Shown here: one piece after another, positions 1 through 64,000 of the stretch
Layout of the letters: each line of letters starts with the position of its first letter
Position numbering within the stretch: position 1 is the first letter of the stretch
Assembly: GCA_041304325.1 (NCBI GenBank)
Contig: JBFYNP010000071.1
Location: 6,444 to 70,443 of the forward strand
Origin: Candidatus Bathyarchaeota archaeon
GTDB lineage: Archaea; Thermoproteota; Bathyarchaeia; TCS64
Reading direction: 5' to 3'
DNA: 64,000 nucleotides
Notes under the pieces: generated by a model
Databases searched by the model: none
Told to the model about the DNA's origin: nothing
Seen by the model: the letters and a program-made list of their open reading frames with translations, nothing else
Position numbers and translations under genes: made by a program

Positions 1-2
1 TA

Positions 3-746
3 GCTCCAGTTCACCTCTTCGGAAATTCAGCTGACATGGATGCCATCTATGACCTCGCTAAAGATCATAACCTTATCATAGTAAATGACTGCGCTCAAGC
101 ACACGGTACACTATACGACGGTAAAGACTTAGGATCCTTTGATGGTTTGAACTGCTATAGTTTCTACCCCACTAAATCGATGACTACTGGAGAAGGAGGA
201 ATGGTAACAACAAATGACCCTGAGCTGAATCGACTTGGCTGCCTCCTACGAAGCCATGGAGACGATGCTCGATACCATCACATAATATTCGGGTTAAATT
301 ATCGGACAACCGACATCGCCTCAGCAATTGGATTAAATCAACTTGAGCAACTAGACAATTTTATTAAAAAACGGCAAAGCTTAGCTCAAATACTATTTAA
401 AGGCCTAAAAATGATTGAGGGAGTACACCATCAAGAAACTACCAAAAAATGCACCCATAGCTATAGTTACTTCAGCATCGATCTCAACCTGAATTTATTC
501 AAATGCACAAGAGATGAATTCATGAAAGCTCTCCAAGCAGAAAATATCGATTGTGGAATACACTATCCTTTAGCCTTGACTAAACAACCGGTTGTAGAGC
601 GACTTTTAAAACCAAAATCATGTCCTGTATCTGAAGATCTATCCAAGCGGATTCTTAGTCTTCCAATGCACCCATATCTTTCGAATGAGGAAGCGCATCT
701 CGTTGTTGATGCCGTAAAAAAAGTTGCAACCCACTACTATAAATGA
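3..746 (+). CDS. DegT/DnrJ/EryC1/StrS-family PLP-dependent sugar aminotransferase, C-terminal part (5' end lies outside the window)
   Basis: The frame is open from base 3 (APVHLFGNSADM...) into listed ORF 36..746. Family-typical motifs are NDCAQAHG and YSFYPTKSMTTGEGGMVTTND. Confidence 0.8.
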   Translation, partial: APVHLFGNSADMDAIYDLAKDHNLIIVNDCAQAHGTLYDGKDLGSFDGLNCYSFYPTKSMTTGEGGMVTTNDPELNRLGCLLRSHGDDARYHHIIFGLNYRTTDIASAIGLNQLEQLDNFIKKRQSLAQILFKGLKMIEGVHHQETTKKCTHSYSYFSIDLNLNLFKCTRDEFMKALQAENIDCGIHYPLALTKQPVVERLLKPKSCPVSEDLSKRILSLPMHPYLSNEEAHLVVDAVKKVATHYYK

Positions 747-850
747 ATCCTGACTATTCGCGCATGCGAACGAAGTTTAGGTAATTTTTATATATGAAAT
801 GTTTTTAACCAATTGTTAATTCCTATTATACACACATTTTCTCTAGATTA

Positions 851-905
851 TTATTGACGTTTCATTTACATCATAATTCATTTAATTTTATTGTCGTTTC
901 ATTAT
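851..905 (+). promoter_or_regulatory. Two copies of an 18-nt direct repeat (TTATTGACGTTTCATTTA / TTATTGTCGTTTCATTAT), starts 37 nt apart, upstream of the flippase gene
   Basis: Read directly at 851-868 and 888-905. 15 of the first 16 positions are identical. The repeats lie 85-140 nt upstream of the GTG at 990 in an AT-rich spacer. Confidence 0.25.
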
Positions 906-989
906 CAAATCTAGGGGTTTCTTTATTTGTCATATAGCATGGTATGTTTAGATATTAGGTGAGGCGCACTGTCTGAGGACCTGTCAGTT

Positions 990-2528
990 GTGGTGAAAGG
1001 GTCAGCTCGGGGTAGTCTCTTCCTTATGGTGGGGCAGGTCGTCGGAACGGTTGTCTCCGCATTAACCGTAATACTCGTTGCCAGGTTACTCGGCTCTGAG
1101 CTTTACGGCAAGGTAGCTATCGCAATGATACCGGTTGACCTCGCCTTACTTCTTCAGGATCTCGGCGTAAAGACGGCTTTGATGCGGTTTAGTGGCAGGT
1201 ACCGGAGAGAAGGACGTACCGCTGAACTTCGTATACTCATCTCAACAGGCTTGGTCTTTTCCGCCTCGGTTGCTCTAATACTAAGCGCAGCACTATTCGT
1301 CTTCGCTGAACCTGTGGCAAATGTCTGGCTCAGGCGACCCGACTTAGAGCCTCTAATCAGGGTAGCGTCAATCCAGATCTTAGGACAAGGACTGCTGACC
1401 TCTATACAAGCGGTCCTCGTAGGGTTTGAGTTGATGAGCCTCCACGCCGCATCGCAGATATTATGGTCCATTCTAAGGGTTTCAATCGTATTTCCACTCA
1501 TAATGTACGGCTTCGGTACGTATGGCCCAGTCATAGCAAGCACAGCCTCATTTCTAATTGTCGGAATAACATTCATACTTTTATTCTTCCGCAGAGTCAA
1601 ATTTGATCCAAAAATCAAATCCGAAGGTTTCTCCCAATCATTAAAACATATTCTGATGTTTGGTTTGCCACTCTACGGAGGTAGCATCGTAAGCGGTGGA
1701 CTAAGCCAGATCTACAGTACTTTAATGGCTACTAACGTATCCACGGAGCTCATCGGCAACTACAGCGCAGCCTTGAATTTCACGGTTCTAATCAGTTTTT
1801 TCACAATGCCAATCAACCTGACATTGTTTCCATTGTTCAGTAAAATGGGTAGATTCGACCCAGGGCTTGAAACCCTCTTCCAAAACGCCGTGAAGTACAC
1901 CAACATGGTAGTAACACCCATCACCGCCTACATTATTCTCATCTCATCACCAATGACGAACATCATATACGGAGATGGATACCCCTTTGCCTCCCTCTAT
2001 CTAAGCATGATTCTCATAACCCAACTCTTTGAAGGGCTTGGAGGAGTCTCACTGGGTAATCTGATATTGGGATTAGGCGAATCGCGCGTCATATTCAACT
2101 CTAATGTTATCCAGCTGCTCATTGGCGTGCCGCTTAGCCTTATGCTCGTACCTCGGTTCCAGATAGTCGGATTAATCGCATCGATGATCATCGCTCCTCG
2201 CATTAGCCTACTTTATCAGCTCTTCTGGCTGAGAAAAAGTACCGGCTTTAAGATCAAACTAGGAGATTCAGCCCGCATCTATCTTTGCGCCTTAGCTGCT
2301 TTCATAATCAGCTACTTGACACTTACACTACTTCACCTTGACAGCTGGTTCAGTCTATTAGCTGGTGGAGCTTTATTCTTCACCACATATTTCATAGCCC
2401 TCCCTTTTAGTGGCATTCTTAAACATCTTGATATCCAAATACTAAGTGAGATCGTAGGCATCACCGGACCTATAGCACCGGTTCTCAGATTAGTGCTCTC
2501 ACTGATGAACCGCTTGGGAAGAAGTTAA
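990..2528 (+). CDS. Polysaccharide/oligosaccharide flippase (Wzx-like, MOP superfamily) membrane protein
   Basis: 512 aa, highly hydrophobic, with roughly 12-14 predicted TM stretches. The N-terminus GSARGSLFLMVGQVVGTVVSALTVILVARLLG is typical of polysaccharide biosynthesis proteins. It sits next to a DegT-type aminotransferase. Confidence 0.7.
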   Translation: MVKGSARGSLFLMVGQVVGTVVSALTVILVARLLGSELYGKVAIAMIPVDLALLLQDLGVKTALMRFSGRYRREGRTAELRILISTGLVFSASVALILSAALFVFAEPVANVWLRRPDLEPLIRVASIQILGQGLLTSIQAVLVGFELMSLHAASQILWSILRVSIVFPLIMYGFGTYGPVIASTASFLIVGITFILLFFRRVKFDPKIKSEGFSQSLKHILMFGLPLYGGSIVSGGLSQIYSTLMATNVSTELIGNYSAALNFTVLISFFTMPINLTLFPLFSKMGRFDPGLETLFQNAVKYTNMVVTPITAYIILISSPMTNIIYGDGYPFASLYLSMILITQLFEGLGGVSLGNLILGLGESRVIFNSNVIQLLIGVPLSLMLVPRFQIVGLIASMIIAPRISLLYQLFWLRKSTGFKIKLGDSARIYLCALAAFIISYLTLTLLHLDSWFSLLAGGALFFTTYFIALPFSGILKHLDIQILSEIVGITGPIAPVLRLVLSLMNRLGRS

Positions 2529-2813
2529 ATAAACATCACCAAAAAATGGTGAAAAGACAAATACATCTCTCAGTATCAAAACAAAACTTTCTTCCATGAC
2601 ACGCGCAAGTGAGTATTGAAAGATAAAAATTGCTTTACTTCCTTTTCTAGAATAATAGAATACAAAAAACTATTTATGAAGTTTGAATGATTTGAAAACG
2701 AAGCATGCGGAGGCGTTTACCATAGGAGCGCACAGCCATGACAACTACACAGCACAGGTCAATAAGAGTAAAAACCTGTAATTATTTAAATTCCGAAAAA
2801 CCTCTGTGAGTCT

Positions 2814-3653
2814 ATGAAGCACTATTTCGAGGCTAATAAGCGGCGATGGAACGAACTCGTAGAGATCCACACAAAGTCAGGAGGATACGACGTCGAAGGC
2901 TTCCTGAAAGGTAAAAACACTCTTCACAGCATCGAAATAGACGCCCTCGGCGAAGTTAAAGATAAAACACTACTTCACCTGCAATGCTACTTTGGTTTAG
3001 ATACCTTCAGCTGGGCTCGCCTCGGAGCTAAAGTGACTGGAGTCGACTTCAGTGACAAAGCGCTAGAGTTGGCAAGAATAATCAACGAGAAGACTAATCT
3101 CGGCGCCGAGTTCATAAACTGCAACATCTATGATCTTCCTAAACAACTCGATAAAGAATACGATATCGTCTACACGAGTTATGGCGCACTTAACTGGCTC
3201 AACAACATCGAAGAATGGGCACGCATCGCCGCCAGCTACCTAAAACCTGGAGGTACATTCTTCATCGCCGAGTTCCATCCCTTTCCTTGGATATTCGACT
3301 ACGATCACCCCAAAGAGCTCGTCATCAAATACGAGTACTGGCATAAGGATGAGCCTGACTTCGACGACAACCCCGACGCCTATGCATCTGGGGGGTTGAA
3401 GCTAAAGAACACCGAAGAGTACGGATGGGCTCACCCCATTGGCACCGTAATCAACGCCTTAATCAACGCTGGCCTCACAATCCAATGGCTACGTGAATAC
3501 CCATTCAGCGTAGATCAGGACCAATTCAAGTTCATGGTGAAGGATCCTGAAGGCTACTGGAGGCTCCCCGGAGACCCGGTTCCCCTCATGTACAGTATCA
3601 AAGCAACAAAACCCAACCACGCGCGCGCGCGGCTTAACGGACAGCAGCGGTAA
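2814..3653 (+). CDS. Class I SAM-dependent methyltransferase
   Basis: SAM-binding motif I region LLHLQCYFGLDTFSWARLGAKVTGVDFSDKALELAR, and motif post-II YDIVYTSYGALNWL. The last ~12 codons (NHARARLNGQQR) read through a (CG)6 tract into a pseudogene remnant. Confidence 0.75.
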   Translation: MKHYFEANKRRWNELVEIHTKSGGYDVEGFLKGKNTLHSIEIDALGEVKDKTLLHLQCYFGLDTFSWARLGAKVTGVDFSDKALELARIINEKTNLGAEFINCNIYDLPKQLDKEYDIVYTSYGALNWLNNIEEWARIAASYLKPGGTFFIAEFHPFPWIFDYDHPKELVIKYEYWHKDEPDFDDNPDAYASGGLKLKNTEEYGWAHPIGTVINALINAGLTIQWLREYPFSVDQDQFKFMVKDPEGYWRLPGDPVPLMYSIKATKPNHARARLNGQQR

Positions 3654-4427
3654 CTACAAGATCATAACAAACCTAGAAACAGGCACATACAACCTAACTA
3701 CACCAAACGCTAAAGGCTACATCTCTAGAGAAGCCATCCCGATTTCAGTGACCGCGGGCGTTGAAACGAAAAACATAAACATAGTTCTAGCTAAATCCGG
3801 AGTAATCACAGGGAAAATAACATCCACAGTGGGGGGTCAACCTCTTAAAGGCATCACTGTTTACGCTATGGGCGATAATGATGAAGGCTTGCACCGCCCA
3901 AACAGATGTGAACGGTAATTACCGCATAGACTCTGGACTAGGATCAGGAACATACACAATTAGAGCTATGTCAGGTATGAACTTTAACATGGTGCCAAAT
4001 ATCACCTTCACCGCGGGACAAGAAACATCGAACATCAACACAACTCTCACAGTAACCCCTCCAACACCCTCAGGAACTATAAAAGGCAGAGTAATCGATA
4101 TGAAAAATGAACCAGTTACTGGAGCCCAAGTTTCAGCATCCGGAACAGCTGGCTCAAAATCCGACACAACAGACAGCGACGGCTATTATGAGATCCTGAC
4201 GGCTTAGGAACAGGCACATACACCGTAAGCGTCACACGGTCGGGCTACGTTGACAAACAAAAAACGGGTGTCTCAGTCACAGTAGGAAGCATCACTTCTG
4301 GCGTGAACTTTCAACTACAGCTCTTACCAGCAGCGCAATCAGGCAAAATATACCCAGCTTCCCAGTCGAAGCAACAATCATTTCAATGCTAATAGTCATC
4401 ATATATCTTATAACCAGAAAACAATAA
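3637..4427 (+). pseudogene. 5'-truncated, multiply frameshifted remnant of a cell-surface protein built from CarboxypepD_reg-like beta-sandwich repeats with a C-terminal membrane anchor
   Basis: The same repeat type continues through frames 1, 2, 1 and 3. Frame 1 is 3637-3915 (TDSSGNYKIITNLETGTYNLT...GKITSTVGGQPLKGITVYAMGDN). Frame 2 is ORF 3878-4207 (TDVNGNYRIDSGLGSGTYTIRA...GRVIDMKNEPVTGAQVSASG...TDSDGYYEIL). Frame 1 resumes from 4201 (GLGTGTYTVSVTRSGYVDKQKTGVSV...VNFQLQ, stop 4390-4392). Frame 3 is 4350-4427 (IPSFPVEATIISMLIVIIYLITRKQ*). There is no start codon or signal peptide. Confidence 0.6.
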
Positions 4428-4586
4428 TCAAACACCCATCTTTACCTCAACACCGATTCTTTCTTATACATTCCAGAAGAGCACTCGAAAATAGACTTAA
4501 AATCATCTAGAAACTGTTAATTGAATTATACTCACAAACCATCCTTAAGAAAGGTGATCCGCCAACCAAAAACTAACAGGTCACTC

Positions 4587-4865
4587 TTAGGAGCCGTTCT
4601 TTAAAGCGAAATTCAGGATTTCCTTAAAAGCAAGTAAACCCAGAGTTTTCAGCATATTCTCATTTAGATACCAAACCCGATTATCATAGGTAACTAACCC
4701 AATTTTCCTAAGCCTCTTTAAAGCCCAAGAAATCTCATTGCTATCAAACATATAGATCGTCTTCTCTCTAATGTCCGTTATCGATACTTTACCGAACTTT
4801 AATAAACATTTGATAATATTTTCAAGTAAAAGAAGATCCTTATTCACTTCACTTCTGAAACCCAT
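4587..4865 (-). CDS. Small hypothetical protein, possibly winged-helix DNA-binding
   Basis: 92 aa. The stretch ISWALKRLRKIGLVTYDNRVWYL resembles a wHTH recognition helix plus wing. It lies in an AT-rich patch. No stronger evidence. Confidence 0.35.
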   Translation of the reverse strand: MGFRSEVNKDLLLLENIIKCLLKFGKVSITDIREKTIYMFDSNEISWALKRLRKIGLVTYDNRVWYLNENMLKTLGLLAFKEILNFALKNGS

Positions 4866-5131
4866 AGGTAACTAATCCTCCCAATTATACAAAACGACCT
4901 ATCGTTTTCATAATATATATCAGTTACCTTTCCGTCGAACACACGCCTTAAAATAAACCGGAAAAAATGTTTACTAGCACGCGAGTATAGCGTCAAAGTC
5001 GACAAAAAAATAATTATATTAACATATATTAAAACAAATTAATTAACTCTCAACAAGTGAGAGCGACCCAAGAAATATATATTACTATAGGTTACATTAT
5101 CATTTAGTCGACTCCAGAGGATTGCGAAACA

Positions 5132-5443
5132 ATGGAAAACTTCGTTAAAGGAAAGCTCAGTGCACGCGCAATAAAACTCGACGACATTACACCGGAATTA
5201 ATTAATCAAATACTAAATAGTCTAAACTTTGTTCAGAAGATATCACAAAAAATTTGGGGATATGTGTTTATCGATTACGTATTAATAGAGGGTTGGTCTG
5301 AGAAAACCCCCTTCTATTTATTCAGATGTGAGAAACATGGCTTAGAATTAGGTTACCCACACGGCCATGATATGAACCTTCTATGTCCCGATTGTCTAAA
5401 GGAAAAGTTAACAGAAATATCTAATAAAATTAAAGAAATCTAA
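5132..5443 (+). CDS. Small hypothetical protein with a C-terminal Cys/His cluster (possible zinc ribbon)
   Basis: 103 aa. FRCEKHG...GYPHGHDMNLLCPDCLKE gives C-x2-H ... C-x2-C spacing. It is convergent with the HerA-like ATPase. Confidence 0.35.
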   Translation: MENFVKGKLSARAIKLDDITPELINQILNSLNFVQKISQKIWGYVFIDYVLIEGWSEKTPFYLFRCEKHGLELGYPHGHDMNLLCPDCLKEKLTEISNKIKEI

Positions 5444-5455
5444 AAATGGGTTCTA

Positions 5456-7858
5456 TTAAACAGGCACCCACGCCAGAGCCAGTAACTCAATTTTAATATC
5501 TCCTCGATTCGGCTTTAACTCAATAACAGATGTCTCGCGTACCACATTTTCCCATTTTTGAGTGACCTTATCCACCTCGTGTTTAAGCACAGCCTCAATT
5601 TCGCTGATGTCTTTCTTAAGGTCCTTCAGTTTCTCCTGTGTTTCTTTGACATCGTTTTTCGCTTTCTCAGTCAGCCTATTTCTTCTGGAAGCCGAAGTTA
5701 TTCCTGTTGTTCTCTTACGCCCAATGAAGAACCCTAAAACGGTCTCACCAACCCCGAGATACTCTTCACGTTTACGGGCATCGTACTCTGCCTGGTCACT
5801 CGATAGGCTCCGCTCCAATGAACTTATCTTATCCTCAATTTTACCAATTTTAGCATCATAATCTTTCTGAATCGTATTTACCTGAGAATCTCTCCGCTCT
5901 CTGGCAGCATCTCTTAGACGAATTGTGAAAGCCCTTTCATCTTCACCTGACCGCTGGGTAACACCGAGATCTTTATGTGACAGAACCTTTAATCGAGAAT
6001 TAATAAGTAAGTAATCAACTAAAGATCGTCCGAGACGCTGAATTTTTTCGTTAGTATTAATTTGCTTCGGCACAGACTTGAACAGACCTTTAGCCTGGGG
6101 ATAACTCGTGTACCGAATGTTGTCAGGTGAAGGTTTTTGGGCATGATCCCATCTAGCTTCAACTTCATCGTTGGGTGAGAGAAATAATAATTCGTAGTTA
6201 TGATGGTCAACTCCAAGCTTCTTATCATAATACACCGTAGAGATCTTCGCCATCAACCGCGGCTCATATACATACTCTGTGCCTCCCCTATTCACTTGAG
6301 TTTGGTTGAAGGATGACCCCTCCCCTATTCTATCTGTAACATAGATCTGAGTAATTTTTTCATCGATACTGGGTGAGTTCGACGTAGCATCCTGGCGAGA
6401 AGGTGGAGAACTATGTGTTGGGGGTATAAGGCTTTGTACGGTTTGTTTATGCTTCATCAATTCACTGATCTGAGGTTTCGCTAACGGGCCCCTAAGGTAA
6501 CTCATAGCCCACCGAGACTGAAAAACAACCGGTGGACCTTGATGGATGTTATGCAATATGAAAACCCTACTCGATAATTTGTTAATTAATAAATCATAAT
6601 CGGTATCTCCAGAGCCTACTCCCGAAAGCATTATAGCGCCTTTAAGGCCTTCAATCACCTTCGCTTTATCTCTCTCCGCCTGAAGCTTACCAATAAACCA
6701 TGTTCCAGTGTTCGTTAACCCTTTATAATCGATATCCACCGGGTTCTGGGTGACAAGAGTCACACCCAGGCCAAACGCCCGAGCCTGTTTCAGCAAAGTC
6801 ATCAAAGGCTTCTTGGATGATGGCTCCGCCACAGGTGGCATAAAACCGAATACTTCATCGAAGTACAGGATCGCCCTAAGACTTGTAGTTCCCTGCTGCC
6901 GCCTCACCCAGGTGACAATACTCTCAAGGAGCAGAGTGACGAAGAACATTCTCTCATTGTCGCTTAGATGGGCTAGATAGAATATGCTGTGCCTCGGCTT
7001 ACCCTCAGCGTTAAAGAGCAGTTTATCGACATCCAGAGCTTCACCCTTAAGCCAACTAGCGAAGCTTGGTGAAGCCAGAAGAGTGTTCATCTTTATCGCT
7101 AACTGGAAACGATCCTTCGCCGGATAGAAAGCATCGATATCGAAGACCCCGAGTTTGGTGAAAGGCGGCTTCTGGATGGATGTGATCAGTTTCTCTAGAG
7201 TGATATCTTCGTTTCTACTCCAATAGTACTCGAAAATGTTTGAGAGCAGTATACCCTCAGGACTTGTAGCTGGATCCAGCTTTAACCCCATCAAATCTAT
7301 TAAAGCGGCTACAACCCCCTCTATTCGGTCGCGGGCAGCCTCACCATCCACACTGAAATCAATTTTTGGTGAAGCAAGACTGCTGAGTATGCTGACGGGT
7401 ACACCCGCCTCCGAGCCGGGGGTAAAAATAGTGTATTCCGTAGACTGTTTAAGCTGAGCTATGCGTTCCGAGTTCATACCCCATGATCCAAGCCCTGTTC
7501 TCCAAGTATCAGCGACACTGGAAGCGTATTCAGGGATACTCATTCCTTTTCGACGAGCATCATCAACATTAACCCATGGCTCAAAATCCTTTGGAGCTAA
7601 ATCAGGAAACTGAAGCAGAAGGTTAGTGATATCTCCTTTCGGATCGATAATTATAGCCGGGATCTTATCGAGGGCTGCCTCCTCCAGGAGACATACACAA
7701 AGACCAGTCTTCCCGCTGCCAGTCATCCCGAAGCAAACGGCGTGGGTTGTGAGGTCTCTAGCATCATAATTAATAGGCTCCTCAATTACTGCTCCTTTAG
7801 AGAGATCAAATTTTGCGCCAAGATAAAATGAACCGAGACGTTCAACAGGAGGCTTCAA
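5456..7858 (-). CDS. Large HerA/FtsK-superfamily P-loop ATPase (DUF87-like) with a C-terminal coiled-coil region
   Basis: Walker A GMTGSGKTG, followed by IPAIIIDPKGD. Walker B is AILYFDEVFGF. GVTLVTQNPVDIDYK is typical of HerA/VirB4-type ATPases. The C-terminal ~150 aa is rich in heptad-like charged repeats (KIGKIEDKISSLERSL..., KETQEKLKDLKKDISEIEAVLKHE). Confidence 0.7.
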   Translation of the reverse strand: MKPPVERLGSFYLGAKFDLSKGAVIEEPINYDARDLTTHAVCFGMTGSGKTGLCVCLLEEAALDKIPAIIIDPKGDITNLLLQFPDLAPKDFEPWVNVDDARRKGMSIPEYASSVADTWRTGLGSWGMNSERIAQLKQSTEYTIFTPGSEAGVPVSILSSLASPKIDFSVDGEAARDRIEGVVAALIDLMGLKLDPATSPEGILLSNIFEYYWSRNEDITLEKLITSIQKPPFTKLGVFDIDAFYPAKDRFQLAIKMNTLLASPSFASWLKGEALDVDKLLFNAEGKPRHSIFYLAHLSDNERMFFVTLLLESIVTWVRRQQGTTSLRAILYFDEVFGFMPPVAEPSSKKPLMTLLKQARAFGLGVTLVTQNPVDIDYKGLTNTGTWFIGKLQAERDKAKVIEGLKGAIMLSGVGSGDTDYDLLINKLSSRVFILHNIHQGPPVVFQSRWAMSYLRGPLAKPQISELMKHKQTVQSLIPPTHSSPPSRQDATSNSPSIDEKITQIYVTDRIGEGSSFNQTQVNRGGTEYVYEPRLMAKISTVYYDKKLGVDHHNYELLFLSPNDEVEARWDHAQKPSPDNIRYTSYPQAKGLFKSVPKQINTNEKIQRLGRSLVDYLLINSRLKVLSHKDLGVTQRSGEDERAFTIRLRDAARERRDSQVNTIQKDYDAKIGKIEDKISSLERSLSSDQAEYDARKREEYLGVGETVLGFFIGRKRTTGITSASRRNRLTEKAKNDVKETQEKLKDLKKDISEIEAVLKHEVDKVTQKWENVVRETSVIELKPNRGDIKIELLALAWVPV

Positions 7859-7965
7859 GCTATTATCGAAATATAGTAACTCCGAATAGTGATATGAGGC
7901 TTTTCGAAAAAGCTAAACGAGGCAAGTTTTTTCAAGGTTTAACCCAATAAGATAGACGATAACGA

Positions 7966-9027
7966 ATGGATTTCGTAGAGTTCAGTGATGCTCAGGTTAT
8001 AGATTGCCATGTGCACATGTGGATGCTTAAAAATATCATCGATGAGACCGCCCTTAAGAGCCAAGAGGAAGCCCTAGTTGAAGCCATCAACCATGGAAGG
8101 TTGAGTGGGATGTACACCTTTGGGAAACTGGGTCACCCAGCACTCCATCTGAAAGTTAAGCATCCGGGATTATTCTATGCCGGAGGATACGCTCCATGGA
8201 CTGGAGAAACAACTAGCTTCAAAGTCGACTGGCATAGCTACATCCAGTCCCTCATAAACCTAGGTTACGATGGTGTTGGAGAGATGGGATCCAAACCCGT
8301 CACACGTAGCAAACATACACCCCTCGACTCAAAATACTACAGTGGGTTCTGGGAGAGCTGTGAAACAGATCACTTTCCAGTTCTCTGCCACATCGGCGAC
8401 GTGGAGGATTTCTGGCACGAAGAACTTACACCTGAGTGGGCGAAGATCCGGGGATGGGGTTACTGGAAAGCCGATTATCCTCGGATGGAAGAGCTCTGGA
8501 CAGAGATTGAAAATGTCTTAGCCTCACACCCTAAGCTGAGGATAGTGCTATGCCACCTTCTCTTCATGTCACCGAACCTGGAACGACTCGATGACTTTCT
8601 AAAAGACTATCCGAACGCGAACATCGACTTATCCTTGGGAGTTGAACTCATGTACAACATCTCTCGTCGTCGAGACGACTGGAGGACATTAATCAGGAAG
8701 CATGATGACCGTTTCTTCTGGGGAACAGATCTGGGTATGAGCACAACCCTCCCACAACACCTCTCAAGATTCTGGCTTCTACGGAACTTTATCGAAACAA
8801 GCAAAGAATTCTACACACCAGCTGAAGCCGATGACCTTCTCACACGGTACAAGGAGCCTTACCTCGGACTCAGCCTACCTAAAACATCCTGTGAGAAGAT
8901 ATACTCAGATAACTTCAAACGGCTATGGGGAATGAAACCTAGAGAAGTAAATGTCAACGCAGCTATCCAGGCTTCAGAGCATCAAGGATTCAAAGCCATC
9001 TCCGAGGCCTTGAAGACGAAAAACTAG
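7966..9027 (+). CDS. Metal-dependent amidohydrolase-fold (TIM-barrel) hydrolase
   Basis: N-terminal VIDCHVHMW metal-binding HxH motif. Later conserved His/Asp positions are LCHIGD, VLCHLLF and WGTDLG. Confidence 0.6.
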   Translation: MDFVEFSDAQVIDCHVHMWMLKNIIDETALKSQEEALVEAINHGRLSGMYTFGKLGHPALHLKVKHPGLFYAGGYAPWTGETTSFKVDWHSYIQSLINLGYDGVGEMGSKPVTRSKHTPLDSKYYSGFWESCETDHFPVLCHIGDVEDFWHEELTPEWAKIRGWGYWKADYPRMEELWTEIENVLASHPKLRIVLCHLLFMSPNLERLDDFLKDYPNANIDLSLGVELMYNISRRRDDWRTLIRKHDDRFFWGTDLGMSTTLPQHLSRFWLLRNFIETSKEFYTPAEADDLLTRYKEPYLGLSLPKTSCEKIYSDNFKRLWGMKPREVNVNAAIQASEHQGFKAISEALKTKN

Positions 9028-9070
9028 TTCTTTTTTAAAGAGCCGTGCGAATACAAAGCCCTGATCCGAT

Positions 9071-10243
9071 TTGCCCTTCTTCGAAGAGCCATTACCTCTT
9101 GAACTTATTAAGAAACACGCCCCAGCCAAATGGGCAGCCCTATCTGAAGGAGTAATCCCTCTCTTCGCCGCCGATCCTGACTTCAGAGTCGCCCCCGAGA
9201 TTCAGGAAGCCGTATCCGCAGCTGGCCATGATGGAGTCTTCAGTTATGGGGAGTCATACGGAAACCGCGCATTCAGAGAGGTTATCGCCGATACAGTGAG
9301 GACACGAAAGAAGATCCATTGCCACCCAGACGATGTGATGGTGACGAACGGCGTTGCTCAAGCGATGATGCTTGTTGCCCGCTACGCTTGCAAACCCGGA
9401 GATGAAGCTATTCTCTTTGACCCTGTAGACTTTCTCTTCGGGCGAGCCATAGATGAATCAGGTGCCAAGCGAATCTATAGCCAAATCGATAAAGAGTATC
9501 AAGAACTAGACATAGAAGGACTTATGGAACTCATCACTCCAAAAACCCGGCTTCTCTGCGTCTGTAACCCTCATAATCCTCTTGGTCGAGTGCTCCGCAG
9601 AGATGAGTTAAGAGCTCTCGCCGAAATTGCTGTTGACAACAACCTCATAGTAATGTGTGACGAGATTTGGAGCGACATCGTCTACGATAAGCGTGAGTTT
9701 GTAAGCCTCGCGACTCTCAACCACGAGATTGCGGCTAGAACGATAACCCTTCACGGATTCTCAAAGACTTTTGGCCTAGCTGGTCTTAATCTCGGTTATG
9801 CAGTCGCGACAAACCCTGAGGTTATGCAGGGCCTCAAGAAGGCAACGCCCGGATTCTTTTACCCACTAAACGGCGTCTCTCAAGCAGCAGGATTAGCGGC
9901 ATACACTAAGGCATGGTACTGGGCTGACGCTTTTCTCTCACATCTTCAAGAGATTCGAGACTACGCATACTCAAGGCTCACAGAGATCCCTGGAGTGATA
10001 TGCCAAAAACCTGAGGGGACATACGTCCTCTTCCCAGACATCTCATCCTTCGGCAGAACCAGCGAAGAGATGACGCGCTACCTCCGGAAAGAGGGAAAGG
10101 TGGGCGTGGTTCCAGGTCACGGTCGAGATTTCAGCTACTTTGGCCCAAGCGCCGAAGGTAACATCAGAATAGTTTTCTCGACAACGAAAACCAACATCAC
10201 CGAAGCCTTAGACAGAATCGAGAAAGCATTAAACAAGCTATGA
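9071..10243 (+). CDS. Class I/II PLP-dependent aminotransferase (MalY/PatB-like subgroup possible)
   Basis: Motifs are CNPHNPLGRV, MCDEIWSD and the PLP-lysine region HGFSKTFGLAGLNLGY. The start is TTG as called and the true start is uncertain. Confidence 0.8.
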   Translation: MPFFEEPLPLELIKKHAPAKWAALSEGVIPLFAADPDFRVAPEIQEAVSAAGHDGVFSYGESYGNRAFREVIADTVRTRKKIHCHPDDVMVTNGVAQAMMLVARYACKPGDEAILFDPVDFLFGRAIDESGAKRIYSQIDKEYQELDIEGLMELITPKTRLLCVCNPHNPLGRVLRRDELRALAEIAVDNNLIVMCDEIWSDIVYDKREFVSLATLNHEIAARTITLHGFSKTFGLAGLNLGYAVATNPEVMQGLKKATPGFFYPLNGVSQAAGLAAYTKAWYWADAFLSHLQEIRDYAYSRLTEIPGVICQKPEGTYVLFPDISSFGRTSEEMTRYLRKEGKVGVVPGHGRDFSYFGPSAEGNIRIVFSTTKTNITEALDRIEKALNKL

Positions 10244-10252
10244 GAGCTCTTC

Positions 10253-11293
10253 CTATTTTAACTTCTCATGAGGGATCTTTACAGCGAATTTGCATACATC
10301 ATCACCTGCCAGAACACTCTCCAGAACCTCAACCTTCAACGGAACACCCAGCATAACCTCCAAAGGATACTTTTCGTACCCTGCGCTGCAGTAGCAGAAA
10401 TCACTTAGAGGCTTCGCCGCGCCTTCAAGAATCGCACTCCTCGCGAGTTGGCAGTGACAAGCATAGTAACGCTTCATCTTCGGATCCTTTTCTTCGAGCC
10501 AACGCTTCGGATCAAACGGAATCTTAGTTTTAATGATCACATCCCCCTGACGTATCCCGTTCTGGATCCTCTGATCTTTTCTGACGAACTCAACAACCTC
10601 AGGGGTGATCTCCTGCTCATACCAGAGCCTCCCAGACTTCATGGTCTCCTCAAGCTCAGCCACAAGCCGACCATGCTCACCAACAAGGAACTCATCGATA
10701 GTCTCCGCGGAATCGTAACGTTTCTTCATCTCTGTATAGGCAGTTAAGGGGATCCTGTGATGGTTACCCGCCAGGGCTTCTTTCATAATCTCTGATGGGA
10801 GTGAGACGTTAAGTCTGTCAAGAAGAGCCTTGGTGCATGAAGGATATGTTTCAGGAGGGGAGCCAAGAGGCGGTGTAACAAAGCCGTCAAAGACCTCGTT
10901 CCGCTTACTCTTCCCAGCGACCTTATCAAGCTTTTCGCCGATGCTCTCGTATACGCCTCTTCCACCGAGAACTGCAGCCATATACACAAACAGGTCGTTC
11001 TTCTTCACCCAGTAAACATATCTGGAGATCGCGAGGAGGCGATCATCAGTATTTTTACCTTCCGAGATTAGTTTGGAGATGTAAGTTTTCAAGTCCTCCA
11101 CATTTGAAGAGCCGATTGTTTTCCCGCTACTCCTCAGATGTCGCTCCCAAGTCTTCACAGCCTCCACAGCCTTATAGGTAGCCTGCGCATCGATTCCCCG
11201 CTTCGAATAATACGCTCTAAACGATACCTCCCGCATACTATACACCAATTCTCGGTTTATCGATCTACTAAAAAGGGCTTTCGCATCACACAT
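10253..11293 (-). CDS. Hypothetical protein with a Cys-rich C-terminal domain (DUF6144 / ATC-hydrolase-like fold suspected)
   Basis: C-terminus YYACHCQLARSAILEGAAKPLSDFCYCSAGYEKYPLEVMLGVPLKVEVLESVLAGDDVCKFAVKIP. The family assignment is from memory of the motif pattern only. Confidence 0.4.
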   Translation of the reverse strand: MCDAKALFSRSINRELVYSMREVSFRAYYSKRGIDAQATYKAVEAVKTWERHLRSSGKTIGSSNVEDLKTYISKLISEGKNTDDRLLAISRYVYWVKKNDLFVYMAAVLGGRGVYESIGEKLDKVAGKSKRNEVFDGFVTPPLGSPPETYPSCTKALLDRLNVSLPSEIMKEALAGNHHRIPLTAYTEMKKRYDSAETIDEFLVGEHGRLVAELEETMKSGRLWYEQEITPEVVEFVRKDQRIQNGIRQGDVIIKTKIPFDPKRWLEEKDPKMKRYYACHCQLARSAILEGAAKPLSDFCYCSAGYEKYPLEVMLGVPLKVEVLESVLAGDDVCKFAVKIPHEKLK

Positions 11294-11351
11294 AACGTAT
11301 TATCTACGCGGAAAGGTCTCTTTGAAATACCCCTAACAAGTCGATATTCAT

Positions 11352-13442
11352 ATGGATTCAGTTAGGAGCGTCGACACCATCTGCCGTATGTGCGGTAGAT
11401 ACTGCCCAGTGAGGGCGTTCGTTGAAAACGATAAGGTTACAAAGATTGAGGGGATACCTGGAAACTTTGTCACTGGAGGCGGTATTTGCGGTAAAGGCAT
11501 CGCAGGTGTTCAGCTGGAGTACGATCCGAAGAGAGTTCTATACCCATTAAAGCGAGTTGGTGAGCGAGGTGAAGGCAAATGGAGCGTGATTAGCTGGAAT
11601 CAAGCCCTTGAAGAGATCGCTTCCAGACTTAACTCAATCAAATCTGAGTACGGTGCTGAGGCTCTCGTTTACCACCATGGAGCAGCAGTACAGCACGTCT
11701 GGGGTTACATCCGTCGCTTCATGAACGCTTATGGGTCACCTAATGAGGCTGGTCACAGCCATCTCTGCCATATTCCCAGGCAACTCGCTCATACCCTCAC
11801 CTACGGAGGTATGCCTCAGGCTGACTACGATGAAACCCGTCTCATGGTTTTATGGGGGTATAACCCCTCAGCCTCAAGTGTCCTCCACTACGGGCGCCAG
11901 ATACTGGACGCTAAAGACCGGGGAGCTAAACTTGTGGTTATTGACCCGTTACTGACGCCACTAGCGGCAAAGGCGGATATCTGGCTTCAGCTCCGTCCGG
12001 GTAGCGATGGCGCTCTCGCCCTAGCGTTACTCAACGTCATCATCAACGAGGAGCTATACGACCACGTCTTTGTTGATAGGTGGACATTAGGTTTCCCAGA
12101 ACTCAAAAAGCATGTCCAAAGCTACTCGCCTGAAATGGCTGAGGAGATCACATGGGTAGACTCTGAGAAGATTCGGGAAGTCGCTAGGCTATACGCCTCA
12201 TCGAAACCTGCGGTGATGGAGGATGGCAACGGGATCGATCAGCATACAAACGTTGTTCAAACAGACCGGCTAATAGCTATTCTTCGCGTTGTCACTGGGA
12301 ACCTAGGAGTCCCTGGGGGTCACATCTTCCGCCCAGGCTCCGGACTCGCCGACATATCTCTAAAACAAAAAACACCAATCGCCTCTTCCATTTCTAGGAA
12401 CCCACTCTACACCGATCTCAGCGGACAGATCAGTACACCCCACGTTGTGGACACAATTCTCACCGAGAACCCTTACCCTGTGAAGGCGATGATCGTCCAC
12501 GGGAGCGCGGTTGGTTCCCTCGCCTCCAACGCTAACAAGACCATGAAGGCCTTAAGTAAACTCAGTCTTCTCGTGGTTCACGAGCTCTTTATGACGAGTG
12601 TTGCAGAGATCGCTGACTATGTTCTTCCAGCTGCCACATATCTTGAGCAAAACTGCTTGGTGTCAAACCCCCCCGCCGGTCCCTCACCGACGAAGGATAC
12701 TGCCTTCTATGGTATGATTGAGAAAGCTGTTGAGCCTCTCGGTGAGGCGTGGAGTGACCATGATTTCATATGGGGGCTCGCTAAGAAGCTCGGGCTTGGC
12801 GAATATTTCACAAGTCCTGAGGAGCTCTTCAACGAAGAGCTTGCCCCCCTCGGTTTAAGTGTAGCCGAACTTGGGATGTATCCTGGCGGTTACATTCGGA
12901 GATTCCAACCGGAGGAGATCTACCATACTTTCGAGAAGACGGGCTTCAATACGCCATCCGGCAAAGTGGAGCTCTGGTCAAAGACATTAGAGAAAGCTGG
13001 GTTTGACCCTATTCCTGTGTACAATGAGCCCGCGGAAAGCCCCCTCAGTAAACCCGAGATCGCTATAGAGTATCCTCTTGTTGGCAGTGTGGGTCTTCAC
13101 CTCGGCCTCTATACACACACCCAATACAGAACCTTACCCTGGCTCAGAGAGATCCATAAAGGCGCTTTCGTTAACATTCACCCATTAAAATGCGAAGAGC
13201 TCGGAGTAAGGAATGGAGATGAGGTTTACGTTGAGTCCCCGAGGGGTCGAATCAAAGTCGCCGCTAGGATCACTGAGGAAGTTGATCCTCGCGTCGTTAT
13301 GGTTACGTGGGGTTGGGGTCAGCCCTATGCTTGTGGGGACCGCGTTAATGTCCTCACCGACGACGAGGAGGGTTGCCCAATATCAGGTTCAACGGGTAAC
13401 CGATCATTCCTGTGCAGGGTAGTGAAAGTTGGAGTGAACTGA
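11352..13442 (+). CDS. Molybdopterin (Mo/W-bisPGD) oxidoreductase catalytic subunit, cytoplasmic type, substrate unknown
   Basis: N-terminal 4Fe-4S motif CRMCGRYCPV...GGICGKG. The candidate metal-ligand region is AGHSHLCH. The C-terminal barrel domain is NGDEVYVESPRGRIKVAARITEEVDPRVV. No twin-arginine signal is present. Confidence 0.85.
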   Translation: MDSVRSVDTICRMCGRYCPVRAFVENDKVTKIEGIPGNFVTGGGICGKGIAGVQLEYDPKRVLYPLKRVGERGEGKWSVISWNQALEEIASRLNSIKSEYGAEALVYHHGAAVQHVWGYIRRFMNAYGSPNEAGHSHLCHIPRQLAHTLTYGGMPQADYDETRLMVLWGYNPSASSVLHYGRQILDAKDRGAKLVVIDPLLTPLAAKADIWLQLRPGSDGALALALLNVIINEELYDHVFVDRWTLGFPELKKHVQSYSPEMAEEITWVDSEKIREVARLYASSKPAVMEDGNGIDQHTNVVQTDRLIAILRVVTGNLGVPGGHIFRPGSGLADISLKQKTPIASSISRNPLYTDLSGQISTPHVVDTILTENPYPVKAMIVHGSAVGSLASNANKTMKALSKLSLLVVHELFMTSVAEIADYVLPAATYLEQNCLVSNPPAGPSPTKDTAFYGMIEKAVEPLGEAWSDHDFIWGLAKKLGLGEYFTSPEELFNEELAPLGLSVAELGMYPGGYIRRFQPEEIYHTFEKTGFNTPSGKVELWSKTLEKAGFDPIPVYNEPAESPLSKPEIAIEYPLVGSVGLHLGLYTHTQYRTLPWLREIHKGAFVNIHPLKCEELGVRNGDEVYVESPRGRIKVAARITEEVDPRVVMVTWGWGQPYACGDRVNVLTDDEEGCPISGSTGNRSFLCRVVKVGVN

Positions 13443-13443
13443 C

Positions 13444-13773
13444 TTGAAAAAATATATGCTCGTTAACCTTGACCGCTGTATCGGCTGCTACTCATGTGAG
13501 ATCGCCTGCAAGCAGGAGAATAAGGTTCCAGAGGGAATCAAATGGATCGAAGTGAAGCAGATTGGCCCGGCTACTTTAAGTGGAAAGACGCTAATGGACT
13601 TTTTTCCTGTAATGAATAACGGTTGTACTCTATGCGCACATAGAGTTAAAATAGGAAGGGAAACCGCCTGCGAAGAATCTTGCCCAAACAATGCATTGAA
13701 GCTCTGCGACGACGCCGAGGCTCTTCACTTATTACATTACAACAAACGACATCAAATCTGTAAAGCCTTATAG
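13444..13773 (+). CDS. Small 4Fe-4S ferredoxin-type electron-transfer subunit
   Basis: CIGCYSCEIACKQEN (CxxCxxCxxxC) and CTLCAHRV...ACEESCP. It starts 2 nt after the catalytic subunit stop. Confidence 0.7.
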   Translation: MKKYMLVNLDRCIGCYSCEIACKQENKVPEGIKWIEVKQIGPATLSGKTLMDFFPVMNNGCTLCAHRVKIGRETACEESCPNNALKLCDDAEALHLLHYNKRHQICKAL

Positions 13774-13833
13774 GCGATGATTAATTTTCTCCTACTACTG
13801 TATTAATACTAGAGTCCATCCACTAGTATAATT

Positions 13834-15687
13834 TTAACGTTTTAATAGAAATGGAACCTCAATTACAATCCGCTCTACACCAGCCTTTTTATTTGCATCT
13901 ATAACTGCTTCCCTGATTTGCCAAGTCGTCTGATTATGTAGAGCTGCCTGCCACCATTCAGCTGGAACAAACGCTGGCAAAACTACAGCTGTAGACTCGC
14001 CATCGAATTCTGAATCCAAATCATCCAGGAAATTCAACAAAGGATGAGTAACTGACCTATATTCTGTAAGAATTATGTGTAAAGGAATACCTGGCCATAG
14101 AAGTTTCCATTCCTCTAAAAGCTCTTTTCCACTACCTTCGGCGACCTCAACATGAACACCTATAACATTTTGAGCCACCCTCTTGGCTAGAGCTACCGCA
14201 GCAACGGTGCCTCTATTTATATGTGATACAGGAATAACTGCTCTCGGCAACAACATTATACTTTCATACTCATATAAAGGATCCACGCTAAGCCAAGACA
14301 TCTGAAGATCAAATTCTTTGTAGTGTTGACGAATAGCTAGAAATATGTACACAATTACTGGTATAACCAGGAAAGTTATCCATGCCCCTTCAAAGAATTT
14401 GCTAACCCCAATAATTATCAATGCAGAGGCGGTCATAACGGCGCCTAACCCGTTTACAAACGCTTTCGCTTGCCAGAATTTCCCGCGTGCACGCCACCAG
14501 TGAACGACCATACCCGATTGAGATAAGGTAAAAGCTAGAAATGCGCCAACCGCAAAAAGAGGTATAAGTGAATGAGTATTACCTTCAAAAACTAATATTA
14601 ATAGGGCAGTGGCGGTGGCGAGAAACAACATACCATTCGCGAAAACTAGTCGATCCCCAAGATTCGAAAGCTGACGGGCGATGAAACTTTCGGAAGCGAG
14701 AAGAGCGGTCACGCGAGGAAAATCCGCGAAACTCGTGTTAGCGGCTACCGCAAGAATCAGTAACGTAGATACCTGTATGAGAACATACAGGGGGCCATCC
14801 CCCAGTATTCTACGCGATAACGCTGAAAGAATAGTCTCGTTCTGCCCAGGTATCACCGCGAGATATTGGGTTAACCCAATGCTTCCAATGAAGAGCACCC
14901 CCATCAAAAAGGCCATTGCTATCATCGTTTTGCTCGCATTTTTCCACTTAGGCTCCTCAAATGCGGGAACTCCATTGCTTATAGCTTCGACTCCTGTTAG
15001 GGCTGTGCAGCCAGTGGAAAACGCATGTAATAGTAATACTAAAGTCAATGGTTGTATTGCTGTCGGAGCGACCGAAACGAGGTCACCGGGGCCTTCCAGA
15101 TAAGCTCGAACAACACCGTAAGCTAACATAGGTAGATAGGTAAATAGGAACAGGTAAACCGGAATCGTCATCGCAGTACCAGCCTCACGTGTTCCACGAA
15201 GATTAATGATAGTAATAATTATAAGTATAAGAAGCGATGCGAAGACGCGATGTGGCAAAATCGCAGGAAACGCAGATGCAATAGCCTCAACACCAGCGGT
15301 AATACTTACAGCTGCCACCAGAAGATAGTCGATAAGGAGAGCCGCAGCAGCAACAAGACCTGCATGTTTACCCAAGTTTTCGCGAGCGACTATCCAGGAC
15401 CCTCCCCCTGAAGGATAACCTTGAAGCGTCTGAAGGTAAGAGAGAGTTAATAGAACGAGTATTCCAACGATAACCGCCCCAATTGTGAATGACATCGCAA
15501 GACCTGCAGCTCCTGCGACGACGAGTCCTAAGAAAATCTCCTGATTCGCGTACGCGATCGATGATAATGCATCCGGTGAAAAAGCTGCAAGCGCCCGTAT
15601 CTTATCGAGCTGCCTCTCCCCGAAAGCCCTCGTTGGTAGCGTAGAACCGATAATTATTTCTTTTAAACGTTTCAGAGTCAATCGCAA
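13834..15687 (-). CDS. APC-superfamily amino acid/polyamine permease with a C-terminal cytoplasmic domain
   Basis: 617 aa. About 12 TM segments are followed by a ~150-aa soluble tail. The N-terminal region LSSIAYANQEIFLGL is typical of APC permeases. Confidence 0.7.
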   Translation of the reverse strand: MRLTLKRLKEIIIGSTLPTRAFGERQLDKIRALAAFSPDALSSIAYANQEIFLGLVVAGAAGLAMSFTIGAVIVGILVLLTLSYLQTLQGYPSGGGSWIVARENLGKHAGLVAAAALLIDYLLVAAVSITAGVEAIASAFPAILPHRVFASLLILIIITIINLRGTREAGTAMTIPVYLFLFTYLPMLAYGVVRAYLEGPGDLVSVAPTAIQPLTLVLLLHAFSTGCTALTGVEAISNGVPAFEEPKWKNASKTMIAMAFLMGVLFIGSIGLTQYLAVIPGQNETILSALSRRILGDGPLYVLIQVSTLLILAVAANTSFADFPRVTALLASESFIARQLSNLGDRLVFANGMLFLATATALLILVFEGNTHSLIPLFAVGAFLAFTLSQSGMVVHWWRARGKFWQAKAFVNGLGAVMTASALIIIGVSKFFEGAWITFLVIPVIVYIFLAIRQHYKEFDLQMSWLSVDPLYEYESIMLLPRAVIPVSHINRGTVAAVALAKRVAQNVIGVHVEVAEGSGKELLEEWKLLWPGIPLHIILTEYRSVTHPLLNFLDDLDSEFDGESTAVVLPAFVPAEWWQAALHNQTTWQIREAVIDANKKAGVERIVIEVPFLLKR

Positions 15688-15896
15688 TAACTGCGCCTTC
15701 TACACGAGAACCTCTTAAATTATGCCCCTAATAGCCATCACAGATATCAGTTGATCTCTATAAACTTACTGCTAAATGTTAGGAGCTAACTTAAAGCCAC
15801 TATATGACATGAATTCCACTCTAAAGGCCTGTTAAAAAACAATGGCGCTTGGTAAAAGTATATCCGTACTGATTTCAAGAATGTAATGATTATTAG

Positions 15897-16304
15897 ATGA
15901 CGACAATAAAGCAGAAGGTAGTAATCTCAGCTGAACCAGACGAGGTCTACGACGCTTATATGGACTCGAAGAAACACGCTAAGTTCACAGGAAGCGCCGC
16001 TAAGATCGATGCGAGAGTCGGTGGAGAATTCACAGCATGGGATGGGTACATCGTTGGGCGTAATCTTGAGCTGGAGAAGGGAAAGAAGATAGTTCAGGAG
16101 TGGAGAACTACCGAATGGCCTGGTAACAACCCTCCATCACACCTAGAGATTGTATTTAAGAAAGTGAAGGGCGGAACTCAATTGACCCTGAATCATACTG
16201 ATGTACCTTATGAGCAGGCTAAGGACTACCGGAAAGGATGGATAGATTTCTACTGGGAGCCTCTAAAAAAATATTTTACGCAGATTCGAAAAGTTTTATC
16301 TTGA
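15897..16304 (+). CDS. SRPBCC-fold protein (Aha1/BPI-like, activator of Hsp90 ATPase homologue domain)
   Basis: 135 aa. The pattern VYDAYMDSKKHAKFTGSAAKIDARVGGEFTAWDGYIVGRNLELEKGKKIVQEWR matches AHSA1-type SRPBCC proteins. Confidence 0.6.
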   Translation: MTTIKQKVVISAEPDEVYDAYMDSKKHAKFTGSAAKIDARVGGEFTAWDGYIVGRNLELEKGKKIVQEWRTTEWPGNNPPSHLEIVFKKVKGGTQLTLNHTDVPYEQAKDYRKGWIDFYWEPLKKYFTQIRKVLS

Positions 16305-16334
16305 GCAACCCAGATTAATTATCAGGTTCTTACA

Positions 16335-16838
16335 ATGACTGAATCCATCGATAAACTCATGGCTGCCTTCGCCGGCGAGAGTCAGGCGAACCGAACATAC
16401 CTAGCCTTCGCAAAAAAAGCGGACGAGGAGGAACTACATCAAGTCGCGAAACTATTCCGCGCTGCAGCAGAGGCTGAGACGGTTCACGCCCTTAATCACC
16501 TCCGAATAGCGGGGAAGATCGGTATGACAGTCTCTAACCTTGATGAAGCTATCAATGGTGAGACATACGAGTTCAAGCAGATGTACCCCAGCTTCATCGA
16601 GGTTGCGAAAAAGGAGAAGAATAAGCAAGCTGAATGGAGCTTCGACATCGCGAACAAAGTCGAAGAAATCCATGCAGGACTCTACAGGATAGCACTAGAG
16701 GCGGTGAAATCTGGTAAAGAAGTGCCGAAAGTCGATTATTACGTCTGTAAGGTCTGTGGTAACACTGTGGAGAAAACAGCACCTGATAAATGCTCTATCT
16801 GCGGTGCACCGAAGACACAGTTCATAAAGATCGAGTAA
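16335..16838 (+). CDS. rbr: Rubrerythrin
   Basis: Diiron four-helix-bundle motifs GESQANRTYLAFA, EAETVHALNH and EEIHAGLY. The C-terminal rubredoxin-like domain is CKVCGN...CSICGAP. Confidence 0.85.
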   Translation: MTESIDKLMAAFAGESQANRTYLAFAKKADEEELHQVAKLFRAAAEAETVHALNHLRIAGKIGMTVSNLDEAINGETYEFKQMYPSFIEVAKKEKNKQAEWSFDIANKVEEIHAGLYRIALEAVKSGKEVPKVDYYVCKVCGNTVEKTAPDKCSICGAPKTQFIKIE

Positions 16839-16861
16839 ACCAACTCTAAGACTTTAACCTT

Positions 16862-18124
16862 CTAGAACTGTCCTTTTAGTAGGTCCTGAAGGCTCTCCTT
16901 TTCTCGAACTAGTCTCGTAAAACCGTCTTTTACTATGACTTCAGCTGGGCGAAGCCTAGAATTATATTGACTACTCATTGAGAAACCGTAAGCCCCCGCG
17001 TTCAGAATGGCAAGAAGCGCTCCCTCAGATACACGTGGAAGCACCCTATTTCTCGCAAATAAGTCTCCAGTTTCGCATAGAGGGCCATAGATATCGTAAT
17101 TCTCTGGGGGAGTGTTGAGTGTGCTAGCTGAGACTATGGGATGATAAGACCCGTACATGGCTGGGCGTATTAGAGTGTTGAATCCCGCATCGACGCCAAG
17201 ATAACTTCTATCGGGAGTCTTCTTCAGCGTCGTAACCCGTGTTAGGAGGATACCGGACTCGGCGACGAGGTATCGTCCCGGCTCTAACCAGATCTCGGGC
17301 TCGCCTAAGTTGTGGGTATGCAGCTGCTCCTTTGTGTAATTTATGAGGCGTTGAACGAAGATGTCGAGATCGACAGCCTTCTCCTCAGGGCGGTAAGGGA
17401 CTCCTATTCCTCCTCCGAAGTCGATAAAGTCAAAGTCAATGCCAGCTTCGTCGTGGGTGTGCTTCGCTACTTCTATGAGTCTCTTAACGGGGCGAAGGTA
17501 GTTTTCAACATCGAGGACTCCAGAACCTATATGCATCTGGATCCCGAAACGTTTTACTCCCGCATGCTTTGCCTTTTTGAAGACTTTAACTGCATCTGTA
17601 TCCCATAGACCGAACTTGGCGTCAGGGCCAGCTGTGATTACGTGTTCGTGGTGCCCTGCCCCAATCTCAGGATTAACACGTACAGATACCATCTCAGGTA
17701 CCTCGATCCCGATGAGCCTGTCGAGTTGAGACTCTGAATCCAGGTTAATTCTTACACCTTTCTCGAGGATAAAGAGCAGCTCTTCATAGCCTACGCTTGT
17801 TCCTGTGAAAAGGATCTGCTCTGGCTTGAAGCCTGCCTCGAGAGCGAGAAAGACCTCTCCAGGGCTTACAGTATCAAGCCCCGCTCCTTCTTCAAGGAGG
17901 AGCCTAAGCACACTTAGGTTCGTGTTCGCTTTCGCTGCATACAGTATTCTATTCCTAGGGTAGTATAGGTTAAGCGCTTTTTTGAGTTCGCGGTATCGAC
18001 GCTTAATCATGTTCTCGCTGTAGACGTAAAGGGGTGTGCCGTAAAGCCTGGCAAGCTCCAGAGAGGAAACGCCATCGATGAATAAAAAGCCGTCACGGTT
18101 ATCGAGAGGCCAGCCTAGAGCCAT
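16862..18124 (-). CDS. lysA: Diaminopimelate decarboxylase (Orn/DAP/Arg decarboxylase family 2)
   Basis: The PLP lysine region is LYAAKANTNLSVL. Other motifs are DTVSPGEV, FGGGIGVPY, EPGRYLVA and YGPLCETGD. Confidence 0.75.
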   Translation of the reverse strand: MALGWPLDNRDGFLFIDGVSSLELARLYGTPLYVYSENMIKRRYRELKKALNLYYPRNRILYAAKANTNLSVLRLLLEEGAGLDTVSPGEVFLALEAGFKPEQILFTGTSVGYEELLFILEKGVRINLDSESQLDRLIGIEVPEMVSVRVNPEIGAGHHEHVITAGPDAKFGLWDTDAVKVFKKAKHAGVKRFGIQMHIGSGVLDVENYLRPVKRLIEVAKHTHDEAGIDFDFIDFGGGIGVPYRPEEKAVDLDIFVQRLINYTKEQLHTHNLGEPEIWLEPGRYLVAESGILLTRVTTLKKTPDRSYLGVDAGFNTLIRPAMYGSYHPIVSASTLNTPPENYDIYGPLCETGDLFARNRVLPRVSEGALLAILNAGAYGFSMSSQYNSRLRPAEVIVKDGFTRLVREKESLQDLLKGQF

Positions 18125-18158
18125 AAGGAATATTCCAGTTTATCGATTATAAAAAAGG

Positions 18159-19418
18159 TTACCGGATCAATGTTCCAAGAACATCAAACTGCATCTCCTT
18201 GGGCTCACTTTCAATATGGATCAGCGCAGCTAGCTCGGGGCTCCCGTGAACCTCCTCTAAGAGACTGCAACTTATCCACAGGTGATCGAGCTCCATGGTG
18301 TTCTTGATCCTGACGACACGGGCTTTTTCTCCATCTATTGGGCCAAGTATGCGGAGAGCTGTTGTTATTGCATCTCTATCATTCGGTAACCAGATCGGCG
18401 TTTTCCCTGTGTCGCATGATCCCTGGGTTAAACAGTTGACGAACGTTGATTCATAATTTATCTTGTCGACGAGGCGACGAGTAGTAAGGTCAGCTAGACC
18501 GATTCCAATGGCGTTTCCCTCAGTTTCGTGTGTTAGGTCAAGGACGACAATCTTATCGATCCTCGGTGAATTGGGATCCGACTCTCCAGGCATCCAGAAC
18601 CGCCCCGTAACGTTTGTATCCATCCCAACTCCACTGATGTTCTTCCCAATCTCCTCAACGATGAGGAGATCTATCTCTTTGAAAGGTATTCTAGCAAGGA
18701 GTGTCTTAGCCTCTTCGAGGAGTTTCAGTTCAGCTGCCTCAATTTCGTAAAGCTCCAGAGCCATGATCTTTGAAGTCTCGTGATGCGCGTTCTCCAGGAG
18801 GGCTAACCCCATGATTATCCGGCATTTCTCCATTATGAGTCGAGCAGCCGCGGGGAGGAGGTTATGGTAACCTTCGTAGAGGTTATGGTGGATCATCTCG
18901 GCTCCCTTCTGCTTACCGAGACCTATGGCAATCATCTTCATAACACCGCTCTCGATTATTCCCTTGAAATCGGTGTGTGGCTTTACACGGCCAACGACGA
19001 TGATTCCATCCGCGTTGAATGCGTTTCTATCAACGTATACCGGAGTTCCTCTTATACTCCCGATCTCCTCAACCTCCATCGAGCTTACTATACGGCAGCC
19101 CATAGACTCCTCTGTGATCCCGAGGCTCCTTAGCGTCTCAACTTGACCGTGAGCAGTTGCGCCTCCGTGGCTTCCCATCGCCGGAATGATGAAAGGCTTA
19201 GCGTCAGCGGCTTTCACCTCCTCCACAACAGCACGAAGTATCTCAGGGATGTTCGTGATACCTCGGCTCCCCGCAGTAATAGCTATCCTCTGGCCCTTCA
19301 GTATCTTATCCCCCAGTTTTTTCCGTCTTAACTCCTTGTGGACTTCTCCAATAGGGTCCTCCAGCCTAGGCTGTATAATCACCTGTTTCACTTCAACCAT
19401 CTTAGGTAGACTCATCAA
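18159..19418 (-). CDS. LarA-like N-terminal domain (DUF2088-type) protein, function unknown
   Basis: The stretches IAITAGSRGIT, IIPAMGSHGGAT and ADGIIVVGRVKPHTDFKG line up with LarA stretches IVIISSDHTRP, ILVATGFHRPST and ADLLISEGFIESHFFAG as I recall them. It overlaps the upstream gene by 4 nt. Confidence 0.45.
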   Translation of the reverse strand: MMSLPKMVEVKQVIIQPRLEDPIGEVHKELRRKKLGDKILKGQRIAITAGSRGITNIPEILRAVVEEVKAADAKPFIIPAMGSHGGATAHGQVETLRSLGITEESMGCRIVSSMEVEEIGSIRGTPVYVDRNAFNADGIIVVGRVKPHTDFKGIIESGVMKMIAIGLGKQKGAEMIHHNLYEGYHNLLPAAARLIMEKCRIIMGLALLENAHHETSKIMALELYEIEAAELKLLEEAKTLLARIPFKEIDLLIVEEIGKNISGVGMDTNVTGRFWMPGESDPNSPRIDKIVVLDLTHETEGNAIGIGLADLTTRRLVDKINYESTFVNCLTQGSCDTGKTPIWLPNDRDAITTALRILGPIDGEKARVVRIKNTMELDHLWISCSLLEEVHGSPELAALIHIESEPKEMQFDVLGTLIR

Positions 19419-20437
19419 TTACTCCTCCTCTCAGCCATCTTCGCCGCTAACTTTATTGCGTCAATGAGGCTCTGCGGGTTTGCTGTTCCCTCGCGTCGCC
19501 CTGCCTTACCGTATGCAGTACCGTGGTCAACGCTCGTCCGTATGAATGGGAGACCAAGAGTGACATTGATGCCACCCATCTCCTCCCATCCAGTCAATCC
19601 ATACTTGAAACCCAATAGCTTGACAGGGATATGACCTTGATCATGATACATCGCAATAGCCACATCGAATGCTCCACCAGAAGCTTTACCAAAGACCGTA
19701 TCAGGCGGGATAGGGCCCTCAACAGTCAATCCCAGTTCCCTCGCCTCCTCAATAGCTGGGACTATCTCATCAATCTCCTCTCTTCCAAAGAGACCACCTT
19801 CCCCCGAGTGAGGGTTAAGCCCAGCTACAGCTATGCGAGGCTTATCTATACCCAGGCTTATGAGAGCTTCATTAGCGATCCTGATCTTGCTGAGCACCAA
19901 TTCCTTTGTGATAAGATCAGGGACCTTCCTTAGAGGTACATGCGTTGTGACGTGGATGACTCTAAAATCTCCTGAAACGAGCATCATCGTAGACTCTTTT
20001 ACTCCTGCAAGTTCAGCAAGAAGCTCCGTATGTCCAGGATAATTATAGCCAGCCATATGCATAGCCTCCTTGCTCAACGGCGCGGTTACTATCCCCTCAA
20101 CCTTGCCTTTCAACGCGAGATTTGCAGCCTTAATAACGTATTCAACCGAGGCTTTACCTCCTATCGCTTGAGATTTACCCATAACAAGATTATCAAAGTC
20201 GATGTTCCTAAGATCAACTAACTCGGAGATCCCACAGGGAGTTGTGATCCTTGATAGTGATTTGTCAATTTCGACTTTGACTTTAGCGACCTCAGCACCC
20301 ATCATTAGAATGGATGAGTCACCGACGATAACTGGATGACATACCGTATAGATTTCATTACTTGATAACGCCTTCGCCACAATTTCGGGACCTATCCCAG
20401 CAGGATCACCCATGGTGATCGCGAGGAGAGGTTTCAA
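19415..20437 (-). CDS. pdxA: PdxA-family NAD-dependent 4-phospho-hydroxyacid dehydrogenase (PdxA2-like, decarboxylating)
   Basis: Motifs are AITMGDPAGIGPEI, YPGHTELLA, GLNPHSGEGG, MYHDQGHIP and SVDHGTAYGKAG. Confidence 0.8.
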   Translation of the reverse strand: MKPLLAITMGDPAGIGPEIVAKALSSNEIYTVCHPVIVGDSSILMMGAEVAKVKVEIDKSLSRITTPCGISELVDLRNIDFDNLVMGKSQAIGGKASVEYVIKAANLALKGKVEGIVTAPLSKEAMHMAGYNYPGHTELLAELAGVKESTMMLVSGDFRVIHVTTHVPLRKVPDLITKELVLSKIRIANEALISLGIDKPRIAVAGLNPHSGEGGLFGREEIDEIVPAIEEARELGLTVEGPIPPDTVFGKASGGAFDVAIAMYHDQGHIPVKLLGFKYGLTGWEEMGGINVTLGLPFIRTSVDHGTAYGKAGRREGTANPQSLIDAIKLAAKMAERRSN

Positions 20438-21723
20438 AGGTCTCTCCTCCTGAGATATTGAGCCGCTTGAACGAGGCTGTTCTCCACACCGAACCCACCG
20501 GCTTTAGTGACAGCTAAGATTCCATTACTCAACAAAACAAGAGGCATCCCCGGCTCAACTTCAGCGACTATCTTTGCTGATCCTACACCCAGCTTTTCAC
20601 AGACATGTAGACTCGTAGCTCCTCCAGTCAGGAGAAGCCCTTTCACCTCAACTTGTTTTAAAATCTCTGACGTGATTCTGCCGAAAGCCTCCCCGACGAT
20701 ATATCGAACATCATCCGGGTTGACACTATTATTTTCTGTATAAAGCATGAACTCTCCTCGACTAGATTCTCGAGGAGATACAGTGAGGGAGACGTCAACA
20801 CCACCGCGTAAAAATTTCACAGCTTCACCTACACAACGCTCAACCTCATTTTCCACAGCAATTCCACCCTGAATTAAGTGATTAACGTTGATCTGGGTCT
20901 CCATGAATCCCAGGCGCTCAACAAGGTTAGTTACCTGAACTCTAGAAAGGTGACGTGTGCTTCCGCAAACACTGATTAAGGGCTTACATTTGCTCATACC
21001 GATGCCTGCAGGCAGCTCAGATGCAAGGCCTGCAGATCCGACAACGAGCTGAGCTTCATCAGCTGTCTGAGCGATATCCCTCAAATGTTTTTCAGTTAAG
21101 GCGTCGAATACAGCGATCTCTACACCTTGAGACTTAAATTTACTTAATTTTTCTCGTATCACATTTGGCCCAAGCCTAACGTCGCCGATACCAATAAGGC
21201 CAACTCTCCGGGAACATTGATGACTTATAATCGTCGTAACATCTGATGTCTTTATAGATAACTCGTTAGCGTACTCTGTATTCTCAAGTAAGATATTATT
21301 TACCAACTGTTTTCCAGCGAGAGTCATACGTCCATATGTGGGATAAGAGGGGGCGAAAAAAGTCATATCAGCACCGACCGCAGATATTGCAGCCTCGAGC
21401 TCAACACCAATATTCCCCCTGAGCGTTGAATCAATCTTTTTATAAAATTTCTCTACACCAAAGGTCTTCAGCGTGGCAATGGCAGCTGTAACTCGTTTAT
21501 ACGCTTCACCCCGACTACATTCACGGCTCTCAGTATCAAAAACCAACACGTCGGCATCCCCAACATAATGGTCATCACCTTTCAGGAGCACCTCGACTTG
21601 CAAACCCCAATTACTAAACTGTACACCCGTATCAAAGGCGCCCGTAAGATCGTCAGCTAAGACACCCAGCCGCAACAATACACCGATTAAATCGATCCGA
21701 TAGATATTGAAAACATCTTGCAA
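20434..21723 (-). CDS. Four-carbon acid sugar kinase family protein (DUF1537; DtnK/DenK/OtnK-like)
   Basis: The N-terminal GVLADDLTGAFDTGVQF motif is characteristic of DUF1537 kinases. The C-terminal nucleotide-binding region is LLLTGGATS...TKAGGFG. There is a 4-nt overlap with the PdxA-family gene. Confidence 0.75.
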   Translation of the reverse strand: MQDVFNIYRIDLIGVLLRLGVLADDLTGAFDTGVQFSNWGLQVEVLLKGDDHYVGDADVLVFDTESRECSRGEAYKRVTAAIATLKTFGVEKFYKKIDSTLRGNIGVELEAAISAVGADMTFFAPSYPTYGRMTLAGKQLVNNILLENTEYANELSIKTSDVTTIISHQCSRRVGLIGIGDVRLGPNVIREKLSKFKSQGVEIAVFDALTEKHLRDIAQTADEAQLVVGSAGLASELPAGIGMSKCKPLISVCGSTRHLSRVQVTNLVERLGFMETQINVNHLIQGGIAVENEVERCVGEAVKFLRGGVDVSLTVSPRESSRGEFMLYTENNSVNPDDVRYIVGEAFGRITSEILKQVEVKGLLLTGGATSLHVCEKLGVGSAKIVAEVEPGMPLVLLSNGILAVTKAGGFGVENSLVQAAQYLRRRDL

Positions 21724-21775
21724 AGAATATCAAGATCGACTAAGCTTTAAACGGGATAAGTGACTACCATTTCTC

Positions 21776-22165
21776 ATGAAATTTAACTCAAAGATCGTTG
21801 AAGCCTGGGTTCAATTTTGGAATACTTACGATCTCTTGAAGATTGATGAACTCTTCATGACCGATGATCACGTCACCTACTTCAGCTCGGAAAAGGAGGG
21901 TTTAATCAAAGGGATCGAGGCTCTCAAAAGACACCATGAAGGATTTGGTTTTGTTAAAGGTGGAAAGTCTCAGCCTAACAAGCTCTGGCTAGAAGAAACT
22001 TATATCGACGACTTTGGAAAAACCACTTTGGTCTGCGCTATCTGGTGCTTCAAACGACCCAACCTAGAGAAGCCGCAAAGAGGTCCAGTTACCATCATCT
22101 ACATGGAAACGATTAATGGTTGGCGTATAGCTCACGCGAACTTCGGTAATTACAAAACTAGTTGA
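21776..22165 (+). CDS. NTF2-like (SnoaL/DUF4440-type) small protein
   Basis: 129 aa. The N-terminal helix IVEAWVQFWNTYDL and the C-terminal GWRIAHANF pattern are typical of the NTF2-like fold. Confidence 0.45.
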   Translation: MKFNSKIVEAWVQFWNTYDLLKIDELFMTDDHVTYFSSEKEGLIKGIEALKRHHEGFGFVKGGKSQPNKLWLEETYIDDFGKTTLVCAIWCFKRPNLEKPQRGPVTIIYMETINGWRIAHANFGNYKTS

Positions 22166-22304
22166 ACTGATGCTGATTCATTTAAAGGAAAAAATCCTCA
22201 GTCCATGTAGTTAATGGATAAAATAGTTACCTTGCGGGTTATTTTTTAGGGTTTTTAGTATCTAGATATGATTATTATAAAGCCGATAATCCAGTAACTA
22301 TTGT

Positions 22305-22676
22305 TTAATTAAGAGCCTTATTTATTTCCATAACTATATCGTCTGGTGAGACAGGCTTCAATAAAATAGCTGAGTATTTTGCACCTCTATCTGACATCGT
22401 ATCCATTGTCTTGCTGAAACCTGAAAGTAGAATGATCTTTGTTTTCGGGTACATCACCTGGATATCAGCAGCCAGATCGTCTCCCTTCACGTCAGGAAGC
22501 ACATAATCGAGTAAGATAAGATCATACTGCTTTATCTTGAGTTTGCGAAGCGCCTCCGCTCCAGTGAGGGCCGTATCCGAGTTGAACCCTGCGTCCTCAA
22601 GAATTATACCCAATATCTGCGTGTTGGCCTCGTCATCATCAACCAGCAGTAGGGTTTTACTCATGACTAGAATCAC
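22305..22676 (-). CDS. Stand-alone response-regulator receiver (CheY-like) protein
   Basis: The acidic pocket is LLLVDDD, the phospho-acceptor region is DLILLDYVLPD, and the conserved S/T and K are LLSGF and LLKPV. There is no output domain. Confidence 0.8.
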   Translation of the reverse strand: MILVMSKTLLLVDDDEANTQILGIILEDAGFNSDTALTGAEALRKLKIKQYDLILLDYVLPDVKGDDLAADIQVMYPKTKIILLSGFSKTMDTMSDRGAKYSAILLKPVSPDDIVMEINKALN

Positions 22677-22858
22677 GAGGTTGGGAATATTAAGAATAAT
22701 GGATTAAAATAACAGGTGAATAACCCATATCTTCAAAAAGGATTTGTTTCATTAAGAAGAGCTATAAACCTCATAAAGGCATATGTTTTCTTAAATTTTC
22801 ACTTTTTTAAATAACCATAAATTGATCAGATATTTGGACTGATCGTTGAAGAAAAAAT

Positions 22859-23185
22859 TTAGATGTCGATGAAATCGTCGCCGGAATTTTTCCCAGCCTT
22901 CTTGGCAGAAGGAGGATTTACAACGTCAAGCATCTCGAAGAGACTCTCCATCTTATCGTTGTTAAGAATCTCTTTAAAATCTTCATACTCTGAGACATCA
23001 CGCACCGTAAGACCCTTTCGCTTCGTTGGGCTTCCAGCAGCGTCAACGGGGTTGATCTCAACCGCAAGACGAGCGGGTTGGTTTCGGTATGCAGGGAGCT
23101 TCTGCACAAAGACTCCTGGAATACTTGTCTTCATCTTTCCCCAATCTGCACCGGTTTTCAAGAATTCTGATAGCTTCTCGGACAT
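22859..23185 (-). CDS. Hypothetical protein (108 aa), last gene of the cbf5-methyltransferase string
   Basis: It has coding-like composition and the same strand as the upstream genes. I recognise no motif. The overlapping + strand ORF 22863..23300 is low-complexity and is judged spurious. Confidence 0.4.
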   Translation of the reverse strand: MSEKLSEFLKTGADWGKMKTSIPGVFVQKLPAYRNQPARLAVEINPVDAAGSPTKRKGLTVRDVSEYEDFKEILNNDKMESLFEMLDVVNPPSAKKAGKNSGDDFIDI

Positions 23186-23253
23186 GGCTACGGCTAAGCC
23201 CTGCTTGTATTCAAACTTAACTCCGAAAAAAACTCGAAAAATAATTTCCTATT

Positions 23254-23868
23254 TTAGGTTTTTTGTTTCGCTACGAGAACGCGATATCCACCTCCTCTAG
23301 CTAGAACTTCACAATTTCCAAAGTATGACTCCAAATAAGATTCAAGTGTTTTTCCACCCTTATTAGATTGTACAACAAGCTGGATTAAACCACCGGGTTT
23401 CAGGTGATCTACAGCTCCAGAAACTAAGGGCTCAACTACTTCTCTCATTCCTGCAGAAATAGGCGGATTGGAGACCACCGTATCGAAGAGACTCCTCTCA
23501 ATAAGTTCGTATAACGCTGTTTGAATAACCTCAACCATGCCGGCATGATTTCTTTTAACATTTTCAGTTGCCAGCGCGATCGCTCGACTATTGATATCGG
23601 TCATAGTGACTTTAAGTTTGGATTTGATTTTTGCAGCCACAATTCCAATCGGACCATAACCACAGCCAAGGTCAAGGAAAGACCCAGAATCTGGAATGTC
23701 CATTGATTCAATGAGTAATCTGGTGCCGTTATCGATTTTTGTATGACTGAAGACACCTGAGTCAGTAACGAACTCCAACTCTATCCCCTTGATAGTGCAT
23801 CGGATCAATCCTCTCTTTGACTTACTGGTGGGTTTCTCTGAGAAATAGTGCTCCGGCACCCTTACCAC
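23254..23868 (-). CDS. Class I SAM-dependent methyltransferase, 'MTS small domain' type (RsmC/RlmG-like N2-guanine or related RNA methyltransferase)
   Basis: The SAM motif is FLDLGCGYGPIG. The catalytic motif is VVSNPPISAG (NPPxxxG). It overlaps the cbf5 stop by 7 nt. Confidence 0.75.
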   Translation of the reverse strand: MVRVPEHYFSEKPTSKSKRGLIRCTIKGIELEFVTDSGVFSHTKIDNGTRLLIESMDIPDSGSFLDLGCGYGPIGIVAAKIKSKLKVTMTDINSRAIALATENVKRNHAGMVEVIQTALYELIERSLFDTVVSNPPISAGMREVVEPLVSGAVDHLKPGGLIQLVVQSNKGGKTLESYLESYFGNCEVLARGGGYRVLVAKQKT

Positions 23869-24842
23869 TTCTTAGGGTAAATTCCTCTATGCATTATTAC
23901 ACGTTCTGCTATAGCTGCGATACCATGATCGGTCTTCCCGATCTCTTCGCCAGTCATTTCGGTTCGCATGAGCGCAACAGCCTCGTTTCTCTGAGTCATA
24001 ACGGCAACGAGACCTTTCACATGGGTTCCTGACTCATATCGCAGGATACCGGGAACAGCAAGTTGAGCGCCTGTGCAAATCGCTTCAACTGCCGAGTCCC
24101 GCACCCAAATATGAGGAAGGAGAGACAATGCCTCTTCAACGGGGTGAATCAAAGCTTTGAGAGGTTCATCATCTCCTTCACGACGCATATCCAGAGCATC
24201 AACAAGATCGTATAGAGTGATCGTATTTTTCTCAACGAAGGGCCCACTCCGAACACGACGTAGCTCCTGCATGTGTGCACCCCCACCGAGAATCTCACCG
24301 GCGTCGCTACAGATTTTACGGATATAAGTACCGCTCTGACAACTTACATGGAAGAGCCAATTACGTCCATCACCTTCAAGGAACTCAAGACCGTAAATGT
24401 ATCGAGTTCTAAGGCGGCGACTGACTGCTGATCGAAGCGGTGGGCGCTGAAATATTTCTCCTTCGAATAGTTTCAGGGTTTCCCTAACTCTCTTTTCAGT
24501 CTCGTCCTCATGAGTCCTCATGACAGCGATGTATTCCTTACCAGAGTCTAGAAGAGCCTGAACGATCTTTGTTGACTCCCCAATACATACAGGTAAAACA
24601 CCTGTTACCCCTGGATCAAGAGTACCACCATGACCAACATTATCGACCTCCATGAGTTTTTTAATCCAAGCTGCGACCTCGTGGCTAGTGGGACCCGGAA
24701 CTTTATCTATAATCACTATTCCGCGCTGGAACATTTGAGTGAGGTTCCGCTCCTCGGGAGGATTTCCAATCGTAGAATCGAACTCTTCCTCTGCGCGGAC
24801 TGTGACTATTCGCTGCTGCTCCCAGGCAGGTCTCTCTAGCAT
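23862..24842 (-). CDS. cbf5: H/ACA RNP pseudouridine synthase Cbf5 (TruB family) with a C-terminal PUA domain
   Basis: The catalytic Asp motif is HGGTLDPGVTGVLPVCIG. Also present are YIRKICSD and the PUA-like C-terminus VRDSAVEAICTGAQLAVPGI. Confidence 0.9.
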   Translation of the reverse strand: MLERPAWEQQRIVTVRAEEEFDSTIGNPPEERNLTQMFQRGIVIIDKVPGPTSHEVAAWIKKLMEVDNVGHGGTLDPGVTGVLPVCIGESTKIVQALLDSGKEYIAVMRTHEDETEKRVRETLKLFEGEIFQRPPLRSAVSRRLRTRYIYGLEFLEGDGRNWLFHVSCQSGTYIRKICSDAGEILGGGAHMQELRRVRSGPFVEKNTITLYDLVDALDMRREGDDEPLKALIHPVEEALSLLPHIWVRDSAVEAICTGAQLAVPGILRYESGTHVKGLVAVMTQRNEAVALMRTEMTGEEIGKTDHGIAAIAERVIMHRGIYPKKW

Positions 24843-24957
24843 CGGTATCCTGAGCTTATTCGATTCCCCAGTCTATAAGCACTACGAAAATCAATTCTAA
24901 GACTCCTTATAGAGTTAAACTGATAACCAACGCAGCATTATTCGAGTTCGATACACC

Positions 24958-26142
24958 GTGCAAAATATTGATAGAATAAATGTTCGAAGATTACAGTTAG
25001 AAAAACAATGTATTCATGATTTCAAATTAACAGGAAAGGAAGATATCTACAAAACCATAGAAACACTTGGAACCGTTCAAATAGACACGGTGAATGTCGT
25101 TAAAAGAGCTCACCATCTCACCCTTTGGAGCCGCCTAGGAAATCACGACGATGGTCATCTCTACAATCTAGCATATCATGAAAAACGTGTCTTCGAAGGA
25201 TGGGGACACGCCATGAGCTATATGCCAATGAAAGATTGGAGATTCTTTCTTCTGGCCAATAAAGAGAGAGCAAAGGATTACGTTGTGCATAAAGGTTGGT
25301 TTAGCGGAGTAGATCCAGAACTATTCGATGCAGTACTCGCACGCATCCGAAATGAAGGCCCACTGAGAAGCAAAGATTTTGAAGGAAAAAAATCTAGCTC
25401 AGGGTGGTGGGGGTGGAAACCCGCGAAGCGAGCTTTAGAGGCGCTTTTCAGCGCTGGATACCTAATGGTAACGAGAAGAGAGGGATTTCAGAGGGTATTT
25501 GACCTTACAGAGCGGGTTCTTCCATCTCAAATAGACTTAACAGAACCTACAGAAGAAGAGAGAATCAAGTTCTTCATCAACCGTACTCTCGGATGCCTAG
25601 GTGCTTTGAAGCCCTCCGATATACGTACATATTACCATCACTGGTGCGTTAAGCTTGGTAAAACCGGAAAGGAGATTCAAAACATACTAGATTCACTTGT
25701 TGCAGAGGGCAAGGTTGAGAAAATCAAATTAGAGGGATTAAAACAGCCCTACTATTGCCTCATACAAGATTTAACTAGACTGGGGGAGATCGAAAATAGC
25801 TTTATTTTTGAGGGTTGCCGCCTATTCAGCTACTTCGATAACATCCTCTGGCAAGGGGACCGAGTTAAGGATCTCTTCGGTTTTGAGCGAGCACTCGAGA
25901 TCTACATAAAACCCGAGCAACGCCGTTTTGGCTACTTTACACTTCCGATCCTTTATGGAGACAAGTTTGTAGGTCGGCTCGACCCAAAACTTGACAGACA
26001 GAAAAAGATCCTCATCATAAGGGGATTATGGTTTGAAAACGGGTTTAAACCCGATGAGATATATCAAGATAAGTTCGAAAAAATGCTCGAAGACTTCGCA
26101 GCCTTCAATGGTGCCGATAAAATTGAGTATTCTGCAGTTTAA
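24958..26142 (+). CDS. YcaQ/AlkZ-like winged-helix protein (DUF1006; HTH_42-superfamily DNA glycosylase family)
   Basis: GTVQIDTVNVVKRAHHLTLWSR, FEGWGHAMSYMP, REGFQRVFDLTERVLP and YFTLPILYGDKFVGRLDPKLDR match the family pattern as I recall it. Confidence 0.6.
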   Translation: MQNIDRINVRRLQLEKQCIHDFKLTGKEDIYKTIETLGTVQIDTVNVVKRAHHLTLWSRLGNHDDGHLYNLAYHEKRVFEGWGHAMSYMPMKDWRFFLLANKERAKDYVVHKGWFSGVDPELFDAVLARIRNEGPLRSKDFEGKKSSSGWWGWKPAKRALEALFSAGYLMVTRREGFQRVFDLTERVLPSQIDLTEPTEEERIKFFINRTLGCLGALKPSDIRTYYHHWCVKLGKTGKEIQNILDSLVAEGKVEKIKLEGLKQPYYCLIQDLTRLGEIENSFIFEGCRLFSYFDNILWQGDRVKDLFGFERALEIYIKPEQRRFGYFTLPILYGDKFVGRLDPKLDRQKKILIIRGLWFENGFKPDEIYQDKFEKMLEDFAAFNGADKIEYSAV

Positions 26143-26960
26143 GATTTAATTTTAAGAGTCTTAGTTGTTAACCTCAACTCTCCACGAATGGCTTTAACAG
26201 CGTCAACTGCTTCTTTTACGAATTCGTCCTCTCCATCTAGGAGAAAGATCTTCGCCCCCTCAGCTCCGTCGATTCCACCTCCACCTATTGGAAGTACGTC
26301 GGTACCGAAGAGCTCCTTAAAAGCTTCCATCTCGGTGATTATGTAGCCACTAACAACCATCATACCACATTTAACATCTAGGCTAACGTCAATTTTCTTC
26401 TGACCCATTCGATGAACAGCATCATGGATGTTGATTGGTACAAGCTTTTCTAAACCTGCAGGAATGATTGTAGTAATTCCATTGGCTGTGAGATAGCCCC
26501 ATGCAGCACCGATTGTGCCACCGCCCTCTCCTCCAAGAAGTATACCCGCAGCTCCAAAGGGGTCAATAGCGTTTGCGCCTTTCACGAAGATGTCTCCAGG
26601 ACCCATCGTTTTTAGAGTCTCCAAGATTTCAGGTAACTTAACTGTGCGGGCTTTTCCCTTCTGGATAATGTATGGGTCTCCACGGAGTTTCGATTCCGTC
26701 ATTCCAAGACCATCCCCCGTTACAACCCCAGCTGTGAAAAATCCTTTCTCTTTTATGGGTTTACCTAAAAGCTCCTCAAGGACGTAGGCATCTGTAGTGC
26801 CTGTTGTAACAATTATGGTCCCATTCTCTAATGCGTCTTTGACTACCGCCATATGTGCAATAGCCTTGGCTATCAGCCGTTTACCCTCTGCGGGGGTTAA
26901 TGAAACTTGAGCTAACAACTGTTTTCCTCCGATACTGTTAGGCGTTGGATCAGTAGCCAT
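26139..26960 (-). CDS. Conserved-looking hypothetical protein with two Gly-rich loops
   Basis: 273 aa with coding-like composition. The loops are LLGGEGGGTIGAAWG and LPIGGGGIDGAEG. No family was recognised. Confidence 0.4.
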   Translation of the reverse strand: MATDPTPNSIGGKQLLAQVSLTPAEGKRLIAKAIAHMAVVKDALENGTIIVTTGTTDAYVLEELLGKPIKEKGFFTAGVVTGDGLGMTESKLRGDPYIIQKGKARTVKLPEILETLKTMGPGDIFVKGANAIDPFGAAGILLGGEGGGTIGAAWGYLTANGITTIIPAGLEKLVPINIHDAVHRMGQKKIDVSLDVKCGMMVVSGYIITEMEAFKELFGTDVLPIGGGGIDGAEGAKIFLLDGEDEFVKEAVDAVKAIRGELRLTTKTLKIKS

Positions 26961-27152
26961 AAAAACTTAGCTGAAAAAATAAAAGATTCAGTACGAAACT
27001 CTGACAGTCGATAATACTCTAATCCCAGTAATAATATATCATATTAACGTTTCTTTTGTGGATATGTGTAGCTAACGGACAAAATACATATAATAATTAT
27101 GAGTCTTATTGCGCCTTGCTTGTCAACCATTACATTTGCAGATCATGGAGTG

Positions 27153-27950
27153 TTATACAACGTTTTGCTCCGCTAATGCTTCGGCAAATATCTCGCCGAA
27201 AGGTGTGAGACTTATGACTTTCATTTTACTACCCTTCGCAGCATCGATGAGCCCCTTCATTTCAAGACGAGTAACGATACGGCTGAACTTATTACGGAGG
27301 GTACTGGATGCAGCTTTGAACCCAAACCATCGAATGATATCACTTATAGACTCAGCTTCTCCTCCGTTCTGGTGGAGAAGTATGATGAGTTTCTTCTCAC
27401 GATCCCACTCCTTCTCTTCGTGTTTTGTATTGGGCTCTAAGCGATAACCAGGAAGCTGGATCTCCATCGGCTCTTTACTAGGCTGATTTCTGGCATTATC
27501 GAACCACTTTTCGAACTGTGGGTCTCCAGCTTTACCACTTACATACCATGCTGGGCGGTCTGAAGGCACAGAATATACCCTAGCATTGCGGAACATGAGC
27601 GCTACGGTAAGAGATACGCCCTGCGTGATATTGGTAGTACTGGTTATATCAATGAGCACTTCTTCACCATCACCGCGTGCCTTAGAAACTACGGAGTACA
27701 ATACTTTGAAAGCACTCCTATGATCCATTGGGTCGTATCCGAGCATCTCAGGGTCAAGTATCTCAAGCTTATCCCGGAGTTCATCGGCATTCTTTCTACT
27801 CATATAACTAAAAATCGCGGTTTCATCCGTTGCCTGGGCGTTACTATATAGAAGAAAGAGCTTGGTTATTCCATGGATTTTACTCCAGTAGCGGATCCCA
27901 TCGAAGGGGCGGCGGAAATGTGTTCCGACGAGGCAAACGATTATTGTCAT
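27153..27950 (-). CDS. Putative transcriptional regulator: N-terminal Csa3/CARF-like (HFX_2341/DUF6293-type) Rossmann domain plus C-terminal winged helix
   Basis: The N-terminus MTIIVCLVGTHF...KLFLLYS...EEVLIDITSTTNITQGVSLTVALMFRNARVYSV has the beta-alpha pattern and the DIT(S/G)-type loop of Csa3/CARF-like domains. The C-terminus KKLIILLHQNGGEAESISDIIRWFG...RIVTRLEMKGLIDA is MarR-like wHTH. Confidence 0.45.
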   Translation of the reverse strand: MTIIVCLVGTHFRRPFDGIRYWSKIHGITKLFLLYSNAQATDETAIFSYMSRKNADELRDKLEILDPEMLGYDPMDHRSAFKVLYSVVSKARGDGEEVLIDITSTTNITQGVSLTVALMFRNARVYSVPSDRPAWYVSGKAGDPQFEKWFDNARNQPSKEPMEIQLPGYRLEPNTKHEEKEWDREKKLIILLHQNGGEAESISDIIRWFGFKAASSTLRNKFSRIVTRLEMKGLIDAAKGSKMKVISLTPFGEIFAEALAEQNVV

Positions 27951-27971
27951 AATTGATCCGCCTATTTTCTC

Positions 27972-27988
27972 ATATATTCGGAATATAT
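27972..27988. promoter_or_regulatory. Perfect 8+1+8 palindrome ATATATTC-G-GAATATAT in the divergent regulator / nrdH-nrdD promoter region
   Basis: Read directly. It lies 22-38 nt upstream of the regulator ATG (27950, minus strand) and about 200 nt upstream of nrdH. Confidence 0.3.
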
Positions 27989-28194
27989 CTAGTATTGATG
28001 AAATATATAAGATATTCTAGCATAGAAAGACAATATTTGGATTATCATATATTTATGCGACAATCATACAGTTGCTAACATAAAATGGATTGTTCTTTCA
28101 ATTCATTATTCGTAGTATTATGATTGAGACGATTACGTTCATATATCTCCGAGAAGCAAGCTATTTTCATCTGAATTAGTGTTTTCTATCGGAG

Positions 28195-28470
28195 ATGTGT
28201 TGTTTGAACAAGACGAACTCGGAAATCAAGGTTTACTCTCTCCCAGATTGCCACAGGTGCGATGAATTAAAGACTTGGCTTAAGGCGAAGGACATCGATT
28301 TTGAAGCGAAATGGTTCGACTCTGAGGCTCAAACTGAGTTCGTTATGCGTAATATGTTCGGCAATCCACCCATCCTCGAAGTTGGGGACCGCTGTGCCGC
28401 GGCCGAGGAGATGTTTCCAATGGGAACACTGAATGAGGGTATTGTGAGGGATGTAATTGGGGTTAAATAA
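28195..28470 (+). CDS. Glutaredoxin/NrdH-like small redoxin
   Basis: 91 aa. The thioredoxin-fold start is KVYSLPDCHRCDELKTWLKAKDIDFE with a CxxC motif. It lies immediately upstream of nrdD and overlaps it. Confidence 0.65.
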   Translation: MCCLNKTNSEIKVYSLPDCHRCDELKTWLKAKDIDFEAKWFDSEAQTEFVMRNMFGNPPILEVGDRCAAAEEMFPMGTLNEGIVRDVIGVK

Positions 28471-30721
28471 AGGTAAGGAACTAGCGCCTGAACAGACATT
28501 CATAAATCAGTTTTACAAGTCTGAGCGGCTCTATCGAGGTATGCCGATGGTCCGTACGACTGACGGATACCTGGTTGAGTGGGATAAGCGCCGGATATTG
28601 GATATGCTCGTCAAGGAGACAGAGCTTGCGAAGACGTTATTCGGCATGGAGCCACTTAGTTACCTAAGAGCGGAAAAGATTGCGGATGCGGTTGAGAATC
28701 GGATCCGGCTTATTAGACCAAAGTTTGTTTCTGGCCCAATGATCAGGGAGATGGTTAACAACATTCTTCTAGATTGGAGTGAGCATGAAGAGCTTAAGGA
28801 ACTCCAGATTTATAGAAATATTCTCTCACGTGTCGGTGTACCAATCGCAGATGCATATGAAATAGACACTGGCTCCGGATACGAGTCTAAAGAGAATGCC
28901 AACTTGCAACCGAACCCCGAGACAATCCATAAGAAAAAGGCGGATAGACTAAGTAAGGAACAGTATCTTCTCCTTATGAATCCTGAACTTGCTACAGCCC
29001 ATCATCAAGGTGACATCCATATTCACACTTTGGAATACTTCGGCTCCAGACCGTTCTGCCAGGATTGGGATATGAGGTACTTCCTCTATTATGGTCTGAT
29101 TCCGGATGGACAAGGTTTCAGGAGCAGTGTCGCAGGACCCGCTAAGCAGCCAGAGGTAGCTATCCTTCATAGTGTTAAGGTCCTTGCTGCAGGTCAGACC
29201 AATTTCAGTGGAGGTCAAGGCTTCATGTATTACACCATGTTTCTAGCACCGTTCCTCCGTGGTCTCCCCTATCAGAAAGTAAAACAGTTAGCCCAGATGA
29301 TGTTCTACGAGCTTACTCAGACATATGTAACTCGTGGAGGTCAACTCGTATTCAGCAATATCCAACTCCCGATGGGTGTCCCAGATATCTGGAAAAACGT
29401 TCCTGTCGTTATGAAGGGACGTATCGGTCCCGATACCTACGGCAGCTATGAAGATGAGGTCCAGATGTTTTTCCGAGCAATCACCGAGGTCGCACTTGAA
29501 GGCGACTACTGGGGTAAACCATTCAACTTCCCAAAGAACGAGAACTACGTCTCACCGGAGTTCTTCAAACCCGAATACGATGATCTTTGGATGCTCGTCC
29601 ATGAGAGCGTAGGAAAGTTTGGAGCCCCCTACTTCGACAATATGCTGCCAGCCTATCGAGGCTATGGTAATGGCATCAGTTGCTACCAGTGCTGCGCATA
29701 CCAGTTCTCCAACACACCAGAGTCTGATCCAAAGTTCCATGAAAAACTCAATTTCGATAACGGTCAACATTTCAGTATGGGCGGCTGGCAGGTTGTAAGC
29801 CTCAACATGCCACGATTAGCCTACAGGGCTAACGGTGACTACGATAAGCTTCTGGAATCGGCTCAGGAGAACATGCAACTCGCCGTTGATGTCTTCAAGG
29901 CGAAGCATTTCTGGATGGATAAAGCGATAAAAAATAATATGGTACCCTTCGCTACACAGACACCTCGAGACCCTAGAACTGGCAAGCAAGGCCCACCCGC
30001 CGTCGATTTCTCAGAGCTGGTTAATGTCATCGGAGTTGTAGGGATCAACGAGATGGTTCAGCAGTTCACAGGCAAACAACTACACGAGAGTAACGATGCG
30101 GTTAGGGTTGCCATAAAGCTCCTCCTCGACATGGAGAAGTACAGAAAAGGCTTGGAGATGCGGAACGGCTTCAAGATGATGTTGGCACGAACCCCCGCAG
30201 AAAGCACAGCTCAAACATTCGCCATCTCTGACCTCGTCAGCCCGAGCTATAAAAAATTCGCGAAGAACATAGTTAAAGGCGACATCGAGTCAAGCCTCGC
30301 TTTACTGAAGGGAAAACGTGACCTACCAGTCTACTACAGCAATGGTACTCACACTTATGTGGGAGCAAAGATCCCGTTAGGGCAAAAGATCGATATCGAA
30401 CACAAATTCTTCCCTATTCTAAGTGGAGGAAACATATTCCATGCCTGGTTAGGTGAGTCTTGCTCCGACCCTGAGGCACTCTACAAGCTCACACAGAGAA
30501 TCTGCCGGAACAGCCAGATCGGATACTTCAGCTACACAAAAGACTTGACAGTCTGTAGCCAGTGTCAATCCACATCCACTGGGATGCTGAAGAGCTGCCC
30601 AACATGTGGATCCGACAATGTCAGATGGTGGAGCCGGATCACAGGCTACTACACGGATGTTACCGGTTGGAACGCGGGTAAGCGTCAAGAGCTTATGGAC
30701 CGGTACAAAGTCACTCTATAG
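28457..30721 (+). CDS. nrdD: Anaerobic ribonucleoside-triphosphate reductase (class III RNR)
   Basis: The C-terminal zinc ribbon is CSQCQ...CPTCGS, followed by the glycyl-radical loop SRITGYYTDVTGWNAGK. The ATP-cone-like N-terminus is VRTTDGYLVEWDKRRI. The alternative start MPMV at 28541 is possible. Confidence 0.9.
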   Translation: MGLNKGKELAPEQTFINQFYKSERLYRGMPMVRTTDGYLVEWDKRRILDMLVKETELAKTLFGMEPLSYLRAEKIADAVENRIRLIRPKFVSGPMIREMVNNILLDWSEHEELKELQIYRNILSRVGVPIADAYEIDTGSGYESKENANLQPNPETIHKKKADRLSKEQYLLLMNPELATAHHQGDIHIHTLEYFGSRPFCQDWDMRYFLYYGLIPDGQGFRSSVAGPAKQPEVAILHSVKVLAAGQTNFSGGQGFMYYTMFLAPFLRGLPYQKVKQLAQMMFYELTQTYVTRGGQLVFSNIQLPMGVPDIWKNVPVVMKGRIGPDTYGSYEDEVQMFFRAITEVALEGDYWGKPFNFPKNENYVSPEFFKPEYDDLWMLVHESVGKFGAPYFDNMLPAYRGYGNGISCYQCCAYQFSNTPESDPKFHEKLNFDNGQHFSMGGWQVVSLNMPRLAYRANGDYDKLLESAQENMQLAVDVFKAKHFWMDKAIKNNMVPFATQTPRDPRTGKQGPPAVDFSELVNVIGVVGINEMVQQFTGKQLHESNDAVRVAIKLLLDMEKYRKGLEMRNGFKMMLARTPAESTAQTFAISDLVSPSYKKFAKNIVKGDIESSLALLKGKRDLPVYYSNGTHTYVGAKIPLGQKIDIEHKFFPILSGGNIFHAWLGESCSDPEALYKLTQRICRNSQIGYFSYTKDLTVCSQCQSTSTGMLKSCPTCGSDNVRWWSRITGYYTDVTGWNAGKRQELMDRYKVTL

Positions 30722-30778
30722 AATACTCGTTTTATCGGTAATTTTACAAGCTCATAGAGTTAATGCTCTTGATCTATT

Positions 30779-31909
30779 TTGTCTCTAGTAGGTAAACTTG
30801 TAGAGGAAGTACCAACTCCGGCATTGCTTTTAGATCTTGATAAGTTTCGCTGGAACGTGGAGAAGATGTTCACATTTGCACAAAAGCAAAAGGTTGGTGT
30901 ACGTCCTCATGCGAAGACGTTCAAATCTGCGGCTATCTGCAACCAACTCCTAGATGCTGGCGCACTTGGTGTGATGACACAGAAGCTGAGCGAGGCTGAG
31001 GTTCTTCTTCAATCCGGAATCTTATACGGTGAGAAGAATATCTTAATCAGCCAAGAGCTAACAGATCGAGGAAAAGTGGAGAGGTTAGTTGGCTATAATG
31101 TCGCTATGGGTGAAGGAAAGGTTCTCACAAGTATCGATGACATCCGTGAAGCGGAGATGATCGACGAAGCGGCTCGAGCTTGGGATGTAAAACAGCATGT
31201 TGTGATCGAGATGAGCCACGGTCGCTGTGGTACACCACCAGGGCTACCAACGGTGGAGCTGGCAAAGAAGATCGCCTCTCTAAAAGGCCTCGTTTTTAGG
31301 GGTATATACGGATATGAGAATCCCGTTAAGCGGGAGATTGCTCTGGAGCGTAATAAACTCACAGTGGAGACTGCAAACATGATAAGAGATGCTGGAATAA
31401 CAGTAGAGATAGTTAGTGCAGGATCCACTGACACTTATGAGGTTACAGGCACTTATCCCGGGATCACAGAAATTGAGCCAGGTAGCTTCGTATTCGGTGC
31501 AGGTGTTGAGGGCTCAGGCTATGGTTGGGGGAGCAACAACAACGTCTATTTCAAGAACAGTCTTACCGTACTCTCCTCGATCATTAGTACAACTCATACG
31601 GATCGAGTAGTAACCGACGCTGGACTTAAGGCACTCAGCGGAGGAGATCCCCATGCAAACCCCGCAGTACTCGTCCACATGGAGGGTAAACGATTAAACT
31701 TTGATAAGGCTGGTTTAAGCGAGGAGCATTGCACCCTCTACTTTAAGGAAGGAAGTGAAGATAGACGTGGACTCAGATGGGGACAGAAGCTAGAGCTTAC
31801 CCCAAGCCACTGCTGCACAGCGGTGAACCAACACGAAGAGATGCTCGTTGTAAAGAATGGGCGCATAGCAGCGGTCTGGCCAGTAACAGCACGAGGTAAA
31901 TACATTTAG
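30779..31909 (+). CDS. DSD1-type PLP enzyme (alanine-racemase-fold N domain; D-serine dehydratase / D-threonine aldolase-like)
   Basis: PTPALLLDLDKFRWNV, then the PLP-lysine motif VRPHAKTFKSAAICNQLLDAGALGV. The C-terminus is TPSHCCTAVNQH. Confidence 0.65.
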   Translation: MSLVGKLVEEVPTPALLLDLDKFRWNVEKMFTFAQKQKVGVRPHAKTFKSAAICNQLLDAGALGVMTQKLSEAEVLLQSGILYGEKNILISQELTDRGKVERLVGYNVAMGEGKVLTSIDDIREAEMIDEAARAWDVKQHVVIEMSHGRCGTPPGLPTVELAKKIASLKGLVFRGIYGYENPVKREIALERNKLTVETANMIRDAGITVEIVSAGSTDTYEVTGTYPGITEIEPGSFVFGAGVEGSGYGWGSNNNVYFKNSLTVLSSIISTTHTDRVVTDAGLKALSGGDPHANPAVLVHMEGKRLNFDKAGLSEEHCTLYFKEGSEDRRGLRWGQKLELTPSHCCTAVNQHEEMLVVKNGRIAAVWPVTARGKYI

Positions 31910-31915
31910 TCATAC

Positions 31916-31921
31916 TTTTTT
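31916..31921 (+). terminator. Oligo-T tract 7 nt after the stop codon, followed by a 7-bp hairpin (31962-31978)
   Basis: T6 read directly after TAG (31907-31909). Archaeal termination commonly uses oligo-T. The hairpin is AGCTTTT-GTG-AAAAGCT. Confidence 0.3.
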
Positions 31922-32231
31922 AGGGCAAAGCACAGAATAAGCAAAAAACATTAATGATCGTAGCTTTTGTGAAAAGCTTTACGCCTTCACTTATCTGTAA
32001 GTAGCTTTCGAGGGTATTGTACAAACCGACCATATGTTCTGCAGACCTGATTAAATATAAGTCGGCTAGAACCTGAATTTCTGAATGTAGAGTGGAATAT
32101 AGGGATTCAATGTGTTAGCTTTGAACGTAAATTTGAAATGTATCCAAAATTTCGAAATATCAAGTAATTAAAACATCCATTATGTGTTCTAGACAATATA
32201 TGATGTTTAAGAGCTATCATTTATAGATAAG

Positions 32232-32852
32232 GTGATCTATTCAGGAAACATGCCAACGGTGATAGATGGCCCATTTATTCTCAGGATGGCAGTTATATTC
32301 GCAGTAACCACCGCGTTCTTCTATTTAATTCCGAGTGGATACGTTGAAGCTGCCACCGCAGTTTCTGGAGTATCTGCTCTAAGATTATTTGGCCACAACG
32401 CTTCTTGGTGGGTTGAAAACGGGGTCACATATCTCCAACTCGAAGGTGGAAACTCGGTTTTAGTCTCTATTATTCGGGAGTGTACAGCCCTTAACGTTTT
32501 TGGGATCATTACAGGGTTAATTCTACCGATTGCTGCTCCTTTCTGGAGGAGAATAATTGCCTCGCTTTCTGCTGGAGCTGCGCTTTTTATCTTAAACATT
32601 CCTAGAATAGCCTTAACGGTCTATCTAACCGCTTATGACACCTGGCCTTTCACTGTGCTTCCAGCGCTGAGTCTTGAGACTTATCATTACCCCATCAGTT
32701 TTTTGTTTGGTGTTTTTGGAGTAGCTTTGGTTGTACTCGGACTTACAAAATGGATAATTCCAGAGCTTGGTGACACCTTGATAGGTATTGTTGATTGGCT
32801 TAATTTGAAATTACGAGGAATAGTTTTCCCAGCTAAACTCATTGAATCTTAG
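32232..32852 (+). CDS. Small exosortase/archaeosortase-family membrane protein
   Basis: 206 aa, polytopic. The candidate catalytic Cys is in IIRECTALNVFGI, the Arg in LNIPRIALTVYL and the His in ETYHYPISFLFG. Order and spacing match the Cys-Arg-His pattern of the family. Confidence 0.55.
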   Translation: MIYSGNMPTVIDGPFILRMAVIFAVTTAFFYLIPSGYVEAATAVSGVSALRLFGHNASWWVENGVTYLQLEGGNSVLVSIIRECTALNVFGIITGLILPIAAPFWRRIIASLSAGAALFILNIPRIALTVYLTAYDTWPFTVLPALSLETYHYPISFLFGVFGVALVVLGLTKWIIPELGDTLIGIVDWLNLKLRGIVFPAKLIES

Positions 32853-32966
32853 AATATGAATAAATTTACTTGAGATCAGTTAATACCAAAATTGTTGTAA
32901 GATGACGTGTATTTTCCTTAAATTTCTGATCCTAATAGTTTTGAAAATGTGTACAAGATATTTTTA

Positions 32967-33485
32967 TTATAGGCCTTTAGCGGCTTCTATGAGTTTGGAT
33001 GCTTGATTCTCGGTGAACCCAGCTTTTCCTGCAAGACTCTCAGGTTTCTCTTTTGCAACCTGTTCCGCGTATTCGTAGCCAGCAGCCTTTAGTTTTTCAG
33101 CTGTTACAGCTCCGACCCCTGATATCTCGGTAATATCATGTTTGAGAGAGGTTTTTTCTTTACTCTTCTCAATTTTTGGTTTAGATATTTCAGCGGGTTG
33201 CGCGTTCTCAGGTCGTAGGTGTATCGCAACTGCGGAGACGTTTCTTTTTCCATTCTCTCCATCGAGTTCTTCGGTTCCTATCTCAACTATAGGTCGACCG
33301 ACTCCCGTGAGGAATTTATTTCGACAGACCTCGGCGACGTCAACTGCATTGCTTATAGCTCTTCCTCGGGCTTTCAATGTGATTCCCTCTGGAGAGGCGT
33401 TATAGGCGGTGATTACTGCGAGGACGTAGCTCATTGGGGGATTGCTTCCTATGTAAACGACGTTGTTACTGCTCATGTGCTTCAT
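32967..33485 (-). CDS. albA: Alba chromatin/RNA-binding protein fused to a C-terminal (HhH)2-like domain
   Basis: The Alba core is NVVYIGSNPPMSYVLAVI...ITLKARGRAISNAVDVAEV...NVSAVAIHL (about aa 8-100). A Lys-rich linker follows, then ITEISGVGAVTAEKLKAAGY and LAGKAGFTENQASKLIEAA helix-hairpin-helix motifs. Confidence 0.75.
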   Translation of the reverse strand: MKHMSSNNVVYIGSNPPMSYVLAVITAYNASPEGITLKARGRAISNAVDVAEVCRNKFLTGVGRPIVEIGTEELDGENGKRNVSAVAIHLRPENAQPAEISKPKIEKSKEKTSLKHDITEISGVGAVTAEKLKAAGYEYAEQVAKEKPESLAGKAGFTENQASKLIEAAKGL

Positions 33486-33816
33486 AAATAATTACAGGGG
33501 AGTCTATAAAAGAACTCCTCATGAAAGATTGTGTGGTCATGTTTTGTAGCTCTAGAATCGAATTATAGCAACTGAATTAAGAGCTGTGGATGTGTACTCA
33601 TCTGAAACTTTGAAAAACATAAAATTGAGAATGTATTAGAATTTAGATTGTGCCTAATTTTTCGTTATTCATATGTAACGCTTTTTACAGTTATGTTTCA
33701 GATTAATATTTTCTGAATTTGGATACACAGTTATTATAACAGCCCCTCCATCATTTTCAGCTACTTGAAAGACTATAACCATAAACTTTTAACACAATCT
33801 CTATAGGGAACAATCC

Positions 33817-34425
33817 ATGATTAAGAGAGAAATCATTTACTTTGAAGAAGGTGGTTCAGAGCATACGGACACAACTATAGATGCTTCAATAAAAGCTGCT
33901 AAGGAGTTTGGGATAGGTAAGATCGTTATCGCCTCTACAACTGGAGATTCTGGAGTAAAAGCAGCGGAAAAGGCGAAGGGTTCAGGTATCAAAGTCATAG
34001 TTGTTGGTCACCAGCACTGGTTTACCACGCCACCCCAAAAGTTCACGCCAGAAAATGCTGAAAAACTCATAGCTCTCGGTGCTGAGGTAAATATCGGTTC
34101 GGACGTTCTAACTAACAGTATTCGGCAGAAAGATCGTTTAGGAGCGAGTCCTCTTAGCATTATTACCCAGATTCTCAGTAGTCTAAAACTGAAGGTTAAT
34201 GTGGAGATTGTGCTTAAGGCGACTGATGCTGGGCTTCTTCAACCTGGAGAGAGAGTTATAAGTCTTGCTGGAAGCCATAGCGGGATTGACACTGCAGTGG
34301 TGCTTGTAGCGAATCAGACTGCGAATATTCTCGATATAAAACTTGACGAGATCATCGCTATCCCGCTTACACGAGAGAAAGCAGATGCTTCCTATATGCA
34401 GGCGAGGCAGCCTCCTAAACTTTAG
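33817..34425 (+). CDS. Pyruvate-kinase C-terminal (alpha/beta) domain-like protein
   Basis: IYFEEGGSEHTDTTIDASIKAAKEFGIGKIVIASTTGDSGVKAAE matches the stand-alone PK_C-like archaeal family pattern. Confidence 0.55.
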   Translation: MIKREIIYFEEGGSEHTDTTIDASIKAAKEFGIGKIVIASTTGDSGVKAAEKAKGSGIKVIVVGHQHWFTTPPQKFTPENAEKLIALGAEVNIGSDVLTNSIRQKDRLGASPLSIITQILSSLKLKVNVEIVLKATDAGLLQPGERVISLAGSHSGIDTAVVLVANQTANILDIKLDEIIAIPLTREKADASYMQARQPPKL

Positions 34426-34846
34426 GTACAAGCGTCGGCTCATCTGGTTCTTCATTTAGCTTTGCGTTGTTCTCGTAGCCTCTTACGTAAAGGAGACTTC
34501 TGCCTTCAGGAATTCGACCGTTAAGAAAATCTACACCGTGGTCTAACATGTAATTCGAGACCTCCCAAGGGTCATTGAAGATCACATCGCTTACCACAAG
34601 TGGGATATCTTCATAGCCTTCTTGGTTTAGCATTAGCCTTCGACGTTTTCCATATTGGAATAGATCTTCGTTTCTACCGAGGTGACAGGGATGATGTTCC
34701 CAAAACAATTTACCTCGAGGGAAAAAATCGATACGCTTTCGGCCAATAGGGTACTCATAACCAATTTCTGCATCCTTAAGCCCGAGAAATCGAAGGTAAA
34801 CAAAGCACTGAACCTCCTGATACGAGCTGAAGTGAATTCCTCTCAC
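34415..34846 (-). CDS. Hypothetical protein, possibly PD-(D/E)xK / Vsr-like nuclease fold
   Basis: GYEYPIGRKRIDFFPRGKLFWEHHP has the D...E-x-H spacing seen in DUF559/Vsr-like endonucleases. This is weak evidence. The start is GTG, and the frame stays open about 130 nt further upstream without an ATG/GTG/TTG. Confidence 0.3.
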   Translation of the reverse strand: MRGIHFSSYQEVQCFVYLRFLGLKDAEIGYEYPIGRKRIDFFPRGKLFWEHHPCHLGRNEDLFQYGKRRRLMLNQEGYEDIPLVVSDVIFNDPWEVSNYMLDHGVDFLNGRIPEGRSLLYVRGYENNAKLNEEPDEPTLVPKV

Positions 34847-35108
34847 CCGGAAACCGTATTCGTCTTTAAGGATCTTTAGACTGTTACCACTTGTTGATGA
34901 GATGGATTGTTTTTGGTAATCTGAAGAAATTATTTCGGCTGGAGATAAACTCCCACTCAGGGTGTCTTATCCTCCCTAAGAAAATAGATGGGACTGTATT
35001 GATAACGTTTACTACGTCAAATTTTGGTTTTTTTGTGTGGGTAATTGGCATTATTTTTAATATGTAATTTCAACAAGAATTGTTAGATCCATTCGGTTAA
35101 GATAAACA

Positions 35109-36323
35109 TTAGATGCTATATTGGGTCTTTTCAGGCATAGTTGCTAGAACACCCAGTTTAAGGATCTGTACTACAGCGAGGAAGAATAGCACATAGACGG
35201 GACCGAAAGTGTCCCAGATGTAGCCTCCGAGGATTGGTGAAACGAGACCGACGACGCCTCTAACGAGACCCATAAGCCCATAAAATGAGCCGAGGATCTC
35301 TCGTGGAACTAGCTCTGCGGCGATAGATCCACCTGTCACGTTCGTCAGCATTAGAAAACCTGTAAGCATTCCCGCTATCGGTAGTGCAAGATCTCCAGGA
35401 AGATAGATTAGGACAAGAAGACCAAGGCTGTAGAGTGGGGCGAGGAGAATAATTAGTCGGCGACGCCCGTATCTATCAGCCGAAAAGCCTACAGGAAGCG
35501 CTAAAACTACGATAACCAGCCAATATCCGACATCCATAAGACCAAGAGTTAGTGGCGTCGCTGAACGAAACATTTTGACGTAGAGCGGGATGTATAGAGA
35601 CATGTATACAGGAAGCATTCCAAGACCCATGTAGAGGCTCCACCGTTTGATGTGGACGCCCTCAGTGAAGACACGCTGTACGCCTTCGCGGAAGCTCATA
35701 CGACTTCCCGAGGCTTGAGGTGGGTTCTTAAACTTGAGCCAGACGATGAGTAATGCAACTAGGATTCCACCTGTCGATATCCAATAGAGTGGGCGGATTC
35801 CTTCTGCAACGAGTCCACCAAAAACGGGGATTAATATTGCTGCAACGATAGGACCTGCGAGCCGAGGAAAAGCTGAGACAGTGTCACAGAACTGCATCCC
35901 CATAGATCTTTCGCTGCTATTGAGGCTAGCACCACAGATCATGGGACAGACGGTCATAGTCATCTCTATTGCGACTGTTGTAAGTACAAAGGCAAGAGCG
36001 GTTGATTGCCAGTTGGGGGCAGAAGCGAAGACTCCATAGCCAACGGCTAGCAGAAGTAATGCGAAGAGTAGAATCTTTCTGATTCCATATCGGATAGCTA
36101 GAAGCCCTACAGGTAAAGTCACGAGGGCAAACGCGATTCCACCTATTCCAGCAACATATCCTAGTTCTTGTGCGTTAGCACCCAGAGCCGTAACGTAGAT
36201 GGAGTTGTATTGTTGTGTCAGACTCATGCTGAAGTTCTGAACAAGGTTTTTCACCATATTGACTCGAAACGCAGGTTGTTGCCGCGTAAAAAATTCTACA
36301 CCTCTTTTGAGGAGCCCTGCCAT
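35109..36323 (-). CDS. MFS transporter
   Basis: 404 aa with about 12 TM segments. Loop motifs between TM2-3 and TM8-9 are AIRYGIRK and SADRYGRRR. Confidence 0.75.
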   Translation of the reverse strand: MAGLLKRGVEFFTRQQPAFRVNMVKNLVQNFSMSLTQQYNSIYVTALGANAQELGYVAGIGGIAFALVTLPVGLLAIRYGIRKILLFALLLLAVGYGVFASAPNWQSTALAFVLTTVAIEMTMTVCPMICGASLNSSERSMGMQFCDTVSAFPRLAGPIVAAILIPVFGGLVAEGIRPLYWISTGGILVALLIVWLKFKNPPQASGSRMSFREGVQRVFTEGVHIKRWSLYMGLGMLPVYMSLYIPLYVKMFRSATPLTLGLMDVGYWLVIVVLALPVGFSADRYGRRRLIILLAPLYSLGLLVLIYLPGDLALPIAGMLTGFLMLTNVTGGSIAAELVPREILGSFYGLMGLVRGVVGLVSPILGGYIWDTFGPVYVLFFLAVVQILKLGVLATMPEKTQYSI

Positions 36324-36409
36324 ACCCCTAGGCGTGCATCAACCCATTTAAATGTGCTATAATCAACTGACTTCAAATGTTTATACATAACACCACTGAT
36401 ATTTGAGAT

Positions 36410-36865
36410 ATGCTCGTAGAAGAGAAACTTAAGAAACTAGGACTGGAACTTCCCCCTGCGCCTAATTATAAGGGGAACTACATCGGGGCTAAAGTCTCCT
36501 CCGACAGGATTGTCTTCGTGTGCGGCCAGGGACCTTTCGCCACCACAAAAAATGGGATGGTTGGAAAGGAGGTCACAGTTGAGGAAGGATACAAAGCAGC
36601 TCAAGAGACCTGCCTTAACAGCCTCGCACAGCTCAAGCGACAGATCGGTGATCTAGATAAGGTGAAACAGGTTCTGCAGGTCATCGGGATGGTAAATAGT
36701 GCTGAAGGCTTTTTTGACCAGCCGAAGGTTTTGAATGGTTTCACTGATCTTCTTGTCGAGATCTTTGGAGATCCAGCGGGTAAACCAGCTCGTGCTGCGC
36801 TTCCCGCACATTTCCCTGGCTGGATAATAGTAGAAGCGTGGATGACGCTCGAGCTTAAGAGTTAA
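36410..36865 (+). CDS. RidA/YjgF/TdcF-family (endoribonuclease L-PSP fold) protein
   Basis: The length (151 aa) and the pattern VFVCGQGP...EGYKAAQETCLNSLAQLK...ARAALPA...VEAWM are typical of the family. Confidence 0.7.
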   Translation: MLVEEKLKKLGLELPPAPNYKGNYIGAKVSSDRIVFVCGQGPFATTKNGMVGKEVTVEEGYKAAQETCLNSLAQLKRQIGDLDKVKQVLQVIGMVNSAEGFFDQPKVLNGFTDLLVEIFGDPAGKPARAALPAHFPGWIIVEAWMTLELKS

Positions 36866-37292
36866 CTCGACTCTTCTCATCTTTTATCCTATTGCTGAGA
36901 TGACCTAACTCCAACTCAGCGTCATTACTCAACTCGCGGAGAACACCTACTCTCCACGTGATCCTGGCATCTATATAGGAATCTATATCCTGAAAATCGT
37001 CTCGAAGAGGACAGTTTATCGTCGCTGATGACGATCCACCCATCCAAGCATTAAGTTCGCGGTGAAATACTTCATCAAGTTCATCCTCACTCTCAGCTTT
37101 CTCAATCACCGTTCTGAGTCTTCTCCGGCAGTCCTCGCAGGAAGCGATATGCTCTAGAACCCGCTTCTCGGATTCAAGGCTAACAAGAAAACCAACGTAC
37201 TCACTCTCCACCGCGAGAAGCCAAAGAGGTTCACAGTTCTCTGCTGCGGAGGTGACCTTGCTTCGGATACCGTAGCCGGATGACTTTGACAT
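36855..37292 (-). CDS. Hypothetical protein
   Basis: 145 aa, acidic, with one CxxC (CEDCRRRL). No family was recognised. Confidence 0.3.
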   Translation of the reverse strand: MSKSSGYGIRSKVTSAAENCEPLWLLAVESEYVGFLVSLESEKRVLEHIASCEDCRRRLRTVIEKAESEDELDEVFHRELNAWMGGSSSATINCPLRDDFQDIDSYIDARITWRVGVLRELSNDAELELGHLSNRIKDEKSRVNS

Positions 37293-37377
37293 CTCCGAAA
37301 AGCGGGTATCGCTTAGATAAAACTGTAGTCCTATCGATGGTTCTAAAAACTATATGGCATACTATTCTTTGATCTGA

Positions 37378-37635
37378 ATGAGCGATGAGGTAAGGTTACT
37401 AATAACGGATTGTAAAAACTCGTTGGAGAACTATAGAATGTATGGTGACGCGGTTGATGATGGTTTAAAGCAACTGGATAAGCTCGATGAACTTGTTTCC
37501 GTCGGTAAGATAACTGAAGCTTACAACCTAACATTAGAACTCTCAAATATGATAGCCCCTTATAGGCCATACATCGCCGACGTTGCTGATAGAGCTGATG
37601 CAATAAAGGCGAAGCTTGAGGAAATGAAGAGCTAA
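37378..37635 (+). CDS. Hypothetical small helical protein
   Basis: 85 aa with amphipathic-helix-like composition. It is preferred over the overlapping minus-strand ORF 37343..37603, which is Arg/His/Tyr-rich and low complexity. Confidence 0.3.
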   Translation: MSDEVRLLITDCKNSLENYRMYGDAVDDGLKQLDKLDELVSVGKITEAYNLTLELSNMIAPYRPYIADVADRADAIKAKLEEMKS

Positions 37636-37937
37636 CGCTTTTGGATAGCGTTCGCGAGTATCGCGATAGCCATGACTATTAAAAGCCAGGGCCATAATTT
37701 GTCGAAGCTCGCCCATGGATAGGTGTCTCCGATGAGTTGGGATACCCCTAAGATGAGGATGAATAATCCGATTATAACGCCTCCCATGTAGCTTCTTCCG
37801 AAGCAGGCATCGTCATCCCAGCTTCGACGGTAATTACGGGTCTCACGGTATGGTGGAGGGTTCATTGACGCTCCGCATTTACTACAGGTGGCTGAATTCT
37901 CAGGGTTCTCAGCTCCACATTTGGTGCAGTAGACCAT
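37632..37937 (-). CDS. Zinc-ribbon membrane protein
   Basis: The N-terminal zinc ribbon is YCTKCGAENP...CSKCGASM, followed by two hydrophobic segments. Confidence 0.5.
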   Translation of the reverse strand: MVYCTKCGAENPENSATCSKCGASMNPPPYRETRNYRRSWDDDACFGRSYMGGVIIGLFILILGVSQLIGDTYPWASFDKLWPWLLIVMAIAILANAIQKR

Positions 37938-38009
37938 GAATTTTCACTGATACTAGTTAGTTGTTCAATTATAGAAGTTTTATGCTTGTTAATTTTTACT
38001 TTGTAGGTA

Positions 38010-39209
38010 TTATTCGATTGGACATGGCTGAGTTATACACTGCGCGCAAAGGCGTTCATGGTCGATATCAGACAAAGCGATTCTTGAGTCGATCCAGTAT
38101 AAACTTAAGGCAATAATGAGCAGGTCTAGGGTGAATCCTCCGTTTAGTAGTCTTGCACCTATGCGAAGTAGCGCTACACCTGCTACTAAGGCAATGTTGA
38201 GAGTTGCGTGGAGGCGAGGGTCATCAAAGTCGATGAGGTGCTGGATGATACCTGACGCTACTAGTAAAAAGCCGACCCAGAAGGTCTGCGTTACAAACCC
38301 CCATTCGTAAAAAGTTGCAATAAATGTGATAGAAATCGCTGCAATGGACCCGAGAGTTAAGCCCGCGCAGCCCGCGCATATTGAGCCTATTGGCGTTTTT
38401 AGAGTATGGCTATTATAGGTGGAGCAGGGGGGATGATGACCTATGAAACCTCTGGTGCTTTCTCCGAGTTTTCTCCCGGAGTTGTGAAGGAAGCGAAGTT
38501 TTTCAGGGTAGACCCCAGCGATGCCGCCAACAACGCAGATAAAGATGAAGACGGCGTCGGTTAGCCATTGAAACGCTGAGGGCTCGGAGGGGGAATAATA
38601 GGTTAGAAACGCTGTAGCCCAGAGGCCAAATAAGGAAATGGCTAGAATTGAGAAGCGCGGATCATTTTGAGAAACCTCCCTAAGCCACCTGTATATTTCC
38701 CTAAAGCGAGGGAGAATGAAAGGTGTTCTTTTTTTGTATTCTGTATATTCTGAGCCGAATCTTTTCGTGAGGTTTGGTTCTTCTCTGAGCTTTAATATAA
38801 TGAAGTTCAAAGCGATTACGATTATAGGTACGGTGATCGCCATCCCTGGTGATTGAAATAGGATGCCCATACCGAGAGGGAGGAGGCTATAGCCGAGAAC
38901 CATAGGGTTCTTGGTGTAAGAATAGAGCCCTGTGGTAACAAGTTTACTCGACGCGTCGTCTCGTAATGCCTCTCCCCAAGGGAGGCCTCCGCCGATTTGG
39001 TAAAGTAGCCGTGTAGCTTTGACTCCTACCGCTACCCCTGTGACTAGTATAGGTAGACCGATGAGAACGTTCAGAGGGAGTTTCGGTATTTGGGGGAAGC
39101 TGCAAACTGTGTCGATCCATTTACCGAAGAAATATGTGAGTATTGGCGCTATTATGAATATTGCAGCGTATCCTGTGAGGCGACTTCGTTTTATCCCGGG
39201 TTTCATCAC
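38010..39209 (-). CDS. Fusion membrane protein: N-terminal ICMT/PEMT-type membrane methyltransferase plus C-terminal DUF2085-like Cys-motif membrane domain
   Basis: The ICMT-type signature is LVTTGLYSYTKNPMVLGY...LREEPNLTKRFGSEYTEYKKRTPFILP. The C-terminal half has HHPPCSTY...GSICAGCAG followed by 4 TM segments, as in DUF2085. Confidence 0.5.
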   Translation of the reverse strand: MMKPGIKRSRLTGYAAIFIIAPILTYFFGKWIDTVCSFPQIPKLPLNVLIGLPILVTGVAVGVKATRLLYQIGGGLPWGEALRDDASSKLVTTGLYSYTKNPMVLGYSLLPLGMGILFQSPGMAITVPIIVIALNFIILKLREEPNLTKRFGSEYTEYKKRTPFILPRFREIYRWLREVSQNDPRFSILAISLFGLWATAFLTYYSPSEPSAFQWLTDAVFIFICVVGGIAGVYPEKLRFLHNSGRKLGESTRGFIGHHPPCSTYNSHTLKTPIGSICAGCAGLTLGSIAAISITFIATFYEWGFVTQTFWVGFLLVASGIIQHLIDFDDPRLHATLNIALVAGVALLRIGARLLNGGFTLDLLIIALSLYWIDSRIALSDIDHERLCAQCITQPCPIE

Positions 39210-39218
39210 TTGTTTCTC

Positions 39219-40643
39219 CTAGAAGAGGTTTCGAAGCCCTGTTGTGATGGCTTTTTGAGCCAGGTAAAGGTATGTTCGACGTGTGAAAGGGTTCTTGGAG
39301 CCGATTCCACGGTACCGCCGTGGCCAGCTCCCGAAGAAGTCATCATAGCAGCGGTGAACTTCCTCCTGAACTTGAAGTCGGGATAGATGCTCCGTAGGCA
39401 TCACAGCGTGGATCATGTCGTAGTTAGCCCAATTCTCGTCTTCTATCCAGCCGTTTTGCTTCGCCTCCAAGTATACTTCTGTTCCGGGGAAAGGAGTGAG
39501 AGCCATAAACGTCGCTATGTCCGGGTCAAGCCAGTCCGCGTACTTCCTGAGCGCCTCCACGGATTCCCTGCTGTCGCTTCGATGACCAATAATGAAGGTA
39601 CCCTGACTGAATATTTCGTTCTGTCGTAGGAGGTCCACAGCTTTTTTGGCAATATCTGGGTTCACGCCGTAGCGTCTGAAGCTATCTAGCACCTCCGGTG
39701 AAGGATTATCGAAGCCCACGAGCATCCAGACACACCCCGCTTCTCGAAGAAGCGGGAGAATATCGGCGTGAGCGACAATGTCGTCACAGCGTGCCTGACA
39801 GAACCATTGAACGTTGATAGCTCTCTCTTTTATTCCACGGCATATCTCCTCGGTTCTAGATCCGAGACTGAAATAATCGTCTGTAAACCAGAAAAAACGG
39901 CTCCCATACGTGCGATTAAGGTTTTCTATCTCATCTAGAATTAGCTTCGGCGATTTGACTCGCTGAGTCTGCCTCCAGAAGGGTGATTGGCTGCAATAGG
40001 CGCAATTATGGCTGCACCCACGGCTCCCCTCGATGATGGCGAATGGGGTTTCTTTCTCAGCCATCAATGCGAAGTAGTAGCCCTTCATGTGTCTCTCAAC
40101 AAGGTGATATGCGGGTGACGGTAACGTATCGAGGTCGCAGATTAAAGCCCCGTCAGGGTTATGAATTATTTCAGTTTGTTTGCGATACGTAATTCCAAGC
40201 ACTGAGATTGGGTCTCCCCTAGTTTTAAGGACATTGACAAGCTCTGTGAAAGTCACCTCACCCTCACCTCGCACGATGAAGTCAACTTCAGGGTAGCTTC
40301 GGAGAGTCTCTTCCGATAGGGCTGTGAAGTGCTGTCCACCGACCACTGTACATATTGACGGGTTGATCCTCTTTGCGAGTTGGCAAACACGAATAGCATG
40401 GAAAGCGTTCGCGGTACTGAGACCACTTGGGGCAACTATATCCGGAGCTGCTTTTACGATCCTGGCTTCGAGTCTAGTCCAATCGAGACCTTCAGATTGA
40501 CTATCAATAACCTCAACATCTATCTCAGGATTCTCCCGAAGAAGATATCCTGCGAGGGCTAGGACACCAAAAGGGGGAGGAATGTACTCACCCATTACGA
40601 ACCAGAAGTCCTTCGGAGGCTCAACGAATAGGACCTTCAACAC
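39219..40643 (-). CDS. Class B (B12-binding domain) radical SAM enzyme
   Basis: The N-terminal Rossmann/B12-like region is KVLFVEPP...APSGLSTANA...VVGGQH. The radical SAM cluster motif is GSRGCSHNCAYCSQ (CxxxCxxC). Confidence 0.85.
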   Translation of the reverse strand: MLKVLFVEPPKDFWFVMGEYIPPPFGVLALAGYLLRENPEIDVEVIDSQSEGLDWTRLEARIVKAAPDIVAPSGLSTANAFHAIRVCQLAKRINPSICTVVGGQHFTALSEETLRSYPEVDFIVRGEGEVTFTELVNVLKTRGDPISVLGITYRKQTEIIHNPDGALICDLDTLPSPAYHLVERHMKGYYFALMAEKETPFAIIEGSRGCSHNCAYCSQSPFWRQTQRVKSPKLILDEIENLNRTYGSRFFWFTDDYFSLGSRTEEICRGIKERAINVQWFCQARCDDIVAHADILPLLREAGCVWMLVGFDNPSPEVLDSFRRYGVNPDIAKKAVDLLRQNEIFSQGTFIIGHRSDSRESVEALRKYADWLDPDIATFMALTPFPGTEVYLEAKQNGWIEDENWANYDMIHAVMPTEHLSRLQVQEEVHRCYDDFFGSWPRRYRGIGSKNPFTRRTYLYLAQKAITTGLRNLF

Positions 40644-40798
40644 ATCTCATATGAGATCTAGCGTTTCAGGTTATCAAGATTCTCGCCGCGCGTGCGGAGA
40701 AGGCCGGGTGCAGCTAGTAGGTCCCAAGGAATGTTGTAGATGAGACGCTCGCACGAAGTTTAGATATCTTCTTAACTTGTAATAAAACATAGATAATA

Positions 40799-43105
40799 AT
40801 GCAGAATTTTATTTCTTTTACGAGAAACGAAAAATATTCTAAGATGCCGATGTATAAATCAAAATATGTTGTTGAATTATCAAAAACTAAGAAAAATTAT
40901 TCTGGAAACAAGGCTTGGAATCTTCATTTTTTAGAAAAAAATGGATTTAGAATTCCGTTAACTTATGTGCTTGAGCAGTACGTCTATGAAGATTATCTCA
41001 GAGAACCAAAAGGTACTATGCAGAAAATTGAGGAAGAAATTGACGATTTACTATCAATGAATAAGAAATATGCGCTTAGGTCCTCTACAAATATCGAGGA
41101 TTCTAGTGGTTACTCTTATGCTGGACAATTCTTAACTGTGCTTAACGTGAAAAATAAACCCGATATAATTAAATCCATAATTGATATTTGGAATTCTTCG
41201 AATCAGGGAAAAATAGTTGATTATAATAAAAATGTGAATAATATTAAAAGTTCTGTTAAATCCTCCGTCATTATTCAGGAAATGGTTGAATCCAAATTTT
41301 CCGGTGCAGTATTTACGAAAAACCCTATCACTGGTTTTGATGAAATAATTATTGAGTCAGTTAAAGGATTCGGAACTTCTCTGGTCCAGGATGGTTTGAC
41401 CCCTCAGAGATGGGTTAGAAAATGGGGAACTTGGAGAGAAAAACCTGATTTTCCTTTTATTGATGATAAAATACTGGTAGATATCGCTTTAGAGTCTAAA
41501 AAGATCCAGAAGAAATATGGTAAGCCTATCGATCTTGAGTGGGCTTTCGATGGAAAGAATCTGTTTTGGTTACAGCTTAGGGAAATTACTACCTTAAAAA
41601 AGATCAAACTATATTCTAATCGGATGGCTCGAGAAATGATCCCGGGTATCATTCTTCCTTTAGTTTGGTCAATTAATATTCCAACTATCTCTAGGGCTTG
41701 GAAAATTATCCTCAAAGATCTTTTTGGAGATTCCGTAAGTAATCTCAATTTTATGAATTTGGCTAAATCTTTCTACTGCAGAGCCTACTTTAATATGGGT
41801 CTCTTCGGTGATCTTTTTAGTATTCTTGGGATGCCCCGGGAATCACTTGAGCTAATGTTGGGTTTGGAAGTCATTGGAAGTGAGAAGCCGATGTTTTCTC
41901 CCTCCGCGAGGACCTTAAGGTATTTTCCTAGGATAATGTCTTTTTCATTTGGGATCACTTTACTACCTTACAGAATTAATAATTACATTGCCGAACATAA
42001 AAGATTTTTATATAAGATGCAAAAAATTGATTTAAATAAATTATGTTATTCAGATTCAATTAATTTGATAAATAGTATTATAGAGATGGGTGTTAAGTCG
42101 TCATATATCGTTGTTATTTCACAATTGATGCATTCTATGTTTCAGATGATGAGTAAAAGTAAAAAAATGTATGGTGTAAATTATTATGATAGTAACTTTA
42201 GGTTAAATGAGCTTAGCATAATATACTTAACATTGTCTCATGAAGAAAAACAGTGTTTAGAAAACTTAGCAACGCCGTCAGTTCACCCCCAAGGTGACTC
42301 ACTGCAGAAATTTATGAAAAAATATCATTTATTTTTAAGGGATTTTGGGCATTACAGCGAACATTCAAACGATATGTCTTACTTAACTTGGAGGGAAAAC
42401 CCGAATCAGATCATTGATTTAGTAAAAAACTATAACTCAACTATAAAATCAACTTTTCAGAACAGAAATTCTTCAAGTATCGTAGACATATATAAGCAAT
42501 ATAGAGAAAATGTGACTTATTTATACACGAAAAATTACAGTTATTTTAGACCAATTTTCCTCCATTTATCAAATATGTTTGTTAAAGAAAATATTTTGCA
42601 GGAGGTTAACGATATTTTCTATTTATCCTACGATGAAATAAAAGACGTTGTCAAGTATAAAGAAAGCGACCGAGTAAAATTTTTGGTTGAGAAAAGGAAA
42701 AAAGAGGTAGAATCAGTTAAGGGTATAGATCCTCCTGAGTTAATATTCAGCGATAAACAACCTCAAATAAGGGTTTTTTCTGAGAGACAGAAAACGCTTA
42801 AAGGTTTGGCTGTCTCGAGTGGAAAGTTTTATGGAACGGCTAGAATTGTGAAAACTATCGCAGAGGCTAATAATGTGTGTGAGGGAGATATCATCGTTAT
42901 ACCATACTCGGATGTTTCCTGGACTTCAATATTCACAAAAGTAGGAGGAATCATATCTGAATCTGGTGGGATGCTTTCACATAGCGCAATAATCGCCCGC
43001 GAGCTGAATATACCAGCTGTTGTAGCCGTAAGAAACGCCATGAAGATAGAAGAAGGGGCGACTTTGCTGCTTGATGGAGATCTAGGGGAAGTAATAATAG
43101 AGTAA
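40799..43105 (+). CDS. PEP-utilising-family phosphotransferase with rifampin-phosphotransferase-like architecture (ATP-grasp N domain, large central domain, C-terminal swivelling His domain)
   Basis: The N-terminal PPDK_N-like motifs are GNKAWNLHFLEKNGFRIP, ALRSSTNIEDSSGYSYAGQF, SVIIQEMV and IDLEWAF. The C-terminal mobile domain is GDIIVIPYSDVSWTSIF...GGIISESGGMLSHSAIIARELNIPAV. No PEP/pyruvate TIM-barrel domain follows. The gene is very AT-rich. Confidence 0.75.
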   Translation: MQNFISFTRNEKYSKMPMYKSKYVVELSKTKKNYSGNKAWNLHFLEKNGFRIPLTYVLEQYVYEDYLREPKGTMQKIEEEIDDLLSMNKKYALRSSTNIEDSSGYSYAGQFLTVLNVKNKPDIIKSIIDIWNSSNQGKIVDYNKNVNNIKSSVKSSVIIQEMVESKFSGAVFTKNPITGFDEIIIESVKGFGTSLVQDGLTPQRWVRKWGTWREKPDFPFIDDKILVDIALESKKIQKKYGKPIDLEWAFDGKNLFWLQLREITTLKKIKLYSNRMAREMIPGIILPLVWSINIPTISRAWKIILKDLFGDSVSNLNFMNLAKSFYCRAYFNMGLFGDLFSILGMPRESLELMLGLEVIGSEKPMFSPSARTLRYFPRIMSFSFGITLLPYRINNYIAEHKRFLYKMQKIDLNKLCYSDSINLINSIIEMGVKSSYIVVISQLMHSMFQMMSKSKKMYGVNYYDSNFRLNELSIIYLTLSHEEKQCLENLATPSVHPQGDSLQKFMKKYHLFLRDFGHYSEHSNDMSYLTWRENPNQIIDLVKNYNSTIKSTFQNRNSSSIVDIYKQYRENVTYLYTKNYSYFRPIFLHLSNMFVKENILQEVNDIFYLSYDEIKDVVKYKESDRVKFLVEKRKKEVESVKGIDPPELIFSDKQPQIRVFSERQKTLKGLAVSSGKFYGTARIVKTIAEANNVCEGDIIVIPYSDVSWTSIFTKVGGIISESGGMLSHSAIIARELNIPAVVAVRNAMKIEEGATLLLDGDLGEVIIE

Positions 43106-43759
43106 GTGATCAATATGAAAGTTTCACGTAGATTATGGGCTGTAATGATTGGCTATACACTATGGATGATTCTATTTACTATCGCATGCTCCCCGTTGGG
43201 ATTTAAACTACTAAAATATGAGGAAATGGGTTTCATCACAGATACAGCGTTTTTCGGGGCAATAATTGGATTATTCACAGCGATTTTGATAGGATTAGGT
43301 GAGTTACTGCCGATTCCACTTAGGAAAATGATGTACAAAGACGTCAAAACTACCCAACAATTCAAAGATATGTGGAAAGTCCAGATGATAGGTGGTTACG
43401 ATGGATTCATCGCTGAGCCACACTGGAGTGGAGCAATTCTACCATTATCATTGAAAATGCTAAATTCCTTCAATATTACTTATCCTTTGGCGATTATTCT
43501 TGCGATTATTATAAGATGGCTACTTCATTGTGTTTCGCATTATATGTTTCCAAGCGTAGAGCACGGTCATAGAGCATTCGGAGAAATGCTCTTCACAATG
43601 ATTGGATTGCTATTTTTTGATATAGTTCTTTCTGCAGCATTTTTAATCAGCGGTAACATCTTAGCCCCAATTATTATTCATACTTTTATGCAGCCGTTCG
43701 CAGAGCTATTTGGAGTAAAAAAGAAGTTAGCGAAAGAACTGGGAATAGAGTTAACATGA
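43106..43759 (+). CDS. Polytopic membrane protein, possibly a degenerate CPBP (CAAX protease / bacteriocin-immunity Abi) family member
   Basis: 217 aa with about 6 TM segments. AEPHWSG lies where CPBP has EExxxRG, WLLHCVSH where FxxxH is expected, and IIIHTFMQ where HxxxN/D is expected. It starts directly after the upstream stop codon. Confidence 0.35.
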   Translation: MINMKVSRRLWAVMIGYTLWMILFTIACSPLGFKLLKYEEMGFITDTAFFGAIIGLFTAILIGLGELLPIPLRKMMYKDVKTTQQFKDMWKVQMIGGYDGFIAEPHWSGAILPLSLKMLNSFNITYPLAIILAIIIRWLLHCVSHYMFPSVEHGHRAFGEMLFTMIGLLFFDIVLSAAFLISGNILAPIIIHTFMQPFAELFGVKKKLAKELGIELT

Positions 43760-43780
43760 CTTGAAGGAGGTGTCGCTGAC

Positions 43781-44485
43781 ATGAAAAATAGTCAAAATAG
43801 CGTGATAAAAACTGTGGATCTCCAAAAAATATATAGTCTCGGTAAGATCGATTTTCCAGCTCTCAAAGGAGTAAACATAGATATCAAGCAAGGAGAATTC
43901 GTTGCAATCGTCGGACCTTCAGGTAGCGGAAAATCGACACTTCTAAACCTTTTTGGAGCACTAGATAGACCGACTAAAGGAAGTGTCTTCATAGATGGTA
44001 TTGATATCTCAAAACTAGGTGAAAATGATCTAGCTGATGTTCGGAACAAGAAAATGGGGTTTGTTTTTCAGACATTCAACCTATTATTGTATCTTAACTC
44101 ACTTCAGAATATTGAGGTCCCACTCGTTGCAGCGAACATCCCTAGCCTAGAGAGGCTTAGGAAGGCTTCTGAAACCCTTGAGAGAGTTGGTCTAAAAGGA
44201 TATGAGAGAAATAGGCCTACCGAGTTAAGCGGAGGGCAACAGCAGAGAGTTGCCGTAGCAAGGGCTTTGGTTAATGATCCAAAAATAATCTTAGCTGATG
44301 AACCAACGGGTAATCTTGACTCAGAATCATCGAGAAATCTAATTGAGGTTTTTCATAAATTAAACTCGGAAAGCGGTGTAACTATAATCATGGTTACACA
44401 TAATTTGGATTTAACTAATTATTGTAACAGAGTGATAATGGTTAGAGATGGGTTAATCGAGAAGGAGGTATACAAAAATGCGTAA
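43781..44485 (+). CDS. ABC transporter ATP-binding protein, MacB/LolD-type
   Basis: Walker A is GPSGSGKST, the Q-loop FVFQTFNL, the signature [15 protein letters not shown], Walker [12 protein letters not shown] and the H-loop VTHN. Confidence 0.9.
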
Positions 44486-46136
44486 TAATACTGGGAATAT
44501 GCACAGGTATGAAAAAAATGGATGCAAAATGATTTTTATCATTTTTTATATATATTTGCTGTTAATTAGTTTTTATGGTATAAAACCGGTGAAAGCGGAA
44601 AATGAAGTGAAACTGGCTCTATCAACCGATACTCAGAATTTAATTCCAGGAAAAATTAACAATATAAAACTTACCTTAAAAAATAATGGTGATTTAGTTG
44701 CCAGATCCCTTACGGTCACGCTCAATATGCCTGCTACATCTCAGATTCAGGAATCGTTAATGTATGTGTTAAATGGGGATGGAACCCACTTTCTAGCCGA
44801 TCTCGATCCTGGGGAAAGCGTTGAAGTAGATGAAAGGATTTACGTTAATCCAAAAACTGCTAATAGTGTTGTATCAATACAGGTTAAGATGAGTTATTTA
44901 ATACCGGATGAAACTGTAGAATACAGAAACGTTGGTTTCACCATATCATCGTTGAGCTCTACAGGAGCCATAATAAATGTATCAACTTCAACGAGCACCC
45001 TAATAGCTGGCAATAGTAATCTTTTAGCTGTATACCTGAAAAACTCCGGTGACTCAATCGCTTATAATATAGACGTTACCATGGGACTCCCTGGAGTTGG
45101 AGGTTCTTCACCTTTAACACTCATCGATTCGGATGGTAACTGGCAACTTGAGTCAATAAAAGCGAACGCCTCAAATATTATCCCTCTCAAAATATTTGCT
45201 TCACCATCTTCTGCGGGGAACACGTATCTTATATCTCTCACGATCAGTTACAGTGATGACATTCGACAGTGGCAGATTACCAGATACATTTCAGTAGGTA
45301 TTCATTACCCTATTACCAAAGGTGCAATCCTAGATGTAACATTGAATGATCAAAACATTGCATCAGGATCCATCAACGATAGATCTTTAACCATATTTAA
45401 CTCTGGGGATGAAAAGGCGAGGAACATACTTTTCTCTCTGAGTACACCAAACACACAATCCTTCGCGATAATTGGGGCAGATAGATGGAGTATTGAAGGT
45501 ATAGAGCCTGGGCAATCTTTTAAAATCCCAGTTAAGTTCTTCGTAACCGCATACTCCAGCGGAATAACATACAGTATTCCAGCTTCTCTAACCTACATCG
45601 ATAACCTTTACAAGCAGAAACAGGAAAACATTGGAATAAGCGTAGTGATATTCGGAAATGTAGTAATCGATGTTTTAGAGTCCAGCACATATCCTTCAAC
45701 AGTGGTTCAAGGAAAGCCTTTCTCAATCACAGCAACGATAATCAACTTAGGTACAACCACAGCTCAGAGTGTTACGGTTCTACCGAAAGGTAACGCTGAT
45801 ATGCAGCCAAGTCAAAGCAGTACAATATTCATCGGAGACTTATCCACAAACGTCCCTTCCTCGATAACAATCACTTATGTAGCTTCAACCATCAAAAATG
45901 GGACGTATCCTGTGGAGGTGGAGTACAGTTACCGTTTAAACACTTCACAGAAATTTACTGGAAAAATTACTATACCAGTGAAGATCACGGCAACAAACAA
46001 GGTTATCCTGCCAATCGAAAACACGCCTCAAAGCCAGAGTCCCAGCATGCTTATGCTGTATGCACCATACGCAGTCATAATATTTCTACTCGTAATCATA
46101 GCATACATGTATGTTAAGAGAAGGGCCTTGAAGTGA
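44478..46136 (+). CDS. Secreted, C-terminally membrane-anchored protein with four tandem CARDB/COG1361-like beta-sandwich repeats
   Basis: There is an N-terminal hydrophobic signal. The repeat motif L.pG..n...l.l.N.Gd..A.n..v occurs four times about 120 aa apart (IPGKINNIKLTLKNNGDLVARSL; IAGNSNLLAVYLKNSGDSIAYNI; ASGSINDRSLTIFNSGDEKARNI; VQGKPFSITATIINLGTTTAQSV). The C-terminal TM plus KRR is APYAVIIFLLVIIAYMYVKRRALK. Confidence 0.55.
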   Translation: MRNNTGNMHRYEKNGCKMIFIIFYIYLLLISFYGIKPVKAENEVKLALSTDTQNLIPGKINNIKLTLKNNGDLVARSLTVTLNMPATSQIQESLMYVLNGDGTHFLADLDPGESVEVDERIYVNPKTANSVVSIQVKMSYLIPDETVEYRNVGFTISSLSSTGAIINVSTSTSTLIAGNSNLLAVYLKNSGDSIAYNIDVTMGLPGVGGSSPLTLIDSDGNWQLESIKANASNIIPLKIFASPSSAGNTYLISLTISYSDDIRQWQITRYISVGIHYPITKGAILDVTLNDQNIASGSINDRSLTIFNSGDEKARNILFSLSTPNTQSFAIIGADRWSIEGIEPGQSFKIPVKFFVTAYSSGITYSIPASLTYIDNLYKQKQENIGISVVIFGNVVIDVLESSTYPSTVVQGKPFSITATIINLGTTTAQSVTVLPKGNADMQPSQSSTIFIGDLSTNVPSSITITYVASTIKNGTYPVEVEYSYRLNTSQKFTGKITIPVKITATNKVILPIENTPQSQSPSMLMLYAPYAVIIFLLVIIAYMYVKRRALK

Positions 46137-47416
46137 GGAAATCTGATATCGTGATCTGGGGATTCAGAGGAATTCGTCAGAGGAAAACAAGGTCAGCTCT
46201 AACAATCCTAGGTATAATGATCGGGTCAGCTGCCCTCATCGCATTGATCTCACAGACACAGGGGATACAAGTTAGCATAGTCTCAGAAGTCAATAAGTTA
46301 GGTTCTAACACCATAACTATTAGACCTCAAACGAGTTCAGTGCTTCTGACACAGGGTGACATCAACAAGCTATCTCTGATACCGGGTATTCAATACGTAA
46401 TCCCCATCACTGCTACAAGCGTCAAAGTTTATGGAATAGGCTCAGCACGATCAATGAGCCTCATAGGGATCGACCAGTATTACCTGAATCTTCTCTTCCC
46501 TGAGCTAAAAATCGGTAAAGGGAGACCTTATGGAGATAATAGTTTTTCAGAGATTGTGGCTGGTAATAACGCCCAATATCCACAAGACCTCTCCTCGGCT
46601 TTCATGAATATTGACCAAGGCATAACACTTGAGCTCGGAGGACGCGAGCCTGTCCGAAAAGTTCTAACACTAGTTGGATCATTCAACACCTACGGGGCAT
46701 CAACCCTCTTCTCTGTAGATGATAATGTTTTCACATCAACACGTGGTGCACAAGCGCTGACAAACCGTCAATCATATAACATGGTTATCATTAAAACGAT
46801 TGACCCAACTAACATCGGCGATGTTGTAGCTAATATTAAGATTATGTATGGCACGAACCTGAACATTTTATCCATCAAACAGATAGCCCAAATCGCTACA
46901 GTAATTACAGGATACTTGGGAATGCTCATTGGTGTAGTTGCCGGGATCTCCCTACTCGTAGCTGGACTTGGAATAATGAATATAATGTTTGTCTCAGTTA
47001 TAGAGAGAACCAAGGAAATCGGGATCCTCAAAGCAGTCGGCTTTAAAAGCGGAGAAGTAATGGCGATCTTTCTATCAGAGGCATTCTTCCTAGGGATAAT
47101 AGGAGGGATCCTAGGTATAATTCTGGGGGGAAGCTTGTCCTACATCCTACCGTTCATATTATCCGGCACACAAAACAGCACACTTGAGACAATTGGGGAA
47201 GGAGGAGGATTCCAAATGAGCTCACAGGCGAACGCTGATGGAGGAACATTCTTCAACGTCGCCCAAATGAGCAACTTCTCATATCAACCAGTAATCAGCC
47301 TAGAGACCGTTTTACTGATTCTATTGTTCGCCATCGGCGTAAGCCTCTTCGCGGGCATCTACCCTGCTAGAAGAGCATCAAAAATGGATCCAATAGAAGC
47401 TCTAAGACATAATTAA
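46133..47416 (+). CDS. ABC transporter permease, FtsX/MacB-type (4 TM with a large extracytoplasmic domain)
   Basis: The N-terminus is RQRKTRSALTILGIMIGSAALIAL. The FtsX-domain motif is ERTKEIGILKAVGFKSGEV. The C-terminus is YPARRASKMDPIEALR. Confidence 0.85.
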   Translation: MRKSDIVIWGFRGIRQRKTRSALTILGIMIGSAALIALISQTQGIQVSIVSEVNKLGSNTITIRPQTSSVLLTQGDINKLSLIPGIQYVIPITATSVKVYGIGSARSMSLIGIDQYYLNLLFPELKIGKGRPYGDNSFSEIVAGNNAQYPQDLSSAFMNIDQGITLELGGREPVRKVLTLVGSFNTYGASTLFSVDDNVFTSTRGAQALTNRQSYNMVIIKTIDPTNIGDVVANIKIMYGTNLNILSIKQIAQIATVITGYLGMLIGVVAGISLLVAGLGIMNIMFVSVIERTKEIGILKAVGFKSGEVMAIFLSEAFFLGIIGGILGIILGGSLSYILPFILSGTQNSTLETIGEGGGFQMSSQANADGGTFFNVAQMSNFSYQPVISLETVLLILLFAIGVSLFAGIYPARRASKMDPIEALRHN

Positions 47417-47524
47417 AAAAGGGTAATTCATCTGCACCTCTGGTCTATTACCCCATGTGCATTTCATAGAAAATATTCCTAGACCCAAATTGTTTTTACA
47501 ATAAAACTTAATATTGTATTCAAG

Positions 47525-48742
47525 ATGTTTATGCAGAAAATCAGGTGGTTTTTGGTTTCCAGCCTCGCTTTGATGATTGGTTACCTCGTTGTTGAGTATT
47601 TGGTTCAAACACCCGCTCGACTTGGCCTATATGGAGCTTTACTTATGCTCTCTATAGGAGGAATGTTTTTAACGGTTTTAAAAAATTTTAAAAGAAAAGA
47701 ATTGCATCTTATTGGTCTAATAACAATTTTTAGTTTGTTTGCGGGGTATAGTATCGCTAACTATGTTTTCCTTTCCCAAGAAGAAATACGTATTTTACCG
47801 CAAATAAATCGCACTGATGGAGGAAATGGACACACCGCGATCATTTACTTTACCCACGGTGAACCCGCAGGTTATAGTGCTCTTCCTTGGATAGAAACCA
47901 TCCGTGAGTTAGATAGTGACAGTGTTCCCTTTGTCCCATGGCTTTTACGCCCCATTTTTTTCAATACAGTTCGAAATGAGTATTTTGAAGCTGGTGGTAG
48001 TGCCCATAATAAACTTCATCAAGTATATTTTGAAAATCTGAAGCGTTCTATGCCTGATGAAGAGGTAAAAGGAACAAAGTTTTACCTAGCGTTTCTTGAC
48101 AGTAACCCTAGGCCAGATGAAATGGCTATTAACGCCATTAATGATGGTGCTAGCAAAATAATCATCCTACCGGTCTTCATTACTGAATCAACTCATACTG
48201 AAGCAGGTAAAGAAATGGTGGCAAGCATTCACCCCGAGAAATACGGTATACAAGTTAGTTACACAGGCGCATTGTGGAGTTCAGATTCTCTTCAAAATGT
48301 TTTCGTTGAACGCGCAAACGAAATGGTCGTTAACATCAATCACTCCGAAGTAGGTATATTACTAGTAGGTCATGGACAGCCAACTGAATGGGAAACCCTC
48401 TATCCTGACCAGAACAAACAAGAAGATCAATATCGCAATGCGATACGAGAGAAATTAATCATGAATGGCTACAAACCAGAACACGTCGTTTTAGGTTGGA
48501 TGGAGTTTCAAAAACCAAGTATCACTGAAATAGTACATACTCTAGCTGAAAGAGGTGTGAAGAAGATCCTGGTCTTCGCTGTCAGCCTAAGCGCAGACTC
48601 AATTCACAGCGATGTAGAGATTCCTGCAGCTGTTTTAGAAGCGAAGTTACCAGATGATGTTTTGATCGAGTATATTGGTCAATACGGTGATCATCCCCTA
48701 GCGATTCAAGCAATGAAGGAAAAAATTACAAAAATATTATAA
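47525..48742 (+). CDS. Class II chelatase (ferrochelatase/CbiX-like) with an N-terminal three-TM membrane anchor
   Basis: About 90 aa of TM segments are followed by two chelatase-like halves. The first is TAIIYFTHGEP...IIILPVFITESTHTEAG. The second is GILLVGHGQPTEW...GWMEFQKPSITEIVHTLAERGVKKILVFAVSLSADSIHSDVEIP. These parallel ferrochelatase motifs as I recall them. Confidence 0.5.
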   Translation: MFMQKIRWFLVSSLALMIGYLVVEYLVQTPARLGLYGALLMLSIGGMFLTVLKNFKRKELHLIGLITIFSLFAGYSIANYVFLSQEEIRILPQINRTDGGNGHTAIIYFTHGEPAGYSALPWIETIRELDSDSVPFVPWLLRPIFFNTVRNEYFEAGGSAHNKLHQVYFENLKRSMPDEEVKGTKFYLAFLDSNPRPDEMAINAINDGASKIIILPVFITESTHTEAGKEMVASIHPEKYGIQVSYTGALWSSDSLQNVFVERANEMVVNINHSEVGILLVGHGQPTEWETLYPDQNKQEDQYRNAIREKLIMNGYKPEHVVLGWMEFQKPSITEIVHTLAERGVKKILVFAVSLSADSIHSDVEIPAAVLEAKLPDDVLIEYIGQYGDHPLAIQAMKEKITKIL

Positions 48743-48748
48743 AAAAAA
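48741..48748 (-). terminator. T8 tract (minus strand) about 50 nt downstream of the beta-propeller gene, preceded by a short hairpin (CTGAG...CTCAG, 48764-48786)
   Basis: A8 read directly on the + strand at 48741-48748, in the spacer between two convergent genes. Confidence 0.3.
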
Positions 48749-48797
48749 TTTCAGGTACCATGCGCTGAGATAGAAGCGCTCAGTTGTCACGAGCTAT

Positions 48798-49646
48798 CTA
48801 AAGTCGATATGCTTTAGCCGGGTAACCTAAATCACCTTTTTCCCAGATAATATGATGCTCTCTATCGATCTCAATCACCCGGGAATGACCCCCATCAGCG
48901 ATCAAGGTGTTGCCATTCAGTAACCGTACGGCTGAATAAGGCTGTTTTATAAGATCGCCTTCCACATGCCAAACGATTTTACCTTTTTGGTCCAACTCAA
49001 TAATTCGGTCTTCGCCGCGGATCGAAATCAATGTATTACCATTGGTAATGCGTTGACAATACACCGGGCCAAGCTGCTCAAAGAGCTTAGGTGTCTCCGG
49101 TCCGAGGCTTTCAGCAGCCCAAACCTCCTTTTTTTCGGGGGTTACCTCGTAAACCTTCTTTGTTCCTGCGTCGGCAACGAGCGTATTGCCGTTTGGTAGT
49201 CGTTGCGCCTTCCACGGCCAGCATAAATTCTCTAATCCCCATGTAACCTTTCCGAGGGCATCGAACTCGCGCACAAAACCTGGTTTATCATCATCCCAAC
49301 CAGCGACTAGGATGCGGTTATCAGGTAACAATTCCAAGCTGCAGGGATAACCACCGACAACACGTTCACCGACTTTTTCACCGGTTGAAGTAACCTCCCA
49401 TACGGCTCTTGCTCGAATAATATTAACCAGATAATTACCGTTGGGAGTTTGCGCTATGTCATAGGGCATTTTCAGCGTATCAATTTGCCAGACGACATGG
49501 CCTTCTCCATCAACGATCATCACTCGCCCCGGAGGCTCTTCACGGTTCCCTACGATTAGACCCGGAATTTCGTCTACGATTAGCGTTAATGATTCTTTAC
49601 GGGACACAAAAATTCCTTCTATCACAAACATCCATACGCAACACAA
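48798..49646 (-). CDS. Beta-propeller repeat protein (NHL/ASST/PQQ-like blades)
   Basis: A blade motif recurs: PNGNYLVN, LPDNRILVAG, LPNGNTLVAD, ITNGNTLIS and LLNGNTLIADGGHSRVIEID. The true start is probably internal to the listed ORF. Confidence 0.5.
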   Translation of the reverse strand: MCCVWMFVIEGIFVSRKESLTLIVDEIPGLIVGNREEPPGRVMIVDGEGHVVWQIDTLKMPYDIAQTPNGNYLVNIIRARAVWEVTSTGEKVGERVVGGYPCSLELLPDNRILVAGWDDDKPGFVREFDALGKVTWGLENLCWPWKAQRLPNGNTLVADAGTKKVYEVTPEKKEVWAAESLGPETPKLFEQLGPVYCQRITNGNTLISIRGEDRIIELDQKGKIVWHVEGDLIKQPYSAVRLLNGNTLIADGGHSRVIEIDREHHIIWEKGDLGYPAKAYRL

Positions 49647-49764
49647 TTAAAGAGTAACTGCTTAGCCAAATCAAATAGGGAGCAGCAACCAAAAAGCGTC
49701 GCTAGTAACATTAGAATCCGGGGTGTCTAATCCAGGTGGTTAATGTCTTTTTTGAGGATCTTCC

Positions 49765-50448
49765 TTAGTCATCAAGGTGGGAGCCGTCGCAGAACGGGTA
49801 ATTATTTGATCTGCCACACCCACAGAGAGTGACACGATTCCTTGTCTCATAGATATACCCATCAGCAGCCTCGATCTCTACGCCGCCTCTAACCCAAAGT
49901 GGTCCGGAAACTCCGTTTTGGTCCTCAGTAACTGCGATGCTCGGTTCAAAGTTCGGTTCTATTGGGTTACCTTTTGTGTTCCAGACTACCAGGCGACCTG
50001 AAGGGCAGTTACCTGCCTCATCTATTGCGGTTTTTTTATAGTTAGATGTATCACTGTTAACGGTGAGGTTCCAGATGTTGCCTGCTCGATCGCAGAAACC
50101 AGCACCTACACAGAGAAGCCTGTAATCGGTTAGTTTTAAGTCGGGGCCAATAAACTCCTCAGTATTTTCAATGTAAGGTTCCCTGTTAGCTGTCTCAGAG
50201 CCATTGAATTTTATTTGAATGTGCGTGTTATCGCAGTAAGGCTTTGTTTTGGATCTCCCACAACGGCAGAGGGCATAGCTTTCTCTAATAGTGTAACGCG
50301 CAACTTCTCGCCATTTATACGGGTAACCGTCAAGATCTGCCTCAATAACCATTCTCACTAAGGAGACTCCCCCCGCGATAATGAATGGGCCGTCCTTCGT
50401 TACTTTTATTCTGCCCTTACCAACCATAGGTAAATGGTAGTATCGCAA
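49765..50448 (-). CDS. CDGSH-type iron-sulfur domain protein (two CDGSH motifs)
   Basis: CRCGRSKTKPYCDNTH and CGCGRSNNYPFCDGSH. The start is probably at the second Met (50427), because the listed 5' end overlaps the divergent neighbour. Confidence 0.75.
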   Translation of the reverse strand: MRYYHLPMVGKGRIKVTKDGPFIIAGGVSLVRMVIEADLDGYPYKWREVARYTIRESYALCRCGRSKTKPYCDNTHIQIKFNGSETANREPYIENTEEFIGPDLKLTDYRLLCVGAGFCDRAGNIWNLTVNSDTSNYKKTAIDEAGNCPSGRLVVWNTKGNPIEPNFEPSIAVTEDQNGVSGPLWVRGGVEIEAADGYIYETRNRVTLCGCGRSNNYPFCDGSHLDD

Positions 50449-51312
50449 GAGAAGAACTTGATGTCGTCGGTAATCCCAAAGTTTGTATCCAACCTCCCAA
50501 TTAATGTAAACAGCATGTCACATGAGGATTTCATAGAAGCTGGTAAATACAAATTTCATTATTCAAGATGGGGAGAAAAGGGAAGCAAACTTGTGCTTCT
50601 CCACAGTATGGGGATGGATGAGCATAGCATGGACCTCCTCGCTGAGAAGCTTAAGCCACACAACAGGATCTTAGCTCTAACTCTTCTGGGCCACGGCGAT
50701 TCCTCGGTTCCTAAAGAGAAAGTATCGCTAAAGGAACACGCAGAATTGATCAGGGAATGCATCCGGAAGCTCGACTTCAGAGGATGCGTACTTATCGGTC
50801 ACAGTGTTGGCGGACGCTTGAGCATGATTCTTGCAGCGGACCACCCATCCGAGTTTAAGGGGGTTATTCTCGTTGACATCGTTCCACCTGATCTACCAGC
50901 ACAGCCATGGAGCCAATCAACGCCAAAGCCCTTCGGAAGCGAAGGCGATGTGCTGGAGTGGCTTAGAAAGCGTTACCCCAACTTCAAGGACGAGTATATC
51001 GAGAACAGACTCAAGTATGGTTTCATCAAACAATCTGATGGCTCATTAAAAGCAAAACCTATGGGAACTGCATCGATGTCAAGTAGAGATACTGATCTAT
51101 GGCCTTATGTTGAGAAGATCAGGATCCCAACTCTGCTGATAGCGGGGTCGGAAAGCAATATAGTAACCCCGGATAAGATTGAGAGGATGAGGAAACTTAT
51201 TCCAGGGTTTGAGCTCGTTACTTTGAGAGATGCAAGCCATATGGTACCTCAGGATCAACCGGTGGAGTTCGAGAGAACGGTCCGTAGGTTCGTTAAGCAG
51301 GTTGAGAAGTAG
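50434..51312 (+). CDS. Alpha/beta-fold hydrolase
   Basis: The oxyanion region is LVLLHSMG, the nucleophile elbow GHSVGG and the C-terminal catalytic His DASHMVPQDQP. The start is more likely 50461 or 50515. Confidence 0.8.
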   Translation: MVVSQEKNLMSSVIPKFVSNLPINVNSMSHEDFIEAGKYKFHYSRWGEKGSKLVLLHSMGMDEHSMDLLAEKLKPHNRILALTLLGHGDSSVPKEKVSLKEHAELIRECIRKLDFRGCVLIGHSVGGRLSMILAADHPSEFKGVILVDIVPPDLPAQPWSQSTPKPFGSEGDVLEWLRKRYPNFKDEYIENRLKYGFIKQSDGSLKAKPMGTASMSSRDTDLWPYVEKIRIPTLLIAGSESNIVTPDKIERMRKLIPGFELVTLRDASHMVPQDQPVEFERTVRRFVKQVEK

Positions 51313-51354
51313 AGACCGGTAGTTTTATTCAACTACTCCACCTCCGGTGATGGC

Positions 51355-52026
51355 ATGCCGATCAACTGGAGCAACCTTAAGAGCTTCCTAAAACGTCTGC
51401 CTTCACTCTATTTTGGGTTGTTCTTCTTCGCACTCGGAGCAGTATTTAACCTATACTCGGGGCTCGGAATGAACCCGTGGGGCGTCTTCCATGTAGGAAT
51501 TTCAGGTTCCAGCACGTTAACTCTCGGGCAGGTGACGCAGCTCGTCGGACTTGTTGTGCTTTTACTCGGCTGGGTTTTAGGTTTCCCTCCCGGATTCGGC
51601 ACAGTGATGAATATGTATTTTATCGGGTTTTTCACTGACATCGTTATTTCTAGTGGACTGATCCCAAAACCAGTAGACATCGTCTGGAGAGTGGCGATGT
51701 TAGGCGCGAGTATAATCTGCATAGGGGTAGGGAGTCTTTGTTATATGCGGGTGACACTTGGAGCGGGTCCAAGAGATGGCCTCATGGTAGGGCTTGTTCG
51801 TAAACTCGATAAACCGATCTGGATGGTAAGGGGATGCATAGAAATCTTGGTACTCGTAACTGGATGGTTCCTTGGTGGACCAGTTGGGTTCGGTACAGTG
51901 GTCACCGCTTTAACCGTGGGTTACAGCGTCCAGACGGCATTCAAGATAGGACAGTTCGACGGCAAATCCCATCAGATGGATCTCTGGGAGCTCTATCAGT
52001 ATCTACTAACTGAAAATAGATCTTAA
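51355..52026 (+). CDS. YczE/YitT-like integral membrane protein
   Basis: 223 aa with about 6 TM segments. The N-terminal pattern YFGLFFFALGAVFNLYSGLGMNPWGVFHVG is typical of the family. Confidence 0.5.
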   Translation: MPINWSNLKSFLKRLPSLYFGLFFFALGAVFNLYSGLGMNPWGVFHVGISGSSTLTLGQVTQLVGLVVLLLGWVLGFPPGFGTVMNMYFIGFFTDIVISSGLIPKPVDIVWRVAMLGASIICIGVGSLCYMRVTLGAGPRDGLMVGLVRKLDKPIWMVRGCIEILVLVTGWFLGGPVGFGTVVTALTVGYSVQTAFKIGQFDGKSHQMDLWELYQYLLTENRS

Positions 52027-52103
52027 AATCAGGGTGTTCTACAAATTAGAACTAGTGTTCGAATCTATGGGATTATACCATTCAGGTGTATTTGATGGTA
52101 TAG

Positions 52104-53150
52104 GTGTATAGTTTGAAGAATTATGCATTAATTGCCGCGTTGGTGCTTGTGGCATGTATGGTTCCTGCAGGCATCTTCGCCATGCAAAACACACAGTCAC
52201 CCGAGCAGAAAGCTGAGGGTATAGCATTAAAGTTTCTGAAGTCCTCACCGACCTTTCAATTCGACGGAGTACCAGATACGGTTAAGATTGTAGATGTTCA
52301 GGTCCTTGAGAGTTACCCTATTCAGTACAGGGTGGTAATAGAGTTTGTCAGCCAGTATCCAGGATTCGGTCAACGAACCGGCCGCTTGATGCTCGGTCAC
52401 AGTCAGCAGCACACAATCAAGATAACAGTCGTCGAAGGCAAAGTCAAGAGTGCAGTAATAGATGAAGTCTGGGATGAGTTGAATCAGAAGAGCATACAGA
52501 ACACCATGCCTCCACTTGTTGAGCCAATCTCCACAGAGGAAGCGAGAGATGCAGCCGTTAAGTACATTATAGATCTTTACGGTCTAAGTATCTCAATCCC
52601 CGAGAGCTGGGAATACAGCGATCTCACTCCCAAGGACTTGGTAGGTGCAGGCACAATACAGTTCGCGGGTGAAAAAACCTGGTTAGTTACTATGAAGTTC
52701 CCAGTTGTTATGCGACCCATTTACTCCGTAGAAGTGAAGTACTCTGGCAAAGACGGTTCTGGATTCAGTTGGAGCGGCACAGTTGACAGTACAGGTAAAG
52801 TGGAGGAAGCCTCAAGCAGCTTGACTAAAACTCCTGGGAACGATGAAAATTCAACGGTTTTAGGTATTGAGGATGCCCGAAATATGGTTGTTCAGTATAT
52901 AATGGAGAAACACCCTGACCTAAAAGTAACCACCCCCTCAAGTTGGAGTGAGAAAAACTTGAATGAGGGACTCCTTGGATACTCTAAGGTACAGTACAGT
53001 TCAGAGGGCTGGACAATAATCGTTGAAGGTCCTGTAGTTTGGAAACCAGACTACAACGTCCAAGCAACCTTCAGTGAAAGCGTTTCATTCACATGGAAAG
53101 GACTAGTCCTTAATGGGGGACTAGTTCAGGAGTTTGGTCTCCAGAAGTAA
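52104..53150 (+). CDS. Secreted/anchored hypothetical protein with an internal tandem domain duplication
   Basis: The signal/anchor is YALIAALVLVACMVPAGIFA. Residues about 142-235 and 253-344 align with each other (E[ED]AR..V.YI...P.SW...L..G....Q...W......PVV..P.Y.V......F.W.G.V...G.V.E). Confidence 0.45.
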   Translation: MYSLKNYALIAALVLVACMVPAGIFAMQNTQSPEQKAEGIALKFLKSSPTFQFDGVPDTVKIVDVQVLESYPIQYRVVIEFVSQYPGFGQRTGRLMLGHSQQHTIKITVVEGKVKSAVIDEVWDELNQKSIQNTMPPLVEPISTEEARDAAVKYIIDLYGLSISIPESWEYSDLTPKDLVGAGTIQFAGEKTWLVTMKFPVVMRPIYSVEVKYSGKDGSGFSWSGTVDSTGKVEEASSSLTKTPGNDENSTVLGIEDARNMVVQYIMEKHPDLKVTTPSSWSEKNLNEGLLGYSKVQYSSEGWTIIVEGPVVWKPDYNVQATFSESVSFTWKGLVLNGGLVQEFGLQK

Positions 53151-53199
53151 CACCTTCATAAAAGTACTTTTAATCTCCAGAAAGTCTGCGTATAATGTA

Positions 53200-53718
53200 A
53201 TGCAGACGAGAACAACCGTTTTGATCAGAACAGAGTTGGGGGAAATCAAAGCCGAGATATTCGAAAAAGAGGCTCCCATTACTGCTGCAAATTTTCTAAG
53301 GTATGTTGATGCTGGGTTGTATGATGGCACCAGTTTCTTTCGTGTCGTAACGATTGAGGAGTCTTTTCCAAATCAGGAAGTCCCAATTACCGTAGCTCAA
53401 TGTGGCCAGGTTGAAAAAGAGAAGCTGTTTCCGCCAATACAGCATGAGACGACTGAGGAGACGGGGCTTCGACACCTGAATGGAGCTCTCAGTATGGCTA
53501 GAATGAAGCCAGGTTCAGCCACCAGCAGCTTCAGTGTTATTCTAGGGTCTCAACCTGAGATGGATTATGGAGGAAAACGTCAGCCGGATGGACAAGGATT
53601 CGCGGTGTTCGGCTATGTAACTGAAGGTATAGATGTTGCTGAGAGGATACATTCTCAGCCTCGAGAAGGCCAACGTCTTAAACCCTCTATAAGGATCACC
53701 TCTATCACGCGGATCTAG
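53200..53718 (+). CDS. Cyclophilin-type peptidyl-prolyl cis-trans isomerase
   Basis: IRTELGEIKAEIFEKEAPITAANFLRYVDAGLYDGTSFFRVV, plus LSMARMKPGSATSSF and FAVFGYVTEGIDV. I use the ATG at 53200, because the listed TTG start at 53134 overlaps the upstream gene. Confidence 0.85.
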   Translation: MQTRTTVLIRTELGEIKAEIFEKEAPITAANFLRYVDAGLYDGTSFFRVVTIEESFPNQEVPITVAQCGQVEKEKLFPPIQHETTEETGLRHLNGALSMARMKPGSATSSFSVILGSQPEMDYGGKRQPDGQGFAVFGYVTEGIDVAERIHSQPREGQRLKPSIRITSITRI

Positions 53719-53751
53719 AATAATTTAGGCTGAGCAGGTGGTGGACACGTA

Positions 53752-54741
53752 ATGGGTGATTCCGAGTTTATGAACAGGTTGCTGAAGCGAATGCTAATGC
53801 TTCCGCCACTAGCAGGATACACTGACCGTCCATATCGTTCTGTATTAGCCGAGTTTAATCCACCCTTCATCTGCACGGAGATGATCAGCCCTTTCGCCAT
53901 TATTCACAAAAACCCCACGATTTTCAAGATGCTTGAAAAAGTTAAAGGAAGCCATATGAGCGGGGTTCAACTCATCGGCTCCGAAACTAAAGCAATGGCA
54001 GAAGCAGCGAAAATCATCGAGCAACTAGGCTACAACTATGTGGACATAAACATGGGCTGTTCAGTAAAGACGGTTATCGAAAGCGGAGGAGGCGTTGCCT
54101 TAATGAAGAACGAGGAGAAAGCCAATGATATAGTCTCGGCTATCACCTCGGCTGTAGAAATTCCGGTAACCTGCAAACTTCGCCTTGGAGCTACAAACAA
54201 CGCACGAAACGCAGTATCACTCGCTCGTCGACTCCAGAAAGCTGGAGTAACCGCTATCACTATTCACGGTCGAACGGGAGAAAAGAAGTTCGGTTTAAAA
54301 GTGGAGCCTGAAGGCATCAGAGAAGTCGTAGAATCTTTAGAAATCCCGGTAATAGCTAACGGAGGCGTCTTCTCAGGCGAAGATGCATCTGAGATGCTAC
54401 ATCTCACAGGAGCGGCTGCAGTAATGCCTGGGCGAGGAATAATAGGCAACCCCTGGATAATCCCTGAGATCGAAGCCGCATTCTCTGGCTCACACTATGA
54501 ACCGCCGACACTCTTAGAGAAGCGGAAGACATGTCTAACCCACCTTAACAGCATGATTAAACACTACGGTGAATTGAAGGGAGTCATTTCAATGAGGAGA
54601 ATCCTACCAAAGTATTTCTCAAAATGTATTAACCACACTTCCCTTGAGAGGAATATTCAATACTCTACATCCCTTACGGAGGTGACCAATTTGTTGGATC
54701 GACTTCAACAAAATGGGATACAAATCACGTATACAGGGTAA
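53752..54741 (+). CDS. dus: tRNA-dihydrouridine synthase (Dus family)
   Basis: Motifs are LPPLAGYTDRPYR, VDINMGCSVKTV..GGGVALM, PVTCKLRLG, ITIHGRT and PVIANGGV. Confidence 0.85.
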   Translation: MGDSEFMNRLLKRMLMLPPLAGYTDRPYRSVLAEFNPPFICTEMISPFAIIHKNPTIFKMLEKVKGSHMSGVQLIGSETKAMAEAAKIIEQLGYNYVDINMGCSVKTVIESGGGVALMKNEEKANDIVSAITSAVEIPVTCKLRLGATNNARNAVSLARRLQKAGVTAITIHGRTGEKKFGLKVEPEGIREVVESLEIPVIANGGVFSGEDASEMLHLTGAAAVMPGRGIIGNPWIIPEIEAAFSGSHYEPPTLLEKRKTCLTHLNSMIKHYGELKGVISMRRILPKYFSKCINHTSLERNIQYSTSLTEVTNLLDRLQQNGIQITYTG

Positions 54742-54753
54742 CGTAATTGATAT

Positions 54754-56037
54754 TTATTGTTCAAGTTTCTCAGGATCCTTAACTTTTAACCAAGCCCAGA
54801 GCCATGTTAAGACTAATCCACCACTCATAACATAGAAGGGGTACCTTGGATCAATCTGATACAGGTAACCACCTATTATCTGAGCAAGAGCTGAAGGAAT
54901 GAACAGAAGCATACCGCCTCCAAGCCCTGAGCCTCTGATATCTACAAAGAACATTCCTCCTCCTACAGCAGAGGTGACCCGCCCTCTACGTTCACGAGGT
55001 GTATAGTCAGCGAGAAGTGACTGAAATCCAGGCATTAAAAACGCGTTCACTAAAGCCATGAATACAACTAACATGGATAGCCCCACGGGATCACGGATCT
55101 GTAGGAAAATAATGGGCATAATTGGGGTTAGAATCAATGCTATCTTTAGAAGTCTGCTCCTTCCTAAACGATCAAGTATACGTCCAGAAGGATATGAGAA
55201 GATTAAACGAGAAACTCCGGATAGTGCTGAAGTTGAACCCCAAACTGTGGCAGTGAGACCCATAACCCCTGTCGCATACACGATCCAGAACGAACCCGCA
55301 ATACCGACGAAGAAGACTTTTAACATTTGAAGAATAGCGAGAACCTGTATCTGTTTAGGCATCCATCGAATAGTTTCAATGAAGCTTATGTAGGATTCTT
55401 TTAGCAGTTTAGGAATATTGAAGTAATCGATTTTCTCAGCTTTCATCTTCAAGGTCTCCTTTAGCTTGAACCATCTTAGTAGAGCGACTAGGAGTCCAGC
55501 TCCAAAGCCAATCATATAGGTGAGATTCATCGCTCTCATAATTCCAAGGGAGTCAACAAGGTAACCTCCCACGTATGGAGAAATTATGCCGAGCGCGGCT
55601 GGAATCGACATAGCGATGGCGAATCCTTGACTCCGTTTACCTGCCGCTATTGAATCTGCCTGTATTACAGTTAATATCGGTGAGTAGAAGAGCACGAGGT
55701 TCTGGAAAAAACTGGCTGCTGCAATTGTCTGCCAGTTCTGAGCATATGCAAAAGGAATGAAACTGAATGCGTAGAGGATGGTTGCAACACCTACGATCTT
55801 GACGCGTCCAACTTTATCAGCGATGTATCCACCTAACGGGTATAGAAAGAGACCTGCTATACTCGCAACAGAGTTCACAAATCCGATATCTGCAGGAGCA
55901 CCACCAAGCTGCTGAATGTAAAGAGGAAGATACGGACGAGGAATGTTGGTTGTAAACATCCATATACACTGACAGATAACCAACCAAAGTAGATTCCCTC
56001 GTAGGATTCCTATCCCCCACTCCTTCTCAGTCAACAA
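54754..56037 (-). CDS. MFS transporter
   Basis: 427 aa with about 12 TM segments. Loop motifs are GGYIADKVGRVK and GRILDRLGRSR. Confidence 0.75.
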   Translation of the reverse strand: MLTEKEWGIGILRGNLLWLVICQCIWMFTTNIPRPYLPLYIQQLGGAPADIGFVNSVASIAGLFLYPLGGYIADKVGRVKIVGVATILYAFSFIPFAYAQNWQTIAAASFFQNLVLFYSPILTVIQADSIAAGKRSQGFAIAMSIPAALGIISPYVGGYLVDSLGIMRAMNLTYMIGFGAGLLVALLRWFKLKETLKMKAEKIDYFNIPKLLKESYISFIETIRWMPKQIQVLAILQMLKVFFVGIAGSFWIVYATGVMGLTATVWGSTSALSGVSRLIFSYPSGRILDRLGRSRLLKIALILTPIMPIIFLQIRDPVGLSMLVVFMALVNAFLMPGFQSLLADYTPRERRGRVTSAVGGGMFFVDIRGSGLGGGMLLFIPSALAQIIGGYLYQIDPRYPFYVMSGGLVLTWLWAWLKVKDPEKLEQ

Positions 56038-56226
56038 AACCCCTGCTAAAAATTATTCTTTCAATTATTGAATACAAAAGATAGATTGCCAGATAAAGAT
56101 GATCACGATAATCACATCTCTCCCAGAACAAAAAAACATCAGATTAGTTTGATATTTGCAAAAGGCAATTTTCCAATAAGTTAAACTCGATCATCAATCA
56201 CAACTCACAATTGGGTGCTATAAAGT

Positions 56227-56312
56227 TGGTGCGGGGAGAGGGATTCGAACCCTCGAAAGCCTAAGCTAGGGGATCTTGAGTCCCGCCCCTTTGGCCACTT
56301 GGGGACCCCCGC
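56227..56312 (-). tRNA. tRNA-Leu (anticodon CAA), class II with long variable arm and genome-encoded 3' CCA
   Basis: The reverse complement reads GCGGGGGTCCCCAAGTGGCCAAAGGGGCGGGACTCAAGATCCCCTAGCTTAGGCTTTCGAGGGTTCGAATCCCTCTCCCCGCACCA. It has a 7-bp acceptor stem (one G-U) and a T arm GAGGG/TTCGAAT/CCCTC. The anticodon loop is CU-CAA-GA and the variable arm is AGC-TTAG-GCT. Confidence 0.85.
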
Positions 56313-56337
56313 CTAACGGGAAATATCCACCACACGG

Positions 56338-56344
56338 ATTAAAA
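56338..56344 (-). promoter_or_regulatory. Candidate TATA box (TTTTAAT) for the tRNA-Leu gene
   Basis: On the minus strand it lies at -26 to -32 relative to the mature tRNA 5' end (56312), which is the usual archaeal TATA position. Confidence 0.35.
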
Positions 56345-56496
56345 CCTATTCAACCATACTCAACACAAATAGTGAACAATGAACCCACTCAGGTTACATC
56401 CTCGCTCTGATCATAGCTACATTCTTGCACCAATTCGAAGCTACGACCTTAGACAACATTTTATCTCGACATGAACATAATCAAACATGAATACAC

Positions 56497-56958
56497 ATGC
56501 TCAGTAGAGATGAGACTGTTAACCTTGCTAAGAGATATGCTGAGGAAGGCTACCTCTGCTCTGAAGCTGTTTTACTCGCTCTCGCTGACTGCTTCGGCGT
56601 CGAATCTGAGATCATCCCAAAGATAGCCACTGGCTTCGGCGCAGGGATCGCTAGAAGCGGAGAGGTTTGTGGAGCTATAGTGGGCGCTATCATAGGGCTT
56701 GGACTCCTCTTTGGACGTAATACTACTTCTAGGCCAAATAACAGAGCCGTATACTGGTACGCTCGTTCTTTTACAGATGCTTTTAATAAAGAACATGGGT
56801 GTCTTCGTTGCTCAGACCTTCTTGGCCTTGATCTGAATAAAGACTATGAGGAGTATCAGAGAAATGGGTTATGGGTTAATCGTTGTAGAGGGATCATCGT
56901 ATCTGCTACAGGTATGGCCTATGACATCGCAATAGATGAGCTCAAAATAAACCGCTAA
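56497..56958 (+). CDS. C_GCAxxG_C_C-family redox-active protein
   Basis: GYLCSEAVLLALAD and GFGAGIARSGEVCGAIVGA (the GCAxxG-type motif), then CLRCSDLL and NRCRG. Confidence 0.8.
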   Translation: MLSRDETVNLAKRYAEEGYLCSEAVLLALADCFGVESEIIPKIATGFGAGIARSGEVCGAIVGAIIGLGLLFGRNTTSRPNNRAVYWYARSFTDAFNKEHGCLRCSDLLGLDLNKDYEEYQRNGLWVNRCRGIIVSATGMAYDIAIDELKINR

Positions 56959-56991
56959 GAATATTCGGTTTTAACCTAGGCTTAATTGTTT

Positions 56992-57246
56992 TCAGTTTTC
57001 GTTGATATAATCTTCCAAAGCATGCGCGAGTTGATCAGGACATGAAGTGCCCTTTCCATCACAGTCTATACCTCGCAACCGAGAAATTACTTCATTAATC
57101 TCCATACCCTCAACAAGTTTAGAGATTCCCAGGGAGTTCCCTTCGCACCCTCCAATAAACTCTACGTCCGATAGTTTCCCGTCGATGATGTTGAACTGTA
57201 TCTTCTCTGAACAAGTTCCACTAGTTTGATAGTCTCTTTTTTTCAA
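56992..57246 (-). CDS. TSCPD-domain small protein (TIGR03905-like)
   Basis: 84 aa. Motifs are GTCSEKIQF...DVEFIGGCEGNSLGISKLVEGM and GTSCPDQLAHAL. Confidence 0.7.
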   Translation of the reverse strand: MKKRDYQTSGTCSEKIQFNIIDGKLSDVEFIGGCEGNSLGISKLVEGMEINEVISRLRGIDCDGKGTSCPDQLAHALEDYINEN

Positions 57247-57570
57247 GGTTTCTCATCCGATTTTTTATAGCGAGTGATAATGTAGGCCTCGTTTTAACCC
57301 GTTTGGGAGATGCTCCTTAGAGTTGATGAATAAATGACCTCCTTTTTTTTGAAAGGAGACGAATATAATTTATAAAATAAATGCAATATTAGGCTTTATA
57401 GCATACCTTATTGCATTGATTCGACAAATGATACTACTAGAGCAAATCAGCTAATTTACTGAAAAGAGTAAAAACCCAATAAAAACCGACATTAAAGATA
57501 ACAGACATGATCAAATGCCGATGATAAGTCTATCCGATGAGGCTCATCACCTTAACTAGTGGTATAGTTT

Positions 57571-58197
57571 ATGGCAGGATCCTTCGGAAGCAATTGGGAG
57601 AGAAGAGACCAACCCGGCTTCGGTAGACAAGTTAAAGATGCGATGAACCCTCCAGCGCCATTAAAGCCGAGGATGGACAACGCAGTCAAACGGATAAAGA
57701 CGCAGATTCAAAGAATTGATCAGGAAGCCTTACGCTTCAATGAGCGTGATAAAGCCCTCTTCAAAAAGATTGTAGAAGCATATCAGGCCCATGACACTGT
57801 TCACGCAAATATATACGCCAACGAATTGGCAGAGATACGCAGAATGGCGAAGATGACTCTAAACGCACAGATGGCTCTGGAGCAAATAATGCTCAGGATA
57901 GAGACAGCCAGTGAGCTTGGAGACATCACCTACACTCTACTTCCAGTTCTCGGTGTAATGAGGGACATTAAAAACAGCATGTCCTCAGTTAACCCTCAGA
58001 TAGCAAAGGAGCTCGGTGATATCAGCAACCTCCTCAGCGGCCTAGTCATGGATGTTGGAGCTACATCGGGGATCAGTATGAACTTCCAGACAGCAAACGA
58101 GGACGCCCAGAAGATTGTCGAGGAGGCGGCTGTCGTTGTGGAGAAGAAGATGAAGGACACCTTCCCAGACTTACCTGATAAACAGGCCTTACGTTAG
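57571..58197 (+). CDS. cdvB: ESCRT-III (Snf7/CdvB-like) protein
   Basis: NWERRDQPGFGRQVKDAMNPPAPLKPRMDNAVKRIKTQIQRIDQ...NERDKALFKKIVEAYQAHD...YANELAEIRRMAK closely follows the N-terminal pattern of thaumarchaeal-type CdvB proteins as I recall them. The whole protein is predicted helical. Confidence 0.65.
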   Translation: MAGSFGSNWERRDQPGFGRQVKDAMNPPAPLKPRMDNAVKRIKTQIQRIDQEALRFNERDKALFKKIVEAYQAHDTVHANIYANELAEIRRMAKMTLNAQMALEQIMLRIETASELGDITYTLLPVLGVMRDIKNSMSSVNPQIAKELGDISNLLSGLVMDVGATSGISMNFQTANEDAQKIVEEAAVVVEKKMKDTFPDLPDKQALR

Positions 58198-58310
58198 ATA
58201 GCAAACCTCACAATTAGACGAGCTGAACAAAAAGCTCGTTGAACCTTATCTACATAAAATACTTGTGAGAACCGTTTTATTATGAAACAGTGGATAACAA
58301 AGCGAACTCG

Positions 58311-58988
58311 ATGAAGGTCTCGATTAGTCTAGGAGGAAGCCTCCTTACGCGAAGCGGAGATGCTGAATCCTACAACAGATACGCAACTGCACTAAAAAAG
58401 ATCCATAATGAAGGGCATATCATAGTTGTCGTCTGCGGAGGAGGTCGCCCAGCTCGACAGTACATCAACCTTAGTAAGGAGCTCGGTGCGTCGCGGAACA
58501 TCCAGGATCGTCTCGGTATAATAACCACGCATCTGAACGCCACTCTCCTTATCGCTGCTCTAGGCGACGCTGCGGACCAACACCTCTATCGCCGAAGCAC
58601 CGAGGTAAAATCTCACCTTAAAGACAAGATAATCGTTGGCGGAGGACATGCTCCAGGTAGCAGTACAGATTACAGAGCCGCCCTCTTCGCTGGTGCAATA
58701 AATGCGGACCTAATCGTCAATGCCACAGATTACCCTGGAGTTTTTGATAAAGACCCGCGAAAGTACCAAGATGCGAAGAAATACGACACCCTCAGCTACA
58801 GGGATCTAGAGAAAATAATTAAAACCCGCTTTAAACAGGACCCAGGAGATTATGGCCTCTTTGACCTTAAAGCTCTTCATTTCACAGCCCGGAGACGGAT
58901 CCCTGTAGCAATAATTGATGGACGAGACCCAGAGGAGATCATTCGAACGGTTCAGGGTAAAAATAACGGTACCCTGATAACCTCCTAA
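58311..58988 (+). CDS. pyrH: UMP kinase, archaeal type
   Basis: Motifs are MKVSISLGGSLL, VVCGGGRPAR, VGGGHAPGSSTD and GVFDKDPRKY. I use the ATG at 58311. The listed GTG at 58290 adds 7 residues. Confidence 0.85.
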   Translation: MKVSISLGGSLLTRSGDAESYNRYATALKKIHNEGHIIVVVCGGGRPARQYINLSKELGASRNIQDRLGIITTHLNATLLIAALGDAADQHLYRRSTEVKSHLKDKIIVGGGHAPGSSTDYRAALFAGAINADLIVNATDYPGVFDKDPRKYQDAKKYDTLSYRDLEKIIKTRFKQDPGDYGLFDLKALHFTARRRIPVAIIDGRDPEEIIRTVQGKNNGTLITS

Positions 58989-59041
58989 AGGTAACATATA
59001 TATGGAATCAACTCCATTTTCAGGCGTTTAGGTGAAGAGTC

Positions 59042-60292
59042 ATGAGCGGTAACGTGCCACTGGATCGTCTACGTGCCCAGAGAATGCTGGAGCAGCTTGA
59101 GGCTCTTCAAGGGCGTGGTACCGAGCTTGTATCTGTTTATGTTCCACCCGGTAAACAGGTTTCGGAGGTTATGAATGACCTACGCAATGAGTTTGGAACA
59201 GCGGTTAACATCAAATCCAAGACTACGCGTAAGAACGTTCAGGATGCCCTCACCAAGGTCATGGAACGTCTGAAATTATTCAAGAGTATCCCTCCAAACG
59301 GCGTTGCAGTATTCGCTGGGAGCATCGCCAGTGACCAGCTCGGCGTAGGAGACATGCAGACATTCGTGATCAGCCCCCCTGAGCCTATCTCTATCTACTA
59401 CTACCGATGCGAGCACCAGTTTATGCTCGAACCCCTCTTCAATATGTTAGCAGCTAAAGAGGTGTATGGTCTGGTCGTTTTGGACAGCAAAGACGCAGCC
59501 TTTGGGACCCTTAAAGGTAATCGAACAGACATCATCAAGACATATAGTAGTGGAGTTGCAGGTAAGACTAGAGCTGGAGGCCAGTCTAGCCGTCGCTACG
59601 AGCGCATCCGAGATATGTTAGTGAACGAATGGTATGTTCGAGTTGGCGAGTACTTCACAGAACATTTCCTCAACATGCCATACCTAAAAGGAATAGTACT
59701 CGGAGGCCCAGGCCCAACAAAAGAGGACTTCATTAACGGTGAACATCTTCACTACCAGTTAAAAGACAAGATTCTCGGCCCAATTGACACAGGGTACACT
59801 GGACATGAGGGTATCAAGGAGCTTGTAAATAGGAGTCGAGATATTCTCAAGAACGCTAGATACTATGAGGAGAGGCGAATCATCACAGAGTTCATGAAGC
59901 ACCTGGGCGAGGATGATGGAAACGCAGCTTATGGTGAGCAGGAGATCCTACAGGCCTTAAAAAGCCAGAATGTTCAAACGCTTATCATCAGCGAAGAGGT
60001 CCGCAGAACCATATTCCGACTTAAATGCAAAGCCTGTGGCGCGGTAGAAAACAAGATCATAGATAATATTGAACTCGTTGAATTCGAGTCAAAGCTCGGC
60101 GAATTGAAATGCAGTAAATGTGGTGGAGACGTCGAAGTGCTTGAGAGGACGGACCTTATCGAGTATCTCGTGGAGCAAGCGGTCAAGTCGAAAACACCTT
60201 TTGAACTTGTCACAAGCCATACTGAGGAAGGCGAGATGCTCAGCAGAGCTTTCGGCGGTATCGCCGCAATTACGAATTACCGTCAGTTTTAA
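59042..60292 (+). CDS. prf1: Peptide chain release factor aRF1
   Basis: The NIKS motif is TAVNIKSKTTRKN and the GGQ motif is TRAGGQSSRRYERIR. The C-terminal zinc-ribbon insert is CKACG...CSKCGG. Confidence 0.95.
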   Translation: MSGNVPLDRLRAQRMLEQLEALQGRGTELVSVYVPPGKQVSEVMNDLRNEFGTAVNIKSKTTRKNVQDALTKVMERLKLFKSIPPNGVAVFAGSIASDQLGVGDMQTFVISPPEPISIYYYRCEHQFMLEPLFNMLAAKEVYGLVVLDSKDAAFGTLKGNRTDIIKTYSSGVAGKTRAGGQSSRRYERIRDMLVNEWYVRVGEYFTEHFLNMPYLKGIVLGGPGPTKEDFINGEHLHYQLKDKILGPIDTGYTGHEGIKELVNRSRDILKNARYYEERRIITEFMKHLGEDDGNAAYGEQEILQALKSQNVQTLIISEEVRRTIFRLKCKACGAVENKIIDNIELVEFESKLGELKCSKCGGDVEVLERTDLIEYLVEQAVKSKTPFELVTSHTEEGEMLSRAFGGIAAITNYRQF

Positions 60293-60798
60293 CGTTTGAG
60301 CTTCTTATGGATCAGAGGGTCAACACCGCTCCAGTCTTTATGTTTTTTAAAGGAAGCCTGATCCTGCTCGGTAGTTGGGACGGTTGCGAATCCACACTCA
60401 TCATCACCGAAAATCATGCATTTTGTATGAATCATCTTCTTAGATGGATCAGTAGCCATAGTTTTCGCGGGATCAATTAGACAGTATAATGCTCCAAGTT
60501 CTGGCTCCCCTAGCTCGAGCATTACTTTTCCCAACTCGCATAATTGTGGCTTTCCCTCGCGACGCTCCCAGAACCCGTACTTGGGTAATCCTTGGTAGCC
60601 TTTCTGGGCTCTATCCGAAACGAGTTCACCGTATCGTTTTATTGAGTCAAGGATGACCTGTTTTCCTTTATCCCAACCGTATTCATCGATAAGCGTCTTC
60701 GCGTAAGCGATGTGTAGCAGAGCGAGGCGCTGGGTAACGACTTTAACCTCGTTCTCTGCTTCTCTAAGTGGAACCATCTCTTCATCCATGTAGATCAA
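60289..60798 (-). CDS. L-2-amino-thiazoline-4-carboxylic acid hydrolase-like (ATC-hydrolase family) small protein
   Basis: The C-terminal pattern is ALYCLIDPAKTMATDPSKKMIHTKCMIFGDDECGFATVP. The family call is from motif memory only. Confidence 0.45.
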   Translation of the reverse strand: MIYMDEEMVPLREAENEVKVVTQRLALLHIAYAKTLIDEYGWDKGKQVILDSIKRYGELVSDRAQKGYQGLPKYGFWERREGKPQLCELGKVMLELGEPELGALYCLIDPAKTMATDPSKKMIHTKCMIFGDDECGFATVPTTEQDQASFKKHKDWSGVDPLIHKKLKR

Positions 60799-60852
60799 TA
60801 TGAAGAGTACTACGTGGTATGTGTATTTGCCTACAAAGAAAGTGGGTATATG

Positions 60853-63285
60853 TCACTCAGTCGTGAGTGTGAATGATAGTCCCTCACGGTTTTCCACATT
60901 AGTGGCCCCTAGACCTTCGTTGTAATCTATCTGCTCGATCTTGAGGGTCTCTTTAAGGTCCACCTCTCCGAGTTTGAGGTCTTTTACGGTATTGGGGGGT
61001 CCGTAGATACTGAGTTTTTTCACAGGTTTATTGAGGCTGATGCCGCGCTTATTTTTCTCCTTACGTAGCTCGGTTATGAGGTCAATTAGGAGGTCTCCAA
61101 CTCGCTCTGCCTCCTCATCCACGAGTGATGGGTCGGCTATAGGCCAATTACTAATGTGAATGCTGTCCGTTGGGCTCTTCGCGTACATGTGGCTGAATAT
61201 TTCCTCCGTTGTATGGGGTAATACTGGAGCAAGGAGCTGCAGAGTCTTTGCAAAGGTATAGTAGAGGGTCTGCTGGGCTGCGATCTTGTCATCACCCGCT
61301 CCGTAGAGCCTCCACTTTGCTGCTTCAATATAGTGGTCGCAAAGGATATGCCAGGTAAAGTTGCGAGCTGCCTCCGTCGCGTTCATGAAGTCGCAGATCT
61401 CCATCGCAGCGGTGCTGGTTTCTATTGTCTTGTTCAGTTTGGCGAGTACCCACCTATCCAGAAGCTTTGGCTCCGTAAGATTCATAGATGTGTCGTAGTC
61501 CTCGAGCTTCATCGCGGCGAATCGGCTGGCGTTCCATAGCTTCGTCATGAAACGTTTGCCATACTCAACATCCTCCCACCTGAACGGGATATCTGTGCCT
61601 GTGGACCCTCCGCAGGCTGCCCATTGGCGTGCAGCGTCCGCACCTTGCTTCCCGAACACTTCTGGGGTATTGACGAAGTTTCCGAGGCTTTTACTCATCT
61701 TTCGTCCGTCTCCTCCCAGCACCATCCCGTTGATAAGCACCGAATTATATGCGGGTTCGTTGAATAGGGCTAGGCTTCTGACCATAAGGTAGTAAGCCCA
61801 GGTTCGAATGATGTCTTGCCCAGAGGGATGTAGACTCTCTGGGAAGAGGTTACGCCAATCGGGCCTATCGGGCCAGCCTGCGTGAATGGGGCACGTCATG
61901 CTGGAGTCGAACCAGGTATCCATTACATCGTATTCGGGCGTAAATTCACTTCCCCCGCATTTGGCGCATTTGCCTTGTGGTTGAGTGATCTTTGTGTCCA
62001 CGGGGAGCTCATCGGGTTCCGCTAGATGGATCTCTCCGCACTCTTTACAGTACCATGCTGGCACAGGTGTTGCGAAGACGCGTTGTCTGCTGAGCACCCA
62101 GTCCCAGTCGAGGCTCTCAGCCCAATTGATGAGACGATGCCTCATGTAGTCGGGGTACCAATCTATTTTCTTCGCCTGCTCAACAACTTTATCTGTTAAT
62201 GCGGTGGTGCGCATGAACCACTGCTTCGCGTTCACCACTTCGATTGGAGTATCGCAGCGCCAACATGTCCCTATCTCCTGCTCAAGCTGTTTCTCATCAC
62301 GTAGAAGGTCTGCAGCTTTAAGATCTTCAATGATCTGTTTCCGTGCATCGGTTACGCTTAGACCTTGATATTTGCCTCCGTTCTCGTTCAGACGTCCACG
62401 TTTGTCGAGCAGGTTGACCACTGGAAGCTTGAATTTAGCTACATCGATGACGTCGGCTTTGTCTCCATACGTGCAGATCATCATGGCGCCTGTTCCGAAA
62501 CTTATGTCCACATCGTCCTTAGCGATTATAGGGACCTTTCTGTTGAAGATGGGGATTGTTGCCTGTTTGCCAATGAGTTGGTTATATCGGCTATCTGTTG
62601 GATTAACCCCTATGGCTACGCAAGCAGGAATATACTCTGGACGTGTTGTAGCTATGATTAGCTCTCCACCAGGAACCGTAAAACCGATGCTGTAGATCTT
62701 TCCGGTACGTTTCATCCGCTCTACTTCTGCATCGGAGATCGCGGTTTCGCAGCGTGGACAGTGGTTGATGGGGTGTTCCCCTCGATATATGTAGCCTTTC
62801 TCGTACAGCATTAAGAAGCTAAGTTGGATCTTTCGTATGTAGGAAGGATCCATTGTTCGGTATTCAAGAGTCCAGTCGATGCTTATTCCAAGTCGAATTA
62901 TAGCTGTCCTCATTTTGCCAATGTACTGCTCAACCCATTCCTCGCACATCTTACGGAAAATATCTGGCGGAACATCACTTCTTCGTATCTTTTTGTTCTT
63001 CTCCACAGCAACCTCAGTAGGCATACCATGGCAATCCCAACCCTGTGGAAAGTGTACATTGTATCCCTGCATCCGCTTGTATCGGGCTCGGATATCGAAG
63101 TAAGTCCAGTTAAGGACATTACCCATATGAAAATCGCCTGATGGATAAGGTGGCGGAGTATCGATGCTGTATCTGGGACGTTTCATATCCTCCCAGTTGT
63201 ACCTATATGTGCCATGCTCTTCCCATAGCTTCTCCCATTTCTCCTCCATTAAGAGGAAATCTATCTTATTCGGTAACTGGTTCAT
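60853..63285 (-). CDS. valS: Valyl-tRNA synthetase
   Basis: It is a class I aaRS. The HIGH-region is PPPYPSGDFHMGN and the exact KMSKS is GRKMSKSLGN. The editing-domain motif is ATTRPEYIPACVAIGVNPTDSRY, as in ValRS. 810 aa fits archaeal ValRS and is too short for LeuRS or IleRS. Confidence 0.8.
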   Translation of the reverse strand: MNQLPNKIDFLLMEEKWEKLWEEHGTYRYNWEDMKRPRYSIDTPPPYPSGDFHMGNVLNWTYFDIRARYKRMQGYNVHFPQGWDCHGMPTEVAVEKNKKIRRSDVPPDIFRKMCEEWVEQYIGKMRTAIIRLGISIDWTLEYRTMDPSYIRKIQLSFLMLYEKGYIYRGEHPINHCPRCETAISDAEVERMKRTGKIYSIGFTVPGGELIIATTRPEYIPACVAIGVNPTDSRYNQLIGKQATIPIFNRKVPIIAKDDVDISFGTGAMMICTYGDKADVIDVAKFKLPVVNLLDKRGRLNENGGKYQGLSVTDARKQIIEDLKAADLLRDEKQLEQEIGTCWRCDTPIEVVNAKQWFMRTTALTDKVVEQAKKIDWYPDYMRHRLINWAESLDWDWVLSRQRVFATPVPAWYCKECGEIHLAEPDELPVDTKITQPQGKCAKCGGSEFTPEYDVMDTWFDSSMTCPIHAGWPDRPDWRNLFPESLHPSGQDIIRTWAYYLMVRSLALFNEPAYNSVLINGMVLGGDGRKMSKSLGNFVNTPEVFGKQGADAARQWAACGGSTGTDIPFRWEDVEYGKRFMTKLWNASRFAAMKLEDYDTSMNLTEPKLLDRWVLAKLNKTIETSTAAMEICDFMNATEAARNFTWHILCDHYIEAAKWRLYGAGDDKIAAQQTLYYTFAKTLQLLAPVLPHTTEEIFSHMYAKSPTDSIHISNWPIADPSLVDEEAERVGDLLIDLITELRKEKNKRGISLNKPVKKLSIYGPPNTVKDLKLGEVDLKETLKIEQIDYNEGLGATNVENREGLSFTLTTE

Positions 63286-63475
63286 GATTCTTACCTCGCG
63301 ATGCCGGACTAGGTATGCGAATAGCGTTCAGAAGGGCTAGTCGCTTTAAAACCTTGTTTGGCGTAACTCGAGTTCTGTATCGAATTGATTCTTTAAGCCC
63401 TATATAGGGCCTGGACAAAACAATACCCCATGTTCATCCCTCGAATTGTTACGTTAACATCTTATGTTAGGTTAT

Positions 63476-63482
63476 AAAAAAA
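63476..63482 (-). terminator. T7 tract (minus strand) 8-14 nt downstream of the MFS gene stop
   Basis: A7 read directly on the + strand, immediately 5' of the TAA complement at 63490-63492. Confidence 0.35.
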
Positions 63483-63489
63483 GGTTAGG

Positions 63490-64000
63490 TTAAATTCTAA
63501 GCTTCCTTGCTACGGGAATTATTAATAGAGAAACCATGGACAGGATAATGTAGATTGTAGCAGAGGAGTAATAAGTTCCAATTAAGCCAGCGGCAAGGGG
63601 GCTTATACAGGTAGATGCACCGTAGATCCCTTCGTATACTCCCATAGTTGTTCCGAGAGAGTCTTTTGGAGAGTTACGTGCCAAATAGTCTAAAATGATG
63701 GGCTCAATGATTCCGTTGGATGCGCCATATAGTAGGAGAGGAAGGAGGTAAGCCCACCCTGTTGCGGAGTATCCTATCCAGAGGAGTGAGATGCTTAAGA
63801 GGACAGCTCCCATAAGCAGTCCTTTCCATGAACCTAGCGCAACTATCTTTTCAGAGTAGAAGAAACCTACGCCTTTGATTGCACCGGAAGCAGCGATGAG
63901 AACACCTATCACTGATGCAGAAACTCCTGACTCCGCGAGGTATCCAGGGATTATTGCGAAATAAAGGCCTAATCCAAGTGCGTACGGTATCATAGCTAAA
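63490..64000 (-). CDS. MFS transporter, C-terminal part (5' end outside the window)
   Basis: The frame stays open to the window edge beyond the listed Met. It is hydrophobic with about 5 TM segments. The C-terminal half motif is LDYLARNSPKDSLGTTMGVYEG. Confidence 0.6.
   Translation of the reverse strand, partial: LAMIPYALGLGLYFAIIPGYLAESGVSASVIGVLIAASGAIKGVGFFYSEKIVALGSWKGLLMGAVLLSISLLWIGYSATGWAYLLPLLLYGASNGIIEPIILDYLARNSPKDSLGTTMGVYEGIYGASTCISPLAAGLIGTYYSSATIYIILSMVSLLIIPVARKLRI

Follow-up and report, generated by a model that had tools for sequence, protein, structure and literature searches.

A translationally coupled unit of a DUF1537 kinase, a PdxA2-type dehydrogenase and a LarA group 22 protein in Bathyarchaeia and its possible role in tetronate use

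Introduction

What does a LarA-fold protein do when its gene is coupled to those of a DUF1537 kinase and a PdxA2-type dehydrogenase, and how would it be supplied with cofactor? The question is raised by a locus in a 64,000-nt stretch of DNA, hereafter the window, from Candidatus Bathyarchaeota archaeon (GCA_041304325.1, contig JBFYNP010000071.1). An earlier note had read the locus as an operon of four genes, including lysA, in which the LarA-like protein would be an entry enzyme for four-carbon acid sugars.

The literature regards LarA homologues as strictly dependent on a cofactor made by LarB, LarE and LarC. PdxA2 reportedly turns a 4-phospho acid into DHAP, and all characterised DUF1537-PdxA2 pairings known to us act on four-carbon acid substrates. 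DtnK and DenK are DUF1537 tetronate kinases (Zhang 2016, as cited in PMC10971088), and the characterised LarA homologues take 2-hydroxy acids, 4-deoxy-threonate/erythronate among them, and work at C2 (PMC11770544). Group 22 of the LarA superfamily is a catalogued clade, listed without an assigned function (Desguin 2020, Sci Rep, PMC7583248).

Results

Three genes of the locus are translationally coupled

Four minus-strand open reading frames were found exactly where the earlier note had placed them, and all four of its family calls (DUF1537 kinase, PdxA family, LarA fold and LysA) held in profile searches. The features are listed below.

21776..22165, plus strand: SnoaL/DUF4440-like (NTF2-fold) gene of 129 aa, divergent from the kinase gene
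21745..21751, minus strand: TTTAAAG box between the two divergent genes, on the upstream side of the kinase gene (sequence reading)
20434..21723, minus strand: predicted DUF1537 four-carbon acid-sugar kinase, P0001 (longest ORF; Pfam and NCBIfam matches)
19415..20437, minus strand: PdxA2-type NAD-dependent decarboxylating dehydrogenase, P0002 (PF04166, TIGR00557 and PDB matches)
18159..19418, minus strand: LarA-superfamily group 22 protein, P0003, predicted nickel-pincer 2-hydroxyacid epimerase (NF052515 and fold)
18125..18158, minus strand: spacer between the P0003 gene and lysA (sequence reading)
16862..18124, minus strand: lysA, diaminopimelate decarboxylase, P0004 (TIGR01048)

The overlapping stop and start codons join the kinase, PdxA2-type and group 22 genes into one translationally coupled unit, and GGAGG-like boxes lie directly upstream of the overlapping start codons of the PdxA and group 22 genes. 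Both overlaps had been described as 4 nt long. This was correct for the kinase stop and the TTG start of the PdxA gene (TTGA, 20434-20437), whereas the junction of the PdxA and LarA-fold genes is more likely 1 nt. At that junction the TGA stop of the PdxA gene overlaps either by 4 nt with a TTG at 19418 or by 1 nt (TGATG) with an ATG at 19415, and the ATG is the more likely start of P0003; the protein on record has 418 aa and starts with ATG. The kinase probably starts at TTG 21678 or 21675 instead of at 21723, because the domain match starts at residue 19 and its homologues are 407-416 aa long. The TTTAAAG box, ~25 nt upstream of position 21723, is a putative kinase promoter. No transporter gene was present inside the three-gene unit.

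The divergent SnoaL/DUF4440-like gene had no Pfam match at E 0.001 or better; its Atlas features pointed to SnoaL_3/DUF4440 clusters (score 0.98). It shares 64% identity with its positional counterpart in locus L009 and also adjoins group 22 in the same-genus loci G011 and G014. This conserved neighbour is possibly accessory to the unit.

lysA is a separate neighbour

The distance from the P0003 gene to lysA is 34 nt, as had been stated, and P0004 matched TIGR01048 with 445.7 bits, above the cut-off of 297.9. That all four genes make up one functional operon in which lysine synthesis is tied to the acid-sugar genes would fit their common strand and this short gap, and lysA also follows group 22 in four of nine other same-genus loci, with a remnant match in a fifth. 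Such an operon is nevertheless almost certainly not what the locus represents. lysA was not beside the trio in L009, L010 or L031, nor in any bacterial trio, and it was absent in three same-genus trio loci with ~1.4 kb of downstream sequence; nor is there a biochemical link between the two functions. In addition, positions 18156-18151 of the spacer are a T6 run, and a TTTATAA box spans 18153-18147, ~26 nt ahead of the ATG of lysA. Judged by the usual archaeal TATA-to-start distance, the spacer would hold a terminator and lysA's own promoter. The place given to lysA in the operon was therefore given up: it is an inconstant local neighbour outside the module.

The kinase and dehydrogenase resemble tetronate enzymes below equivalog level

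P0001 carries the complete domain pair of its family (SBD_N, 189.6 bits; NBD_C, 87.2 bits; Pfam). Its best NCBIfam model was that of the D-threonate kinase DtnK, at 261 bits under a cut-off of 450, and the scores for the 3-oxo-tetronate kinase OtnK (152 bits, cut-off 350) and for OiaK (49 bits, cut-off 700) were lower, so that no equivalog-level match to a kinase with known substrate was reached among these three models. The closest solved relative was 4xfm (122 bits). The earlier note had called the pair uncommon in archaea; among Bathyarchaeia, such kinases are not rare, as DUF1537 was present in 61 of 301 sampled genomes of the class.

P0002 has a full-length PdxA domain (PF04166, 355 bits), and its TIGR00557 score of 359.8 bits exceeds the cut-off of 290. 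It scored 317 bits against the D-threonate-4-P dehydrogenase model NF002891, whose cut-off of 583 was not reached. Its PDB matches 4jqp, 2hi1 (PdxA2) and 6e85 (D-threonate 4-phosphate dehydrogenase) scored 260-285 bits, with 2hi1 and 6e85 at 260-276 bits, and were nearer than E. coli PdxA at 190 bits.

Instead of serving catabolism, the pair might recycle 4-hydroxy-L-threonine or 4-phosphoerythronate, as metabolite repair or as a feed for vitamin B6. Phosphorylation of 4-hydroxythreonine, which is toxic, has been reported for a DUF1537 kinase (Thiaville 2016, as cited in PMC10971088), and P0002 did exceed the PdxA cut-off of TIGR00557. This role is very unlikely here, because it offers no place for a 2-hydroxyacid epimerase and P0002 is nearer to PdxA2 than to PdxA1. 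Archaea, moreover, usually obtain PLP via PdxS/PdxT.

P0003 has the LarA fold and keeps its catalytic and cofactor residues

P0003 matched NF052515, 'NPN-dependent isomerase group 22', with 531.8 bits against a cut-off of 400, and the Pfam families Lar_N (31.6 bits) and DUF362 (32 bits). Sequence searches were a poor link to LarA: a search of solved structures with P0003 gave a marginal match to Mar2 (E 0.16), and a search with the family profile returned chance matches only. Because plain sequence searches barely connect P0003, we drew the link by fold search and profile-profile alignment. When the AlphaFold2 model (pLDDT 94) was compared with the PDB by Foldseek, the top 19 matches were all members of the LarA family (E 3e-13 to 5e-7), with alignments of 264-450 columns, up to full length, that cover the two-domain LarA fold. 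Identity to solved LarA proteins was ~15%. In hhalign, P0003 aligned with canonical LarA homologues over 356 columns (probability 95.8%, E 8e-9).

The catalytic histidines His108 and His174 of LarA are kept as H84 and H148 (aligned via P0275 and 6c1w), and neither residue varies among 43 diverse and 120 close homologues. The equivalent of Lys184 is K161, matched to the lysine by hhalign, and that of His200 is H177, which lies 16 residues past K161 with the spacing seen in LarA; hhalign placed it 2 columns off His200. The residue table of Desguin 2020 (PMC7583248) likewise gives K and H for group 22 at the Lys184 and His200 positions. R52, H84, H148, K161 and H177 were invariant in all 120 nearest homologues, mostly from Bathyarchaeia-type metagenomes. 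A Nat Chem 2026 paper on cofactor-binding aldo-keto reductases proved to have no bearing on P0003.

Neither the genome nor sampled members of its family yielded larB, larC or larE

The absence of larB, larC and larE from the window, which the earlier note had reported, was confirmed and extends further. HMM searches and Bathyarchaeial protein queries found none of the three anywhere in the 88.8%-complete assembly, where the sole AIRC-domain gene is PurE and the Ni_insertion domain was not found. A sample of 24 genomes from the family likewise gave no LarB, LarC or LarE. The genomes with this negative result include one of a single contig, which has canonical LarA homologues and no group 22, and others of 6 to 30 contigs. 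LarC was missing in 55 of 65 Bathyarchaeia genomes with group 22; it was present in 32/32 group 22 carriers outside Bathyarchaeia, including all bacterial trio genomes tested.

Canonical LarA homologues number two to six per genome in this lineage, and several of these paralogues keep the motifs. The neighbours of one of them, on contig C35, were a GH1 glycosidase, an MBL-fold hydrolase and a cupin, none of which resembles cofactor synthesis. UbiX- and UbiA-like genes adjoin group 22 in some loci. An alternative carboxylation route through UbiX/UbiA was set aside because all 32 genomes outside Bathyarchaeia have LarC.

With no LarB, LarE or LarC found in the lineage, a nickel-pincer enzyme would lack a known source of its cofactor here. 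One answer would be that P0003 works without the nickel-pincer cofactor, having a different cofactor or role, or that it has lost its activity and is a remnant that travels with the kinase and PdxA genes. The missing LarB, LarC and LarE, the lone PurE as AIRC-domain gene and the lack of a Ni_insertion domain match all fit this answer, which we nonetheless consider unlikely: the five residues are invariant in the nearest homologues, the gene is intact and translationally coupled, and canonical paralogues in the same genomes retain their motifs as well. An inactive remnant in particular is disfavoured, because it would not stay intact and coupled with its key residues unchanged. According to the earlier note, the joint loss of the LarA residues and of larBCE from the genome would have spoken against a LarA-type enzyme; larBCE were indeed not found, and the catalytic and cofactor residues are intact. 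It is perhaps an even call whether large parts of Bathyarchaeia run group 22 and canonical LarA enzymes without LarB, LarE and LarC, be it through an unknown route to NPN, uptake of NPN or a precursor from neighbouring organisms, or a different cofactor.

The kinase-PdxA-group 22 trio recurs in Archaea and Bacillota

The trio was present in eight of ten same-genus loci, this one counted, and in L009, L010 and L031, where the proteins are 62-76% identical and the flanks differ. In ~25 genomes from the same Bathyarchaeia family, 2.2-2.9 kb separate the kinase gene from group 22. A separate, well-supported clade of Bacillota (Bacillaceae, Paenibacillaceae) has the full trio in L046, L056, L059, L078 and L079 and only the kinase beside group 22 in L075; at a Rubrobacterales locus all three genes were detected by tblastn. 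In the same-genus loci G011 and G014, the 1.5-kb flanks of group 22 gave no match to the kinase or to PdxA. Group 22 co-occurred in 40 of the 61 DUF1537-carrying Bathyarchaeia genomes, against ~13 expected by chance, although these genomes are kin and the test is not independent. Because the trio recurs in both Archaea and Bacillota, a functional link among the three genes is likely.

Group 22 is a large clade (>1000 clusters at 50% identity), and ~90% of its genes lie in other sugar-acid contexts, with SDRs, TRAP transporters, UxaC, altronate and dihydroxy-acid dehydratases, FGGY kinases and LarC as neighbours. When alignment columns of trio and non-trio members were compared, no trio-specific residue common to the archaeal and bacterial trio clades was found; there were four weak columns only, none of which tells archaeal trio members from non-trio ones. 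Rows L050, L108 and L109, which had very long branches in the tree and are probably wrong ORF picks, were excluded from this comparison.

These data bear on whether the same module handles another substrate or follows another order, with the LarA-fold enzyme acting on a C5 or C6 aldonate, a deoxy acid or a phosphorylated intermediate only, and the kinase and PdxA processing that product. The prevailing neighbours of group 22 point to hexonate and uronate chemistry (see also Desguin 2020, PMC7583248), and the DtnK score below its cut-off and the lack of trio-specific residues would also fit another substrate or order. On the other hand, the characterised DUF1537-PdxA2 pairs known to us all act on four-carbon acids (Zhang 2016, as cited in PMC10971088), and the structures nearest to P0002 are D-threonate-4-P dehydrogenases. 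We regard another substrate or order as rather unlikely.

Discussion

We estimate a probability of roughly one half that the kinase, the PdxA2-type dehydrogenase and the group 22 protein make up a single coupled unit that serves the use of four-carbon aldonic acids (tetronates). In such a unit the LarA-fold enzyme would act as a tetronate C2 epimerase: a hydride would pass transiently to the bound pincer cofactor, and D-erythronate and D-threonate, either free or as 4-phosphates, would be interconverted. The DUF1537 kinase would then phosphorylate C4, and the PdxA2-type enzyme would oxidise and decarboxylate the 4-phospho acid to DHAP and CO2. With a C2 epimerase in the pathway, a single kinase/dehydrogenase pair could use both C2 epimers. 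A tetronate 2-epimerase role of P0003 is chemically sensible and is suggested by gene context; the substrate, the order of steps and the enzyme activities are predictions. Counting against the tetronate unit are the kinase and PdxA scores below cut-off, the lack of trio-specific residues, the other contexts of most group 22 genes, the two same-genus loci where neither kinase nor PdxA was matched beside group 22, and the failure to find larBCE.

If the tetronate reading is true, a LarA-type 2-epimerase ahead of kinase and PdxA2 would be an undescribed entry step to tetronate catabolism and would give LarA group 22 its first function; in the literature searched, we found no published description of a LarA-type epimerase feeding a DtnK/PdxA2-type route. 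Group 22 itself was already catalogued. What is new here is that larBCE were not found in the genome or the sampled members of its family despite the presence of group 22 and canonical LarA homologues. A whole archaeal lineage with many intact LarA-fold genes and none of LarB, LarE and LarC found poses a testable question, namely whether the nickel cofactor has a further source or the fold takes a different cofactor.

The closest known systems are the DtnK/PdxA2 (D-threonate) and DenK/PdxA2 (D-erythronate) pathways. Here too a DUF1537 kinase adjoins a PdxA2-type dehydrogenase, the nearest solved dehydrogenases are PdxA2 and D-threonate-4-P dehydrogenase, and DHAP is the expected product. In contrast to those pathways, a LarA-fold gene is coupled downstream, the host is an archaeon, the unit lacks a transporter, and both the kinase and the PdxA protein stay under the NCBIfam equivalog cut-offs.

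As to group 22 (PMC7583248; NF052515), P0003 is above the family cut-off, shares the sugar-acid context and matches the group signature R, H, H, T, D, K, H (LarA R75, H108, H174, F175, F176, K184, H200). The published context of the group (SDR, dehydratase, TRAP, sugar kinases, UxaC and LarE; Desguin 2020, PMC7583248) lists neither PdxA nor DUF1537, whereas both are present here and the NPN biosynthesis genes were not found in this genome. Compared with the D-gluconate 2-epimerases GntE1/GntE2 and other characterised LarA homologues (PMC7583248, PMC11770544), P0003 shows its kinship only in profile-profile or fold comparison. The chemistry that we predict for it, epimerisation of an aldonic acid at C2 by a LarA fold, is the same as theirs, and some of these characterised homologues epimerise 4-deoxy-threonate/erythronate (PMC11770544).

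The gene module and its boundaries

The four co-directional minus-strand ORFs described in the earlier note were found in the window at exactly the coordinates claimed, on contig C71 of a 2.14-Mb assembly (136 contigs, 88.8% complete), and profile searches with Pfam and NCBIfam upheld all of the family assignments. The closest database proteins bear names that assign the organism to Bathyarchaeia.

20434-21723, minus strand: P0001, DUF1537 kinase by SBD_N plus NBD_C domains (Pfam)
19415-20437, minus strand: P0002, PdxA-family dehydrogenase (Pfam, NCBIfam)
18159-19418, minus strand: P0003, LarA group 22 protein by NF052515 (NCBIfam)
16862-18124, minus strand: P0004, LysA (Pfam, NCBIfam)

The starts of these ORFs need small corrections. 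The kinase appears more likely to begin at TTG 21678 or 21675 than at 21723. Of the two 4-nt overlaps that had been proposed, the one between the kinase and PdxA genes was confirmed, the letters TTGA containing both the stop codon of the kinase and the TTG start of PdxA. At the second junction, the overlap of the PdxA stop with the third gene depends on where that gene starts: 4 nt with TTG 19418, and 1 nt (TGATG) with ATG 19415, the latter being the start used in the database record of P0003. GGAGG-like boxes are located upstream of both the PdxA and the third-gene starts.

The lysA gene, which had been counted as a member of the operon, proved to be an incidental neighbor, because it lies beside the trio only in part of this genus. 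Within the 34-nt spacer upstream of lysA (18125-18158), a T6 run occurs together with a TTTATAA box, the latter 26 nt before the ATG. This arrangement would fit a terminator followed by the promoter of a leaderless lysA message, and from these elements we infer that lysA has its own promoter. A rubrerythrin gene (16335-16838, plus strand) is located just past lysA; in L009, a more distant Bathyarchaeia contig with the trio, rubrerythrin (9304-9807) is convergent to the group 22 gene, and lysA therefore looks inserted between these two genes in this genus. On the kinase side, a conserved SnoaL/DUF4440-like gene (129 aa; 21776-22165, plus strand) is divergent from the kinase and shares 64% identity with its counterpart at the equivalent position in L009. 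In two genomes of the same genus (G011 and G014), the SnoaL-like gene directly adjoins group 22, and the 1.5-kb flanks gave no match to the kinase or to PdxA. The SnoaL-like gene may be part of the module. Upstream of it is a gene for a stand-alone response-regulator receiver protein (123 aa; 22305-22676, minus strand).

The trio recurs in Archaea and Bacteria

The kinase, PdxA and group 22 genes were adjacent in 8 of 10 same-genus loci, including that of the window, and on three more distant Bathyarchaeia contigs with differing flanks. Judged by coordinates, about 25 of the family's genomes contain the trio. It was also found in Brevibacillus, Neobacillus, Alkalihalobacillus, Fredinandcohnia and one further Bacillaceae genome, and tblastn detected all three genes in a Rubrobacterales MAG. 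An Ammoniphilus locus had the kinase beside group 22 and no PdxA match. These results indicate that the trio is real. About 90% of group 22 genes are in other contexts, such as SDRs, TRAP transporters, UxaC, sugar-acid dehydratases, FGGY kinases and LarC, in agreement with the group 22 neighborhoods in Table S1 of Desguin et al. (PMC7583248). Two genomes of the same genus have their group 22 gene broken into two adjacent pieces (G012:C6:108757-109924 and G002:C10:28295-29342), owing to either a frameshift or misassembly.

Phylogenetic analysis of 83 group 22 proteins grouped the four trio genes from Archaea (SH-aLRT 87) inside a nine-member archaeal clade with strong support; the trio genes from Bacillota made up a separate clade, also well supported. 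The Rubrobacterales row had a very long branch, was considered unreliable and was excluded from later comparisons. The archaeal group 22 sequences (the window's gene and loci L012, L032, L033, L034 and L036, from Bathyarchaeia, Methanomethylicia and Nitrososphaeria) make up one strongly supported clade among Bacillota and Chloroflexota sequences, a placement that would fit a single old inter-domain transfer.

The third protein is a LarA-fold protein with intact active-site residues

P0003 scored 531.8 bits (cut-off 400) on NF052515, 'nickel pincer cofactor-dependent isomerase, group 22'. On Pfam, it gave weak, near-equal matches to Lar_N (31.6 bits) and DUF362 (32 bits), and sequence searches barely linked it to solved LarA proteins. 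Profile-profile comparison with canonical LarA homologues of Bathyarchaeia gave a probability of 95.8% (E 8e-9, 356 columns). An AlphaFold2 model built from 43 diverse homologues was confident (pLDDT 94), and its best 19 PDB matches were all LarA-family structures, several aligned nearly end to end.

Residues of P0003 were mapped through P0275, a canonical LarA homologue of the same genome, and the HMMER alignment of P0275 to Lactobacillus plantarum LarA (6c1w/5huq numbering). Equivalents of all three residues singled out in the earlier note were present: the catalytic His108 and His174 correspond to H84 and H148, and the tethering Lys184 to K161. K161 and H177 are 16 residues apart, as are Lys184 and His200 in LarA; hhalign set H177 two columns off this position. 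H84, H148, K161 and H177 were invariant across the 43 diverse members and the 120 nearest homologues. Group 22 had already been listed, with function unknown, by Desguin et al. 2020, who gave its signature as R, H, H, T, D, K, H (PMC7583248). Because the signature of P0003 is identical and the N-termini of their members also match, P0003 belongs to this catalogued, uncharacterised LarA clade.

A candidate C2 epimerase in tetronate catabolism

According to Zhang 2016 (cited in PMC10971088), the DUF1537 kinases DtnK and DenK have D-threonate and D-erythronate as substrates. The best NCBIfam model for P0001 was DtnK, with a score under the cut-off, and among solved structures P0002 was nearer to those of PdxA2 and D-threonate-4-phosphate dehydrogenase than to that of Escherichia coli PdxA. 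PdxA2 reportedly turns the 4-phospho acids into DHAP after the kinase step. D-erythronate and D-threonate differ solely at C2. LarA homologues that have been characterised catalyse inversion at the C2 of 2-hydroxy acids, 4-deoxy-threonate/erythronate included (PMC11770544). Given this shared position, the simplest reading is that the group 22 protein would act as a C2 epimerase ahead of, or inside, the kinase/PdxA2 route, as the earlier note proposed; predicted from gene context, this role is reasonable. A residue comparison found no specificity residues common to the archaeal and Bacillota trio clades, and none of the papers in the library searched mentions LarA together with DUF1537 or PdxA2.

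LarA-fold genes are retained in a lineage lacking larBCE

Loss of the LarA residues together with absence of larBCE had been named as grounds against this reading; the residues are intact, and larB, larC and larE were not found in the genome (88.8% complete). LarC gave no match by TIGR00299 or PF01969, the only AIRC-domain gene was a 148-aa PurE rather than LarB, and PP-loop matches for LarE were all weak. Searching the genome by tblastn with Bathyarchaeial LarB, LarC and LarE proteins was likewise negative. The same genome encodes P0275 (C35:30509-31741; L001:1156-2388, minus strand), which has 410 aa, 149 bits to the malate racemase Mar2 and intact DxTR, His, GGxK and His motifs, and three further partial canonical LarA homologues at contig ends (C126, C48 and C26).

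LarB, LarC and LarE were absent from 24 sampled genomes of the family and from the sampled genomes of two neighboring families. Among the negative genomes, each of which carries two to six canonical Lar_N homologues, are one of 2.3 Mb assembled as a single contig and others of 6, 20 and 30 contigs; LarC and LarE protein queries confirmed the absence in these low-contig genomes. A systematic assembly gap is an unlikely cause. In this lineage, LarA-fold genes are conserved and intact in the absence of the known cofactor pathway; the cofactor may be made by an undescribed route, it or a precursor may be taken up, or a different cofactor may be used. We consider this lineage-wide lack the most interesting point of the locus. 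Both the trio and LarC were found in 2 of 52 sampled family genomes (G176 and G207, of another genus); their LarC contigs could be contamination (about 5% in each genome), and otherwise these genomes are natural comparison cases.

In other Bathyarchaeia families, eight genomes had scores of 230-312 bits for LarB and LarE; for LarC, seven of these eight reached 127-171 bits. Among 301 Bathyarchaeia genomes (completeness at least 80%), 110 had LarC and 65 had group 22, with both in only 10. The only LarC-negative genome among 33 tested group 22 genomes was another Bathyarchaeia MAG, also with the trio. Outside Bathyarchaeia, LarC was present in all group 22 carriers (32/32), often adjoining the group 22 gene, and group 22 therefore looks nickel-pincer dependent in general.

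Follow-up and report, generated by a model that had tools for sequence, protein, structure and literature searches.

The window analysed here, a 64,000-nucleotide stretch of DNA from a Candidatus Bathyarchaeota archaeon, contains a block of genes which, with moderate confidence, represents the version found in one lineage of a widespread module centred on a membrane-coupled small-molecule dikinase. The module appears to be undescribed: in agreement with the first-pass annotation, which knew of no described archaeal system of such composition, a literature search found no paper describing it. The module is not specific to archaea and is also found in bacteria.

Gene content of the block

Five co-directional genes had been annotated in the first pass, and open reading frames were found at all five positions on the plus strand (Table 1), that of the membrane protein TM217 spanning 43106-43759. 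The 21-nt spacer upstream of the ATPase gene and the overlaps of 8 nt and 4 nt at the following two junctions are borne out by the sequence. All family assignments of the five exceed curated Pfam thresholds, except for the "CPBP-like" membrane protein. A sixth member had been missed, however: composition and synteny add the gene of a chelatase-like protein (Chel), which is separated from the permease gene by a gap of 108 nt with an oligo-T tract. GC3 of the six genes is low (0.33-0.44; 0.34 for Chel, as low as the rest), compared to 0.45-0.53 in the flanking genes, and the low values are confined to the block. The block 40799-48742 may well be one horizontally acquired functional unit.

The gene order of the five recurs in six other Bathyarchaeia contigs (P0001 contig, L001, L002, L008, L009 and L010), in which the enzyme shares 55-81% identity. 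At 33-40% identity, in two domains of life, the enzyme is still linked to a membrane partner and often to a MacB-type pump, with the gene order shuffled; both observations support the view that the genes form one unit. Upstream of the enzyme gene, a TATA-like TTTAGATA at ~40759-40766 lies within an AT-rich stretch, and the region is a putative archaeal promoter, as read from the sequence. A sigma-70 scan, whose model is uninformative for archaea, found 30 sites versus 26.6 expected. The BchE-like radical SAM neighbour of the block is not part of the compositional island, and its identity between loci is only 26%.

Table 1. Features of the block and the evidence on which they are based.
Feature	Position	Strand	Basis
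Putative archaeal promoter region	40644..40798	+	intergenic, 5' of enzyme gene, divergent from radical SAM gene
RPH-superfamily small-molecule dikinase, 768 aa	40799..43105	+	Pfam, AF2/Foldseek, catalytic motifs
TM217, orphan integral membrane protein, ~six TM helices	43115..43759	+	alignment A1, AF2
Ribosome-binding site GGAGGTG	43766..43772	+	precedes ATPase ATG; read from sequence
ABC ATPase, LolD/MacB type	43781..44485	+	Pfam ABC_tran, NCBIfam
Ig-like (CARDB/NEW3/DUF11) repeat protein, extracytoplasmic, 552 aa	44478..46136	+	Pfam, repeat test
MacB-type permease: TM1, MacB periplasmic core domain, FtsX 3-TM bundle	46133..47416	+	Pfam, structure matches
Chel, class II chelatase-like (CbiX/ferrochelatase fold), 405 aa	47525..48742	+	Pfam, synteny

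A dikinase with its own membrane partner

The enzyme consists of an ATP-grasp domain, a helical central substrate domain and a swivel phospho-His domain containing His728. Pfam matches were obtained for PPDK_N (E 7e-35) and the PEP-utilizers mobile domain (E 2e-21); a TIM barrel was not matched by Pfam, and the protein ends at the swivel domain. The same three domains without a TIM barrel are found in RPH, HpeHI, CreHI, the phenylphosphate synthase PpsAB and PigC/RedH, and the mechanism of the dikinase family has been described (PMC12167813). His728 is located within the motif SESGGMLSH and is invariant in 18 homologs; the enzyme possesses the T/SxxGGxxxH motif of RPH-type dikinases, in which position -2 is occupied by a residue other than Thr (PMC12167813). 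The catalytic motifs are invariant across the enzyme alignment (A3). The top six Foldseek matches of the AF2 model (pLDDT 80) are Listeria RPH (E 3e-37); PEP synthase follows at 8e-11 and PPDK at 8e-10. No other structure comes close to RPH as a match, which supports the RPH-like layout proposed in the first pass; PEP synthase and PPDK match only via the ATP-grasp and swivel parts. The central ~400 aa can no longer be called unassigned, as the alignment of the model with Listeria RPH extends from end to end and homologs carry the Pfam domain Rph_4th.

Despite this likeness to RPH, the window enzyme is only ~20% identical to it and scores far under the cut-offs of all curated equivalog models, including the NCBIfam models for RPH (212 bits versus 999), PigC and PRK06241. 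It belongs to a subfamily of its own, which differs from RPH-type dikinases in its conserved central-domain motifs, with many residues invariant across archaea and bacteria, and in having an integral membrane protein almost always adjacent or fused. To our knowledge, characterised RPH-type dikinases lack such a partner. In a survey of 88 loci of the subfamily from archaea and bacteria, a PlsY-like protein or TM217 was found within 2.5 kb of the enzyme gene in 73, and the loci without membrane partner are mostly truncated contigs. A PlsY-like domain is fused to the enzyme in 10 loci, in each case at the N-terminal side.

In most relatives, a cytoplasmic enzyme that phosphorylates its substrate with ATP is paired with a membrane protein of the PlsY family, which resembles the feeding of PlsY by FakA/FakB or PlsX in phospholipid synthesis from acyl phosphates (PMC5700162, PMC9136124); however, their kinase is unrelated to FakA. 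Using the residue roles described for PlsY (PMC5700162), the active sites of 92 PlsY-like partners were audited. The acyl-phosphate "phosphate hole" is kept (G102 in 92/92, G103 in 90/92, G105 in 91/92 and His92 in 76/92), whereas the key residues of the glycerol-3-phosphate (G3P) pocket, Arg45, His177 and Asn180, are each found in 0/92, so that binding of the acceptor as in PlsY is not possible.

The window itself deviates from PlsX/PlsY systems, as the PlsY-like partner is replaced by TM217, which occurs in this position only in the clade of the window and for which hhalign found no relation to PlsY. The replacement was placed on a neighbour-joining tree that is unrooted and unbootstrapped. 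TM217 comprises 217 aa (AF2 pLDDT 87, pTM 0.85), and D99, E104, R137, W138, H141, H145, D172 and H192 are invariant in its alignment. Its reading frame opens at GTG 43106, abutting the TAA of the enzyme gene as had been noted; the likely start, however, is ATG 43115, 9 nt past the TAA, because MKVS opens both the homologs and the gene as called in the database. Like CPBP/Rce1-like intramembrane glutamic proteases (Abi immunity proteins), TM217 is small and polytopic with Glu and His residues conserved, weak Rce1-like Pfam matches occur in 6/12 family members, and Rce1 (4cad) is the best, non-significant PDB match of the model (E 0.36, TM-score 0.33). However, it lacks the EExxxR and HxxxN/D motifs as such, and the match of the window protein on which the CPBP assignment could be based is sub-threshold (21.4 bits versus a cut-off of 22.4). 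An exhaustive profile search among 1.84 billion proteins yielded 18 representatives in all, whereas large numbers would be expected had the CPBP family been reached. TM217 is thus not demonstrably a CPBP protein; it is an orphan family that took the place of the PlsY-like partner. Since a catalytic fold cannot be assigned to it, TM217 could be a scaffold or a substrate gate instead of an enzyme.

Pump and chelatase-like protein

The first-pass assignment of a MacB-type pump was upheld. The ATPase matches Pfam ABC_tran (2e-34) and the NCBIfam models for LolD (238 bits) and the N-terminal half of MacB (222 bits), and the permease matches MacB_PCD (4e-17) and FtsX (8e-21), all Pfam matches being above threshold. 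The closest solved structures of the permease are MacB 5gko and 5lil (E ~1e-22); its PDB matches comprise MacB, YtrF and LolCE, and HrtB is not among them. With MacAB-type (type VII, mechanotransmission) exporters, the window system shares an ATPase of LolD/MacB type that is a protein of its own, and a permease composed of TM1, periplasmic core domain and FtsX bundle; in contrast to these, it has neither a MacA/HlyD adaptor nor an outer membrane, and the gene of an anchored Ig-repeat (CARDB/NEW3) protein lies between those of ATPase and permease. This protein starts with a signal sequence and carries its TM anchor at the C-terminus, and its gene takes the position of the MacA/HlyD adaptor gene in bacterial loci, six of which encode an HlyD adaptor. 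Of the four repeats reported initially, three are Ig-like domains by Pfam (49-126, 297-378 and 401-481), while the fourth is weakly supported by self-similarity. Homologs in Methanomethylicia are likewise encoded between ATPase and FtsX permease without the enzyme; the trio, found alone there and in another archaeon, is generic to archaea and can stand by itself.

Chel possesses three TM helices ahead of the chelatase-like part, and its orientation is probably extracytoplasmic; for both Chel and TM217, topology was predicted from the positive-inside rule and AF2 helices only. Like the class II chelatases CbiX, CfbA and HemH, Chel exceeds Pfam cut-offs (CbiX 6e-16, Ferrochelatase 2e-14) and carries HG-type histidine motifs in both halves: those of THGEP, SxHT and GHGQP do not vary among 26 sequences, nor does that of IHS in a 7-sequence alignment. 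It differs from them in its TM helices and orientation, in falling under all NCBIfam equivalog cut-offs, and in its genomic partners, which are the dikinase, the PlsY-like protein and the MacB pump rather than tetrapyrrole biosynthesis genes.

In unbiased censuses, PlsY-like, ABC/FtsX and Chel ranked first among the genes recurring next to the enzyme, and the only recurrent neighbours of Chel were PlsY-like, the enzyme, ABC and FtsX. Chel adjoins in 6/7 contigs of the TM217 clade, where its position shifts within the block, and in 26/88 enzyme loci; reciprocally, the enzyme was found at 9/18 well-flanked Chel loci. A MacB-type pair is present at 27/88 enzyme loci, and the membrane partner is mostly PlsY-like. 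Pump and Chel are accessory to the enzyme-partner core, and the coupling of the pump may be loose because of these frequencies and because the trio also occurs alone.

Proposed mechanism and alternative explanations

In the most likely reading, which we hold at about even confidence, a lipophilic substrate is phosphorylated by the dikinase, passed on as phospho-intermediate to the membrane partner for processing, and handled by the pump at the outer face. The genes present, their conservation, the identity of the domains and the active-site residues of the PlsY-like partners are shown by the data; reaction order, topology and the nature of the substrate are inferred. By analogy to the chemistry of the family, the cytoplasmic enzyme would transfer a phosphate of ATP to His728 and from there to the substrate in the central domain, yielding AMP, Pi and the phospho-substrate. 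The intermediate would then be bound at the cytoplasmic face by TM217, or by the PlsY-derived protein in most relatives, and be processed, either hydrolytically or by transfer of a group to an acceptor in the membrane. Our best guess is an acyl-phosphate-like intermediate, formed when a lipid-like or otherwise hydrophobic molecule is phosphorylated on a carboxylate or hydroxyl. At the outer face, ATPase and permease would finally expel or extract the substrate or the product; the anchored Ig-repeat protein would serve them as a third, adaptor-like subunit, and the chelatase-like domain of Chel is probably located at this face, too.

The block could also be a resistance island, in which phosphorylation by the dikinase inactivates a small molecule that is hydrophobic and toxic, like rifampin in the case of RPH, the pump exports the drug or its phospho-form and TM217 is an immunity or accessory protein. 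RPH and the MacB macrolide exporters are indeed the closest solved homologs of enzyme and permease, the block is a compositional island, and the distribution is patchy and HGT-like over many phyla (at most 489 matches in 185,579 species genomes). However, the enzyme is far from the RPH cut-off, and the many invariant central-domain residues suggest one common substrate rather than diverse drugs. Furthermore, the near-obligate, sometimes fused partner derived from an acyl-phosphate-dependent transferase has no role in known RPH-type resistance, the pump is present at about a third of the loci only, and the conserved chelatase-like partner is left unexplained. Antibiotic inactivation is thus possible but not favoured, and we consider it unlikely; nothing specific supports the initial proposal of inactivation followed by export.

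A role in the handling of tetrapyrroles or metallo-tetrapyrroles is quite unlikely; in this reading, a molecule of porphyrin or chlorin type would be modified, metallated or demetallated and then extruded, e.g., with a propionate carboxylate activated as acyl phosphate, Chel as chelatase and the pump acting like the haem extruder HrtBA, which is a MacB-type pump. The Pfam scores and paired histidines of Chel and its restricted set of recurrent neighbours would fit, as would minor recurrent neighbours, namely a HupE/UreJ Ni/Co permease (8 loci), the Staygreen Mg-dechelatase family (3 loci, two lineages) and heliorhodopsin (5 loci). Yet Chel is found at only ~30% of enzyme loci and half of its well-flanked loci lack the enzyme, tetrapyrrole biosynthesis genes do not recur in either census, the permease does not match HrtB, and the BchE-like neighbour is poorly conserved between loci and outside the island. 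Very unlikely, finally, is a loose co-location, in which the unit consists of enzyme and TM217, and the trio and Chel, independent in function, co-travel on a mobile segment. The trio and often Chel do occur alone, and the gap with the oligo-T tract separates permease and Chel; however, the ATPase gene, with its own ribosome-binding site, lies close behind TM217 and the next two junctions overlap, Chel stays inside the block wherever it shifts in 6/7 clade contigs, and structurally different MacB systems adjoin the enzyme in several of its clades in archaea and bacteria.

These architectures (simple pair, duplicated permease, pair with HlyD adaptor, archaeal trio with CARDB protein), linked to the same enzyme, argue for selected linkage, and the descent of the near-obligate partner from a transferase that uses acyl phosphate speaks for phospho-activation coupled to the membrane. 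Distant, enzyme-less TM217 relatives still adjoin a MacB-type pump, together with an anchored surface protein and an unrelated kinase-like protein (TiaS_TCKD/methanogenesis-marker-11-like); these loci would follow the same logic with different parts.

Gene layout and composition of the block

The five + strand ORFs reported in the first-pass annotation were found at the coordinates it gave, and four of its five family assignments were upheld by curated profile searches; its description of the 217-aa membrane protein downstream of the enzyme (TM217) as CPBP-like was not. Reading of the junctions confirmed the gene overlaps of 8 nt and 4 nt, the TAA stop codon of the enzyme at 43103-43105 and a GGAGGTG ribosome-binding site preceding the ATPase ATG at 43781. 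TM217 had been proposed to start directly at the enzyme stop codon, at GTG 43106; since the homologs and the database gene call begin with MKVS, the ATG at 43115, 9 nt past the stop, is the likelier start. A chelatase-like protein (Chel) adjoins the five genes. Within the window, GC3 values of 0.33-0.44 are found in exactly these six genes, and every flanking gene lies between 0.45 and 0.53; thus, the unit is six genes long. This unit looks horizontally acquired. Two further stretches have a low GC content (0.39 versus a window mean of 0.45), which may point to additional acquired segments. Scans for tRNA genes and Rfam families found a single RNA gene in the whole window, a tRNA gene far from the block. 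A scan for sigma-70 promoters and terminators returned 30 sites versus 26.6 expected, which is uninformative for an archaeon.

Coordinates of the block, of other window features and of distant TM217 modules
Feature	Position	Strand	Assignment
Enzyme, 768 aa	40799-43105	+	PPDK_N (PF01326) E 7e-35; PEP-utilizers mobile domain (PF00391) E 2e-21; TIM-barrel domain absent (Pfam)
TM217 ORF, 217 aa	43106-43759	+	Rce1-like (PF02517), 21.4 bits, under the gathering score of 22.4 (Pfam)
ATPase	43781-44485	+	ABC_tran E 2e-34 (Pfam)
552-aa protein	44478-46136	+	Ig-like matches CARDB, NEW3, DUF11 (Pfam)
Permease	46133-47416	+	MacB_PCD (PF12704) E 4e-17; FtsX (PF02687) E 8e-21 (Pfam)
Chel, ~405 aa	47525-48742		ferrochelatase/CbiX-like; adjoins block
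B12-binding radical SAM gene	39219-40643	-	best NCBIfam match BchE, 248 bits (cut-off 481)
399-aa polytopic protein	38010-39209	-	PEMT/ICMT-type methyltransferase domain E 6e-11; Cys-rich C-terminal membrane region
tRNA-Leu(CAA)	56227-56312	-	only RNA gene in the window
Low-GC stretch	4001-6000		GC 0.39
Low-GC stretch	32001-34000		GC 0.39
Distant TM217 module	L088:4787-7669		
Distant TM217 module	L089:3965-6910		
Distant TM217 module	L090:41-1950		

The enzyme as an RPH-type dikinase

In the superfamily that includes RPH, HpeHI, CreHI and PpsAB, a histidine of the swivel domain, located in the motif T/SxxGGxxxH, accepts phosphate at the ATP-grasp site and delivers it to a second substrate site (PMC12167813). 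The enzyme has an N-terminal ATP-grasp (PPDK_N) domain (121 bits versus a cut-off of 27) and ends with the C-terminal swivel domain, PEP-utilizers_C being unmatched in Pfam. An alignment of 18 sequences revealed that the catalytic motifs GNKA, RSSxxxED, QEM, DLEW and SESGGMLSH, including His728 within the latter, are invariant. The best solved relatives by sequence are structures of the Listeria rifampin phosphotransferase (E 6e-45), which are matched via the ATP-grasp and C-terminal parts. An AF2 model built from 18 homologs (pLDDT 80, pTM 0.72) has RPH as its six best PDB matches in Foldseek (E 3e-37 to 1e-25, ~900 columns), with full-length alignments that include 5hv1 and 5fbs, and matches to PEP synthase (8e-11) and PPDK (8e-10) are far weaker. 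Global TM-scores are low (0.33-0.43), as expected of a swivelling multidomain enzyme. Because of these matches and the presence of Rph_4th on homologs of the enzyme in precomputed Pfam annotations, the central 400 residues are regarded as an RPH-type substrate domain and not as the PEP-synthase domain that the first-pass annotation had named as the contrary outcome. All three elements of the RPH-type layout were found, and, on sequence and predicted structure, the enzyme is a member of the RPH-type small-molecule dikinase superfamily.

The enzyme is neither a PEP synthase nor a PPDK, as the TIM barrel is absent and the respective scores are 168 bits for TIGR01418 (cut-off 740) and 43 for TIGR01828 (cut-off 843). 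Nor do its scores support an RPH orthologue (NF041857, 212 bits versus 999; NF000283, 151 bits versus 1700). None of the curated NCBIfam models was reached, the best one being PRK06241 'PEP synthase' with 240 bits versus a cut-off of 972; the score for PigC is 213 bits (cut-off 1300).

Conservation and linkage across genomes

The order enzyme, 217-220-aa protein, ATPase, ~555-aa CARDB protein and 427-aa permease is shared by the contig of the closest enzyme homolog (P0001, 81% identity), which was compared by gene table, and by the fetched loci L001/L009, L002/L008 and L010 (~55% enzyme identity), all of which are Bathyarchaeia. The neighbourhood survey called for in the first-pass annotation thus shows that the enzyme-TM217 pair recurs with a MacB-type pump in other genomes, namely in the nearest Bathyarchaeia contigs. 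In six of the seven contigs, counting that of the window, Chel adjoins the block, with varying position and strand. L009 and L010 belong to one Bathyarchaeia MAG (CAZIKD01), which carries two TM217-type modules on different contigs; these copies could be paralogues or reflect strain heterogeneity.

Scanning the enzyme alignment against one genome per GTDB species yielded 489 relatives. The loci of the best 80 of these (17 archaeal and 63 bacterial, mostly Chloroflexota) were fetched, and all ORFs of the loci were searched with HMMs for the window proteins and for the partners seen in relatives. Either a PlsY-like protein (PF02660), which stands in the place of TM217 in most related loci, or TM217 itself is located within 2.5 kb of the enzyme in 73 of 88 loci; in 59 of these 73, the partner is fused or at most 300 bp away, and ten of the 88 loci encode a single polypeptide with the PlsY domain at the N-terminus. 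The 15 loci without a nearby partner are mostly truncated contigs. Both genes of a MacB-type pump, ATPase and permease, are found 5 kb or less from the enzyme in 27/88 loci, and a chelatase-like gene is equally close in 26/88. An unbiased clustering of neighbouring ORFs returned PlsY-like proteins (62 loci), ABC/FtsX proteins (46) and Chel (29) as the top families. In a reciprocal test with 80 metagenome loci anchored on Chel, the enzyme was found in 27 and a PlsY-like protein in 30, and both are present in 9 of the 18 loci that are adequately flanked on both sides; no recurrent family outside the module's own was detected around Chel in these 80 loci.

Gene order and pump architecture vary by clade. 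The pump is a simple pair in Thor- and Lokiarchaeota, many Anaerolineae loci encode long permeases of ~2.6 kb, Pfam confirmed a duplicated MacB_PCD-FtsX permease in L088 only, an HlyD adaptor is present in six bacterial loci, and the CARDB trio is found in the window's clade. These differences argue that the linkage is under selection rather than simply inherited, and selection on the gene combination is clear in both archaea and bacteria.

PlsY-like partners

In PlsY, His92 and the loop backbone at Lys104-Ala107 form the acyl-phosphate 'phosphate hole', and the glycerol 3-phosphate (G3P) site comprises Ser35, Arg45, Lys104 and Asn180, plus Ser142 and His177; the exchange R45K abolishes more than 90% of the activity, and His177 is irreplaceable (Li et al., PMC5700162). 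Aligning the PlsY sequences of E. coli and Aquifex with 92 unique PlsY-like proteins from the module revealed that the phosphate hole is kept (Gly102 in 92/92, Gly103 in 90/92, Gly105 in 91/92 and His92 in 76/92) and the G3P pocket is lost, with Arg45, Asn180 and His177 each present in 0/92, Ser35 in 23/92, and Glu or Asp replacing His177 in 77 sequences. The residue counts thus indicate that these partners retain the donor half-site for a phosphate ester or anhydride and not the G3P acceptor site. Module partners are matched by the PDB entry 5xj5 (E 1e-12) and score 65-71 bits against the PlsY equivalog TIGR00023 (cut-off 137); with the G3P-pocket residues gone and the equivalog score not reached, they are not supported as PlsY G3P acyltransferases. 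The residue pattern would fit a partner that receives the phospho-intermediate of the dikinase and passes the group to a non-G3P acceptor.

All PlsY homologs of Asgard archaea in these loci (Thor- and Lokiarchaeota/Promethearchaeota; L005, L006, L013, L020, L021, L023, L024) are located beside or fused with the RPH-like dikinase, and the Asgard enzyme loci usually carry a MacB-type ABC pair as well. These homologs lack Arg45, His177 and Asn180, and the Thor- and Loki-lineage genes of L006, L013, L020, L021, L023 and L024 are likewise module members without the G3P pocket.

TM217

Among the 88 loci, TM217 takes the place of PlsY only in the window's clade, which nests among archaeal clades with PlsY and ABC genes in a neighbour-joining tree that has neither an outgroup nor bootstrap values. 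TM217 is not a diverged PlsY (hhalign probability 0.1% versus PlsY-like partners) and is extremely rare: an exhaustive HMMER search of 1.84 billion proteins yielded 18 representatives with E < 1e-3. The AF2 model is confident (pLDDT 87, pTM 0.85) and contains about six TM helices; its top PDB match in Foldseek is Rce1 (4cad; E 0.36, probability 0.54, TM 0.33), and a PDB profile search returned a spurious match to ATP synthase subunit a alone (E 0.018). The CPBP domain PF02517 is weakly matched by 6 of 12 family members (best E 3e-4). CPBP proteins carry the catalytic motifs EExxxR, FxxxH and HxxxN/D. The TM217 family instead has IAEPHWSG, with a single Glu and no Arg, RWxxHxxxH and HTFMQ, and this E...H...H pattern lacks the canonical CPBP motifs. 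With the sub-threshold Pfam score, the absent motifs, the Foldseek result and a family of 18 proteins in total, TM217 is not supported as a bona fide CPBP protein, and the term 'CPBP-like' remains a lead. D99, E104, R137, W138, H141, H145, D172 and H192 are the polar residues that never vary; according to the positive-inside rule, most of them are probably placed towards the cytoplasmic helix halves, on the side where the enzyme is presumed to be.

The distant TM217 relatives in L088-L090 (37-38% identity) have no RPH-like enzyme alongside. Their neighbour is a TiaS_TCKD/methanogenesis-marker-11-like protein (E 1e-11 in Pfam; E 3e-42 in NCBIfam, under the cut-off), and these loci also encode a surface protein that is rich in Ser/Thr and carries a C-terminal anchor, as well as a divergent MacB-type ABC system with a duplicated-FtsX permease and its ATPase. 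The kinase-type fold of TiaS, which differs from that of RPH, activates a carbonyl by phosphorylation. The design of the TM217 module recurs with a different activating enzyme in distant relatives.

Pump trio and Chel

According to profile searches, the LolD/MacB-like ATPase and the permease, an FtsX-family protein with a MacB periplasmic core domain, are a MacB-type (type VII) ABC transporter, and the closest solved structures of the permease are MacB 5gko and 5lil (E ~1e-22). HrtB is absent among the PDB matches of the permease, and an identity as HrtB-like haem pump was rejected. No MacA/HlyD-type adaptor is encoded in the window; its slot is filled by the CARDB/NEW3 repeat protein, in which about four Ig-like domains lie between a signal sequence and a C-terminal anchor with KRR behind it. 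Of the four repeats, three of those in the first-pass annotation are detected by Pfam, the fourth by weak self-similarity only. In Methanomethylicia and another archaeon, the genes of homologs with 36% identity are flanked by those of an ATPase and an FtsX permease, and the enzyme, TM217 and Chel are all absent nearby; thus, the trio is a generic MacB-type unit of archaea, recruited into this block. The anchored Ig-repeat gene between the ATPase and permease genes may represent an archaeal answer to the MacB adaptor problem.

Chel has a domain of the class II chelatase type that exceeds the Pfam cut-offs for CbiX (59 bits versus 22) and ferrochelatase (54 bits versus 27), and all NCBIfam equivalogs are below cut-off. 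Across 26 sequences, H111, H224 and H283 of the motifs THGEP, SxHT and GHGQP do not vary, nor does H361 (IHS) in a 7-sequence alignment; the H361 region aligns with the His-containing 'HGIH' motif of the sirohydrochlorin cobaltochelatase 6m2a. Both CbiX-like halves thus keep their His motifs, and conservation across domains of life is very strong. The N-terminus contains three TM helices, and the charge distribution around them suggests that the chelatase-like domain faces outward.

Neighbouring genes

The radical SAM gene divergently adjoins the enzyme, and five Anaerolineae loci have similar genes no more than 5 kb from the enzyme. It was considered as a seventh component; however, it shares 26% identity with the copies near Anaerolineae modules, is absent from 80/80 Chel-anchored loci, lacks conservation in the contig with 81% identity and lies outside the GC3 island with a normal GC3 of 0.53. 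The gene thus probably does not belong to the unit. The ICMT-like gene encoding the 399-aa protein, ~4 kb from the weakly Rce1-like gene, recalls CAAX processing, and this pairing is not kept in the 81%-identical contig.

In relatives, light- or pigment-related genes were observed: in five loci of archaea and bacteria, heliorhodopsin genes precede the enzyme on its strand by up to ~4 kb, and Staygreen (Mg-dechelatase family) genes lie within 1.6 kb in three loci (together L001:5315-6749, L009, L026, L050, L068 and L080). One Anaerolineae group carries a HupE/UreJ Ni/Co permease (E 3e-50) and a DUF6512 membrane protein on the enzyme's strand (L041, L047, L057, L069, L077, L083, L085, L087), mostly immediately upstream and downstream in L041 and L069.

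Proposed function and significance

The block is best explained as a membrane-coupled dikinase module, in which the enzyme would phosphorylate a lipophilic substrate and the membrane partner would handle the phospho-intermediate; in a subset of lineages, including that of the window, the MacB-type pump and the outward-facing chelatase-like protein would act downstream. A more specific version, which we propose tentatively and regard as rather doubtful, is a widespread and so far unrecognised membrane pathway, shared by Asgard archaea, Bathyarchaeia, Chloroflexota and further lineages that are mostly uncultured. Here, an RPH-type dikinase would generate a phosphorylated, acyl-phosphate-like lipophilic intermediate and pass it straight on to a PlsY-derived or, in the window, TM217 membrane transferase with a non-G3P acceptor, and the pump and Chel would complete the pathway.

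The first-pass annotation had suggested that the genes inactivate a toxin and then export it, and this is possible in view of the island-like composition, the patchy distribution and the homology to RPH and MacB; however, it leaves the near-obligate PlsY-derived partner and the fusions unexplained, as well as the strongly conserved central domain and Chel. The presence of Chel, together with the minor neighbours HupE/UreJ (8 loci), Staygreen (3) and heliorhodopsin (5), would point to a function centred on tetrapyrroles, but tetrapyrrole biosynthesis genes are never recurrent among the neighbours. An anti-phage defence system was rejected, as PADLOC gives generic ABC-ATPase and LolE-TM similarities and no match to a system-specific model.

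Each part of the membrane-coupled dikinase module belongs to a known superfamily, and the combination appears to be new: full-text literature searches returned no paper that describes the module or links PlsY with RPH-like or PEP-synthase-like enzymes, searches on a PlsY/RPH/PEP synthase fusion found nothing, and a paper on heliorhodopsin neighbourhoods does not mention the module genes. Small-molecule dikinases have so far been associated with antibiotic inactivation, with phenol catabolism and with the synthesis of prodiginines. The module would add a new membrane-coupled branch and provides a first functional context for three families that were orphans or wrongly annotated, namely TM217, the membrane-anchored chelatase-like protein and the PlsY subfamily without a G3P pocket. 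It also touches the 'lipid divide' debate, in which Asgard PlsY homologs have been interpreted as possible producers of bacterial-type lipids, those of Loki- and Thorarchaeota being counted as potential ester-lipid acyltransferases (PMC6737245). The ester-lipid inference from Asgard 'plsY' may be open to revision, and the genes in our loci may differ from those of that study. If the proposed pathway is true, the Loki- and Thorarchaeota 'PlsY' genes cited for bacterial-type ester lipids would belong to the module and would not encode G3P acyltransferases.
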